A stretch of DNA of 64,000 nt, from assembly GCA_964247055.1 (NCBI GenBank), contig OZ176050.1, forward strand, positions 7,936,001 to 8,000,000, written 5' to 3'. The position numbers were made by a program, and so were the translations under genes. The DNA is from Paragordius varius (lineage: Eukaryota > Animalia > Nematomorpha). Positions 1 through 64,000 of this stretch are shown one piece after another (positions within the stretch are counted from its first letter, which is position 1; every line of letters begins with the position of its first letter). The notes under the pieces were generated by a model. That model ran no database searches. It was not told the origin of the DNA and was given only the letters and a program-made list of their open reading frames with translations.

Positions 1-400
1 AAACACGATTGAACGAACAGCATTTATATATCAATATATATCAAGTTTTTACTGGTAAGATGCAGCCTGAAAGCTTATTCAATTTTTTTCAAACCATTAT
101 ATAGATTTATTTACTTGTTGCTTAGCGATTTAAAAAAATGGCCTCGAAAAAGTTTGAGATCAGGATTTTTTTTATATTTGATAATTTTTTAAAAAAAAGT
201 TTTGTATAATGCGCGTAAAAAAGGCTAAAGAAAGCATATATTTAGATTCGGCTTCAAACCTTTAATATTATTTAAGATACTTAAATTTGATATACTACCC
301 CAAAAAGTAATAGAGTGTTATTGTTTCGCGTATTAGATAAAAAAGCTTACATTTTTTTCTATAGTCTAAAATTGAGACACGAAAACATGATCAAAACAAC
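1..400. repeat. Dispersed non-coding repeat family A (partial; probably a decayed DNA-transposon derivative)
   Basis: The reverse complement of 1-100 aligns with 31215-31320 (aagctttcaggct.cat.tta.cag.aaaaacttgat...gctgttcgtt.caatc.tgttt). Related sequence is repeated at ~976-1260. Confidence 0.65.
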
Positions 401-415
401 CCGCTGGTATTAAGA

Positions 416-975
416 ATTTGCACTTCAAGAGTGTCCAACACCAAGTTGGTCCTTGAACATTAAAGTTGGTCCTAAAATTTTTTAAGAATTAATATAACCA
501 TAAATTTTGCATTTATTTTTATTTTATTATTTTTAAACCTAATTTTCTTAATTATATATTTATTAATTTAAAAATAAAACTTTTTATTAAAGAACAACTT
601 TTTTGTTTCAAACTAATTTTTTCCAATTCAACACTATTAACTTTTAAATGTTTTTAATGAAAAATTGTAGGTAATAACCCAGGAAACTTATATATTTTAA
701 AATTAGGTGTTAAAATCTTTATCCAAAATATTTTTAAAAAATTAATAAAGATTTACGGTTTCTCAATGATATAAAGTTAATATTGATTTAAAATTTATTA
801 AACAATAATAGAAAATAGGTTAAAAGCGAGAAAATAGATGAATGATTTACGATTTGATTGATAAAAGTTAAAAACAAAACAAAAAAAGAAGGGACCAACT
901 TGAGGTGTTTAAGGATTAATTTGAAATGTTCAAGGACCGATTTGTAGTGTTTAAAGACACTCTTGAAGTGCAAAT
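416..975. mobile_element. MITE with perfect 20-bp terminal inverted repeats and subterminal repeats
   Basis: ATTTGCACTTCAAGAGTGTC (416-435) and GACACTCTTGAAGTGCAAAT (956-975) are exact reverse complements. An aagttggtcc/ggaccaactt motif is repeated inside both ends. No convincing TSD. Confidence 0.75.
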
Positions 976-1260
976 GGTATATCAAGTTTTAGCTGGTAAA
1001 AGCCTTTTAAAGTTAATATTAACATCTAACCATAATATACATTTATTTGCCTGTTGCATTAGGGATTTAAAATATAAAAAAATGGCGGCAAAAAAATTGA
1101 GATGAGGTTTTTTTACTTTTTTTAAAACAAAATTCGTAGCCTAATGGTTAAAGAAGGCATATTTTTAAATTCGGTTTATACCTCAAATACTTTTAAAATA
1201 CTAAATTACAACTCTGGGATAAAACCCCAAAAGGTAATATATTTTGTTATTTTAATTACC
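976..1260. repeat. Repeat family A copy
   Basis: Shares blocks with 30-320 (atcaagtttt..ctggtaa; aaaaaatggc; aaagaa.gcatat.ttta.attcgg) and, inverted, with 30960-31300. Confidence 0.55.
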
Positions 1261-2868
1261 TTGAAAAGTTATAAAAATTGTCTAAAATATTTACAACAAA
1301 TGTAAATTATTATTCACACTTCATTGCCGTTTGGGGTAGTTTATAACCAAGAGTAATTAATTAGATTATCATCAAAATTATTTAAGTGGGACTTAGGAGA
1401 GCATGCGTCAAAAATACAGTGTTCACAAAAAAATAGGCTGATTATATATATATATTCTAATGTGACCAGATACTGTTTTTCGCAGTACTGTATTGGATTT
1501 TCAGAAACAAATGCTACTGTACTGCGCCCACTTTTGTACTGCCTTTTAAAATTAAAAAAATTAATTATTATAATTATATATTAATTACCTTTTATATATT
1601 CAAAAAAATTATTTTAAAATTGGACATAGTACTCACTGTAAAAATAAACCCATAATTTGTAAAGAAATGGGTCATTTTGCGGTAAAAAACTCAGATTGGC
1701 CTATTTTTAATTGTTTAATATTTTGTTTTCTGCTCGAATTATACATAAAATTGGATTTTGGATCGGTCAAACCGCTTATGATTCCGCTTTCGCACAGTGG
1801 TTAAACTATAAATCTCGGACACCACAGTAAGATTCAGGCTAATGGCTCTTTCACTCAGGGCTCCGCAAAAAGAAAATTTAAAATTAACAAAATATGATAT
1901 TTTAATAAATTTTTGATCTAGTTTAGAAAGTTCATTTTTTGTTAAAATTATTAAACGGAAAATTATATAGGAAATTGTTATTCCCGTAACATATTAGTTA
2001 AAATTTGTTATATAAGCATATGATTTGGAAAGACCCTTTTTTCATATAAAAAAATTAAGAGTTTTTTACGTTTACACTCATTAGGTCCTGGATAATATTT
2101 CATAATTTTTTTCTTAAACTTTAATTTTTATTAGTTTTCTTATTTTTTGCATAAACAAATTTGATGTATTTTGTGGAAGCGTACTTCAAACTATTTTGAA
2201 GCATGATAGAAATGTAAAGCTTTAAGATATAATAAAACCCTTTTTCTAAATAATTCGATGATGTTGAACATTAGTATAGGTAAGTATTTTAATTTTAAGG
2301 TTTCGCTTATATCGTTTCCATCGATGAAAATTGTATGAAGTACGCTTCAACAAAATTTTGTTAAAAATTAATTTTTGTATGCATTAAAAATATATTTAGT
2401 TGTCAAAATTTAGAATATTTTTAATATTATTGCACAATGTCGGAATTTTTCCGTTTTCCTTAAGAGAACAGTCTATCTTAAAAGAGCCAAAAAATTTTGG
2501 ACTTTTAGAGGCCACATCTGACAATTTAAAATTTTTAAAAATATTGTTTTGCTTTAATGCAGTTTATGTTATATTTTAGTGATATTTTTTAAATAAACCA
2601 TTTGGTTTTCACCTAAAATATTTGATAATAATGCGCACTTTTTACATATTTTATACAGACTTTGCATGGTATTTTGTAACCCTTGTCAAAAAAATTTATA
2701 TGCATCATATACATTAGGAGTTTCGCAACACAATAAGTCATATTCTCTCAAATAAATTACAATACAATTAAATAATTTATTGGTACGATGAATACATACA
2801 TAATTACCCTTTAAGGGTTACAAAACTACAACAAATACATCATTATAAGTAAAAAGCATTAATATTAT

Positions 2869-4494
2869 TTAAACTTTCCCGTGAAATTTACTCAACTCGT
2901 GGATGTATGTTACAAGCCCCTTCATACCCTTGAGATATAAGTCAAGATTAATATGTTCGTGTTGGGAATGCGCTCCATCCGTAGCATATGAAAGTGGCAT
3001 TAGAATTAGGCTATAATTATGGGGTAAAACATCGGATAAATAAACTGCTGCAGGAACTGTTCCACCATCTCTAGTGATATCAGGTTTCTTCCCAAACACT
3101 TGTTCAATGGCTCGTGTAGCGATTAAATAATGGTGATTATTGGGGTCAGTAATCCAGGACTCTACGTCCTCCTCCAACCATATACGGAAGGTGTTTCCCG
3201 TGTTAAGGGCTTTGTGTAGCTTTTTGGTGAAAAGCATGGTGAAATTTGCAACTTTCTCAATTTTTTGTGATGGAACAAGCCTTATTGAAAATTTGCCAAT
3301 AACCTTATGAGGTATAACAGTTTTTGGACCAGAATCAGAAAAGGCTCCCTCTATCCCATGTATACTGAGTGACGGTTCACGCCACTTGTATTGCAGTGCT
3401 TCCAATTTATTAGAATGTAGCAAATCACCTATAGATCCGATCGAAGTTCGATATTTTTCAATGTTAAAGTTAAATTTTTCATAAGCAAGTTTTTCTTGTT
3501 CAGTGAGAGGCCTAACATCATCATATAAACCCGGGATAAGAATTTCGCCGGTGCTAACATTGGCCAAACTCCCAAGTATATGGATTAATTCCTGAAGCGA
3601 TTCATGAACAGAACCTCCATACACACCCGAATGAAGGTCCTCCTTGGCACTTGTGATTTCCATAAAGAAATAAGCTAGTCCGCGCATACCATAAGTCAGA
3701 CAGGGCGTAAAGGCATTAGGGCAAAAGTTATCTGATATAACAGCGTAATCAATATTGCGGAAAAAATCGGACTCTTGCTTGAAAATACGACGAATTCCAA
3801 ATGAACCGGATTCTTCGGCCGTTTCTAAAAAAAACTTAATTTCAAACGGGATACAAATGTTTAGGTCAATCAAGGCTTTAATCGCATTTATCCAGGATAG
3901 CACTGGTCCTTTGTTATCAGTTATACCTCGACCAAATAAGAGACGGCCCTCTTTGTGTACTGTAAAAGGATCCCAAGGCCACCCATCTGCTGTTGAAGCT
4001 GGAACTACATCAAGATGCCCATAAACAAGTAGTGTGATGTTATTGTTTGGAGAAACTAGGGATGGTGATAGTTTAGAAAATAAAAATGGGGGCCCAAAAA
4101 CGGCGTCATTCAGATGATTGGTGTCATCATGGTGCGAATAACCGTATGCTAAATCTTGTGAAGAAGTGCGTTTACGGAGTGATTTATTCATAAATCGTAT
4201 ATCACTTGTGAAGCCGAGAGCATCTAATTTAGATTTTGTCCATTCAGCTACTCTTATGAGTTCTGGATAAAGACCAATTGATGCTGAAACACTTTTGAAT
4301 GATACCATATCTCGGAGTTCTTGTTCATAAGTTTTTTCATTTTGCTCAATGTGTGAAAATACACGTTGTAACAGTTTATCGTTTAAATTGTGACAATTAT
4401 TATTCGGGGAAAATTTTTGGGTTTTACAAAAGCTTAATTTTAGAGATATCACATAAAAACTTAAAAGAAATAGTATTTTTAATATATTAGCCAT
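2869..4494 (-). CDS. CNDP2-like: CNDP-like M20 metallodipeptidase with N-terminal signal peptide, paralog A (541 aa, intronless)
   Basis: Motifs YGHLDV, GRGITDNKGP, EESGS, ISDN, PCLTYGMRG, DLHSGVYGGSVHE, PSLSIHGIEGAF, KFSIRLVP and DGAHS match the carnosine dipeptidase family. The N-terminus is hydrophobic (MANILKILFLLSFYVISLKLSFC). Confidence 0.93.
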   Translation of the reverse strand: MANILKILFLLSFYVISLKLSFCKTQKFSPNNNCHNLNDKLLQRVFSHIEQNEKTYEQELRDMVSFKSVSASIGLYPELIRVAEWTKSKLDALGFTSDIRFMNKSLRKRTSSQDLAYGYSHHDDTNHLNDAVFGPPFLFSKLSPSLVSPNNNITLLVYGHLDVVPASTADGWPWDPFTVHKEGRLLFGRGITDNKGPVLSWINAIKALIDLNICIPFEIKFFLETAEESGSFGIRRIFKQESDFFRNIDYAVISDNFCPNAFTPCLTYGMRGLAYFFMEITSAKEDLHSGVYGGSVHESLQELIHILGSLANVSTGEILIPGLYDDVRPLTEQEKLAYEKFNFNIEKYRTSIGSIGDLLHSNKLEALQYKWREPSLSIHGIEGAFSDSGPKTVIPHKVIGKFSIRLVPSQKIEKVANFTMLFTKKLHKALNTGNTFRIWLEEDVESWITDPNNHHYLIATRAIEQVFGKKPDITRDGGTVPAAVYLSDVLPHNYSLILMPLSYATDGAHSQHEHINLDLYLKGMKGLVTYIHELSKFHGKV

Positions 4495-5246
4495 AAGTGT
4501 AAAACTAAAAATAAATCAAAATTTAAAAAAATATTTCTAATAGATGATCATTTAAATTAACTATATTTTATATTAATCACAAAATAATGTATCGGATCTC
4601 TTTATTTCATAATATGTTGGGAGACGTTTTATTTTGCTGATAAATAGCATATAATACGTAGGGGACACGCTTTAAGTGCCATATGGCCTATAATCCGATG
4701 TAATTGATATAAATCCTATGGCGTGCTTTTAATTATATACACCATTATATTAACGGTCATTTTTTTATTATATCCAATATTTAATATAAAAAGAGTAAAG
4801 ATATACCCTTTATCTTTAAATTATTTAATTAAAAACAACGTATGAAAAGCACTCATCCAATATTGCGTGTATATATCAGATTAAATCAATTACACACCAA
4901 TTACTAATAATTGTTTATTATGGCTTCAGAACGATATTAATTGATTTGAGTTTCAGTAAAAATGACAATTATAAAATATGACGTAATTTTAAATGTGTCA
5001 AGAAATTGTAAATTGGTTTTTCTGATATTACACATTTTACCTTATTAATATGTTTATACTAAAAATTTTAAAAATGAAATATTTTCATGGAATTTTTTTT
5101 AAACTACTAAATGTTTCAAACTAAGGTAATTTACATTAACTTTTCAGGTAGAGGAATTTATATGAAGCATGTGGAAATCGAGTTCCCGAAATTTCGTCAA
5201 ACAATTTGATAAAAACAAAGTCTCTTTTAGTCTCGCCGTTTTGTAT

Positions 5247-5456
5247 CAGAGGCGTAGCTAGATGGGAGGAAAGGGGGGCTGATCCACCGGGCAACATATT
5301 TGAAGGGGCGCCAGATTATAAATTTTTTTTTTAATTCAAAAAATAGGCATCTAAAATTTTTATAATATATAAAAATCATTACGTTTGAATTTGACTATTT
5401 TAAAAATGCTAGGGGTCGTATGGTGGAGGGTGCCAGAAATTACAGCTACGCCTCTG
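5247..5456. mobile_element. hAT-type MITE (CAGAGGCGTAGCT family)
   Basis: TIRs cagaggcgtagct (5247-5259) and agctacgcctctg (5444-5456). Same family as 24370-24625. Confidence 0.8.
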
Positions 5457-6390
5457 ATTTTAATACATTAAATGTTTTCACTCAGAACAGTCATGTGAGA
5501 CAACCTGTCTCGCTACAGAACTCTGTCAAGTATTTAGCTTTAAACTTGTACTTTATTGTGTCCATGCATCTCAAAAACTGGCTTTAATGTCACTTATTTA
5601 ATACTTGATGTAGATTAAATAAAATCGGGTGTACGTTTGGATATTGCTATAAACCGGATTGGTGGGTATTTTGTCAAAATTTAGTTTACACTTTTTATGA
5701 AACATTGCAATAAATGAAAGTTTGAAAGAAAAACGGTAAAATCACGGCCAAATATTTGGTTTATAAGTATTAACCATTTTGCGCAAATAATAGAATCATT
5801 CTTATTATATGCCTAAAACCAATACTAGAGGATCAAAAATTTGAAAATAACCGCTTCTTTTACATATGATAAAAATATTTTATCGTTTGGCAGGTATTTA
5901 AGGCGAAATAATTTTTGATATGTAATTTATGTTATTTCCAAAACTTTTTTATCGGCGATTAAAGGTTAAAATGTTTGTTACTTTAACAATTAAGTCGTTT
6001 AAAGCGACATTCGAATCCCTTATAGTATCCTAGGGTAATCAAATCGCCAAATTGAATTTGAGAGTTTATCTCATGATTTTCTAACAAAATAATTCTTTAA
6101 AACAAAGTAAAAAAAAATATACATTTTAATAATTTGATTGTTAAATATATCATTTAATATAACCAACATTTTTAGTATAAGATGAGAACAAACAAGTACA
6201 TGTGAAACATAAGTTTACAAACCTTTTGATTACAAGTGGGCGGAACAAGTTATTATATAATTTTATTTGACACTTAAAAGAGATAAAATATGAGATATAG
6301 TTTCACTTTGATCTAAAACAATATTATAAAACAAAACTTATTGCCCTTTTAATTTTTTCGATTTTGAAATAGTTGTTTCTAAATATAGTT

Positions 6391-7992
6391 ATGGCAAAGA
6401 TCGTATTCTTCTGTCATTTTTTCTTATTATATATTTATGTGAATAACGCAGAATTAACAAGAGACAATTGTATTGATTTGGATGAAACTGCGTTGAAAAA
6501 TTTATTCTCATTTATAGATGACAAAAGTCATTCATATGAACAAGATTTGCGTGATATGGTCGCTTTCAAAAGTGTTTCGGCCTCACCAGAATCTTATCAG
6601 GAACTTATTAAAGTAACTCAATGGACCAAAAACAAACTAGATCAAATTGGTTTCTCAAGTGACATAAAATATTTGGATTGGTCTTTGCGCAAAAAAGATT
6701 CCCGAAACGATATCTTATTTGCCAAACATTTACATCATACCGATGAATTAGGAAACAAAAAATTTGGCCCACCATTTTTGTTCTCAAAATTATCTACTCT
6801 CTCCCAAAAGCGAAAAAATATCTCTCTTCTAGTCTACGGACATTTGGATGTAGTTCCTGCTTCAATGGATGATGGTTGGCCATGGGATCCCTTTAGTGTA
6901 CACAAGGAAGGCAAAATACTTTTTGGCCGAGGCATAACAGATAACAAAGGACCAGTTTTGGCATGGATTAATGCACTGAAAGCGATGAAAGAACTCAACA
7001 TTTGTATCCCGTTTGAAATTAAATTTTTCTTGGAGAATACGGAGGAATCAGGTTCCTTTGGAATCCGTAGAATATTTAAACAAGAATCCGATTTTTTTAA
7101 TAACATCGACTATGCCGTGATTTCAGACAATTTTTGCCCAAATCACAATACGCCATGTTTGACTTATGGGATGCGGGGTTTGGCCTACTTTTTTGTCGAG
7201 ATCATAAGTTCGCGTGAGGATTTACACTCGGGCGTATATGGTGGATCGGTCCATGAATCTATGCAAGAATTAATACATATATTTGCGCGATTAAGTAACG
7301 CTACCACAGGTAATATCCTGATACCAGGAATATATGATGATGTTTCCCCGTTCACGTTGGAGGAATTACAAGCCTATGAAGAATTTGATTTCGACATTGC
7401 AAAATATCGGGATTCTATTGGATTGATTGGTGAACTCTTGCATCCAAACAAGATTGAAGCCCTCCAACACAAATGGCGTCAACCGTCACTAAGTATTCAT
7501 GGGGTTGAGGGGGCATTTTATGGTCAAGGTTCTAAAACGGTCATTCCACACAAAGTAATTGGCAAATTTTCTATACGACTTGTGCCATATCAAAACATAG
7601 AATGGGTAAAAAATCGTACCATAGAATTCGTTTCAAATATTCACCGTGACATGAAAACAGGAAATGCCATTCGTATTCGGTTAGAAGAAGATGCAGAGCC
7701 ATGGATTACTGACCCTAAAAATCATCACTATCGTTTAGCAAGTAAAGCTATCAAACGAGTGTTTGGAGTTAAACCAGATTTAACTCGAGACGGGGGTACT
7801 GTACCAGCCACAGTATACCTGTCAAAAATCCTAAAAAATAATAGTAGTCTAATACTTTTACCACTTTCGCTGGCTTCGGATGGGGCTCACTCAGAACATG
7901 AGCATATTGATATGGATCAATACCTAAAGAATGTCAAAGGAATCGTTTCCTATCTCTATGAATTAAATAAATATCACGACTCGAAGGAATAA
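6391..7992 (+). CDS. CNDP2-like: CNDP-like M20 metallodipeptidase with N-terminal signal peptide, paralog B (intronless; ATG 6391 preferred over the TTG at 6373)
   Basis: Same full motif set as paralog A. N-terminus MAKIVFFCHFFLLYIYVNNA. Transcribed divergently from paralog A. Confidence 0.93.
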   Translation: MAKIVFFCHFFLLYIYVNNAELTRDNCIDLDETALKNLFSFIDDKSHSYEQDLRDMVAFKSVSASPESYQELIKVTQWTKNKLDQIGFSSDIKYLDWSLRKKDSRNDILFAKHLHHTDELGNKKFGPPFLFSKLSTLSQKRKNISLLVYGHLDVVPASMDDGWPWDPFSVHKEGKILFGRGITDNKGPVLAWINALKAMKELNICIPFEIKFFLENTEESGSFGIRRIFKQESDFFNNIDYAVISDNFCPNHNTPCLTYGMRGLAYFFVEIISSREDLHSGVYGGSVHESMQELIHIFARLSNATTGNILIPGIYDDVSPFTLEELQAYEEFDFDIAKYRDSIGLIGELLHPNKIEALQHKWRQPSLSIHGVEGAFYGQGSKTVIPHKVIGKFSIRLVPYQNIEWVKNRTIEFVSNIHRDMKTGNAIRIRLEEDAEPWITDPKNHHYRLASKAIKRVFGVKPDLTRDGGTVPATVYLSKILKNNSSLILLPLSLASDGAHSEHEHIDMDQYLKNVKGIVSYLYELNKYHDSKE

Positions 7993-8133
7993 ATACTATA
8001 TAGATTTTTAAGGCCCAATCATTTATAGCCCAAATTTATTGCGTTGTTTATTTAATTAATCATGTAATTAATTATAATAAATATATTAATTTTTTATGTG
8101 CGTTGCCCATTGCTTTATATAGTTATGGAAAAA

Positions 8134-11100
8134 TTAGGCAACATTTTGATTATCCAACATATCTTGCAATTCTTGGTCCCATTCGTCTGATGTTTGTGAT
8201 TTCACCATTTCATAATCCTTAAGTTCCAATAATTTTTCAATATCTTCATCGTCTAATTTGTAATAAATAAAATTACAAAGGATGAGTCGCACTATGACAT
8301 GCCGCATAATATATAAAAATTCTTTAGATTATATGCAATCCGGTCCTAATTTAGTTAAGTTTAAGCATTCATTTTGATGCCTCCTTCAAAAATGACAATC
8401 CTTTTATATATACTATCACATGATATTGATAATAAAATAAAGATATTTACATTTTATGCCGAAAACTTGTGAAATTGTAAGATTTGATTTTTATTTTTCT
8501 ACTAGATTAAATGATTTCATTATTAATTTCCAAATTAAAATGGACTGGTTATGACAAAAATGACTACATACAAATGCAATCATCAATCAGGTTGTTTTTT
8601 ATGGTCAAAATCATTTTATTTATAGTTTGGCATGCAAAATGATCATCTTTTTCAAAAATGTTTGAAATGTTTATTTTAACAATTGATAAAATTGAAGTCA
8701 TAATTAAAAAAATACATATCGTATATTAGAGAATAATTCGTAGCCTGGCAGTCGGGAAACTGAATGCAATATAGATATTAGTGTAAAAACCATATTTTTA
8801 AAGACTGATACATACACAGTTTTAATCTGTACGGTCAATATTGTCCTTTCTATATGGTGGTAGAGTGGTTAAGGCGCCAAACTCCTGTACAATGCCAGTG
8901 AATATGTCAGAGTTCGATACAAACGCACATTTTTCATCATGGTCAGCCCTGGAGAGGTGGGTGTCAAAGCATTTAGGCTTATCAATACGCAGTAATATTT
9001 TTTCTAAACAATAACATTATATGTATTCTATTTTAATGTTGTACATATTAGCGATAAATTGGTAAAAATATTTATTATCCTCTAATCAATCTATCACATT
9101 ATAAATAATGTCGTTTTAATTTTTTTTATAAATTTTATAATTTCCAATTCCTGACAAAGCTAATGTCAGCAAATTATTAATATCGGATTATTTTTTGAAA
9201 TTATCACACATCCCTTCCCAAACCCATGCTTAGCTTTAATTCATGAACCACCAACCGGATTTAATTATAATGAAGGAGAAATATTAGCTTATAAACAACC
9301 AAAGCCTTGTAAATCGGTGCATTGTTATAAACCACAAATGCATTTTCCGGGCTTTCGGTTAATGATTTTTCAGAAATTTACAAAAACAATGACAATTAAA
9401 TATTACAATTTTTGTTACTACAACTTGGTTTTCAATCATACATATAAGCGATTAAATTTTTCCCAAAATTGTCATTTTACCATTATTTAATCACTCGATA
9501 ATAAAATTTGCCTGTAGAAGCTCAACCCTATAAAGTGTAATGAAGCCAGGCTCGCCAATAAAAATCCCTAAATTGCCTAGTACATACATTTTCTCTATTA
9601 CATCAGTGGTATGCCTTCTCACGGTTGAAAAAGGCACACTTTTTGTATATCTAAATAAAAATTTGATAGCTCTTGATGCCGTTCGATTACTTTGTGATAA
9701 TTTCCATTTTCAATAATGAGTTTGTATGGTAAGTCTAAAGTTTTAACGGCACAAAAACAGCTATAAAATTTTGGTTGGTTAATGCTAATTTTGAGATCTA
9801 AAAACTTCCGTTTGAATTTATGTATTTTTTCATTAAAATATTTTGTTCATAATCTTAATGAAACGTTTGTTGTATTACTTTTTCACGAAAATTATCAATC
9901 AATACATCGTTAACATCTATAAATGTTGTAAAATGGAAATTTTTGGAATAATAAATATTGACATGCATGATTAATGAGTGGAAAGTTCATGTTAAATTAA
10001 TCGGACCGTTATTAATAAATATATTTCAAGATTTCTGAGCTAATATAAAGATCGAAACACAATAAAGCGATAACTTTCTTATTTGAAAAAATACTCGACA
10101 GGATTCTACCACCGCGAGAACGCAAAACCTGATACAACAGAGACATGATAAATTTATACCAGAGTTATAGATGTTCCGTAAGAAAGAATATTTACTGATG
10201 CGAGTCTGGCTTTATTATTCACAATTTACCGGCGTAGAGCTCCCACAGGCCAATCTCTTATTGTCGATATAGAAAAGGTAAATTTAAAATCTATTTTAGG
10301 AATAAATCTTTCGCTAATATGTATAATTAGATGCCAAGGTGAAATCCATTTCAAAATTAAAGTGTTCAAAGGTCAAGATTTTAGTATGATATCGATAACT
10401 AAAGTATCAGAAAATGCATTTGTAGTATGCGAAAATGCCCCGATTTATAACGCCAGGGTTGTTGGTAAACTAAAAAGTAAAATCATTTAAAATTGCCTTA
10501 AACAAAACTATCCAATTAAAAGTTTTTTACAAAAAATAATCGATGGTTCCAGAAAATACATTGCACCAATGTTTGAAGAGCGAAGAGAAACAATTTAAAA
10601 AATTTTGTGACTGTTGTGCTTAATTCTTATGGATTTGTTTAAATAAACTCTCAAAAAACAAAATTGTTCTTACACCTTAACCTTTCATTGTAACAAAAAT
10701 TAAATAATTAAGTGAGCATGCCTAGTCAAATAATTGTGTTCTAATTATTGATGCTAAAAAATGCGAAAAATCAGTATAATTATAGAGGAAGAATTTCAAA
10801 TAGCTTTTTTTATCTATGGTTTCCGATTATAAAATTGATTATTAATATAAAGGAGTTCGAACAAACCTAAAATAAATAGATATTTTTATTTCGAATTCAG
10901 CACATTAGATTATTAAAACTTCTTAGTTTTTTTGCGAATAATAATTAGTTTAACGCTATAAAATATATCTAAATAACATTCAAAATTTCGTCAATCAATT
11001 AGCTTTGTAATTATAATATATCGATATTTTTTATGCATTTAGGACAAAAACAATTTAGATATACATATGACAATTTCATTCTACACGATTGCTATTAACA

Positions 11101-14100
11101 AACAAATAAAATTGGGCCAATTGAATAAAAGCTAGTATATACTAAAAACTAGGTTTTTTCCAGTATATAATAGCTATGTATTGAATAAAAAAATATATTG
11201 CTTTTACTATCCAGTACCCACTATGTTTACCAGTATTCACTGACAAATTTCATTGAATAAAAATTGTTTTTTTACAAATTTTACCTAGTACTTACTGTTT
11301 TTTTAAGCTGGTAAATGGCAACATTTTAGACTATTATTTTTTTCACTTAAAATAATATCGACTATATTTTTATAAAATTTCTAAGATATATGTTTTTTTA
11401 AATTAATATATATATATATATATTAAATATTAATTGTTTTATTATTAATAATGATTTTTTCCTCTATTTTAAGCTTTGTGAGTTCAATTTGCAGAGATAT
11501 AAGTTTCTTGTAAGTGGATTTCTTTTTACCTTTCCAAAATTATATAAACAAATATTTTGAATCCTTCATTTCTGATTTGATTTCTATTTTTAAATTATAA
11601 TTATATACGGATAATCTGTCATCATCAAAATTATCAATCAATATTTCCCCGCCTGAATATATCGCGCCCTGTATTCTTTCAAATATAGGTTTTTCTGTAT
11701 CAAAAATTAATGATTGCAATTTAATTTTCCAAGAAAATTGTTTTTATTCCAGATTTGGAATTATCGAATTTTACTTTGATTTGGGATATTATATTGTAAT
11801 TTTTTTTCTGATTTGAGATATGATCATATATTTGTCAATTATATTTTTGATTTCGACTTGTATTTTTCTATATTTTTCATTTCTTTGTTTTTTTATTGAG
11901 ATTGTATTACTTTTGTTAAAAAATATTGGATTTTTTTCAAGAATGTCCACAATTATATGATTTTCTTCGGTCATTTCATTTTTGTGTAAAATATTTGAGT
12001 TTATATACCATTATTTGAAAAAACATTGAATAAAAATAGAGGTACTTACTATCATGTACGTACTGAAGTCTTTAGTATGTTGTTTATTTTCATTTTGTTT
12101 GTTTTCGATTTCATTCATAAAATGCGTTTGAAAAATTCATAATGAAAATAGAAAGTATAGTTGGAAAATAAATATCGATTATCTACCCATTTTTTTTAAA
12201 TAATGCAATTATGAATACATATTTATCCATAAATATACAAAAAATACATCAAAATAATGTTTGAACAATTGAATCTCGTTTCATTTTGCCAGCCTTGAGT
12301 ATTTGGGTTAGATCAATATTTTCTTCACAATCCTCCACATATTCAATATCAAAATATGAATTACTATCGAAATCTGTTAAAGGTTCGTTAATATATTTGG
12401 ATACATTATGTAGTATGGAAAATGTTATTAGTTTTGGTATTCGTATTAAATTTATACGAATTTTCTTACCAAGTATAGGAAATCGGGTCTTCATCTGACC
12501 GAAAACCCGCTCGATAATGCTTCTTTCAGAACAATGTAATTTATTGAATTTTTCCTCGTTATCGATCATCGTATTTTAGAAGGGGGTTAGGAGCCATGGT
12601 GACAAATATTTTACACAAAAATAAAATGACCGAAGAAAATGATATAATTGTGGACATTCTTGAAAAACTCCAATATTTTTAACAAAAGTAATATAATCTC
12701 AATAAAAAAACAAAATCATAAATATAAAAAAATACAAATCGAAATTAAAAATATGAATGACAAATATATGATTATATCTCAAATCAGAAAAAAAATTAAC
12801 AACATGAAATCCCAAATCAAAGTAAAGTTCGATAATTCCAAATCTGGAATAAAAACAATTTAAAAACTTGGGAAATCAAATTGCAATCATTAATTTTCGA
12901 TACAGAAAAACTTATATTTGAAAGAATACAGGGCGCGGTATATTCAGACGGGGAAATATTGATTGATAATGTTGATGATGACAGATTATCCGAGTATAAA
13001 TATTTATAATTTAAAAATAGAAATAAAATCAGAAGCGAAGGATTCAAAACCGAGTATCTGTTTATATAATTTTGAAAAGGTAAAAAGGAATCCACTTACA
13101 AGGAACTCATATCTCTGCAAATTGAACTCACAAAGCTTAAATAGAGAAAGAAATCATTATTAATTATAAAACAATTAATATTTAATAAATATATTAATAT
13201 GTTTATATTTATTAATATATATATATGAATCATGTAATCAAAAAAACATTTATCTTAGAAATTTTATAAAAATATATCCGATATTATTTTAAGTGAATAA
13301 TAGTTTAAAATGTTGCCATTTACCAGTTTAAATAAACCAATAAATACTAGGTAAAATTTGTAAAAAAACATGTTTTATTCAATGAAATTTGTCAGTAAAT
13401 ACTGGTAAACATAGTACGTATTGGATAGTAAAAGCAATATATTATTTTTACTGGAAAAAACCTAGTTTTCAGTATATAGTATTTTATACGATTGGCCCCA
13501 TATATTATTATTGTGCTTTTACAAGAAACCTAAAAAATAAGCGACAGAAAGTTTACAATAAGGATGTACAGCCCATTTTTTTAAATATGTCAAAAAGCTC
13601 TACAATGCACGTTTTTAGATTTGGTCCCATCTCATAAATAGTGAGATGTTCATTTTTTAGTGGCTTGGACTGTCAACTACCCTCAACAAGGAATCCAAAC
13701 TTGCACGCTTTTATATATATAATTTTACTTTTATAAAAAAAATATGTAATAGATCTTTCACAAATTATTACAAACATACATTCACCAATAATATTGTTTA
13801 TAATGTAAATGAATTTTCGTAGCCGTAGCGCTTATGAGTGAGTAATTGAATAAAATAAATGTAACACAAACAAAAATTGTTTAAACATACATACCATTTT
13901 TGGATATCTCATCGTTTATGTTTTTTTCGGAATCGGAGTTTATATCAATAAAAGATGTTGTCTCTGTTGAATTAAAAAAATATATTTATTCTTTCAAATA
14001 TATACCGATTCGGTTACACTTTCATATAAAAACGAATATAATGTTAATAAAAGTCGTAATCATCAATAAATAAACAAATTTTGATAGAATTTATGTTAAC

Positions 14101-16351
14101 AATTTTTTATGTAAAGAATACTAGTTTATATCTTATAATATGTACACATGATAATATAATTATTAATGATTGTTTAATAAGCGGTGGTCAGTCATCGTTA
14201 TAAAAACATTCAAAACCAGTCAAACTTAACCTTACATAAATATATAAATAATTTTAATTATACTGGAAAGACTTTCGTTCACATTTGGATTATCGGCTTG
14301 AACTGCTTGTTCTTCATCATATAAATTGATGGATTGTTTGATCAAAGATATGCGGTAAAAATAATTTCGCCAAAACTGTTCTTCATTAATTCTAAAATAC
14401 AAAAACACATCTACGGTTATTATTTTAATCATTTAAAACATTATTAAATCGTCATCATCTGTCTCTTAACTGAAATTGTATTAAATGATTTGCTTTAAAC
14501 GAATTTAAAAAATGCTCCAATGAAATAACCCCTTTTCAAAATCTTTCATGTTTCGAAATTTTCCAATTCAGTCTGCAAATGAACAATGGATTAGAGGTCA
14601 CATCCTTTCACCGATTATTTTCAACATTTGCATTGAATGCATCACACGCAACATTGACAAATCGTTAGGAATAAAAATTGCTGGCAGTACAATATTATCA
14701 CTTCATTACGCTGACAACACGATTCTGCTATCTCACTCACTAAACAACCTCATTACTCCTACACAATTAACCTTCGAATGTCAAAAATTTGGTCTAACCA
14801 TCATTTATAAAAACAAAAATCTTGCACATACAATAAATATAATACAATACCTTAACATTCTTGGACACCAAAATCACTGCAGTACCACACTAACAAAGAC
14901 ACCACAGACATTAGGAGAAGAATAGCAATCGGCAAAGCGAATATGATAAAATACAATAAACTATGGTCAGCTCACGGTTTCAAACCTAAAACCAAAATTA
15001 GTCTAGTCAAATCTCTGATCTTCCCAAACTTGGAGGCTAAAGAAGGGAAATGAAAGATATATCTATGCTTTCAAAATGTGGTGTTGGATTAAAATCGCAA
15101 AGTTAAAATAAGAAACACTGATCCTCGATAAAATCAAACCTGAATATCCCAAAACCATGCCTTAAAATGAGCTCTCTTACTTGGGCTATATCACTAGAAC
15201 CAAAAAACTTAAAGTATCAGCTTATGTCGGAAAAAAGATAAAGGTTTTGATAATTTAACTAAGGAATCCAAGCTAACAATGCAACAGTTGATATACATCA
15301 CACCTAATATCACACAAGCTGGCGTAACTACACTCAAGAAATAGCGACAAATCAATCACCAATCTTAGTTATAACAACATACATAATATTGGTTAACATC
15401 AACCTAACACCAAGCCAAAAGACACATTTATAAAGATAGTCCATATTATTTGTTTTTTAATTGTTTTCAAATCGGTGTAATTCGTAAATCATAATTAAAA
15501 TAAAGATGATATATGCTTTTGTATGATAGTTCTGAAAAATATAAAAAGTAAATGAGTGTATTTGGATAAAAACTAATGGAGTAAAACCAATTGGAGATAT
15601 ATGACATAATCCATTGGTTTATGTAGCACTATTCGGAAAATCATGTGCTATAATAAGGCCTAAAACAATTAATATTGAAAAATTTGCTAAATATTTAAAA
15701 GACTTATATGGGACTATGATTAGAAACGAATGTGGTTGGTAAAGTTAATAACCAAAATTTATAGTTATTGGATAATATGATATCTAAATTTTACATAGAG
15801 TATATAGTTTGCCGTTTAAAATTGCATCAATTGAAAGAAAATAATTATACTTTAATGGAACTAATTTGAAACGCATTTTGGATAATTTTGGATCTTCTTT
15901 TAACAAAAATAAGGCATGTGCAGCATTTTCTACCATTTTAAATAAAAAATCGGATCCATCTGGAGGATTTCTTAGAAAATTACGCGAATCCTAAATTTAT
16001 ATATATTGAATAAACATTTGATAAGGCCAAAATTTGCTTTTTTAACAAATCAGGTTTGGTAGAATCTGCCCATATATTGATATTTTCGACTTGTGCAGCA
16101 TTGTTTTTCTGTTGTTCTTTAAAAAAATCGTCTTCAAACTAAAATAAATAATTTCAAACCAAATCATCTAAATTGGTTTTAATAAGTTGTTTTCCTTGCG
16201 AAATTGTGGTTTTCAAAATTTGTGATACCTTATCAAGTGTTGGTACATTTTCGGTTCTGGATTCAAGATCTTTACATTCGGGTTTGGCGCTTTCTTGTAT
16301 ATCATTATATAAATAATAGGCTTTATCCTTTATGGCCGAAAAAAAATTCAT
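8134..16351 (-). CDS. SYAP1: Synapse-associated protein 1 / BSD-domain protein, 6 exons: 16351-16160, 16138-16016, 15990-15851, 14391-14264, 13963-13895, 8252-8134
   Basis: The spliced translation gives KKQILALSN-DSRNFLRNPP...[39 protein letters not shown] (BSD domain) and a C-terminal LKDYEMV...DEWDQELQDML that resembles SYAP1 ends. All splice phases are consistent. Introns are 21, 25, 1459, 300 and 5642 nt. Confidence 0.88.
8855..8990 (+). mobile_element. tRNA-derived SINE copy
   Basis: Box A-like tggtagagtgg (8858-8868) and box B-like agttcgatac (8911-8920). The body tttttcatcat..gtcagccctgg..aggtgggtgt is shared with 52253-52385. Confidence 0.65.
9270..10490. pseudogene. Inverted pair of decayed coding sequences of unknown family (- copy ~9270-9700; + copy ~10030-10490)
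   Basis: Homologous peptides ENAFVVYNNAPIYKALVVYKL / ENAFVVCENAPIYNARVVGKL, FFNREKA / FYHRENA and RAWLHY / RVWLYY, with many third-position differences. Both copies carry stops or frameshifts. Confidence 0.55.
11113..13499. mobile_element. PIF/Harbinger-derived foldback element: two inverted Myb/SANT-gene arms around a nuclease 3' remnant
   Basis: Arms 11113-11997 and 12603-13499 are reverse complements (about 90% identical by eye) and end in gggccaat/attggccc, flanked by AT on both sides. Each arm encodes a frameshifted Myb-like protein (MTEEN.IIVDILEK...QIRKK...K). The spacer encodes PWLLTPF*NTMIDNEEKFNKLHCSERSIIERVFGQMKTRFPIL...ILHN, the C-terminus of a Harbinger DDE nuclease. Confidence 0.88.
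14520..15350 (+). mobile_element. Decayed RTE-clade non-LTR retrotransposon (RT and C-terminus) in SYAP1 intron 3
   Basis: GHILSPIIFNI..E.ITR...GIKIAG...LHYADN; DIRRRIAIGKANM..YNKLW....TKISLVKSLIFP; IYAFKMWCW. Several frameshifts. Confidence 0.85.
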
Positions 16352-16655
16352 TTTTTGGAATCATTTGCGACACATTTAACTATTAGTTCCATATGATCAA
16401 GATTTTTATCAGCGTGAATTGTCATTGTCATATATTTTTTACCGAACTTGATTGTTTCCTTAAATTTCCACATGATTCAAAAAATATTTTAAAAAATCTT
16501 GTCTAATAAATTTTGATTTTTCTCAAAAAGCTTGTCAATTTCATTAAGTGTATTTTACAAGAATCGGAAATTAGAAAGGGATATGAAATTGAACATACGA
16601 TTGATAAAACGAATGAATTCTTTAGTGATAATTTCAATTTTGACCATTGTATGTG

Positions 16656-18994
16656 TAGGGTGACCAGATTTTTTAAAGGAAAAGGCGGGACAAATATGAG
16701 AAAGGAAGGAGGGGTACAACCAAAAATTTTTTATACAAAAGATATTATAATATTAATTTAATTTTAAAACAAATACATTATAAATATAAAAAAAATGTTT
16801 CATTACTTGGTTTGAGTGAATGCGTTTTAACAGATTGTCATATTTTTTAAAATATTGTAGAAGTGTTCACAAGAATTTGTCAAATTATTTGACAGATAAA
16901 ATAGCCGTTAAAGTTTCAATATATTAATTTTTCCGATGTCTACACCAGATTTACTGTGGAAAAAACGCGCTCAGTAGCGTTGGTTCCAGGATAGTGCAAA
17001 TTTCACAATTCTTAAAATATTATTGAATGGAACATAGTTTGTTTCAAAATGATGAAATATTTCCAACCATTTCATTTCTGCTGTATCTTTTTCTGTTGTC
17101 CATAATTTAAGTTTTTCATTATTATTATATATTTTTTAACTAATGATATTTCAGAAAAAAAGATCATTTTCTGAAAGGTTACTTTTTGGAAATTTTTGGA
17201 TCATATGTAATTAAATGTTATTTAGACATCGCACCAATTAAATTTTGGTTCTAATGTTATCGAATGAAAATAATCAATTTCTTTGAATTGCACTGTCCAG
17301 TCAAAGAATCTTTACAGTTTATAAAACAATTTTATATGATACAACATATCTTGGCAATTTATTAAGCCTTGTTTTTATATTATTTATAATATTGGGATGG
17401 TTAATGGTATAAAATTATTTTCTAACCTTTCTTGACATTGGAATTTTAGGTTACTAACCTAATTGGCTACTTAAATTGCCGAAATTTTATCACCTCATAT
17501 CAATTTAATAACATTTTGAAAGAGAGACGCTCGATTATGTAGGAACTCTAACCATATTTTTGATAAATCACTTCCAAAAAATTTTCCAACGTTGTAGGAC
17601 ATTTGTCCTGTGATAAAAAATAGGATTTTAAAGGATGATACATTTTTATAATCCTTTCCAGAAGAGCTAACCAACGAGTTTTACATATCCAAGCATTTTT
17701 TGATATTAAACTTCAGCCTTTTCACAGATTTCCTTAAGCGTTTCAATGCGTACCGTGTATATATTAAAATAGTAATATATTTTAACAACTACATTTTCCA
17801 CATCTAGGGGTAACAAATCAGCAGCTGTTTGAATAGCGTTATGTATTATAGCGCTGCACACCCAACGCCAATAATGTTTTGATTAAGATTATCTGCTAAT
17901 TTATAAAAAATATTTTTTGTTCCTCTCCTTGCTTTTCAACCGAAGTTCGTATTGGTGTTGTCAGCGCAATATGCGATGATTTTGTCTTTTAAATTATTTT
18001 TTTTCTAGAATATCCATTATTGAAGTAAAAATTATGTCAGAATTTTCCCCAGGTTGAGAAATAAAATCTAAAATTTTAATATTTACTCCGGTTTCCGGAT
18101 CAAATATTAAAGTGGGAATTAATTTTGTTTCCCTGTGATTTGATGCATCAGATAGCGATATGAAATTAATTTTCAGCAAATCTTTTTGTATTTCAGAAAA
18201 TGTATGTGGCTTTAGGACATTGCATACAATGGCTTCAGCCTTTGTACGAGCACATGTAAATTTTTAATGAATAAGGTACCAATAACCTGTGAGGTACAAT
18301 CCATAGATCTAAAGGAATGTTTGTGATTAACGGCGTGAAAAGATAAAACGCCTTCGGCTAGTGCCAAAGTCCTTTCTTTATCTCCAAAAGCGGTTTTTCG
18401 ATAAAAATCGCTCATTTTGTAAAATGATGCCGCCATTTCTAAACATTATTTGTTTCTTGTAATAATGCTTGCCGCCATGTGCTAGGGTGAATTCCCCCTT
18501 AAGAACATTTAACAAATGATTCATTCTTTTTTTTTAATAAAAGGAAATTCTTTCATTGATTTTCATTGGATTTACAACCTCTTTTTGTACTCATATTTTA
18601 AACTAATATTTGTATAAAAAAATAATATATTACCTTAATTTTCTGGAGTAAACGGATAAGCTACCGATTTGTGGTATTAATTTGTCTTTTTGATAATGTT
18701 GGCAGTAGGAGTAGGACGCAAAGTGTATAATCATATGATATAAATTCGGAAAAAAATAATTATTTTTAATTTAAAAATAAAAATTTTTAATTTAAAATTG
18801 ATATAGATCTTAAAGATAAATAATGATAATAAATTTAAACGGATAAAAAAAATAAATTTTTTCTAAAAAGTTTAAATGTATTTAAATTTTTTTTATATAA
18901 TCGTGAAAAAGCGGGACATTAACGTAGCGGGACCCGGGACAAAGTGTGAAAAATCAGGACTGTCCCACCAAAAGCGGGACGTCTGGTCACCCTA
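16656..18994 (-). mobile_element. Full-length but decayed hAT DNA transposon
   Basis: Perfect 13-bp TIRs tagggtgaccaga (16656-16668) and tctggtcacccta (18982-18994). Minus-strand transposase remnants: AEGVLSFHAVNH.HSFRSMDCTS, SDASNHRETKL, AYCADNTN and PGTNATERVFS (dimerisation domain). TSD not preserved. Confidence 0.9.
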
Positions 18995-21900
18995 ATTTTT
19001 GGTAAGAATATTGATATGTCTTACTACAGCAAAATACCAAATATAAAAACAAACTATATACTAAACATTTATGAAAGTTAGAGAATAGTCGCCTAGCTAA
19101 CTGTTTTATACCCGATTTTTGTTATATTTCATGGGCTAGAGCTCTAGAGTAAGCTTAATTTTAAACGTCCGAATATAATCTTAACCTTCATAAATGTACA
19201 GCTTAGCTATCATGATTTTTATCAATATAATTAAAAGCACGTTATTGGGTATTCTAACAATGGATATCTGAAAAAGCATATAATATTTTTACGTTAATGC
19301 AGGAAATACCTAAAATTTTTAAAAATGTATGTGGCTTTATAGTTCGAAATTTTGCTGCCATGTTAATTCTATATGGTGCCGTACTGAACGGGGCCGATCG
19401 GAAGCGTCTGAATCTTTTGTCTTAAAGAATAAATTAAAATTAGTAATGACAACTATATACTCTCATCAGATTTTCGGATTGTTTTAAAGATTTATTCTTA
19501 GGGAATTAGTTTTGACAAAAACCTGATTTTCGGGTAGCGGGCAAAACACCGGCGTTAATTCGAAAAATTGGCTCTACTATGTTCGGCATTTTCATTTGTA
19601 TAAAATTTTTTTTTATTAGAATGAGCCTTCTCGCTTTACAAAAAATGCATCGCAGAAGATACAACTATTAGGGATTTGTTCAAACACCTCTATTTTCACT
19701 TGTGACTTAATTAGTCCTTATGTAATTAAATTTCGTTTTTGAATTATAGGCTCACACGGTTTACCAAAATTGTTTCAAGCTTCTTTATAAATATATTGAT
19801 TTATGGGTTTAACCAAAGACTAATTATCACATTAGCTGTTTACATCGAAAATGCAACCGAAACAACGCCTTAGATATTACGATACTGCCGCATAAAATGG
19901 AGTTTCCTTTTTTCGAGAATCGCCATTGTACCAAATTCTAAATATTTATTTATAACATAATTTTAGGATATCAATAATATTCTATTTTTAATTTTCCCCT
20001 GTAACTCATCAAAGGAAACAAAATGTAGCTTGCTACATAAGTAGCAAAAAGGAATGAGTGTATTTGTAATATTTGAGATACAATTGACAAGTATTTTTGA
20101 ATTGATTGATTTCATAAACTAGATATTTTCTCACGAAAAGTATATACTTGACAATATTATCCAGCTAATTACCATATTACAAATTGCAATCCCTTTATTC
20201 TTAAATTTAATATTGAGTAATTCTTATCTATATAGAAAGTGTTTTCCAAAACTTTTTATTTATTAAAAATTTAGCCAAACAAGTAACCTATCATCCAAAA
20301 ACCAGACTAGCTTCTGACAAAATGCATTGCATGTCTTCATATTGTCTGAGGACCAACTGTGAAGAATGATAAATCTGGCTTGCAAAATGGAAAAAAACAC
20401 AATATTTAAAAAAATCTAATCTTATCTGAACTTTAATCTTGGCATCATACACTTAAGTCAGATAAAAAGTAAGGTCTGCCTGCATGAATGTGTTAAATTA
20501 TTTAGAGCTGTCCTGCATTATTATCAATCATTCTTAAATTAAATTTTTTCATCCAATCTAATTGAATGCGAAGAACTAATATTATTTGTTAATCCAATTT
20601 AATTTTTTAATCAAATTGGCCAACTGGCTTAAATTAAAAAAGTGTTAAGCTTTGAAATATCATAACCAATTCTCTACAAGATTTTCGAAAATATTTTTAT
20701 ATATTATTCTAATAAAAAAAATGGTTGTTTAATTTTATTCAAATATTTATAATCATATAACATTTGTTGCTTTCATCCTTGAAGTATTAACACAATAAAT
20801 TAATTTAAAATGTTAAAATATTTTTTGTTTCTTAATTAGCCTGTCTGTCTTATGGATATAGTTTCTTTCAGTATTCCATTACTAAGTATGATTGTGACTT
20901 TTATCATTATTGTTAAAATTATATAACATTATGACAAATGTAGTTGTCATCAACTTAACCATTTTATTAATAAATATGTTGTATTTAAAGACAGGTTTAT
21001 TTGAAACTTGTGTAACTTAAATTTGATTGATTAATTCTTTAATTTTATATACTCCTGAAATTTATATGTTATAGTCGTATGGAAGCTTTTAGTTGTTTTA
21101 TGCATACTAAATTAATTGCCTGTTCCGTTTTCTTAACTGATTATGATAAAGGTCCATCTTAAAGTTTATTTTAGTTAAAAAATAATATGTTAGCTGTGTC
21201 TTAATCGAATTGCCGTGTTCTATTACATATAATAAATTTCAATTGGGATTGAGTTTGTGTAAAAATTAACCTGATCTGATTGGATTACAAATATAAATCA
21301 TGTTCACATGTCTTTAGATACAAATTGGGGTCGCTCTAGACTTGTTAAAATCATTTTTTTTTAAATCTGAAATGTTTTGAATTTATTTCAAAAGTTTGCA
21401 TTATATAACATTGAGTCATTAATATAAAAATAATCATAAACTATGACTTAATATTTCTTATCTTGTGTTTTAACAAAGGCGAAATTTTTGAAAGCATTAA
21501 ATGAATGCATGAGTTAAAATAAAACATATTGCTATTTTACCACCATTTTATCTGTATTTTTTCTGTTAATTATTATTAAATGTATATTTAACAAAAAAAT
21601 AATATATTAGCAGTAGAATCCAAAAAACGATATTTTACCCAAAAAGTTGTTAAATCAAAATGGGATCGATTAGACATCAAAGCTAAATATAATTGAATAT
21701 AATAGCTTTTTTAAACTATTATTAGGATTAAAGCATAGATATAAATGAGGCCGCTTTTATTGTTTATATTTTAATTTTAAATTTGTCGCGGGTACCCAGT
21801 TACCCAATTTATAGTTATCCCATTTCACGCAATAAATATGTTAAACAGGTTATTTATAGTGGTTATAAGCTTTTTTAAGATCTTAACCCTATATTCCAAC

Positions 21901-24369
21901 CATTTTAATTAATCTAGAAAAGTTTAAAGTTTAATCAATAATAACGCTTTTTCAAAAACACAATTTTTAAATTACATTTTTACGGTGTAATAATAAATTG
22001 ATTAAAATATATTATAGAAAATGGGTGAGTTTGCGCCCAAACATTTCCTGGCAAAATATATTTTTACAAATAATCTAGGTTAGAAATGATTAAAACATAA
22101 GTTAGCAATATTTTTCACAAAATTTAATTATTAAACAAATTATATGGCGTCAAATCTTGCCTGACTTAAAAATAATTGTAGCGATTTATTATTTAGGTAG
22201 AATTAACTTTTTTACGCTTTTATTATCTGTCAAGAATTAGTTAAAAAAACAGAATTAAACCGCAAAACCTTTTCCTTCAATCCTAAGATTTATGGCTTCC
22301 TTGATCTTTTACAAATCTGTATTGTTGGGATCAAAGATTACATTTTTTTACAAAGAAATAGACGTTAATTATAATTGCTCACTTAAATAGGTTAGTTAAT
22401 TTAGATTAGATTAGATTATTGCTGTCATATATAATAATTATATTTATCGACTCTATAAATCCTACAAGCAATATGTACTTACTTTGCAGAAGTAGACAAA
22501 AAATCGCCATATTTTTTTCGTACAAAAGATCAAAGTATGGTTGATGCTACAATAAGATTTTTCTTTCAGACTTTTGGTTGTATAAAAAAACCAATATTTA
22601 TATCTAAAAATTATGATATGAGCAGTTAAGTCTAAGAAAATAAAAAACATAACCAATATTACTTCCTTATTTAATACCCAATGAAGCGAATAAATAAGTT
22701 GTACTTAATAAAAAATGATAATAAATAAAAGTAGATGTTATCTTTTTTCCAAAAAATTTGGAACAACAATATTTTTCCTATGATTCTTAACCTTTATAGG
22801 ATTTTTGTTCTGTGCACTGAATATCTATAGATGATTGTTTAAAAGCAGAAAAGGGGTTATCAACTTAACATAAACTTGATTATAATTTATTTACAATGTA
22901 TTTTGTCGAATTTTTTAAGGTTTATATTAAAATTTATTTGATAAGATAAAAACTGTATACAATTATAAATTTTTTGCATAAAAATTTTCTAAATTTATAA
23001 TTATCACAAAAAAACTTAGTTTTAACCACTAATGAAATATTAAATCTTAAGTTAGTGACTGTATATATATATCATTTTGTCAAACAGTTTTAGGGCTATT
23101 TTTCTTATATTAAATTAAATTTATATGATAATGAAGGGGAAATAATGTTATATTCAATATCTAAAATAAACCAAACAAAAGCGCACAGATTTTGTCTGTC
23201 GTAAAAGGACATAGACGTTTCGCTTAAGGAATACTAATTTAATAAATATATATATTTTAATATTTTTGTGTTTTCCTCAATGTTGTTTGCGTGTGGTTTA
23301 TGTTTATATATTAAAAATTAAGTTTCGTCACACTATTTAATTAAGAACATAAAAATTTTTTTTTATTAATTTTAAAATAAGTCATACTATTGATATGATT
23401 TCACTAAATAATTGAATGAGAATTCTTACCATAATACAATAATAAATGGCAAAAACTTTATAATTTGACCCCAAGATATTTTAATAAAATAAATTTTTAA
23501 ATTTCACCAAAGTTAGCATTGAAAAAATGGATATCTATGAAAGTTATATAATTAGATAACAGATAACTAATTTTTAACTAACAATTTTTAATTTACCATA
23601 CATAAATTTGTTAGGTGTTAAAGTATGAATAATAACTCCTAGTATAAACTATTTTGTCATCGTGTCAAGCAAGATTTTTGAAACGAAACGAACAGAAAAA
23701 CAAGCATAAATTATTAATTTGTTGTTTAATATAATTTGAAAAGTTAGAAACATATACTTATACGACCTTGTATGATGATCTGTTATATGCCTTGTCTGTA
23801 AAAAAAGAATTTCTTGCCAAAATAAATTAAATTATTGGATAAACTTTCCTTCATTCCTTCATTGAATTGGTTTGATTCAATTAACTACAAACCTCTAAAA
23901 ATATGTTATAAAAAAATTTATGATTTATTTTATATATATATATATATATTAAAGCTATGCTATAAAACCAGTTTTTACTATGTATGTACTCACAATTAAA
24001 AATTTAGAGTGAATGTGAAACGAAGTTTTATTCAAATAAAAATATATTTAATTATGGCAAAAAATTATAGCTTTTTGTACCTACCAAAACAATCATATAT
24101 GGTATGGTTGGCAGATTTTTAATAATAACATTTAGCCTTTTTGGATTGTCTAATTTATTTTTTGTGTTTCTATAACTTTATAAATATTTTTTTTGCTAAA
24201 CCGGTGGTGCTCACAAATTTTGAAGGTGCAAATAAAATATATTTATATTCCGACAAACATTGCATAGCTGTTTGACACGTATGCAGATAATTCATCTAAA
24301 CAGGTGCATCAAAAAATCAAATTTTTACAATAGAATTTAATTGAAAAAATGTTAAACATTTAAAGAATC

Positions 24370-24625
24370 CAGAGGCGTAGCTTGCATTTCCGGCGCCCGG
24401 TAAATGACTCCATGATGGCGCCCCACCCGTCCATGCAACCCCTTGCATTTTAAAAAAATGATCAAATTCAAACCGTACCCATAAATGCATTTTTTATGTA
24501 TCATTTAGAATATTATAACTAGGAGATACCTATTTTTTTGATATAAAATCAAAACTTTTTAAAATCCGGCGACCCTTTATGGCGTCCGGTACATCAGTAC
24601 CCCTTTCCCCTTAGCTACGCTTTTG
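24370..24625. mobile_element. hAT-type MITE with intact 8-bp TSD
   Basis: TIRs cagaggcgtagct and agctacgcttttg. Perfect TSD AAAGAATC at 24362-24369 and 24626-24633. Confidence 0.88.
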
Positions 24626-25811
24626 AAAGAATCCTAAATCAATTAAACTTAGATTTTTAAGGATTTGAAAGAGATGAACGATTGTACAGATTTTTTGGAA
24701 AAAGGAAAAAAGAAAGACCAAAATCTAGATAACTGGCCTGTGGAAATTAATGCTTTTGTGTTATATAAAACCCTAAATTAGCATGTAAAATATATTAAAC
24801 TATAATAGGGTAAATTTAAAATGGTATTTATCCATTTGCTTTCACACACCCCTTTAAATGCCAAAGTTGATATATGGATTCTGATATTACCATTTGTCAT
24901 TTTATGTTACATATATGATGGCTTTGCTTCGTTTTATTAAGCTATATAGTTTTGATCATTAACAATATTTATAATTCAATAAAATGTGGTCGTCCATGAT
25001 GGTATTTATAAATAATTGCTTCCAAATCAACATTTTTACATTTATTGTCTCAAGTTTTTTGTTGCAACATAATAATCCCACTTAAATTATGGCAAAAATT
25101 AATATACTGATTTTAGGCATTTTATTGAATACAATCGATTTCATATTTAAATTATCTAGTAATCGTGGCTTTTTTACGTTTATTTGAGAACAAAAGCTTT
25201 TCATGCATTATAATTTTTTGTAGTACATATCAAAACATTTAACTCAAAACAACGGATGAATTTAATCAATTTTTTGTGAGTCTCGGCCATCGTTAATGAC
25301 ATTAGATGATAATAGATGGCTTTAAAGACAACTTAAAATGCAGCAATATAAATTTATCAATAATTTCTGAAGTATTTAAATGGAATCGACAAGAACTGAC
25401 GATGGGTTAGATCGTCACAAAGATCTTTAATAAAAAAATAATACCTTAAATATTATATTCACTAGACCACAAATGCATTATAAAACTAATGTTTAGAGAC
25501 CATATTTTCGAAATTCATAGAAATTTTAATAGCGTTTAATATGTTAAACTAGATGATTTCATGGATAAGCGTATTTATAATAATACAGTTACTTTTCAGG
25601 TGTTTTTCTATATCGTGTAATTAAACCATCGAGCGTCATTAAAGGACATGGGAATTTAATTTACATGCCTGTTAGCATGTATTAAATTTTTTTAGTTACA
25701 TATTTAACTGAACACTTATCAAAAATTTTCCAAATTGTAACTAATAAAAACGAAAAATCTCATACATGGCAATAGTTATGTAAACTAAAGCCCTTTTAGC
25801 TATTTTAAATA

Positions 25812-26415
25812 AAGCGGTATCCAAGAGGTGGTTTCGGAGCCACTTGTAGCTCTTTGAAAATTTTGAGTGGCTCTTTGAAAAATTTTTTTTGCACATAGTT
25901 TAATTTTTGAGCCATTATGCAAAATTTTTAAGGAATATGTTCAAATCGAGGCAAAACAAGCAGCGCATTGTTATTGATCTTTAGACGGATTTTATTTTAA
26001 TACAATTATGAAAGAGTAGCTCATTCATATATTTCTAATATATTCTTTAATATTTTTAAAAATTGCATGCTAAACAGAGTTCAGCAGGAATTTAAGTGGA
26101 TTAAGTTTTAGTTGTCTTTTAAAAAATTTATCAATTTCTTGTCATTGTATACATCCAATATTTGTGCTTTCATGAATGGCCGATATATTTGAAAAAATTT
26201 AGTTCGATTTGTCCATGCATTTTATCAAATTTTTTGGTTTTAAACATATTAGTACACTTTAACAACAAATTTAGCTTTATAATATTTTTACTAGTATTTT
26301 GTTATTTATAAATTAACACATGTATTTATGTTTGTATAAATTTATTTGATACTTATGTCTTGATATATATTAATTCAAATGTGGCTCTTCAAGCCATTCG
26401 TGTTGGACACCCCTG
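25812..26415. mobile_element. hAT-type MITE (CAGGGGTGTCCAAC family)
   Basis: Right TIR gttggacacccctg (26402-26415), degenerate left TIR aagcggtatccaag, and subterminal gtggctct repeats at both ends. Confidence 0.65.
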
Positions 26416-27258
26416 ACCTAAATGGTCAATAATTCTCGTTTTTGTATACAATAATAATGTAATAAGAATGTAATAAGAATGCATGGGTAAGGAGCCAAAT
26501 TGTTATCCAATTCCTACCGTTTGTTATAATTTATATAGCAAAAAAATATTTTAATAAAAATATCCTAAAAAACATAAAAATTTATTAAAGTTTTTCCTAC
26601 AAAGTACAAGATTTTACAGTGTAGCCAAAGTAGAGAGGGATGTATGTAGTATATGTTAGATAAGTAGTTAAGTTTAGTGTAATGTTTGTTCGCATCCTCC
26701 CTCGCAGAACAAAAATATTGATTTTGCTTAATAGATTTTTTAGACGCGTACATACATATCTAAACTTTTTCTGCATCTGTTTGCTTTGCTCATGTGCTAC
26801 TGTCTGTATTGTGTGGTTTGTATTATGAAATAGAGTTGGTTAAATTACATATTTTTGTGGTGGACTATCATTTTTCTCAAAATATATTGGCGTCAATATC
26901 TATCTTGTAATTTTAATACAGAAATCCACACACATCCTATTTAAGTGTGGAATTATAAATGTGTATGTCTTGCAAAATTCATGAATGCCAAATAAATTAA
27001 TTTGCAATGAATTAATCGAAAACTGTATTCTTCCTATTACGTGTGTACAGGGCCTATGGTTTAAAGAAGAATGAAAATAAAATTGTTTTCCCATTTAAAT
27101 AATATTTATATTTTTCCTTGATAGATATGGAATAATCAAAAGCATATATGGTTGATTGGCTTTCATCAGTTTTACACTTCCATTTTTTTGCAATATAATT
27201 TTTATAAATACACTAACATCATTCAATATCCTGTAAATTATAATTTATTAATATATTC

Positions 27259-28917
27259 ATGCTAGTAATCTCAACTTTGGGCATTTGTGGTGGAGTTATC
27301 ATTGCCATATTTGCGGTTAGCAAAGCTTACAAAAGTATCGTTAGCAATAAAAATAAAACGGAAGATGAAGAAAATTTAACTGACATACAATGGATAACCA
27401 ATCTTTGTTCCACCGCTAAGCCCAAAATCATGCCGTTAAAACTTTGCTCGCCTCTAAGCCCCAAGGGTATCAGTAACCTGTCCAAAAAACGATGCTTTTT
27501 ATTTCCTAATCTCAGTTCACCAACCAAAGAAAATGAATTATTTCGCTTTCGTTTACCGAGTGAACCTACTCTGCCTAGTCCCAGCAATGGGCAACCTAAT
27601 GGTTTGCTGTTGGCAACTTATAATCCCATATCTAACCAAACTGACATGAAATTCATCCCTAAAAAGGAAAAGGATGAATCTCCGATTTCACCAATCTCCA
27701 CATCCTGGGAATATTCATCGTTTATGAGCAGTGGAAATAATTCTAGCGGAGGTTACAGTCGAAGCATTAATGGCTGCACAACATTATCGTCGGAACCTTC
27801 CAGTACCAATAGTAGTTTTTGTGATGAAGGCATCGGAAAGGATATGAAAACTCCAATGACTCCCTATTCAACCAATACTATGTCAGTCATACCCTCAACA
27901 GGTAACACCTTAACTTCCCTCAATCACTCAATGGTAACTTGTTTGCCAAAAAAATATCATATGAACTTGGTATACGAAAAGAATAATAGCATGCTGTTAA
28001 CGGACTTGGATAAAAACCATACTCTTAAAAATGCAACCAGACATTTACCTATGATCAAAACGTTAGTTATAAAAAAACCTAATACTAGAGGAAAGTGTCT
28101 TTTAAATAGTGTGTCTACAAATGCAAAGTCTTGTTTATCGCCAAATAATTCCATGAGACATTTAAAAACACGCAGGTATCGTAATAATTCACATCCGCAA
28201 AAAGAAAAGCTAAAAAGAATTGGGAAACAAAGTGCTATTTCGCCTTTAAATCCCTTTAATCCTTTCCAGGATCAAGATAATCGATTAGGCAAACGTTGTA
28301 AATGCCATGAAACTACTAATCCCATGAAAAACAAGATAATACCTAACAAGCTAACAATGGATAAAACTACTCTCAAATATCCAAACATTCATAAGGTGTT
28401 TGCTTATTTAAGTTTACATTACGATGAAAAAGCAAATGTTTTCGCCATCAACTATCCCAAATTGATAGTAGAAATAGATCCGCGATTTTTTCAACACTCG
28501 CCAATGTCGTTGGATGAATATGGTATTCAATTGACAACTCTACTTTACTATAATGGTAATAACATCAATGCTATGAATGAGGCTGATGACAAATATACCC
28601 CAATGTTAAACGAAAATAGATCAAAATGTATTTATCATTTAGGGCCAGTATTTGGTTACACGTCTTTTAACGAATGTATTAAAGTGATTACAATAAATGA
28701 CACCCAAAATTTTGATTGGAGCTATTCTAAACTCCCGCAATTTCTAGAGATAAGAATGGAACAAAAATTACTTGTAAAACCCAATTTTTCAGAAGCTACC
28801 ACCCCTAATGCATGGAAATTAAATCTTGATTTGGAACCGCTAATGAATTTAATTAGGGATCAAACCATTGATGTTTGTAAGGAAATGCATATTATACCTG
28901 ATGAAACAGGACACTAA
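27259..28917 (+). CDS. 552-aa intronless protein: N-terminal TM anchor, Ser/Pro-rich linker, possible highly degenerate C2 domain (synaptotagmin-like topology)
   Basis: Long uninterrupted ORF in AT-rich DNA. Hydrophobic N-terminus LVISTLGICGGVIIAIFAV followed by basic residues. The C-terminal AYLSLHYDEKANVFAI and HLGPVF loosely resemble the SL.YD and LNPVF motifs of synaptotagmin C2 domains. The ORF is well supported; the product call is weak (~0.35). Confidence 0.75.
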   Translation: MLVISTLGICGGVIIAIFAVSKAYKSIVSNKNKTEDEENLTDIQWITNLCSTAKPKIMPLKLCSPLSPKGISNLSKKRCFLFPNLSSPTKENELFRFRLPSEPTLPSPSNGQPNGLLLATYNPISNQTDMKFIPKKEKDESPISPISTSWEYSSFMSSGNNSSGGYSRSINGCTTLSSEPSSTNSSFCDEGIGKDMKTPMTPYSTNTMSVIPSTGNTLTSLNHSMVTCLPKKYHMNLVYEKNNSMLLTDLDKNHTLKNATRHLPMIKTLVIKKPNTRGKCLLNSVSTNAKSCLSPNNSMRHLKTRRYRNNSHPQKEKLKRIGKQSAISPLNPFNPFQDQDNRLGKRCKCHETTNPMKNKIIPNKLTMDKTTLKYPNIHKVFAYLSLHYDEKANVFAINYPKLIVEIDPRFFQHSPMSLDEYGIQLTTLLYYNGNNINAMNEADDKYTPMLNENRSKCIYHLGPVFGYTSFNECIKVITINDTQNFDWSYSKLPQFLEIRMEQKLLVKPNFSEATTPNAWKLNLDLEPLMNLIRDQTIDVCKEMHIIPDETGH

Positions 28918-29999
28918 AAGTATTGACATGAGTATGATTTATAATTATAAATGTTATTTCATAAATGTATTATTAATATAATTTAATTTTTTAGTTTAGT
29001 AAATAATTAATTGTAATTGAAATTATTACTTAACATTTTATGACCTTTGTACTTTTTTGTCCGGAATGACATTTTGGGGTAGTATTATATTGAGCTCAAT
29101 CTTATAAATAAATTGGGAAAGTTAATTTAATTAAAATTTAATTATCAAACATTTGTATCAATGAATATCAGGTTTTTGTTGGAACAATGCAACCTCAAAG
29201 CTTAGAAAAGTTAATTATTTACATTTTTAAATTATAATATACATTTATATGCCTGTGATTCAAAAAATTTAAAGTAAAAAAATTTATCATGCACCTAAAC
29301 GGTCAAAGAAAGTATATTTTTAAATATACCCAATACACTTTAAAGATATTCAAATTTCAAATCGTTCTGGGAAATAAAACTACCCTAAAAGGTCATGAAG
29401 TATTAAGTCTGAAAGTTTTTTTATAATCATATTAAAAAAAGAAAAAATATATCTAATATCAAGTTAATTTGCACCATACAGTTCTTTCATTATGAGCGCA
29501 CAAATTATTCGTATTGAAAATATGAATTTATAATATGGTAATTTTACATAATTGTGAGAAATTACCATAAAGTACATAATCTACTTAAATTGTTATTATT
29601 AAGTATGTCAGTTGTTTCAACATATAAAAGATTACCATGAGAAATTATATGTATTATTTTAGGAAAAACGTTTTTTTAGATTATAAATTTTGAATTTCAT
29701 ATTTTATTTTATTTACGAATTTTTATGTTAGAGAGTCAAATGACAGTTATTATAATATATAAATTATTATAAAAATAAAAAGAAATATAAAGCGTTAAAA
29801 ACGGGAAATTATAAATAAATTATCATAATAGCCTAAAATGTCATTTACCTAACAGAGTCTGTTAAATGGGCTTTTTGCAAAAAAATTGGTCAAATATATT
29901 AACACGCCCACCTGGGCCAGAATCAAATTTAAAGGCAAAATATTGGAAAGGTTTTATTTAGTATGAACAATACAGTAATTGATTTAACACTTGTATACA

Positions 30000-30570
30000 A
30001 CGCATTCATTTCAGTCCTTCGAGTCGAATCGGGGTCGTTGGATACCCCAGGCTTGTTTAAAATTATATATTTTAAAAATATGTAATAAATTGCAACTATG
30101 GCAAAAGTTTGCACATATATAACAATGAACTGAAATATAAAAAAAATATTCAAAAATACTTGACTACTCATTTTAAGGTAAAACCCAAAGGTATAAATTT
30201 AACCAATATGTGCATAGGCTAAATTGAAAATAATGCAAATATACCTTTTTTTGTATATATAAATGTTAAATGTGGTTTTAATAAAAATGTAACCTTAATT
30301 TTGGCCATAAAATCAAATAAAGACGATATTTTGCAAAAAATTTTTGAAACAAAAATGGCTTCGAAGTAGTTTGATGCGGAACTTTTTTTCAAAACTACAT
30401 TTTATTTAGATATTTAAGCTTAAAGTTTTATTAGGATAGAAGCATAAATTTAAACAGGATCCGTTTTTTTCAGTAATCTTTTAAAAATATCAAGCTAAAT
30501 ATAATCTGGGGTATTTAGATACTCCAATTTGAATCGAAGTGTGGATTAAAATTTTTATTTAAGATTTTAG
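30000..30570. repeat. Dispersed repeat family B copy
   Basis: Aligns with 36470-36985 (catttcagtcctt...gttgga.accccagg.ctgtttaaaatt...aaaaatggc.tcgaagtag...tctggggtatt.t.gatactccaatttgaat). Confidence 0.7.
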
Positions 30571-30949
30571 ATTGAAAAAATTAAATTTTAATATAATCAG
30601 TTGTTTGCGCTTTTAAAATATGGTAATTTTGTTAATATGGCGTTTGAATCCATGATTGACCCCTTAAAAGATGCAAATAGAACTTATAAATATGATAAAC
30701 CAAAAAGATTCGATTTGTATCGCTGGTGTGATTTCAATAGCGATTGAGATTTTATGATTATTTTAACAAAAATAGAGAATTAGCGGCATTTAAGCTATAT
30801 ACCAAAATTTTTGACATTTCTTAACAAAATTTGTCTTTACGATATATAAACAATTCAAAATTCGAATTATTTAACAATAATATTGATATAAGAATAACAA
30901 TATGGTGTAAATTAATGTGTGCATTTTAAAATTTACAATTATTAAATAA

Positions 30950-31360
30950 AAAGAATTCATGTAACTGGAATCTTGCTAAATTTATCACTCCATTACCTTC
31001 TGGGCTAGTTTTACATCCCAGAGCGATTTATTTGGATATATTAAAAAGTATTTAAGCTATCAAATTTTAAAAACTTACTTTCGTCTTTTAGGGGCATTAT
31101 ACAAATTTTTTTTTAAAAAAATCTAAAATTGTGAAAAATCCTCATCTTAAATTTTTTTACCGCCATTTTTTTCTCTAAATTATTTTTAATCGCCAATGTA
31201 ACAGGCAAACAAATGATTATGGTTAGAAAATGTAATAATAAGAAGCTTTCAGGCTACATTTTATCAGCAAAAACTTGATTTTTGATTTTAATATAAGCTG
31301 TTCGTTTCAATCATGTTTTGGACCTGTCCCAATTTCAGACTCTTGAAGTCAAAATTGTAA
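30950..31360. repeat. Repeat family A copy (inverted relative to 1-400); ends in a motif resembling the 416-975 TIR
   Basis: Homologous to 1-400 and 976-1260. cagactcttgaagtcaaaat resembles gacactcttgaagtgcaaat. Confidence 0.6.
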
Positions 31361-32942
31361 AAATTAAAGGTTTATTTTATTACATGAGAACAATGTTTCA
31401 AATTAATTTAACTAAAATAACTTTCCAAACAGTAGTTTGTTTACAGAATTAAGCTTTGGGATATAAAACTATCCCAAAATTTAAACTAGGACAAAAAGTG
31501 AAAAAATAATGAAGTGTTAATGAGATTATGTGAAAACCTAATGGTTCGTTATTTACACCATTATCGTTTTATGAAAAAGTCAATTTTAAATTTTTTTAAA
31601 ATTCGGTTAATTAGTATAAGATTCATTTATTTATATTATTTTTATATTGGCGATCACCATGTTTTAAACAATTTAAATAAATATACGTATATGCATATGT
31701 TTTTTTAGGTCGATAAAAATATTAATTGCTTAATTTATTAAAATTATGAAATGTATTCCAGTAACATTGAGTTGCCAAAAGCAATATTTAATATCTTGAT
31801 TTAACGGTTAAGTATATATATATATATATATAATACATCTAACCTGCTAACACTTATAATCTTGAATAAATTTATTAATATAATTTACACATGATTTACC
31901 TAAAAATCTATCGGAGATAATTTTATATTTTTATATATAATGAAAATGCCATTTTGATAAAAAAGCGAATATTTGATTTGGTATTATGCGTTTTTTTCCA
32001 AAATTGATGATAAGACTGGAAAGGACCGTGACTTTGGCTTCTTTTAATAACCAGGCAGTTATATGTTATTCACGTGATATGAAATTAAAAAATATAATGG
32101 TTTAAAACTCTAATTCAATATTGAAAAATTGTATTGGAATTATTTTTTTTTTATTTGTTAGTCATTATTAATAATATAAACCCCTAGATGATTTATTCGT
32201 TAAGTTCGTTCTTTATTTAGATAAAGCTGTATTTTATTGTGATATCAATTGAGTGTTTTAAATACGAGTAACTTTTGACCATATAAAAGCAACTTTAGAT
32301 ATTATAAATGCTTAATTTTTAACAAAACCCCTAATTGTTCGCTAAAAATACTCAGCTACCATTTGATGCATTTCAATTTTTTGATTAGAGTATTGAAAAT
32401 AAATTTGATAGGCTTTTATTCTGTATGTAAAATAATTATCTAGGTTTTTATAATCAATATATGGGATAAATAATTGTAACGCAATTTTGGCTTGTGTTTA
32501 AGGTTTACATGATAATTTTTTTTGTAGATCACAACAAAGATTAACATATACACCGAAATCATAGACCGAATCCGCAATGCCTTACTTAATCCCATCAAAA
32601 CAAGCTGTCTCTCAATATATTTTTTCCATTTTACATATATAAATTTCTATTATACATTAAAGCAAATAAATTATTAAATATTTTCGTCAAATAACATTGT
32701 TTGTTAGTGTCGAGCTGAATTTAAAAATTACAAAACAAAAATTAATAATTATGTTCGATTCCTATTGAGCAAATATAAAATTTGTGTGATAAATGAAAAT
32801 CTCATTAAATCGATCGATACTTTTTGGTTGGCTTTCAAATATAATTATATATACATACATACGAAAACCAATACATATATTATTATATAGATGTATATGA
32901 TCCAATCATTTTCGTTGCTTTTATAATTTTAACGGAATATGA

Positions 32943-33926
32943 ATGGAGACTCATAAAGCATATGCATTTAATTTCGACTTGCCCACGCTTGCTGTATTTA
33001 CGGGCGCAAGCGCACCATTAACTCGAACCCTTTCGTCTAAATTTGTTGAACGGGTGAATGCACCTGGCTCAGTTATCATATCTGCTCATACGACAAAAAC
33101 ACTTGAATCTCATGCTCATTATCTCAAAACAAAATGTTATAAACCCAAAAAGATAATTAAACAAAATGATAACGTTGCATTTGGTACAAAAGCCGGATCC
33201 GATTTTTTTGTTCATTGTGCGACCTTGGATTTTAACACGAATACCCACGCGATTGCAGCTACCATTGAACAAGCTCTTGAGTCCGATAACATTCAATACA
33301 AACAGGCCATTCTGTTTCACAATGCTGGGCGCATAACACTATCCAAAAAACCGGAAGATTTTACCGCCGATGAAATTGCAAATTATTTCAAACACAACGT
33401 TACATCCTCCATTTGTTTAAACAATGTCTTCTTGGATTTCATATTGCCTGTTATGCAAAATTCATATGCCCTAACGCGAAAGTCATTTGCATCAACAAAC
33501 GATGCAATGGCTAAAGACAAAAGAAACCTTTTTATTGGCATCACAAGATGTTTTGTAGTCAACATGTCTTCCCCTCTGGCCACTAACCCTCTACCAGGTT
33601 TGGGTTTGGGTTGTGCATCTAAAGCGGCCCGTGAAATGTATTTCAAAGTCGTGGCTTTAGAAAATCCGGATGTAACCGTACTTAATTATTCACCAGGACC
33701 TGTTAAATTTGAAACGTGGCAAACCTTGGTTGATAGCACCCTCAATGAAAAGATTAAGCGGGCTGATATTTTAAAACCTTTATCAGCCAAAAAGAACGAA
33801 GATAGCTCCTCAGAATCTGCATTCGTTACCATAGATAATAATCTTACAGTGCAAACCCTGCTGCACATATTGGGAAAAGGTGGTTATCATTCCGGATCAC
33901 ATTTGGATTATAAGACAGTATTATGA
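32943..33926 (+). CDS. SPR-like: Sepiapterin-reductase-like SDR (327 aa, intronless) with degenerate catalytic and cofactor motifs
   Basis: ILFHNAG, VVNMSS, CASKAAREMYFKVVALENPDVTVLNYSPGP and the C-terminal SGSHLDY match SPR. YxxxK is GCASK here, and TGASRGxG is TGASAPLT. Confidence 0.85.
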   Translation: METHKAYAFNFDLPTLAVFTGASAPLTRTLSSKFVERVNAPGSVIISAHTTKTLESHAHYLKTKCYKPKKIIKQNDNVAFGTKAGSDFFVHCATLDFNTNTHAIAATIEQALESDNIQYKQAILFHNAGRITLSKKPEDFTADEIANYFKHNVTSSICLNNVFLDFILPVMQNSYALTRKSFASTNDAMAKDKRNLFIGITRCFVVNMSSPLATNPLPGLGLGCASKAAREMYFKVVALENPDVTVLNYSPGPVKFETWQTLVDSTLNEKIKRADILKPLSAKKNEDSSSESAFVTIDNNLTVQTLLHILGKGGYHSGSHLDYKTVL

Positions 33927-35648
33927 AGACATATTGTTATATATCATCATTGATGATATTATTCACTTGGGTAGATGTTAATGTGAAAAAAAAATTATTG
34001 TTAAATAAAATTTTATTAATAAAAAACAACATATTTTGAGTCAGGCGATATTAAATTTAATGTGGTATTTCGGGTTTGAAAATTTGATTTTGTCAATTCG
34101 AAAATCAAATCAGTTATAATTGATAATCGGTAGAGACAATCTCTATGTCTTACCGATAAAAATAATCAATATATTCGACGATATATAGTAAAATCCCAAA
34201 CATTACATTCTAGAATTATCAAATATCAACGGGTTGTTCTTAGGAATTTTAATTTTAATATATAAGTACGAAAAGCGTTAAATAATAGTATACAAATCTG
34301 CACTTTCATGCTAAGATTCTCTGGAGGTGGCCATTAAAAACGTGACTCCAATATAAATGTGAGTACACTGGCTCTCAAGAACGTGTTTATAAAATATCCC
34401 AAATAACCAAAATTCATAATAAGTATGTTTGAAGACTAAGAGATGATTTTCGCTTAATTGTCAAATATAATTATTTATGGAAAAATAAACCGGGTTTGTT
34501 GTAAAAATTTTAAAATATAACCTATTAAGTCAAGAGGGTTTATTTCAAATTAATTAAATGACCAATATTACGATGGATTGAATATACGCATTTTTGATTT
34601 ATAATAACTTTCAAACAATATTTGAGATAAAATGAATGGTAGTACCAATTCTGGAACGACAGTATTTTTTCAAAATTATATTAAAAAAGATGTTTGATAT
34701 AATATTATGAAAATAATTATGTCCACATATACATACTTGCGTCGTTTTCAAATATAAAGTTTTAATTTATTTTTAAAATGAAATAATCATTTCTATGATT
34801 ATTGTTAGTTTTAATATGATAGTTTAAAAATTAGGAGTTTTGATTCAACGATACTGTCTTGGATTTGACGTTTATACCCATCTACTTAATGGACTTGAAG
34901 TCCTTGTGTCATAATTCATCCATACATTTCACAGTAGCAGACAAAATTGAGCTGACACTTTGTAATGACATTATATTTATAGCGCTAATATAACCGATAA
35001 CGCGATTGTCTGATTTCGGCCGATGGAAATATGGTCATATAGTAAACCAATTGAAAAAATGTTTTTGGACTTTTATTACGCGCCAGGATTGAAGGAAATT
35101 TTATGCCTAAGTTTCGCACATTGTGATATATCTGTGATATATAAGTAAAATTACATTATAGTTTTTTTACAAGCCATAACACTAGGTCAAAGCACCTTAA
35201 TATGTATCCGTCCAAAAAGTCAAAAGGTGTCACAAAACTAATTAGAAGCTTAAATTACATTATATTTACGAGTATATATTAATATCTTATTCTGATTTGG
35301 CTAAAATTGTTCACCAAATTAAAATTTGGCACCACGACCGTTTTCTGTTCTAGCAACTATGTCGATTGGCAACAGTCCTATTTTAGTCATAATATCGCAA
35401 ATTTATTCCCAAAAATACCAAGATTGGTATGCTCTACTTATTAAGGTCTTTGAGATCATTGCAAATCTAATGTCAACAAGGCATCTTGTCAATGATGTTT
35501 GGTTAACTGACTTTTCTCACTGTGCCGTCTCGGGTGTTTTTGAGTTAACAGTGCTATGGATCTGTTAAATATTCGATACAGCATGCACATAAGAATATTG
35601 TTAAATATAATATTATTTAAATTAAACGAGCACATCGATATATTAAAT

Positions 35649-35966
35649 CAGGGGTGTCGAACACTCTGCCCTCCAAAATATTTGGCAGCCCGCGAGAAAA
35701 TATAAAAAATACCAAATACATAATTAATTTAATAAATTCTAATTTACAAAATCTAAGTAAAATTGAGGCTATTTTAACAAATATTGTCAATGAAATAGCA
35801 AAAACAGTTCATATAAATAGTAATTTTATTGAATTCGTAATTTTTTTTACAGTCTTAGGTGAAATCAAATAAAATTTTTGTTAATGCCCATAAATTTTTA
35901 ATGCGGTCGTCGGATTTTTTGAGGCAAAAATATGGCCCTGGAAGTTATTTGTGTTAGACACCCCTA
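35649..35966. mobile_element. hAT-type MITE (CAGGGGTGTCCAAC family)
   Basis: TIRs caggggtgtcgaac and gttagacaccccta. Flanks tattaaat and tgttaaat match at 7/8 positions (TSD). Confidence 0.82.
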
Positions 35967-36469
35967 TGTTAAATTGATGTAAGCGTATCTATAGGAAGTC
36001 TAAATTAATAATAATTGGCAATCGCATTATCCAAGATCTTATTTGAATGGAAGTTTAAAATACTCATTGCTGTATAACAGTGTCGAGCGCGCGGCTTTCC
36101 TCTATAGTATGTGCGGCACGCAAAAATTTTAAATACCAAAATAACCGTTATCCGATGTGTAAAAATCTTTATGAAATTAATATTTTAACAAGTTTTCATT
36201 TAAATGTTTCCAATTTTCGGTAACAAACAACAAATATTGGCAAAATAAATAGTAGTTAATCTCTTTCGTATTTTTTACAGCCTTGTCGGAAATCTAATAA
36301 ATTTATGTGCCCATTTCAAAAGGCTACCCACAGACATTTATCCATCCCTGGCTGTAAAATATGTTAATACTCTGGAAAAAGCTCAGGTCGTATGGACAAG
36401 CGCAAATAATAAATTTTAATATGCTCTTTTTAATATGTTCCGGTTTTTATTTAACACTTGGATACATAA

Positions 36470-36985
36470 AACTCATTTCAGTCCTTTGATCCAAAATGGG
36501 GTAGTTGGACACCCCAGGCCTGTTTAAAATTAAATATTAATAAATATGGAAGGAATCTAAACCATGGCAAAATTATCGCGCTTATATAATATTAATAAAC
36601 CGATACATATATAAAAATTCGTTCAAAAATACATTTTATCACTTATTTTAATGTGAAACCCAAAGATAAAAATTTAGTCGTAACATGTGTGCACGCATTG
36701 GCTAAATTGAAAAAACATACCTGAATAAACCACTTTTTCTATTTCTGTCATTAATTAAAAAAATTTAATTTTACCTTTACAATTAAACGATCACGATAAA
36801 AATGGCGTCGAAGTAGGATGACATAAAACATTTATTTTACGAAATTTTAATCAGATATTTTGGCTTAATTTTTATCAAAATAGAAGAAATTTATATTAAG
36901 ACCGTTTCCTCCAGTAGTTTTTTAAAAATATTAATTCATATTCAGTCTGGGGTATTTTGATACTCCAATTTGAATAAAATTGTTA
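36470..36985. repeat. Dispersed repeat family B copy
   Basis: Homologous to 30000-30570. Confidence 0.7.
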
Positions 36986-37190
36986 AAGAATTTTATGGAG
37001 TTGGGATATTTAATTAATAAATAATACGCCATCTACACTTTAAACTGACTAAATGTTTGTTTGCCTTTAATATTAATTATAAATTGGGTTTGTTAATTTA
37101 AAAATTCATATTACTAGTAGGAACGTTTTCAAAAAAGTGTTTAAATCATCATATGTTGTGAAAACATTAGCCCGCATGTTTTAATCAAGC

Positions 37191-40100
37191 ATGCCACAAA
37201 AATTGCAACTAAAACTGCCCATCAAGGTAAGCGCAAATCAAAGGGTCTTTGTTTGTGTAATACCAAAAAATGATCGATCTGAAAATTAACTTTTGGAATT
37301 AAAACCACATAATGAGTATCAATCATATCTTTATATTAGAACATATGTTCTGGAAGTTGGAAACTGTGAAAACTATCGTTATTTGATTACCTTCGATAAA
37401 GAAACCATTATCCCTTTATTTTTTGAAAGTTTTATTGAACCTAGAACAATTATGGAAAACAAATTGGATACTTTTGGCTTCAAAGGTTTTGAATCATATA
37501 AATAAAGAAAATTTATACAATGTAAATCGATGTGCCATTGTTCAAACTATATTCCTTATTAAAGTTAAGGCAATCAAAACATCCATCAATTATGAAAATA
37601 TGATGCTGGAAAGTGATGAGTATATTTAAACAATAATTTTAGCAATAGTTTTTGCGTATTACAGGTAAATGCATTAATCATCGACACCTGTTTGTACATA
37701 GAAATTTATATATATTTTTAAAATTTGTTTCCAGAATCTGGATGACCCGGCTTTTAATCATGTTTATTTGCGTTGTACATCAAAAATGAACCATATATCC
37801 ATTCAATATTTACCAAATACATCTTATGCTGTATGTTTTTTGTGTAAATTCTAGATGAAAATTGTTTTGTTCAATAAACATTCCAGAAACTTATCATTTT
37901 TTATGCTTGATGATGACCAAATTTTTGGTCATTCTATCCTACCTCTAGTTGCCAATGATCAATTGGATCCCGTCGGATCCATTCACAGTTTGTAATTTTT
38001 TTATAAACACATATTTTTACAAAATTTACCATTTATCACAAAAAATTACAACATTAATGTGGTTTGGCAATTTCACATTTTTTTTAATTTCAATGATATT
38101 GATGCAAGATTGTCAATATCTATAATGTATTATTTAGTAAAAATTAATTGATTCTAGAATTTTCGTTGAGCATGAAAATTCGACGAAATTGTTCAAAACA
38201 GAATTAATTTAAGTTTTTTTTATCAAATTTTAATAATTATTTATAGTTTAATAAAGTTTATGGTGAAATGTTAATTATTCTATACATAAATATTTTGGTG
38301 ATCATAACTTAAACATCTAATCTTGGAGCAAAATACAAAAATTTAATTTGGTTTGACTAAAATATTTGCCCTACATGATTAAATTTGGGCAACGATTGAG
38401 TCTAAATTTTTAAATATATTAATTTTAATACATTTATCATATTTTGTTTAATATACTTTTTTATTTGTACAAAAAAAAGAAGACCACTAAATCTCTCTTT
38501 TACATAATTACCCAGGAAAATTCATCACTCATTATCCATATGATTGCGCTTTATGAATTATTGAAAAAATGAATATAATTTTTTCATTGTCAACTTGTAA
38601 GAATTTTATCTTCGAAGCTAAGACCTTTTAAATCAGAATATTATTATAGTTAGCTTAAGCTAATTTGTTTTGGGCCCTTTAAAAAAATTTGTTAGGAGCG
38701 AATGGGTAGCCGTATAATACTTTTTTTTAAAATTTATCCCGTTTCTGAGTTTTCTACTATTCGATTAAAAAATATTATTTTGTTACTTATCACAACTATT
38801 TTTTATACTAATTTTATTAAATATTCGTGCAATCGTTTATTCTATCTTACTTATTTTTCATAATATGAAAATAATAAATATTTAACGATTATTGTTTCAA
38901 AGTAATATTGTCGATAAAACAGAAAATTATCAAATTAATAAAATTTTATTGTAACTTGTATATAATATAGTATTATTAAAAATATTGGATTTTCGGATAA
39001 ATAATAAACTTTATCTAAAAATTATAAATAAATGTTTAATTTATAATTTATACACTTTGAATTAAATAAATATATATATTCGTACAAATATTTTTCATAA
39101 TTTTATATTTTCTTATGATGTAATATAGTTGAATACAATACAATTAAACCCGTTCCATTTTGCCAAAGGGAATTAATGCTTTTAGAACCGATTTATCAAC
39201 ATTTACCCATGTATCAATTGGAAGTTGGTCACAGGGGCATGGGATCTTCATTTCGAGTTGCAAAGTAAGACTTAAAACACGTATAAAAATTATTTTAAAC
39301 AATATTCAATTTAATATTATAAACTTTAATATAAAGTTAATAAAGTCGAGATAAGTTTTGTATTTTCGTATAAATCCATAAAAATGTTGTTATATTTTTT
39401 TTTAATAACTATTTGTTCTAATGATTTATATCGTGTTACAAAATCAAATTTTCATAATTATATTGAGATTATTATTTTTAAACTCTAACATGTATGCTTA
39501 TTATTATTTACCATGTTAGACCATCAAAAATTTTGGAAAACACTATCTTTGCATTTAGATCGGCATTTGAACAAGTACCTATACATATATGTATATTATG
39601 ATTTGGATCATTTTGAATAAAATATTTTTAAGGTTAACATTATACAATATCTGAAATTATCAATTTATAATAATTTAACCTGTTTAATTTTGACGATTAG
39701 CATAAACAAGGGGTAAAAAATTAGGTTTCAGTTTTAACTATAATTAAACTTTTCTATGAATAAAAAATAAGGGTGCATTATATTAAAATAGAATAAATGT
39801 ACAAAAAATTTTATCCGAAACCTATACTTGGTAAATTAACATTAAATATCATTTCTTTAATTTTTATTAACCCTGCATCTTAATATAATTATTTTTCAAA
39901 AAATAGTCGATTAAAATTATAATCCGTCACTTCCGATCATCACAATAAATTGAAGATTTGATTGTTATAGGGTTTATTATATTAAAAATTTGTTTCCATC
40001 TTTCATTTTTAATTTAACGCGCGATATAAATAGGTTATTTGAATTACTTTAAACCAATATATTATATCAGGGACTGAGATTTGTGGAATTCGATGTACAA

Positions 40101-42988
40101 GTTTCCAAAGATCTCATACCATTAATTTTTCATGATTTTTCGGTCGTCACTTGTTTGGAAAATAATGAAAACGCCCTAATTCCAAAAGAAAAAATTAACG
40201 GGGAAATCCAATCACCCTCTACATACAAATTGATGGGAATTCACCAGTTAAACCATAAGGAATTGATTAGTTTAAAGGTAAAATATTTTGAATTGGGTTT
40301 GTCGATTATTTATATTAAATATTTTTTGTATCATTAATACAATTATTTGGATTATACATTAATTCATCAGAATATGGCATATTTTCATATTCAGGTTAGT
40401 TAAAAATATATTTGTAACAAAATTTCGACTTTTTTCTGTAGTCTTAATATTATTATGTTGACTTATATTGATAAATTGGATTTTATATTCCCATTGTTCT
40501 TATCATGATCCTGCGTAGCGTTAGTTCTTGTTGAAGTTAATAATGTTATTTATCTTATTGTTATAGACAAAATGATTAAAAGGGTGTTTAAAAGTTTTCT
40601 TTTTTAAATTTGTATTTTTTTATAACAAATTCTAATTATTTAGCCATATTAGTTTGCCATTTTTCTATGATTCTAAATTATTAATTTTAAAACCTAAAAT
40701 TTATATAGTAAATGTAAGATTTATTTTTACTCTATCAATTGCCGACCTATAGGCCAAGTATATGATTTCAATTTAAATTTAAAAAGGTTTTAACTATATG
40801 CCCATTATTTTCACTTGAAATATAGAAAATATGCTTTAATTACACTTAACAGTTCAGATTTTTTATCATTTCGGTTTTTGAGGTATATATATATATATAT
40901 AGCTGTATCATGAAACTTTGCTGGACTATTCTGGGAAAGAATTAGAAATCATGAAAGGTGAAAAACTTTTACCCAATGCCAATCAAAAATTGGTAATTTA
41001 TTTAAATAAATAGACGTTCATTTTTCTTTATAAAAATTAATATAAAATATATATTCTAAATAAATATGTATCAGGGATTGCCAAACCTAAAATAAATTTT
41101 TTGTCCCCCGTTTCGGCATTATTGTTTTTGATAAAATGGTTCCCTTTTTAATTTTACAGATGAAATTATTTTTATATAATGTGAATTCGAATACTACTTT
41201 TCAGTAAAAAACCCAGAAGTGTTTAAAATACAAAACAAAATAATAAAAGGTTAATACTAAAAAAATAAGAAATATTATTTTGAACTGATGTTATACAATG
41301 TTTAATAACTAATTTCCTGTTTTATTTCTTGAATATTTAATTTTAATATATAACTTATTATAGATTCGTGATTTAACCTATAATGGTAACTCAACAGACG
41401 TAGAAGTTTTGGAACCCGTGTACAATCATGAAGAAATAATCAATGGTATAATAATTTTGTTTGCATATATATCTAGTTAAAAAAATCCGTTTAATTGGAA
41501 CAAATCAAATAGCATAACGTGAAAATGTATATGTTTATTATAAATATATAATTGATGCAAAAAAGCAGAAACTAAATTGTTTAAGCGTCAATATGTATTA
41601 TTTATCAATGAAATTTATTAAAAATAAAATTATTTTATTTACATCCAAAGATAATAATAATGAGTTAACCAAAGCTATAGAAAGTGAATTTTGCGCTTTT
41701 CCTTCGTTACGAGCGGTTTTAGATGAATTACCGGAACAATTGGGTTATAACGTCGAATTCAAATATCCCATGCCATTTGAAGTAAATATCTAATTTTATC
41801 GTTTTCTTTTTATATAATTATCCTATATGGGCCAAATAATTTCGGTTTCATTTTTTTGAATAGTTTATAATTATTTTTTTAAATATAACTATATAAACCA
41901 CATGAATTTTTTGATTTTTCGTGGATATACAGTATGAGTAAGTATATATTGCTAGAATGTTATAAATTATTGCCAAATGGCATAAAGAGAATTATTATTG
42001 GCTAATAATAGTAGTTGAAAAAAATAATTATACGCCAATACTACTGTCCTTTGTTGTATATATTATTCGGCAATAAATAACTTTCTAGCAATGCATACTT
42101 ATACTGTTACTTTTTTGATTGAAATAAAATATGAATTATTAAAGTATCATTTATTTTATTGAATTTTAAAAAGAAACAAATGACTTCCGTTTGAAACCGC
42201 TCCTATGGTTTTTAAAACGGGTGCAAAAAACCAATTGTTTCTTGCTAATTGAAAACTGTATTTTTATTAGGATGGAACTCATGAGAGCCTAGATGGAAAT
42301 TATATTGAAATGAATTTGTACTGCGATTTAATTTTGAAAGAAATTTTTCGTTCCGATCAAAGACCCGAGAATATTAATCGCCAGTTAATATTTTCATCAT
42401 TTCATCCGGATATTTGTTTGATGTAAAAAATTTACTTTTTTTAACCATAATCATGAAAATAATAATATAATAATTAGATACATTCCCAATGTTTTTTAGG
42501 TTGTCACTTAAACAACACCGATATCCTGTTATGTTGTGTTTTGATATTTGCAAAGACTTACACCAAAATGATCTCAAAACAACCTATTTTATCGATTCCC
42601 GCACTCACAATTTGAAGCATGCCATCAATTTTTGCGCAGCCAATTCTCTTGCGGTATTTTCACATCTTATAACATTTAAACAATATATTTTAATATTGTT
42701 TCAAAAAAAAATATTTTTAATTTTAACTATTGTGGTTATAATTTAGCTTAAAATTAACAAGGTTGAAAATAGATTCACTCTTACAAGCAATACAATACTT
42801 TAATATTTTTTTGATAGGGTCTAAGTATTAAAAGTAAAACGCTTTTGATGGACCCAGAAATCGTAGAAACTTGCAAAGATCACAATCTCAAACTCTTAGT
42901 TTGGGGCTCAGAAACATCTGATGAAACCTGTCGTGCCAGTCTCTTTAAAATGGGAGTAAATGGAATAATATATGATAAGATATCATAG
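37191..42988 (+). CDS. GPCPD1: Glycerophosphocholine phosphodiesterase (degenerate CBM20-like N-terminus plus GDPD domain), multi-exon; the 5' exons and the 37990-39185 interval are only partly resolved
   Basis: Exons 39186-39264 (LEVGHRGMG), 39520-39574 (ENTIFAFRSA), 40071-40277 (FVEFDVQVSKDLIPLIFHD), 41364-41445, 41651-41781 (FPSLRAVLDELPEQLGYNVEFKY), 42271-42422 (LIFSSFHPDIC), 42500-42653 and 42818-42988 (GVNGIIYD) are phase-consistent. The N-terminal YRYL...ESFIEPRTI...DTFG resembles GPCPD1. Confidence 0.88.
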
Positions 42989-43104
42989 ATATGGCCAATT
43001 AATGCAAAACAAAAAATTAACCAACAATTATTTTTGTTATATATATATATATATATAATGCAAATTTTTATGTAGTATTTATTGAATCAAATATATATTA
43101 ATAA

Positions 43105-45417
43105 TTAAGGCACAAATGTACTATACCACATAAATCCACTCAGCATAGAGAGACCAAACCTATTATTTTATTATTTAATATATATAAATATAATTTAAGT
43201 AGTATTACAAATAGATTTTATCAAATTTTTATCTATACGATAGATAGATCTATATACAATTAAATAAATTCTTATATATTATAAGAACAATACTCAATTA
43301 TCATTTTTGGTTCTTTAATAAAAAATGTAGCGTAGTTCATAAATTTTAAGCGATGCGATTCATTGTTCTTAAATAAAATATTGTTAGTATAAAATGATTC
43401 GAATTAAAACAAACCAATATTTACCAAGTTATTGCATAATTCAAATGTTCATTCCGTAATTGAATGTTTGTTTGACCAGTAATAGGCGGTGGTAGAGTTA
43501 AAGTGTTTTTATCATTGATTAATGCTTTAGATTTTGTTGTACTAGGCTCATTCGTTTCAGTGCTTCCATCAATCATATCGATAAAGAGTGGATATGTTTC
43601 CAAGATATCGGCCATAATCTCATCTCGTTTAAGGAATATGCGTTGAGTTAACATTTGATTAGTTACTTCTTTCGATCGTGTTTCGGGATGTCGTATTAAA
43701 CCATGAATTTTTATGGCGTGATTTGGCGTTGCACCATTGATGATTTGATTTGCGTATTCTAATATATAAAATTATATTATTTGTAACTTTGTAGCATAGA
43801 ATCTGGGATCCATCCACGATTAACCAAAAATTTGAGGCTGTATATAAATTAGATTTAAATGAATGAAATATGTGAATATATGTTATGATATATTTGCCAA
43901 GTTATAAATTTGATAAATTCAAAATCAAGTAGTTTTAACCGTAAAGATATTTTTGGTGTTTCATGAGAAAATAATAACTTAAATTCTAAATTTCAATTAA
44001 TTGGTAATGACATTCGAAATTATAGAATGACTGGAACATCTGTGGTCCGCAAATTTGTTAAAAAACCAGATTTAAAAAAATATTATTTTTATAGCAGTAG
44101 TGAAAAGCAAAATTTATTATAAATTAATAAGCTGATTGTTAGGACATATAATGTTATATCTTAATAAAATTCTTAATTTTAAAAATATATTGCTTCGGCA
44201 ACTAGGTAACTACTCAAATTTTAAAATAAAGTATTTATCTTTTGTTTAACTGAGACCTAATATGCGAATTAGAAAAAAATGAGTTGTTGATAGGCCCGGA
44301 TTTGACTGGTTATTAATGCATTCAAAACACATTAATCACCGTGACTGCTTATAACGTGTCAATTATATAAATATGTTAATCAGATAACGAAAATATAGTA
44401 TAATGGTGTGAAACATAAATTTCAAATGTAAAATTAATTGAGACGAATTAATTTTTTTGCTGTATAGCATAATAAATCGATTGTTAAAAAGCGGTTGACA
44501 CCCAAACTGGGGCCCAAATAGTTTAAACCAGGAATACTCAACCCGAGGGCCGCATTGGGCCCTAAAAACGTTTTTAATGGCTTTGAAGATATGTATCAAT
44601 TTTGAGTAAAATTATCTTCAAATGTGTCAAAAAATTATGATTATCGGTATTATATGGCCCTTGAAACCAGGTAAATGTATATTGATGCCCTCTCAATTTT
44701 TTGGTGATGCCATTGGTTTAAACCAAAATTATGCTGTTTGTCAAATGAAACAGGTCGTTTTAAAAACTCTGAACATAAACCAATATAGTTTTTGATAAAC
44801 CGAGTTGGCCCCAACCCATAAAAAGGTTCCTACTAAAATATCAGCGGCGACGTGTAGTGGTAATCGTGCTTAAGAAACTTAATTCTACGTTGACTTATAA
44901 GGTTACTCTTTATTTAAAATAGATAAAAATAAATTTAAATAAAAAAATTACTTAGGTTCGTGCGATGATAAAAACGGTTGGATAACATGATATCCAATTT
45001 TTTTGGATGTTGTAATAAGTCCTGAACTATTATTAGAATGCGAATCTTTAAGAATCCTGGGACCAATAAATAAAACATTTGGTAAAAATAGGCCCTCCGT
45101 GTATACATGCGAGTATTCAGGTATGGTATTGAATTCATCTTTGCTAAAATATTATTATAAAATATACAAATCATCAATTAATTTTGGTTGCTGACGGGAC
45201 AATTTTTCTAACTGGTCTATCAAATTTAATTTCCATTTTCTACGCTTTATTTGCCAACAACCCAAACCAAATGTTACTACTGGTATTGACTAAATTAAAT
45301 AAACTATACTAGTAAAGTTATTGATCTATAAGACCATAGAGATTTCGGTCGTTTGCTTCTATTTATGACAGAATATAGTCTTCTGAAGTCATAAATAATT
45401 TTAAATTTTATTACCAT
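43105..45417 (-). CDS. SURF1: SURF1 cytochrome c oxidase assembly factor, 6 exons: 45417-45310, 45289-45168, 45143-44952, 43837-43788, 43758-43425, 43159-43105
   Basis: The spliced translation gives [82 protein letters not shown]. Introns are 20, 24, 1114, 29 and 265 nt, with all phases consistent. Confidence 0.93.
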
Positions 45418-45444
45418 ACTTTGCACTTTTTTGTACGTAAAAAC
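45418..45444. promoter_or_regulatory. 27-nt interval between the divergent SURF1 and NUP62 start codons (putative bidirectional promoter core)
   Basis: CAT at 45415-45417 and ATG at 45445-45447. The interval contains an imperfect palindrome TTTT-G-TACGTA-A-AAA centred on 45434-45439. Confidence 0.5.
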
Positions 45445-46136
45445 ATGAGTTCAGGATTCAATTTTGGTGCTCCCTCAAGTATTTATTTTATCAATTTAAC
45501 CAATTTTCAAAAAACATTTTTTTACCCCATGAATATGATAGGTTCTGGATTTAGTTTTGGTGGAAGTGGATTTTCTTTTGGAAAAAGCGTAGCAAGTTTA
45601 TATATTTTTATTTATTATAAGGCACAACTACTAGTAATATAGCATTTGGAGTTCCCTCTACAACTAGTAATTACATATATAATATTAGCTGCTGCCTCTT
45701 TTGGATTATTTAATGCGCCCATTAATTTTGGGACCGCGCCCGGATCTTCGAATGTTTTCGGTACATTGAATATATCATTTTTTTAGGTCAAAATCAGTCT
45801 CAATCGACTGGTCAAACTTTTTCTTTTACAAATACAGGTATATTACTCATTGCACATTTATAATTGATTATAAGAATGAAAATGCATATAAATGCTTTAA
45901 AAAGCTGTTTAAAACGACTAAAAATTATTTATATGTTCAAAAAATTGCATAACAAAATAAGAATGACTCAATCTATCTCCAGAATATTATAACTTTTAAT
46001 TAATCATTCCTAATTGTTTATATATATTTTAAAATTTGATTTGGAATTTTATGCATGATTGGTTTTATATGTAATATAATTTAAATTTATATGCAATTTT
46101 TTCTAAGTTTTTGTATTTTTGGTTGATCAAGACTAA

Positions 46137-46174
<38 letters not shown>

Positions 46175-49100
46175 TGAATTTTGTACCTAACATATCTAAT
46201 CACTAAATAATTTATTATTACAATATAAATTAAAGCCAAACATTAAACTTTATACTTATATAATTACCGGTATAAACGTCAAATTTAATTTTGAATTTTC
46301 CTATTGATGCGGAAATGTTTAAATTGTAAACTTACTTTTTTTACCCATATCTTTTTTCCTTTTCATTGATTCTTTCCATTTACAACACATGATAGTTGTC
46401 ACAACAACGACTAGTAGTAGTAATACTTTATTTGGCTCCGGACTTTTCAGCAGTTTTTCCTCCAATGTCGCATCTGCTCAATCAACGACAGCGACCCTTA
46501 ATAATCCAACGATTGGGGGATTTTCATTTTTGAATACCGCGCAAACGACTACAAGTAGTCAATTCTCATTACCATTGGCTAAAACTAACACTTCCATTTT
46601 ATCCGCCCCCATGGGTGGTTTTGGACAATTTCCATCTGCCACCACTTCTACTTCTTCTACGTTTAATTTTGGAAAAACTTTAACGACGGGTGGAGGTTTT
46701 TCTTTCAATCCACCTTCCAACACTGCAGTAACAACAGCAAATGGTAATTTAAATAGTATTATAAATTTAAATTAGTTGTTAGTTTCGAGGTTTTTTTGAT
46801 AATTACTTAAGCAAGCATTATGGATATTAAAATGAAAACTTACAATATTATATAATTCAAATAATATCATAGGATTCTTTGCTTAGTGATTATTTTATGG
46901 ACATTCATGAATTTAAGGTACTTATTGTTTATTATGATGTAATATAGATCATCATTAAAATTGTATAATTCATGTATTTTTAAATGCCATGGATCAAATT
47001 GTTTAGTTGTTGGTTTATAAAATCATTCATATTAATATGGTCATTACATTTCATAATTGCTTAAATATTTGTTTTTTTTACAATTATTTGAAGCAAGAAA
47101 TGCGTTGCAATTACGTGCTTCGAAAGAGTTTGATATTAAAAAAAACTACCATTATAGCGATAAACAAGCAAGAAATGGTTTGTCCACATTTCAATTAAAC
47201 AGCATTATGTTTCTATGAAATGCTTGCTAAAATAAAACAGGCCAAATTTAACTTTGATAATACTCTATTAAGTTAGAAATGTACTTAAAATAACTGTAAT
47301 CATCGCAGTTTATTAACATTTTGCGACACATAAATTTAGCACTATCGTTATTACACTTGGTTGGTAAAATTAAATAATGTTTTTGTATTTGAAAAAATCA
47401 GTTGTGCCTCCATCAATTGTTGCCATTACCACAAATTCTACACCAGGCTTATCATTTTCTTTCTTAAATCCATCTACTACCACTGCTCCATTAAGTTTGG
47501 GGATACCGGGTCAGAACCTAAACTTTGGGAATTTGAGCGCAACGCAAACAGTCCCGAATGTTGGTATGCTAATTTTTTGACTTATTTTCAATAAGCACGC
47601 CTTATGACCCCTATAATGGGGAATGTATAAAGGCCCTTTTTTAAAAATACTTTCTTTGATATTTTGATAAGTAATAATTTATTTTTTTTAATTTAATTAT
47701 CATCAAAGCTGTTGATCTACCATGATGAAAAAAATAATATATGATAAAATATTATTTTCAATACCTATTAACTAATTAATTAGTAAGAAGATACACGCAA
47801 CTTTTGGATGTTACATATAAAATTAGGTCATTGTTATAGCCTGAGAATCACCATGATCTAACTAATTTATAAGGGATTTTTATACAATTCCGATTTTTAT
47901 GGGAGACATACTGTATTTTTTTTAATTGAGTGGGACGAGGGTTCGTAATGTATTATTTTTATAGCATTACAATTAATTTTTAAAAAAATGCACATTTGGT
48001 TATTTCATATCACAATGGCTTCTTTGTGATTTTTCTTTCTTTTGTCCATTAACGGTTCGTTTGTGATTTTTTCTCCTATATAAGTAATATCAATCATGAT
48101 TTTGTTCATTTTTTAATTTAATTTTGATTGTTTTGTATTATATACATATATATATTTCTTAACTAATCTCCTGATAATGCCTATGGCAAAAATTTAAGAA
48201 TCAATAGTTTATATTTTATTTTCATGTTATTTTACGACGATTCCCACATCATGTACTGTATTTTTATTAATTTTTTGATATATAATATATATGTATATAT
48301 TTTTTAAATGCATTAGGTCAACCGTCGTTTTCATTTCCGAGTATGGCACCATCCACAAATGTTCAATCAAAAGGAGTTGGCACTACAACATCATCACTCA
48401 CTTTTTCTTTACCATCGGGTAAATTTTACGGGTTGATAGTTTTAAAAAATACTATAGTTGTTTTAAAAAGTTCAATATACTATTCTTTCGGCACATGTGA
48501 AAATATATATCAATAATTTTTACATGAATAAATATTGTTATTATTAGGCTCATCGGGTTTTAGTTTTGCTCCAAATGTTACGACTACGAATTTAAGCACT
48601 ACCACAGGATTAACTTTTAATTTAGGAGCTAGTTTATCCAATAAACAACCAGTGATCACCACTCAAGGTTTAATTTTACAGAATGTGTTTTATGTTAAAA
48701 ATTTTATTTTAAATAGTTGATTTTAAGTTAGAAATCATGTGTCAACCGATTTATATAAATTCATTTTTTACGTTAAATATTGACTCATCGTTAAGATTTA
48801 AGAATATAGTAATCAGACTTGATTTATTTTTTATACATGCAAAAATATATTTTACAAGAATTTTTTACAAGTGCATTTAAAAGTGAAACCTCACCTCAAT
48901 CTATGCACCATATATTCGAATATGATATAGATTCACTCTTTTGAAGTTAAATACTGCCAAAAGTTTTATATAAATTTTAATAACCTATATGTTTTAATCT
49001 CTTCTTGATTATCCGGAATTTGTAATTTTAGCTATACCATCAACCACAGTATCATTTCTTCCAACATTCAATTTGGGTGCGGGCCTATCATCAACCCAAT

Positions 49101-52100
49101 CTTCACAATTGACGACTGTTACAAGCAGTGCTACATCGAGTACACTGCCACCTTCAAGTTTTAATGTTATACCTCCTTTGGGGGTATCGCAGATCAGTAC
49201 ATTGATTCAAGTTTCAAAACCACAAACTATAATTTCAACTGCTATCCCTAGTATGATAAAGACGGATGTACCACCAACCCTCAGTAAATTTTTAATATAT
49301 TTTGTATAATATTTACGAAATTAATTTCGAAGGAATGATGTTAGAGTAGGTAAGGCATTGGATTCTACTATGCATATGAGTATCTCATTGACCGAAGCTT
49401 TCATGTCACTTTTATACGCCCTTAAGCCTGTTGGAATTTTTCTTTTTTTCTATCTCTAGATTTTCTAATTGTATTATGGAGTTCTAGATCTTCTCAGATA
49501 GTGGATTGTGTTTACGAGGATGTTTTATTATTAGGTAAGCTGATTAGTTTTATCCAGTTAGATTCTTGGAATCTATATATGTAACCAGCTCAAAGTAACT
49601 CGACTTGCGGTATTGAGTAATCCAAACATAAGGTTTGTGAAGGGCTTTGGATTGAAACTCTAAATATTTGGATTATGTGCGAAAAAAATTACATCTAGAC
49701 TTATTTGAAGTTGGCCATTTTTCAGTCCCATATAGAATAACAGGAGCGGCATAAAAATCAAAGCACTTCACCCGAGTAAAGATATTAAATTTACTTCATA
49801 ACCTGTAAAAATCTTTATCTTGCATATTTTTTCTTAGGTAAAACTATGTCATTTTAATGTAATAAATTTATATAACACATATTATGTAGAGTTTGCACCA
49901 ATCATTAGTAGTGGTGTTCTTCCCACCGTCTCACAGTCTGTACCCGTTTCAAGGTAGTATAAATTTGATTGTTTTTATGTATATTTTTCAATATAAAACA
50001 TATAATTCGTATCTCAGTGTAACATTAAACACCACTTCAAACCCACCCAAAGTTGAAAGCAAAAGTACCAAACCCGATGAGACTGTCACTGTGAAAACGG
50101 AATTAACTTATCGTGATTTGCAAGAATGCATGAACAATTGGAAAAGTGAATTGGATTCGATGGGGAAAACATTTGCTGATCAAGCCACTAGTTTGAAAAC
50201 CTGGGAAGCAATGTTACGATCGAATGGTGAAAAGGTTATTTAATTATTTTTTTATAAAATTAATTTGACAAAAAATATAGTATAAAAAGCGGCAAAAATG
50301 GGGATCAAAAAATAAAAGTTAATAAATTATATATTTTTCGATGGCTAATAGCTTTAGGATAATGAATGTATATTATAATGATTGATGCGGTTAAAATACT
50401 AGAAAAAAAGTTATTTCAATTTTTTTATTAGCTGAAACAAAAAATCGCATTTTTTCGCATATTAGGTCAAATAAAATTAAATGCTATAGATGAAAACGTG
50501 TCAACTAAATTTTATTTGTTTTAATATAGCATAAGAATAATTTTAAATGTAAAACATTATTAACAAGATTTTACATTTTTTGGACGGTCTCATAATGATT
50601 TTTTAGAATATTAGCTAAAAAATCCCACTCTGTCGTCATATTTGAATATTTAAATCTCATCGTTATGCGGTTTATTAAAACAATTATACATTAACTCTAT
50701 ATATAGAAATTACCCAATATATTGCCCTCTAGAAAATTAGCCTTATATAATAAAATATTTCGATATTTTGCACCAAAGCGGAAGCTGCGTATAATTTTTA
50801 CTAAACATCCATTATATATAGTACTTACTTTTTCCACACAATACGATGCAGAAAAAAACGATCTTTCATCTCAGTTTTTTGATTTAGGAAATTTTTTTGC
50901 CCGAATATCTTTATTATATAATTTTGGCGCCATTTTTATTTTAATACCGGCTTTAGGGCATAAATTTCATCAAATTAAAAAACTGGTCAATAAAACTTTT
51001 ATTAAATTTTATGGAAAAGATATTTATAATATATACATTTAATGTTTTGTAAAAATACTACACAGCTTCCTTTTAGGTGCAAATTATCGCAAATTATTCT
51101 TTTTTATATAAGGCTTAATTTTTTTGAAAGCGATATATTGGGCAATTTCTATATCCAGAGTTAATATATGATTGTTTTAATAAAATTTAATATCTTTTAC
51201 CGCGCATTAATAAGTTTTTATGATTCAAATTCGACGGCAAGATTTTTTTAGCTAATATTCTTATCTTTCTGGGACTTTTCGAAAAAATGTAAAACCTTTG
51301 TTGATATTATTTTTTTAGATTTATCATTCTAATTAAAACAAATAAAATTTAGTTGACACGTTTTCATCTATTGTAGTTAATTTTATTTGACCTAATATAA
51401 AAACGCGAATTTTTGATTTTGGCTGTTATTAAAATAACTTTTTTTCAAGTACCGCATGCATCATTTCAATGTTCATTATCCTGAAGTTTTTATCTATCGA
51501 ATGATATAGAATTAATTAACATTTATTTTTTGCTGCACACCGTGTAGTAAACAACTATTAATTTATATACGATTTGGGAGGGGGGGAGTACACAACTATA
51601 CTATATCGGAAAAACCGTCTAGAAAAGCATTAAAAGATTTATAATATTATTTAATGATTATAATTTTTTACATTCTAGATAAGTCAAATGGGTTTGGAGT
51701 TGAAGGCTTCTGATATTGATTTGACCAAAATTGAACAGCAAATCAGTTTTTTGGAATCTCAGGAGTCAGAAATTGAAAAGACTTTAATTCCTTTGGAAAA
51801 GGCATATCTAATTAATCAAAATGATGGCGATGTATTAGATGGTGGAGATGGTTTTAATACAGCATATGGGGATTCGGCTTCGAATTTTAATGAACGAAAA
51901 CAAATGTAAATTCGTTTTTCATTATCTTTTTTTTAACTTAATAATTACCTTTACTTTCCTTACATGAAATTTGTATAAAAATATATTTTTATATTTAATG
52001 TATAAAAAAATCCTTATTAAACGTGCATGGGGCTGATAAAATATAATATCCGCTTTGACTGCTTATAAATGTGGCTATTTACTATCATGAATAGTCAATT

Positions 52101-53151
52101 TTACTGATTTTTTATACCTAGTTAGATCCAACCTTATTAACATGTATATAAAAAGAGTAATTTACACATTAATATTTGTTAATGAATTAATTAATTTTTG
52201 TATATATCATCGAAATTTCTTGTTTATTTATGATAAAATTATTTTAACCAATGCGTGATGGTATAGTAGGTAGGGCGTCGGACTACACTGGGTGCAGTTC
52301 GAACCTCGAAGCTACACAATTTTTTCATCATCACTGTCAGCTCTGGGCAGGCGAGTGTTAAGACCTTCGCATTTCCCGATGCAATTTAAGTCCTTATCCT
52401 TTAATATTAAAAAGGAAAAAAGAGACTCTAAACTGTATATTTTTTTAATAAATTTATCATTAACCCACAAAAAATTTCAATATTTCTATTTCTAGTTATA
52501 ATATGGCCATTAAATTGGATACCCAGCTTTGCAATATGGAGGATGAGTTACGTGATGTCGTTGAACAAATAAATTCTTTGGACGCTTCGAAAAAAACTAA
52601 TAATTTGCTCAATGTGGGTGGTGATCAATTGGATGGCACAGTAGTGAACTCATCTCTTGCAGTATAGTTTTAGCTTATGACATTTTTATTTATTTTTATG
52701 CTTTAAATGTTTGAAATTATTGTAAAGTTTTTGATTTTTCAATTGGTTATTACGTTAAACTTTTTCTGATTTTCCACTTAAATGTTTTATTAACTTTATC
52801 ATTTTGGATAAGTATTTTGACATTTAGCAAAAAGGCCACATATTTTGTTAGTATCAAATACCACATAATAATTAAATGATATACAGCTCTTCAAACATTT
52901 TTTAAAATTATCTTTTTCCATAATTTTTTCAGTATAATTTCACGATTACGCAATGTAAATTGGATATGATGCCGTTTTTTATACTAATTTGCTTTACAAT
53001 TCCGTAAAATTTTTATTATATTTACTAGATTAATCAAATGACCCAAATTTTGGACGCTCATATGGAATTGTTAAAGTGGATTGATAAAAATACCACAAAT
53101 TTGAAAGCTCGTTTGGATGAAATTGCTCTTGATACTAATCCCATTTATTAA
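45445..53151 (+). CDS. NUP62: Nucleoporin p62 (FG repeats plus Nsp1_C coiled coil), about 15 exons
   Basis: MSSGFNFG start with FG/FSF repeats over exons 45445-45478, 45542-45595, 45622-45666, 45689-45760, 45787-45837, 46396-46743, 47402-47563, 48317-48418, 48548-48667, 49032-49283 and 49890-49953. Coiled-coil exons: 50018-50234 (LTYRDLQECMNNWKSEL...NGEK), 51679-51905, 52496-~52661 and 53029-53151 (QILDAHMELLKWID). Confidence 0.93.
49330..49790 (-). mobile_element. Decayed non-LTR (RTE-like) 3' fragment in a NUP62 intron
   Basis: Minus-strand YAAPVILYGTE resembles the P.LLYG.E motif of the RTE C-terminus. GC content is locally higher and there are many stops. Confidence 0.45.
50290..51545. 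mobile_element. Foldback element with ~500-bp inverted arms in NUP62 intron 50235-51678
   Basis: ~50290-50820 aligns with the reverse complement of ~51025-51545 (e.g. attaggtcaaataaaattaa...atagatgaaaacgtgtcaactaaattttatttgttttaat; gaatattagctaaaaaa; tatagaaatt.cccaatatat). Spacer ~200 nt. Confidence 0.8.
52253..52385 (+). mobile_element. tRNA-derived SINE copy in a NUP62 intron
   Basis: Box A-like tggtatagtagg and box B-like gttcgaacc (52297-52305). The body is shared with 8855-8990. Confidence 0.65.
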
Positions 53152-53186
53152 TTAGTATACATCAAAATCTTGTTCGTTTAAATAAA

Positions 53187-56100
53187 TTACGTTTTTTCAT
53201 TTTTTTTCTTGTGGCTTGAAAATATATAATGGAGTCCCAAAAATGGTAACATAAAAAAGAAAAATATATTTAACAAAAAAATTTTAAATTTGCTATATTT
53301 CTCTTCTTGCTTCTTCGGTGATCTATATGCAATTTTAGATAAAAATTTAATTGGATTTTTAGGGATAGAATATAATTCTTTTCTTTTTAAATTTTATAAA
53401 ATGGTGTATATAAATATATATATATACTATTTACAGTTCAAATTCACCCTAAAATAAATTATGTGTTTTCCTATATTTTTTATATTTTTAAGAAAATGAA
53501 ATTTGTTTAAAATTAATATATTACTGAAAAAATAATAAACTATGCCATAAAAATATATTTCATATTAATGATGAGTTATATCAGCCCGAAAAAAGATAAT
53601 TTATTTTAGGGTGAATTTGAAATGTTCAAGGGTGAATTTGGATTAATGGTATATATCTTTAATTTAGAATAATGTAATTTACTTGGTTTTCTCGGGAATC
53701 AACGGTTGTAGGACGAGATCATTATCTATTTGTGGTTCCGTAATTTTTTCTAAAATGGATGATAAGCCCCAAATTCCGATTGGCTTAAAAAATAATCCCA
53801 ATATTGCCTTAATAATTCCTGAATTTATATATAAACAACATTAAAGAGGGTTATAAAGCTACAGTATTCATTATAGCGGTTTATAGGCTTATGAACTTTG
53901 ACTCATGATGTGCATTTATTTTTCACGTTTTAATCTTAAAATTTACAAAGATCATCCAAATCAAATTTTATTAAAAAATAAGTTTAATTTTTTTTCAATC
54001 AGTTAATAAAAGTTTTAGGGATTATTACATACTACTTTATATTTTAACTTGACTACAGAACAACTAAATTTTTGGTTTTCAGAATTTGCTTAATAATTAC
54101 GCTATCAAATTAGAGCAGCGTATGGTAACAAAAAAACAAATTTTTTTCCTATGTTTCAACATTAATCTGCCAATTTAATTATCGACAATTTGTTATGCCA
54201 TACGCTACTGTATATGAAAAATTTAAACATAAATAAATATACCTTTTAACAGTGTCAAACCTATTATCGTTATTAATGCTGCAAGGCCAAACCGGAAAAT
54301 TCCGTCAAACCCGAATGACTTATCAATCACATTTTTTAATTTTGGGTTATTGATGCCCGCAGGGAAAAAAGATTTGTAAGCATTACCAAACGTTTGTGAA
54401 ATGGCTTCTATATAACCACTCTTTGTAATATCCAACAATTCTTTCGTATAGCATGTAAAGAGTTTAGAACTGTTTCCGCACTAATGATATACAGCAAATT
54501 TATGAGTTTACAAATAATAATTAATACTGAGTTTTTTTCAATGGTAAAATTTATTCATTTCGATGTTTATCGTATATGTATAATGTATCTTTTTTAAAAT
54601 ATGTTTAATTAATTAAATATATACCATGCATTTGCATAAGTGTTCGCAGACACATATTTCTCCAATTTTAATCCAGAATGATTTTTGGGATACAACAACG
54701 TTTCCATCCCTAAGGTGGGCTATAATTTTATTTTACTCAATTCATTACCTTTGCAAACGATGTGTTCATTCTTTTTTGCTGTCATATTACAAGATTCATC
54801 AAATTCTATCTCTAAACTTATTCGACGACTTTGTCCTGGGGCAAAAATTTTGTATACGCTTGCATTCCAAGTCAAATTATGAGAACATGAGTTTAAAGTC
54901 AACGTAAGCCCTAATTCCACTATACCTCTGTTTGTTACCGTAAAATGAACGTGAACATTGGTTTCATGGGGTTTTTCAACAATTACGCTTGTAATCAAGG
55001 CTGAATTTCTAAACATTAAATTAATAATTATTTATGATTGGGGTTAACTATTATAAACTAAAGTTTATATAGCTATTACAGATGCAATAACCAAACGCGA
55101 GAAACAGCTGATTATCAAGTTTTAACTAACTCTAAAAGAATATCTTTCTGGATTCATAAATTTTTGTAATAATTTTTAATTTTCCCAAAACCTATAGGGA
55201 TCTAATTATATTAGTTTTATATTCCCTGTTTGTATAAATCAAATCTTATTTTATAATAAACATTAGAAATAATACATAGATTAATGATAAATGGATAATA
55301 GTATTTTTATTGGTCCATTAAAAATTATTTTAATTATGACTATCTCGTTTACCTTATATGGCTAGTGGTGAAAATATCACTAAATATCTGAATCTTCGCG
55401 TGTGTCATAACCGATTTTTGATAGATATACACTAAATAATTGTTCCAAGTTTGATTGGATTTATAAGTCAAATTTTTTCCGTGTGATCCATTATAAAGAC
55501 CATTGAATAAGGGTAGTGATTGATAATTCCCTTTTACCAACATATTAGGATGTAAATATCCTCTTTCGGATATAAAGTTTTTTGAACTATTTTGATTTAG
55601 CTTTTGTTTTGCCTATTTATAACACAATAACTTTAGTTATGAGATGAGAAAGAGGAGTAAAAATTTAAGTATAAATAATAAATTATCTCTGCTTGAGACA
55701 TTTTTTCCTAATTTAGACGTTTAATAAAATGTTATTATGCAATTTATGCTCATTAATATTAGTTTGCCATGGTAGCCTTATCCACATATTTGGATTAATT
55801 ATTTATATTAGAAATTATATTTAAACAAATATTCCGACATATAGTATTCAACATAAAATTTAATTTACCTTTTCCATTGTCCAAATATCCAAAGGTTGAT
55901 TTTGAAAACAGCTGGACAAAATAATTAACTTCATATAGGTTAAAATACATATTTATTATTAACAAATAAATATATTACAGTCAAAGTTTTTTGCTTTATA
56001 AATTATATAGGGTCTTTCCATTAAAAAATTATTTTTGACCAATTCTTTAATCAAAAGTGTATTAAGCCAGCGAAGTTTATATTATAGAATTGACTTCGTT

Positions 56101-59100
56101 AATTAAAAATTCCATCAATTATTAGAAATTGCATTTATTTTACTCAATAATCCATTATTGGTATATTTTATAAATAAAACCCATTAGAACAACGGTTATA
56201 TATCATTAACCGGGAAATCTGAAAAAAACCGTTATGCCCACAGATCAATATTTCTCTCTGATTCTGACTCCGGATTCACTTATTTTATATAGAAATTGTT
56301 CCTAACAAAATGAGTCCGTTCTATGGTTCTTTGGTCAAATAGTTGTGATTTTCATTTTTTTGGAAATTTACAGTCAGTCTTATTATGTTGTTACTACAAT
56401 GTGATAAAAAAGGTTAATTAATTATACTTTTTGTATCAGACAATCTAAAAAATTATAGATTTCAAACAATGTTAATTTTTAAAAAAATAAAAAGCTATTA
56501 TGTGGACCCCGATTTTGGTTCTAAAAACGGTTAAGGAGTCATTTTTGGCTTCAAAACGGATCCAAACGATTCCTCAGTTCCAATGCCTTCCTTGAACATT
56601 TATCTCTGATTTTAATAATCGATTTGGTGGGTAATAGGACTGAGTTTGGATATGAATTCAGTCAAACCGAGATTCTCACGATTAATATGAAAAAATGTCG
56701 ATTTTATATTTATGTATACAAATGCGATTGCTTTAATTCAAATAAGCATCCCCACCGCCTATTATTTTTCCCGTTAAAAAAAGTTTTTCCATTACTTATT
56801 TTGCCCAAAAAAATTTGCTCATCCTGGTTTAATTTACATACCTTTGAGGTTGTAATTCGCATTTTTGGAGCTGATTTTGAAATGCGTGAAACGATACACC
56901 AATTTTGTTACATGACATTCCTGTTCCGTCAAAATCGGATATTGGAATAACAAGTGATCCCTTAATCCCATCCTAATATTTAGTCACTGTAAAATCATGT
57001 AATTCTATTCAGATTGATCAAATTTATGATAAATATGGTAAATTGTTGTATGTCTTCCTGCATAAAACTTATATTTCTTAGATTACTTATAACATAGATG
57101 CCGCCTAAACTTAAAAATGATATGTTAATTGAGGTGTTTGTAATATATACTCGTATTTGTGGGATAGGCATACTCGAATGGCTTAAAGGTAAAGGAATAA
57201 GTACCCTCTCCAAACCGGGTTTTAACGGGAGAACATTATCGTTGGACATTAACACTTGACTGATTTTGAAAGATTTTACCTTCATGTAAAAGATTATGAT
57301 TAGCGAGATACAGTAAAAATTGATTGAAACGGAAAAAACGTAAAAATATTAAGGAAAATATATTTTTTTAAAAGCCGCTCTATTTTTCAAACTTAATTTT
57401 TTACAATATAACATATTGTTTTACAAGGCAAAGTAGAAAATCGAAATATAAATTGGCAACATAATCAATTATATATTTTGAAAGTGAATAAATAATTTAT
57501 ATAGGAACAAATAAAAAGTATAGTTGTCTTTTGAAAAAATATTTGTCTATATATTTTTAAATTTTGTCCGCATAATTTAAGTTTTTACTGTATTTAACTC
57601 AAAATTCAATTTTAGTTCTTACCTTTGTCCCACTATCAGTTTTAACAATGGAAGAATTTGTACTGAATATCAAAGTTTTATTAGCTGTAACGTCAAACCA
57701 AGACGATGGCGTAGTACCATTTTGCATCTTCTTAATGAATACTTTGGCAAAAATATTTTGTTCCAAGAATGGCTCTTGAATATCATACGTGGCATACCTA
57801 GGAGATTAAATATATTATCAGAAAATTTCTTATATGCTCAAAAGGTTACAAAAATATAACACTTAAAGATATACCATTTCCCAGTCTAAATAAACGTTTT
57901 CCCAGTCAATCGAAACATTTTTCCAGTCAATCGAAACGTTTTCCCAGTCAATCGAAACGTTTTCCCAGTCAATCGAAACGTTTTCTCAGTCAATAAAAAC
58001 ATTTTCCCAATCAATCGAAACATTTTCCCAGTCAATAAAAACATTTTCCCAGTCAATCGAAACATTTTTCCAGTCAATAAAAACATTTTCCCAATCAATA
58101 AAAACGGTTTTATTTTTGATGATAAATATCAAACAAGACATAAAATTAACTTTTAACCATTATCAGCGTAATGTTAGGATATTATTTTTCATGAAAAAAC
58201 AATTATTGAATGACAATTTTCACGTATATTCTAATGGACAATCATTAATGACCTATTCTTTAAAAGTTATATTTTTTGTAATTTGAGATGTTTATAAGAT
58301 AATATTTTTTATTTTATTGATGGTTCGCATTATATGCGGCACTTACAAAATCTATAGTTACGGATGAAATATTAAAAATAAAAATCTCAAAGGTCATTTA
58401 ACACTTCATATTGGATCTTAAACATAAATTTTACCCTAATTTTATAATATTTATCATTTGATTCATCGGGTGCCCAACGCGGAGTGCCGAGTATCTTTGT
58501 GCGGCCCACTAAAAATTTAGAAATCCATATGCAAAAATATGCCCACAAAATCTTAGTAATATTCATATTCCTTACGCAATTACTCTGAATGAGTCTATTA
58601 AATTGGTAACAAATTAAAAAAAATTGTTAAATTTTTGTATTTTACAGTCTTATGTCTAATCGAAAAATTATTTATGAAATATATCAAATGCGGAAGACCG
58701 TGCTTTTTGAGTAATGCGGCCCGCGAAGCCATTTGGTTGGACACCCCTGTTTTAGTCAAATCTTATTAAATATTTTTAAAATTATATATTTTTTCCGACA
58801 GTAATTTTATGGAAAAACCTGACATATTTAAAAACTGTTTTGAAGGTTCGGCAAATATTAATGCGAACCATCAATAAAATAAAAAATATCTTATAAATCT
58901 CAAATTACAAAAAATATAACTTTTAAAGAATAAGTCATTAATGAGTGTCCATTGGAATATACTTGGAATTGTCATTCAATAATTGTTTTTTCATGAAAAA
59001 TAATATCCTAATATTACGCTGATAATGGTTAAAAGTTAATTTTATGTCTTGTTTTGATATTTATCATCAAAAATAAAACCGTTTTTATTGACTGGGAAAA

Positions 59101-61522
59101 CGTTTTTATTGATTGGGAAAATGTTTTTATTGACAGGGAAAACGTTTTTATTGATTGGGAAAATGTTTTTATTGACAGGGAAAATGTTTCGATTGACTGG
59201 GAAAACGTTTCGATTGACTGGTAAAACGTTTCGATTGATTGGGAAAATGTTTCGATTGACTGGGAAAATGTTTCGATTGACTGGAAAAATGTTTCGATTG
59301 ACTGGGAAAACGTTTATTTAGACTGGGAAATGGTATATCTTTAACATGGGTTAAACCCTTAGAAAATTATAGTAATAACCTGCACAATTTTAAGTCCTTC
59401 ATTATGTTTTAGCTAATTTGTAAAAAAGAAAATTTGGTTTTTTTATGGAATCCATTTAAAAATATTAATAGTTATATGCTAAATAATTATCCGACTAATC
59501 AGATTTCGTTTAATGTTTTTAAGTTAAACTGTTGCGTTCTAACGATAAAATACGTAATGATTTTTTTCCAAAAGTCATAATATTTACCATAAATCGTTGT
59601 AAAACATACAGTGAGCACTTGTACTATATTTAATTTCATCGCCGCTGTCCTCATAATACATTTGATTTTTGGAAGCTTCACAATTGCGATTTCCTCTGAC
59701 ATTGAATAATTGATCCGGTTTCTGACATCCACAACAATATCCCTTTTGATATCAGAACAGGATATAATTATAATTTTCTAACATATGATTTCCACACTTT
59801 AACTCAAGTATAAATAATTTAAAATAGTTTACTTAATTGCAATTATATACTATTTATAATTTTATATTATAACAGGTATAATATCGATTCTTTAAACCCA
59901 TTATTCATACCCAACTTTCCACATACCTTTTTTTTCATCCAAATTTTTGATTCACTACGAAATAATTTTAAATAATTGTTTTTATGTATAATTATTATCA
60001 TAATAATAATAAATTTATGTTAAATTAATCAAAATCCTATCTTTTAAAATTTATAAAATTCATAACATTGCATCCATGCTTAATGAGTGAATTAAAACAA
60101 ATCAATCAAACACCTGACTGTCGGGTATAATGTGTCCGTCATCATACTGATAACCACATGTGGGTTGATCGCCTTGACTCACGCATCCACTATAATTTAA
60201 GGAATTATCTTTGTGAAGCACATATTCACGCGGTTTACTATTAACATTCTGTCAAAAAATAATTCATCAGTAATATACATTCAAAAAATGTTAAATTGTG
60301 TATCCGCGGCCGTAGAAGTGCTTTGTAGCCCAGATTTATTTATAATGGTTTTTTATTAATTTTGAGTATAAATATACGAAAATGTGCCAAACAGCTATGA
60401 ACTTTTTATCGGTATTAACAAGCCCTTGATAATAAATTTTATTTGTGACTGACTCTTTAAATTTGTTCCTGAGCACTACTGATGTATATGATTTTATAAT
60501 TCGTTAAATTTGAATAAAAACATATTAGTAAAACTCACATAGAGATAGTTTAAGGGATAAACGATGCGGGTCGGTTCAATAACTAGCCTTAAAATAATGG
60601 GTGTTAACAGAAGTACTATACGATTCATAGCTTTATCAAACACATGTCTTATCTTGGCATATTGAGTGATTGTTTCTGTCTAAAAAGGTAGAGTTTTGAT
60701 TAAATAATTTATATGTTTTCTTCAAATATATTGAAAAATTCATATATTAATTTAGGAATAATAATGATGATACAACTCTAAAATTTCTAATGGGACATCA
60801 TCTAAGCGTTAAGCCTTTTTAATAAAAAATTTTTATTCCTCGTTCAATTAATATTTGATTGGGCTAGCACGTATTGTAATATAACCTATGAAATGGCAAT
60901 CGACCACGGTTTTAGGTTAATTAATAAATGAAATAATAAAAGTGATTTTGTATTCTTTGGAGGAGAAAAGGATGAAAAGATGCCTATATTTGATTTAAAA
61001 AATAATCTCAAAAACCAGAGAAAAACCCTACATGCCTTTGTTCTCTGCAAAACTTACCCTATTCCCTTTTTTAAGGCCTAATGCCATACGTATAAAATTT
61101 AACCAATAATTGAAAAAAGCTTTATGATATAAAAAATTGAATTTTACAACAAAATATATATCAATTTTATAGTCTATAATTATAACCTTATTTAGCAAAA
61201 ATTAACAAAACATTTTATATTATATGTGTTTTGAACTTATAAAAACATACAGTAGGTCCTGGATTATGATAAAATATTTCAATTTCAATGTCCAAATTTT
61301 TGGAACAAGGTTGGGATGATTGGTGACGTAACTCTTGGAGCAATCTGTTTTTTTGATAAAATGTCGTTTTTTCTGACAAAATTTTGTATAAAAATTTTCT
61401 TTGGAGTGCTTCGTAATCCATATTCTTTTGACTACTCAAATTATGATAATTCGAGATCGACCGGCATTCGTGTAATATTGCTTTGGTATAAATGTTTACA
61501 GATGACATAACAATAGAATATT
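53187..61522 (-). CDS. HAP2: HAP2/GCS1 class II gamete fusogen; at least 14 exons (~768 codons), signal-peptide exon not located
   Basis: Exons 61522-61251, 60679-60539, 60248-60114, 59742-59588, 57797-57623, 57279-57151, 56972-56842, 55911-55869, 55612-55353, 55008-54749, 54719-54625, 54480-54243, 53818-53683 and 53322-53187 join in frame with GT-AG ends. Motifs: VYPLNYLYNVNSKPRE; PTCG...IPDSQGYCCGC...VRG..NC...SAHCMFYNDLWYATYDI; GMSCNKIGVSFHAFQNQ..KC....SCFQNQP; an Ig-like domain (VTNRG, LNSCS); CVCEHLCKCMC; and C-terminal hydrophobic segments. Confidence 0.92.
57886..58098. repeat. 21-bp tandem repeat array (~10 units, consensus TTTTCCCAGTCAATCGAAACA) in the left arm
   Basis: Directly visible; it produces the spurious (LTGKMFR)n ORF. 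Confidence 0.92.
58464..58749. mobile_element. hAT-type MITE (CAGGGGTGTCCAAC family) nested in the foldback spacer
   Basis: Right TIR gttggacacccctg (58736-58749), degenerate left end catcgggtgcccaac, and gcggccc subterminal motifs. Confidence 0.65.
59088..59321. repeat. 21-bp tandem repeat array (~11 units, inverted) in the right arm
   Basis: Reverse complement of the 57886-58098 array. Confidence 0.92.
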
Positions 61523-62405
61523 CTACAATTTTTGTAATTTTAATTAATCCAGGCTTTGTTCCATCACAATAAGCCCATCAACAAGTATAATATTCTAATC
61601 CACAAACTTATCTACGGAAGTCAATTACTGCTTTTTTATCCAATAATTGCGTTGATATTGCCTTATTAATTATTAATTTTATAAAAAAATATTTTCGCCA
61701 TTTTTGCAAAACAGAATTAAACCTAGAAGAACACGCTTCTTGTATTTTAAATGGTTGATATCATATTTAAATCCACATTGTACAAACTTAAAATGTAGGA
61801 CTCTAAATGCGCCATCTGAAGGGCTTCTTAAGTCTTGAAACTCATGTAGAAAAAAACCACCACCAAATTAGTTTTCTAATGGGTGGTTCGCAAATTAGAA
61901 CACGAACCAGGTTAGTTCCCTTTTATACCTCGCTCCTGTTGAGATGTAAGATAGATGACTACCTTTTTACTAGTCATTAACTGCTACTTTTATCTGACTT
62001 GCGCTTACGTAATTTGTTGTTATTTATTTAAACATAAAATATTAATTTGATAAAACTAACTCATGTTAAATTATGTCTATTTTGTTGGCACCAAACAAAT
62101 TTTTTAAATCAATTGAAAATAATAGGAATTATCATTATACACTAAATAACTTATCAGTTTAACTATTAGTAAAACATTGTGCAAAAAATATCAAAACGTA
62201 TTTTATCCCAAAAAGAGATAAAAATTGGCGATCACACATAAATAGTCTGCGCATAAAGGCGTTTTATTGTAAACTGCTATGGTTGCTAATAAATTTATTA
62301 ATATATAGAACTTAAATGCTTTTTGTATGACAATACATCACAGATGGGGAATAGTTAATAATTTTGCTTAATTTAAAGTATATGTATACATTTTCCAATT
62401 AAAAA

Positions 62406-64000
62406 TTATTTTCTCCATTTTTTATATGTGATATTGGGACTAGTAGTTTGATTAATTGTTGTTTCAGGTGTTATCCTTTTTCGGCTCATTACATTGTTAG
62501 TTGGTGCTTCAATAATGTTGGACTTGCAAACTTTGTCCTTTTCACTTTCTAAAACGTTTTTTTCCACATTGAGCGATTCTTGCATTGTTGCCTTTCGAAT
62601 TTGTCCCATATCCCCAGTGGAGGAACATGAAATCGGTAAATTCTCCCTGTTTAAGTTTTTATTTAATGGCGAGGAATCAAAATTTTGTGGAGCAAATGGA
62701 ATTGAATTGCCCATATTTTGCAGAGTATGCAAGTATAATAGCGATTGTTCTACATTTGGCTGTATGGTGTTGGGTACTGTCGAAAAACTTGATAACGGGG
62801 TTCGTAGAGCAGGGTTCGATAATTGAGATAATGTTTGTTGGGCTGCGTGATTTTTCAAGAAATTTGCATACATTTGATTAAAAAAATGGTGGGCCATCTG
62901 TCCTTTAGGGTCTGCATTGATTATATTTTCATTATTTTTTAGTGATGAAGTTGACTCCTGACTTCTGTCGTAAAATTGTGGATTAGAAGATGACAACGTA
63001 GTTGGGATAGGAGGAGGCCTTGTTGATAATGAAGGATTATTTTTGCTAAGCATGTTAATAATAACATCTAAACTAGGTTGACTTTCAGCCACTTGTTCTG
63101 ACATTGATAACTGATTTTTAGGGTTTGTAATTAGAGGCGGCTTCCTTGATATGTCAGAGCTTGTTTTAGGTGCAATATAATTTTCCGAAGGAAGAGTATG
63201 CGATGGAAAACATGTATTTTGTTTTGCAGAGTATTCATCCAACTTTCTATTCCACTGATTGGTGTTTGTAGCCGAGGCCAGAAGCATAGCATGGTGCTGT
63301 TGTTGATATGCGGCAGCTGCAGCCATCAAAGAATTGTAATAATATAACATGGGCGCTGTTTGAGGAGGCGGTACAAAAGATGTCCCATACCCGCCGACCG
63401 ATGGAATGTGTGGAAAAGTTGGATTGATTGCAGATTTCGCTGGTGGTTGTATCATAGTTTCAGCCACATTAGGCGATGAAAACATCTGAGCATAGGTTGA
63501 TAACCACGGGTTCATCATAGGTATGGAGGGGACTGTTGGTGGTCCCATAAAGGGATTACTTGCGCACATCAATGGCCCATAATGCATGTAGTATAGGTAA
63601 TAATCAAAAAGCTCTCGTGGAAGATTTTTGTATAAGCGAGGGGAAGTGGTAGACGAATCGCTACTAGGACGAGGAGGGCCCGATCCTTTGACATCAGAGC
63701 CAGACGAAGTCACTGTTTGATGTCCACAAACGTATTTATCTATAAAAGATGGCTTTGATGTATCTTTTAATGGCAGATGTCCCATATTGTTTATAGATGG
63801 TTCTCTCTGTGACATAGAAACAGTACTGGTTTTAAAATGTGATATTGTTTTAATATTCGATTTCGGCCATTCCAATTTATCAGTGACTTTTAAAGCGGAC
63901 GAACAAGGAGGATTAAGCGTCGATGTGACTAAATCAAAGTCCATATTATGTAGCTTTAATGAATTTAACCACTTTTGTCTCCTTACAGATGAGGCATAAC
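62406..64000 (-). CDS. Terminal part of a low-complexity Ser/Pro/Gln/Ala-rich protein, probably a nuclear regulator; 5' end lies outside the window
   Basis: The frame stays open upstream of the track's Met to the window edge (..YASSVRRQKWLNSLKLHNMDFDL..). Contains AAAAYQQQHH, Pro/Met/Tyr-rich tracts and basic SRKR and KKWRK near the end. No recognisable domain. Confidence 0.75.
   Translation of the reverse strand, partial: YASSVRRQKWLNSLKLHNMDFDLVTSTLNPPCSSALKVTDKLEWPKSNIKTISHFKTSTVSMSQREPSINNMGHLPLKDTSKPSFIDKYVCGHQTVTSSGSDVKGSGPPRPSSDSSTTSPRLYKNLPRELFDYYLYYMHYGPLMCASNPFMGPPTVPSIPMMNPWLSTYAQMFSSPNVAETMIQPPAKSAINPTFPHIPSVGGYGTSFVPPPQTAPMLYYYNSLMAAAAAYQQQHHAMLLASATNTNQWNRKLDEYSAKQNTCFPSHTLPSENYIAPKTSSDISRKPPLITNPKNQLSMSEQVAESQPSLDVIINMLSKNNPSLSTRPPPIPTTLSSSNPQFYDRSQESTSSLKNNENIINADPKGQMAHHFFNQMYANFLKNHAAQQTLSQLSNPALRTPLSSFSTVPNTIQPNVEQSLLYLHTLQNMGNSIPFAPQNFDSSPLNKNLNRENLPISCSSTGDMGQIRKATMQESLNVEKNVLESEKDKVCKSNIIEAPTNNVMSRKRITPETTINQTTSPNITYKKWRK

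Follow-up and report, generated by a model that had tools for sequence, protein, structure and literature searches.

Twelve introns of only 20-29 nt were found in five genes (SURF1, NUP62, SYAP1, GPCPD1 and HAP2) of the window, i.e. the whole stretch of 64 kb of DNA that was analysed. These micro-introns are very probably GT-AG introns of the major (U2-type) spliceosome that shrank to this size in one horsehair-worm lineage; they are judged to be real and would probably represent the third animal lineage with introns below 30 nt. An earlier note on this DNA had proposed spliceosomal micro-introns lying beside long introns, and the analysis supported this reading, most strongly for SURF1, where position, phase and splice-choice score all favour it. 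All 12 segments were read as introns from DNA alone, on the evidence of reading frames, positions, composition and variants.

Reading frames, composition and splice signals

The coordinates of all 12 micro-introns had been given exactly in the earlier note, and each segment started with GT and ended with AG on the strand of its own gene (Table 1). Removal of the segments yielded an open frame in 12/12 cases, and retention led to a stop codon within 15 codons in all of them, including the three with a length that is a multiple of three. The SURF1 junction read as had been claimed once the 20-nt intron was removed (ITLL fused to the next exon). That removal restores conserved frames was borne out for the three SURF1 introns by comparison with homologues; for the other nine it was the open frame only, or the conserved frame in part, that was restored. 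The identity of the genes was confirmed by searches with individual exons, in Pfam for SURF1, BSD, GDPD, Nsp1_C and HAP2-GCS1 and in PDB for SYAP1 and HAP2. Open multi-exon models were obtained for SURF1 (complete), NUP62 (11 introns), SYAP1 (4 introns) and GPCPD1 (13 introns).

Table 1. Micro-introns and selected longer introns of the five genes, with positions in the window
Feature	Position	Strand	Length (nt)	Phase	Remarks
SURF1 gene	43105..45417	-			6 exons, 286 aa
SURF1 intron 1	45290..45309	-	20	0	top score among 97 splice choices; branch A possibly at -6 or -7
SURF1 intron 2	45144..45167	-	24	2	best of 120 choices; in-frame stop if kept
SURF1 intron 3	43838..44951	-	1114	2	46 nt in Gordionus
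SURF1 intron 4	43759..43787	-	29	1	best of 23 choices; position common to 0/5 species
SURF1 intron 5	43160..43424	-	265	2	39 nt in Gordionus
NUP62 intron 1	45479..45541	+	63		three indel variants
NUP62 intron 2	45596..45621	+	26		variant with 3 nt inserted, in runs X3 and X5
NUP62 intron 3	45667..45688	+	22		frame and composition only
NUP62 intron 4	45761..45786	+	26		1-nt deletion variant (25 nt) in runs X4 and X5
SYAP1 intron 1	16139..16159	-	21	0	in-frame stop if kept
SYAP1 intron 2	15991..16015	-	25	0	following exon matches PDB 1x3a from its first residue
SYAP1 intron 3	14392..15850	-	1459		contains a reverse-transcriptase fragment
GPCPD1 intron	37486..37507	+	22	1	frame only; weak AAG end
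GPCPD1 intron	37620..37642	+	23	2	frame only
GPCPD1 intron	37831..37854	+	24	0	frame only; in-frame stop if kept
HAP2/GCS1 intron	54720..54748	-	29	1	frame only; near the 3' end of the gene

The GC content inside the 12 micro-introns was 7.4%, as against 32.5% in the flanking exons. For a given window position, the chance of a GT followed 20-29 nt on by an AG of the fitting length class was p ~0.005-0.006, and the chance of two such GT-AG sites at ancestral intron positions was about 3e-5. A U12-type donor was absent (0/12), all segments were GT-AG and position +3 was always A or T, which places them among U2-type introns. The donors were GTA in 7/12 and GTT in 5/12 micro-introns, and GTA in 19/22 long introns. 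The 3' ends of the micro-introns were T-rich, with an A at position -7 in 10/12. This excess is weak, as its p of 0.003 is uncorrected for about 10 positions and long introns also frequently had an A there (11/22).

Such very weak splice signals would also suit a reading in which the introns are real and yet poorly spliced, as in microsporidia, so that they would mostly be retained and serve chiefly to dampen expression. A median splicing efficiency of about 25% is given for the tiny introns of microsporidia in a study cited in PMC13644364, and the 5' location and the stop codons of the segments would fit control via decay. Poor splicing is unlikely, since SURF1 and NUP62 are core genes with three micro-introns each and would be left with scant full-length mRNA; it would moreover be a variant of the reading as shrunken spliceosomal introns and not its denial.

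Two size classes of introns

In total, 33 introns were modelled in SURF1, NUP62, SYAP1 and GPCPD1, HAP2 being omitted because it was not fully modelled and NUP62 intron 12 because its acceptor is uncertain. Eleven of these introns measured 20-29 nt, none 30-62 nt and 22 measured 63-1459 nt; the micro-introns are a size class apart from the introns of 63 nt and more. All 11 ranked fourth or earlier in the intron order of their own gene, compared with 5/22 of the longer ones (Fisher p 2e-5; four genes, introns not independent). The exception to this 5' clustering was the 29-nt intron of HAP2. A separate short, 5'-clustered peak beside long introns, as known from flukes, was therefore present in four genes. 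The micro-introns themselves, lying in genes of an animal, fall below 30 nt; the median intron length was 164 nt (33 introns, four genes) and thus unlike the genome-wide median of less than 30 nt that marks myxobolids and dicyemids. Long introns had been claimed to lie beside the micro-introns, and those of 63, 64 and 70 nt as well as introns in the kb range were indeed found, while one said to span 5.6 kb could not be located.

Ancestral intron positions in SURF1

Intron positions of SURF1 were mapped by exact spliced alignment of the annotated proteins to their own loci in five other species (Gordionus, Owenia, Pristionchus, Amphiura and Anabrus). The 20-nt intron shared its alignment column and phase 0 with introns of Gordionus (43 nt), Owenia (269 nt), Pristionchus (164 nt) and Anabrus (8997 nt), and the 24-nt intron shared column and phase 2 with introns of all five species (40, 259, 111, 1202 and 28279 nt). 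Both would accordingly be shrunken ancestral introns, as judged from position and phase. The 29-nt intron had no counterpart in the five species and its position is therefore lineage-specific. The last SURF1 intron of Pristionchus mayeri was 43 nt long.

Splice choice was assessed by scoring every nearby GT/GC-AG pair against an HMM profile built from 120 SURF1 proteins. The claimed introns scored top with 185.5 bits, the next choices reaching 177.9, 173.0 and 158.7 bits, the last of these being the runner-up to the 29-nt intron. The lead of intron 1 over an 80-nt alternative was only 7.6 bits, because the upstream region, a presequence, is poorly conserved. As an alternative, the units excised might be introns of usual size (48-80 nt) that enclose the segments and use other GT/GC donors. 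Longer choices with an open frame do exist in SURF1 (intron 1, 80 nt; intron 2, 48 or 57 nt; intron 4, 59 nt), and the same genes also contain introns of 63-77 nt. Each longer alternative, however, scores lower and deletes residues that have counterparts in homologues, and none fits the ancestral column and phase, whereas the claimed introns do. The stretch of 7% GC, moreover, starts at the claimed donor. Excision of longer introns is thus quite improbable.

Sequencing reads and variation

The search of sequencing runs revealed none on record as RNA that contained this DNA, and the runs X6-X10, presumed to be RNA, shared 0.00 of its sequence words. The runs X1, X3, X4 and X5 were compared over 40180-46130; all consisted of genomic DNA and no joint was seen at any intron. 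A contig of X1, which may be the source sample, covered 43321-45350 with 0 differences in the SURF1 segments, and a contig of X3, from another study, covered 45053-45329 with 0 differences. The SURF1 micro-introns are consequently no artefact of the assembly, as the segments are carried unchanged by runs from two studies. No spliced product of the source species was recovered with Gordionus SURF1 as the query. Among the indels listed (12 of 42), 12/12 were intronic under the gene models used (coding share 33%, p ~0.008). Two of these lay inside NUP62 micro-introns, one in each of the 26-nt introns (Table 1), and the NUP62 micro-introns tolerate length variants. Coding SNPs were mostly synonymous (11/14 among those listed), so the genes look functional.

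That the segments are unspliced insertions in dead or mis-assembled genes is highly improbable: the in-frame TAA in the 5' region of GPCPD1 would suit it, but the recurrence of the SURF1 segments in two studies and the synonymous character of most coding SNPs speak against it, and random insertions would not give GT-AG ends at ancestral positions. Some introns are excised by a nuclease and a ligase instead of the spliceosome, and those of the XBP1 type are of similar size to the micro-introns. Excision of this kind (IRE1/XBP1-like or tRNA-like) can be virtually dismissed here, since all micro-introns are GT-AG and their positions match spliceosomal introns of other animals. In the five micro-introns tested, moreover, no stable RNA fold was detected (z -0.9 to +1.1), which ruled out structured non-spliceosomal introns, and the stem-loops at both cut sites that characterize IRE1/XBP1- or tRNA-type introns were lacking. 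An Rfam search of the window gave no match.

Other observations on genes and repeats

SURF1 (start at 45417, minus strand) and NUP62 (start at 45445, plus strand) form a head-to-head pair whose start codons are separated by 27 nt; their 5' UTRs and promoters must therefore be tiny, unless they extend into the neighbouring gene. In Gordionus, the 10 kb upstream of SURF1 contained no FG text resembling NUP62. The first ten introns of NUP62 (45445-49284) are all in phase 1, and the exons of its FG region are therefore symmetrical. GPCPD1 contains a 22-nt exon (37643-37664) between the 23-nt intron and a 70-nt intron. The gene also shows a single in-frame TAA at 37287-37289, after the likely start at 37191 and before the first micro-intron, outside the region of the reads compared; this may be due to a base error, a null allele or an unrecognised intron of 60-90 nt. 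Nothing useful emerged when the 5' exons of GPCPD1 and the HAP2 exon beside the 29-nt intron were searched against PDB, Pfam and Atlas. The gamete fusogen gene HAP2/GCS1 is a multi-exon gene at 53200-61600 (minus strand), with a Pfam E value of 3e-10 for one exon.

An intron of HAP2 harbours a 1.5-kb element (57863-59344) with inverted arms of 470 nt, each containing a tandem array of 21 nt. A MITE-like short repeat of very high copy number, with inverted arms of 30 nt, lies in a GPCPD1 intron (41925-42100) and had a summed contig depth of about 130,000, as against 400. Around a DDE_Tnp_4 transposase fragment (12252-12575), a 900-nt inverted duplication was observed (11111-11997 and 12603-13501, 85% identical). 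Two long open frames, 27259-28914 on the plus strand (552 aa) and 62409-63998 on the minus strand (at least 530 aa), had no Pfam match.

Affinity to Gordionus and proposed history of the introns

Orthologues from the window grouped with Gordionus, the sole nematomorph available. The intronless CNDP2 shared 55-57% identity with three proteins of Gordionus, compared with about 43% for other animals, and in a tree both CNDP2 copies of the window grouped with Gordionus with support of 100/100 (on a long branch; no myxozoan or dicyemid was included). The last exon of SURF1 was closest to Gordionus, and the SPR gene was 57% identical to Gordionus, with 27% for the next match. A myxozoan origin, initially suggested by a GC content of 27% and by HAP2, was discarded in view of the CNDP2 and SPR results. 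The source is very probably a nematomorph other than G. montsenyensis. In Gordionus, the CNDP2, SURF1 and SPR genes are all on one chromosome, and GPCPD1 and SURF1 are arranged tail to tail as in the window. The SPR-like (sepiapterin-reductase) gene at 32943-33926 (plus strand) is intronless, as it is in Gordionus. The two intronless CNDP2-like dipeptidase genes, 2872-4515 (minus strand) and 6391-7989 (plus strand), lie head to head and are 71% identical; their products have hydrophobic N-termini and are possibly secreted. Gordionus has intronless CNDP2 copies of its own, which were duplicated separately.

SURF1 of Gordionus montsenyensis (XP_065315943.1) has AT-rich introns and shares four of its five intron positions with the gene in the window. 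All five are 39-46 nt long, which is at the low end for animals, whereas the shared ones measure 20, 24, 1114 and 265 nt in the window; there, one intron is lost and one, of 29 nt, is new. Because all five Gordionus introns are so short, the simplest history would start from a short-intron ancestor. In the lineage studied here, 5' introns would have shrunk further and 3' introns would have grown through transposons. Comparison of one gene in two species suggests this direction (short ancestor, 5' shrinkage and 3' growth) and does not fix it.

Recognition of the micro-introns would take place across the intron (intron definition). The signals would be a donor reduced to GT(A/T) and a 3' end rich in A/T, where a branch A would be placed 6-8 nt from the end of the intron and a pyrimidine tract is almost absent. 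In the 20-nt SURF1 intron, candidate branch As occur only at -11, -7 and -6. The lariat loop would comprise about 13-15 nt, and the motif TTAAT favours -6, i.e. a loop of 15 nt. A tight lariat appears feasible, since loops of 10 nt occur in Stentor (PMC9505925). As failed splicing gives an early stop in every case, unspliced mRNA would be cleared by nonsense-mediated decay. The spliceosome may be specially changed.

Significance

It is conceivable, and on balance doubtful, that a horsehair-worm lineage is the third animal group, and the first among ecdysozoans, in which 20-29-nt introns form a genome-wide class with an empty gap at 30-62 nt, in a genome that is not compact and is rich in transposons. 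One spliceosome would then handle two size regimes, with the help of changes to U2 snRNA, SF3b or branching factors that are peculiar to this lineage. If so, these changes could be pinned down by comparison with Gordionus, where introns are about 40 nt long. A close relative with introns of 39-46 nt at the same sites is a natural comparison for the question of what determines how short a spliceable intron can be. If introns below 30 nt arose a third time, in a repeat-rich nematomorph with kb introns in the same genes, intron shrinkage would be uncoupled from genome compaction. Usual minimum-intron settings would be expected to break gene models here, and the reported gene loss in nematomorphs may be inflated by such broken models.

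Comparison with known short introns

Among 51 animals, introns below 30 nt are reported only from myxobolids and Dicyema and are linked to genome reduction, the median intron of myxobolids measuring 22-27 nt (Hadjez et al. 2026, PMC13644364); nematomorphs are unmentioned in the main text of that paper. The sequenced nematomorph genomes are repeat-rich and comprise 200-300 Mb (10.1101/2024.06.11.598342). Flukes have 5'-clustered microintrons with a peak at 37 nt beside introns of 3 kb (PMC6530080). The list of tiny-intron lineages in the earlier note was therefore incomplete, missing the myxobolids of PMC13644364 and the fluke microintrons. Taken singly, both the size and the two-class layout thus have precedents, in myxobolids and flukes. 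The Gordionus genome paper and the nematomorph comparative preprint never mention introns, and the literature search, which did not extend to the Current Biology papers on nematomorph genomes, revealed no report of such short introns in nematomorphs. As far as the literature was searched, the lineage and the combination of size and layout are without precedent.

The ciliates (Stentor, 15-16 nt, PMC9505925; Paramecium, about 25 nt) resemble the window in their AT-rich GT-AG introns, with a tight lariat and a branch A that lies about 6 nt before the intron ends, but they are no animals and have almost solely tiny introns, whereas the window mixes tiny and long ones. Opisthorchis felineus (PMC6530080) likewise has a separate short class that makes up about one-third of the introns and is 5'-clustered, together with kb introns and the repeat-rich genome of a parasite; its peaks at 37 and 90 nt are, however, above the 30-nt line, in contrast to the 20-29 nt observed here. 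The introns of myxobolids and Dicyema (PMC13644364; Zverkov et al. 2019, PMC6543705) are alike in being GT-AG introns below 30 nt with a reduced donor and a weak A before the AG, at ancestral positions in a parasitic animal. Their median intron length is 22-27 nt and their genomes are small (75 Mb in Henneguya); the micro-introns of the window, in contrast, constitute a third of the introns counted, belong to an ecdysozoan and often have GTT donors.

Follow-up and report, generated by a model that had tools for sequence, protein, structure and literature searches.

Gene structure at the locus

The window analysed here is a stretch of 64,000 nucleotides from the horsehair worm Paragordius varius (all positions below are counted within it). 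Its minus strand carries a HAP2 gene of at least 13 exons, encoding about 700–720 residues. The features on which the argument rests are listed from the 5' end of the gene to its 3' end, with a slash at each splice junction.

62164..62254, minus: candidate 5' exon; has a start codon and a core resembling a signal peptide (MRRLF...YVLIFFAQC)
61251..61508, minus: exon 1 as modelled; ATG at 61508; donor ACT/gtatgt
60539..60679, minus: exon 2, domain I strands; 47 codons, phase 0/0; acceptor ttttag/ACA, donor TAT/gtgagt
60114..60248, minus: exon 3, with NSKPRE and the PTCG motif; its Glu corresponds to Chlamydomonas E126
59588..59742, minus: exon 4, with GYCCGC, the fusion-loop region, R-GNRN-C and SAHC; ends in phase 2
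57863..59344, no strand assigned: foldback-type repeat in intron 4, non-coding for HAP2
57623..57797, minus: exon 5, 1 + 58 codons, its first base completing a TGG codon; acceptor ctcctag/G, donor AAG/gtaaga
57151..57279, minus: exon 6, 43 codons
56842..56972, minus: exon 7, HAP2-GCS1 signature CNKIGVSFHAFQNQ..C, including the Gln that corresponds to Q379
55869..55911, minus: exon 8, 43 nt; completes a Ser codon to give SCFQNQP
55353..55612, minus: exon 9, 86 codons + 2 nt
54749..55008, minus: exon 10, presumed domain III; 1 + 86 codons + 1 nt
54720..54748, minus: micro-intron between exons 10 and 11; 29 nt, GT-AG, required for the reading frame
54625..54719, minus: exon 11, start of the Cys-rich stem (CVCEHLCKCM)
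54243..54480, minus: exon 12, remainder of the stem, then the transmembrane segment (GIFRFGLAALITIIGLTLL)
53679..53818, minus: exon 13, second hydrophobic stretch and short tail; TAA stop at 53681-53679; codon score +0.14
53187..53322, minus: proposed 14th exon, phase-compatible and stop-free

The 13 exons (61508-53679, all introns GT-AG) keep phase when spliced together and give 719 codons that end in a single stop, and the splice dinucleotides of the 12 introns are intact throughout (24/24). But how does one tell so many small exons from the DNA around them? Both GC content and codon usage set every HAP2 exon apart from the introns: exons have 30-40% GC versus 17-27% in introns (for exon 2, 0.35 versus 0.24-0.27 in the adjoining introns), and the in-frame codon log-odds are above zero in 13 of 13 exons (+0.13 and +0.18 for exon 1). 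The surrounding DNA has a GC content of about 27%, and intronic stop-free stretches seldom exceed 60-90 codons. A preliminary description of this locus had proposed a chain of 14 exons and about 768 codons, from 61522 to 53187. Recomputed, this chain has 2306 nt and 768 codons with a terminal stop only, and 12 of its 13 introns were rederived independently, each keeping its GT donor, AG acceptor and phase; its phases and stops stand, and its last exon, discussed below, is doubtful. An alternative 106-nt intron within exon 9 was discarded as it broke the frame, and phase ruled out the alternative acceptors of exons 6 and 10. The spliced model, built from the window sequence, served for the phase and stop checks, for hydropathy and for one local alignment. 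In the foldback-type repeat of intron 4, a centre of about 526 nt lies between two inverted arms; each arm is about 470 nt long and contains a 21-bp tandem array. An Rfam scan of 52-64 kb returned no match.

Assignment to the HAP2/GCS1 family

Is this gene a HAP2? The motifs previously quoted from the locus are all present on the minus strand: NSKPRE; PTCG...SQ/GYCCGC, split by an intron; QKPDQLFNVRGNRNCEASKNQMYYED...SAHC; CNKIGVSFHAFQNQLQKCELQPQ/SCFQNQP, likewise split; CVCEHLCKCM/C; and the hydrophobic C-terminal segments. The Pfam profile PF10699 (HAP2-GCS1) was scanned exon by exon, exon 8 being too short to scan. Exons 3, 4 and 7 match it collinearly, at profile positions 66-116 (27.0 bits), 114-157 (22.2 bits) and 253-290 (39.4 bits), and exon 7 alone exceeds the curated cut-off of 27.4; exons 1, 2, 5, 6 and 9-13, scanned singly, gave no Pfam match. 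Model residues 68-594 (527 aa) come close to the length of the 515-position profile, and the final ~19 codons of exon 1 (C-SKNLDIEIEI...) form the beginning of the Pfam-covered ectodomain. In PDB sequence searches exon 7 matches the HAP2 chains 7s0k, 5ow4, 5ow3 and 5mf1; no HAP2 chain was matched by exon 3, 4 or 10.

The residues on which the function of the family depends can also be recognised. KPRE (exon 3), R-x4-C (exon 4) and AFQNQ (exon 7) match E126, R185/C190 and Q379 of Chlamydomonas, a correspondence based on motif and spacing rather than on a full alignment. Fedry et al. (2017) described these residues as essential or strictly conserved and as organising the fusion loops. The model has 21 cysteines, including those of GYCCGC, NC, AHC, SCNK, KC, SC and the stem CVCEHLCKCMC, and the transmembrane segment in exon 12 reaches a Kyte-Doolittle mean of up to 2.2 over 19 residues. 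Read together, the exons predict a complete HAP2 ectodomain, followed by a Cys-rich stem, a single clear transmembrane segment and then a short tail. Structure prediction was applied to the presumed domain III. A single-sequence AF2 model of exon 10 is all-beta with a pLDDT of 60.7; at that pLDDT, Foldseek returned nothing significant, and VIA-align placed generic beta-sandwiches first (best Z 5.6), with residues 391-468 of A. thaliana HAP2 at rank 28 (Z 4.4). The domain III piece found no match in a word search.

A further line of evidence comes from a HAP2 in JGI metagenome contigs (P0003 / L001), of which P0003 scores 148 bits on PF10699. Its contigs are AT-rich, with a 22-nt intron and in-frame TAA/TAG codons, and the source organism is probably a ciliate. 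Exon-wise tblastn against L001 gave collinear matches for exons 1, 3, 4 and 7 (8e-4 for exon 1 residues 28-78 against the L001 N-terminus; 1e-5, 6e-6 and 3e-12 for exons 3, 4 and 7) and weaker collinear ones for exons 6 and 9, with 47% identity in the signature exon. The local alignment of P0003 to model residues 189-394, within which exons 5 and 6 fall, scores 172 versus 37 +/- 5.6 for shuffles, and the residue and motif at the exon 8 junction agree with P0003 (NSCLKNQ). The 22-nt intron of P0003 lies close to the position of intron 8 of the worm gene. The two genes also differ: P0003/L001 is almost intron-free and has its own signal peptide immediately before the first conserved block, whereas worm exon 1 carries about 65 extra residues relative to this layout, and the first Cys of the L001 N-terminal pair (NRC) is Leu in the worm model.

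Given the Pfam result, the PDB HAP2 matches, the metagenomic homologue and the conserved functional residues, the identity proposed in the preliminary description can be upheld, and we consider it likely that this nematomorph locus encodes the horsehair worm's orthologue of HAP2/GCS1, which by analogy would be a gametic class II fusogen. We found no published report of HAP2 in Nematomorpha.

Genomic setting

Does the gene belong to the worm at all? The M20 dipeptidase encoded by a neighbouring gene shares 55-58% identity with three proteins of Gordionus and about 40% with those of all other animals; since it is closest to Gordionus, the window can be taken as nematomorph genome. Animal genes lie on either side of the HAP2 gene on the same contig, and their base composition is shared by it. 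A single HMMER search of the whole library, queried with the signature exon (47 residues), found one true HAP2, the metagenomic one, and no orthologue from another nematomorph or other animal; two other matches (an FN3/SLH protein and a HEAT-repeat protein) were false and repeat-driven. That the single significant HAP2 match comes from ciliate-like, AT-rich metagenome contigs could suggest foreign DNA, brought in by contamination of the assembly or acquired recently from a protist. However, P0003 is just 33% identical to the worm model over 168 aligned positions (residues 189-394), and it surfaced because so short a query (47 residues) picks up few relatives, not through close kinship. The position between animal genes on one contig of matching composition and the 12 spliceosomal introns, including the 29-nt micro-intron, also speak against a foreign source, which we regard as highly improbable. 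The Gordionus M20 locus (L003) has another gene order and lacks a usable single-exon gene close to its edge; a word search for a syntenic Gordionus locus with the upstream 512-aa neighbour gave no match, and an exact look-up of this neighbour returned no record.

The two ends of the gene

At the 3' end, the proposed 14th exon can be reached only via the donor AA/gtaaat, which overlaps the stop codon of exon 13. Its GC content is intron-like at 23.5%, its codon log-odds of -0.075 resemble those of intronic open stretches, and its stop would sit 36 nt from that of a convergent open frame ending at 53151. An AATAAA lies at 53605-53600, beyond the exon 13 stop. On these grounds, the 14th exon is probably non-coding.

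The 5' end is more intricate. By hydropathy, no hydrophobic signal peptide follows the ATG of exon 1, the sole in-frame ATG of that exon. The stop-free frame of exon 1 extends to 61577, and AG acceptors would allow it to start at 61553, 61522 (the choice made previously), 61480 or 61372. Where, then, might the protein begin? The candidate exon at 62164..62254 has the only signal-peptide-like ATG frame across 1.1 kb upstream, and a phase-1 donor at 62163 is compatible with exon starts at 61522, 61480 and 61372. Its weak donor (gttaaa) and its codon score of -0.14 count against it, and we put it forward as a weak candidate for the exon encoding the HAP2 signal peptide.

These observations bear on whether the gene is, as had been described, apparently intact. 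The description holds for the ectodomain, the stem and the transmembrane segment, which have no stops or frameshifts and canonical splice sites; it is weakened by a modelled start that has no signal peptide and by the doubtful 3' exon. One might therefore imagine a decaying or already non-functional relic, in which the ectodomain frame is still open and the start or signal-peptide exon, or expression, has been lost. The lack of a signal peptide after the lone ATG of exon 1 and the non-coding-like score and poor donor of the upstream candidate would fit such a relic, as would the history of HAP2, which bilaterians and arthropods have lost repeatedly (Steele and Dana 2009). Against this, 719 codons are free of stops in DNA of about 27% GC, where intronic stretches seldom stay open beyond 60-90 codons, every splice dinucleotide is in place, and the critical Glu, Arg and Gln are kept along with the cysteine pattern. 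Signal-peptide exons are, moreover, short and compositionally odd, so that one could easily have been overlooked in a model built from sequence alone. We therefore judge decay unlikely and prefer an apparently complete HAP2 gene, for which we predict the HAP2 fold, a true start with a signal peptide, testis expression and fusogenic activity.

Comparison with known fusogens

The HAP2 proteins of Chlamydomonas reinhardtii, Arabidopsis thaliana, Trypanosoma cruzi and Cyanidioschyzon merolae (5mf1, 5ow3, 5ow4, 7s0k) have in common with the worm protein the signature CxKIGVxxxAFxxQxxxC, the Glu of KPxE, a cd-loop Arg five residues before a Cys, and CCxC; the conserved blocks follow one another in the same order, the ectodomains agree in overall length, and all are anchored in the membrane at the C-terminus. 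Beyond exon 7, pairwise comparison detects no similarity of the worm protein to the chains of known structure, and its tail after the membrane segments is short compared with theirs. Its fusion-loop segment (LF...MYY) is individual in sequence, as expected for a hypervariable region, and its fusion loop 1 shows no sign of a large insertion, unlike that of Tribolium HAP2, in which 66 residues are inserted (Fedry 2018). Hydra, Nematostella and Amphimedon, together with the divergent HAP2s of Apis, Tribolium and Pediculus, likewise have metazoan multi-exon genes, and like those of arthropods the worm gene is ecdysozoan, from a group in which HAP2 is patchy (Steele and Dana 2009).

How would such a protein act? 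By analogy with the HAP2s of Chlamydomonas, Arabidopsis, Plasmodium and cnidarians, it may be used in sperm-egg fusion by horsehair worms. The protein would be displayed on the male gamete as a class II fusogen, the loops encoded by exon 4 would insert into the egg membrane, trimerisation would follow, and domain III and the stem would then fold back and cause the membranes to merge. Could a genuine, expressed HAP2 instead serve another purpose, such as somatic cell fusion of the kind carried out by EFF-1/AFF-1 in nematodes? These FF fusexins belong to the same structural superfamily of class II-like exoplasmic fusogens and show that the sister phylum has somatic fusexins; no bilaterian HAP2 is known to have a demonstrated function, and for the arthropod genes, which they called divergent, Steele and Dana (2009) had no expression data. 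However, EFF-1/AFF-1 form a separate family that has no HAP2-GCS1 signature and acts in somatic rather than gamete fusion, all HAP2s with functional or expression data act in gametes, and no feature of the worm sequence indicates a different function. A role outside fertilisation thus seems improbable, and a gametic role remains our preferred reading.

Implications for HAP2 loss

Nematomorpha are the sister phylum of nematodes in the usual view. To our knowledge, HAP2 is the only gamete fusogen known across eukaryotic kingdoms, most bilaterians have lost it, and C. elegans has none; we know of no gamete fusogen among the many sperm-egg proteins that C. elegans genetics has yielded. Which protein replaced HAP2 in the bilaterians that lack it is a long-standing question. 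We see an even chance that horsehair worms retain a working sperm HAP2 although C. elegans does not have the gene. If they do, they would be, given the sister-phylum view, the closest HAP2-bearing relatives of nematodes, the nematode loss would date to after the split from Nematomorpha, and the two phyla would offer a natural comparison for finding what replaced HAP2 in nematode gamete fusion. The earlier suggestion that the locus informs the pattern of HAP2 loss in animals is strengthened because the neighbouring gene places the window in Nematomorpha: an apparently complete nematomorph HAP2 would add a second ecdysozoan phylum beside arthropods and bracket the loss in nematodes. With at least 13 small exons and a 29-nt intron, the gene may be split or missed by standard gene finders, so that more such genomes could contain HAP2 than is recorded, and its published 'absences' merit re-examination.

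Structure of the HAP2 gene

The window is eukaryotic DNA of AT-rich composition (GC 21-35% per 2-kb bin), and on its minus strand short open stretches form a chain running from about 61.5 to 53.7 kb. Exon boundaries were read base by base and then joined by script, giving a model of 13 exons.

Exons of the HAP2 model, numbered 5' to 3'
61508-61251, minus strand, exon 1
60679-60539, minus strand, exon 2
60248-60114, minus strand, exon 3
59742-59588, minus strand, exon 4
57797-57623, minus strand, exon 5
57279-57151, minus strand, exon 6
56972-56842, minus strand, exon 7
55911-55869, minus strand, exon 8
55612-55353, minus strand, exon 9
55008-54749, minus strand, exon 10
54719-54625, minus strand, exon 11
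54480-54243, minus strand, exon 12
53818-53679, minus strand, exon 13

All 12 introns are GT...AG, 29 to 1790 nt long and phase-compatible, and the joined chain has 719 codons with the terminal TAA as its sole stop. The shortest intron (54748-54720), a GT-AG micro-intron of 29 nt, is required by the reading frame and falls within the gene's 3' third, away from the start; introns 3 and 4 border exon 4, which encodes the fusion-loop region. GC content is 0.30-0.40 in the exons versus 0.17-0.27 in the flanking introns, the exon being higher in every case, and in-frame codon log-odds, trained on the window's five long intron-free ORFs against the HAP2 introns, are positive for all 13 exons (+0.11 to +0.37). 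The preliminary description had proposed 14 exons; that chain was confirmed at 2306 nt and 768 codons with one stop, so the exon-chain observation is real and well beyond chance. The two models differ only at their ends. The spliced protein was built by script and used for phase and stop checks, hydropathy and one local alignment.

Family identity and completeness of the ectodomain

Is this gene a HAP2? The exons were searched singly. Exon 7, which carries the signature segment, matches positions 253-290 of the 515-position Pfam HAP2-GCS1 profile (PF10699) at 39.4 bits, exceeding the curated cut-off of 27.4, and also matches the solved HAP2 ectodomains 7s0k, 5ow4, 5ow3 and 5mf1. Exons 3 and 4 match profile positions 66-116 (27.0 bits) and 114-157 (22.2 bits), and the three matches are collinear. 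Scanned singly, the remaining exons gave no Pfam match, exon 8 (14 residues) being below scannable length; this is unsurprising because the pieces are 30-86 residues long and the family is poorly conserved outside the signature. We assign the gene to the known HAP2 family as a further member. The exon spacing fits the profile, with 66 positions before exon 3 versus 19 + 47 residues in the end of exon 1 and exon 2, and about 225 positions after exon 7 versus 220 residues in exons 8-11; the ectodomain lacks no large part.

A library-wide HMMER search with the exon 7 query returned a single true relative, P0003, a metagenomic HAP2 protein that scores 148 bits on PF10699. Its source is two short JGI metagenome contigs; the contig of its locus (L001) looks ciliate-like, with 27% GC, in-frame TAA/TAG codons and a 22-nt intron. 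Exon-by-exon tblastn against this locus is collinear (exon 1, E 8e-4; exon 3, 1e-5; exon 4, 6e-6; exon 7, 3e-12), with weak matches for exons 6 and 9 in the correct order. Local alignment of the worm model with P0003 scores 172 versus 37 +/- 5.6 for shuffles; it covers model residues 189-394 and bears out two junctions, exon 4/5 and exon 7/8, the latter with the Ser codon that intron 7 interrupts. The 22-nt GT-AG intron of L001 (1028-1049, gtaatttatttttctaaaaaag) immediately follows the NQ..DFHK block and is near where intron 8 falls in the worm gene, which may be a shared position or a coincidence.

Functional residues, presumed domain III and membrane anchor

Fedry et al. 2017 (PMC5332557) report that Chlamydomonas HAP2 requires a positive charge at R185 both for fusion and to bind liposomes. 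By their account, conservation within the fusion-loop segment is limited to R185 and C190; R185 forms a pair with E126 and touches Q379 in the signature segment, both of these partners being strictly conserved. The worm model has a matching KPRE motif in exon 3, R-GNRN-C with identical R-to-C spacing in exon 4, and a matching AFQNQ motif in exon 7. It also carries GYCCGC, SAHC and SC...NQP, a CVCEHLCKCMC stem and 13 N-glycosylation sequons. By analogy, we infer that P. varius HAP2 would work like every other HAP2.

The predicted structure of exon 10, the presumed domain III, is all-beta and of low confidence (pLDDT 60.7). With this model Foldseek found no significant match, and VIA-align returned generic beta-sandwiches (Z about 5), residues 391-468 of Arabidopsis HAP2 ranking 28th (Z 4.4). 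These matches are compatible with domain III but do not single it out. By hydropathy, exon 12 clearly encodes a transmembrane segment; a second hydrophobic stretch in exon 13 is broken by Lys and Pro and followed by a 23-residue tail.

The two ends of the gene

Where does the protein begin? The sole ATG in the exon 1 frame, at 61508, is followed by hydrophilic sequence in which no signal peptide was found, whereas L001 has a signal peptide immediately before the block aligning with exon 1 residues ~53-78. Because the frame is open up to 61577 and its codon score is coding-like even upstream of the ATG, an additional 5' exon is likely. The only ATG frame with a hydrophobic core within 1.1 kb upstream is 62254-62162, whose phase-1 donor at 62163 fits acceptors giving exon starts at 61522 (where the 14-exon model begins), 61480 and 61372. 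A weak donor (gttaaa) and a negative codon score both count against it, and it is a candidate start exon only. Between the acceptor for the 61522 start (ttgtag) and exon 1's single in-frame ATG there are 14 nt (61509-61522), and less than 1 kb separates this site from the end of the upstream gene; an operon-like layout in which a leader is trans-spliced would look this way.

At the 3' end, the 14-exon model reads past the stop at 53679 into 53322-53187, using a donor site with which that stop codon overlaps. This last exon resembles open stretches inside introns (23.5% GC, codon score -0.075), and its stop is 36 nt from that of a convergent plus-strand open frame ending at 53151. An AATAAA lies 74 nt past the stop at 53679, which is weak evidence in AT-rich DNA. 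We consider it unlikely, though by no means far-fetched, that the 14th exon is genuine.

Phylogenetic interest

The interest of a nematomorph HAP2 is phylogenetic. Nematomorpha and Nematoda are sister phyla, and C. elegans is not known to have HAP2; with the gene kept in Nematomorpha, its loss in nematodes would postdate the split of the two phyla. Annelid HAP2 sequences have been mentioned (Fedry et al. 2018), and reviews place HAP2 in 'some invertebrates'. A literature search, with most subscription journals outside its coverage, found no paper that mentions HAP2 together with Nematomorpha or 'horsehair worm'.

Genomic neighbourhood

HAP2 lies between the convergent plus-strand frame and a same-strand ORF, and two divergently oriented dipeptidase paralogues lie elsewhere in the window.

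Neighbouring features
2869-4494, minus strand, M20 dipeptidase (CNDP-like) paralogue, intron-free, signal-peptide-like N-terminus
6373-7992, plus strand, M20 dipeptidase (CNDP-like) paralogue, intron-free, signal-peptide-like N-terminus
62406-63944, minus strand, 512-codon open frame, next to HAP2 on its upstream side, Pro/Ser/Gln-rich

Three proteins of Gordionus sp. m RMFG-2023 are the closest relatives of the two dipeptidases; their identity to the one at 2869-4494 is 58, 57 and 55%, versus ~40% for every other animal listed. This supports a horsehair worm as the source of the genome, though not that Gordionus species; the search gave no self match, the protein collection not including this genome. 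Two Gordionus copies (locus L003) are in tandem on the same strand, whereas those of P. varius are divergent. Could the HAP2 locus be contamination or a recent transfer? Its neighbouring genes, the base composition it has in common with them and its host-type introns make this very unlikely.

The 512-codon frame matched no Pfam family, and a word search found it no relative. It may be the final exon of a longer gene that extends beyond the window, and only ~150 nt separate its stop from the candidate start exon of HAP2. Intron 4 holds a foldback-type element (57863-59344) with inverted arms of ~470 nt, 85-100% complementary, around a centre of ~526 nt; a 21-bp unit (TTTCCCAGTCAATCGAAACAT) is present in 10-12 copies per arm and is absent from the rest of the window. 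A 125-codon fragment at 14548-14925 (plus strand) with a weak reverse-transcriptase (RVT_1) match is probably a retroelement remnant. CAGCTG occurs 4 times in the window versus 2.5 expected, one copy spanning the exon 8 acceptor (55909-55914).
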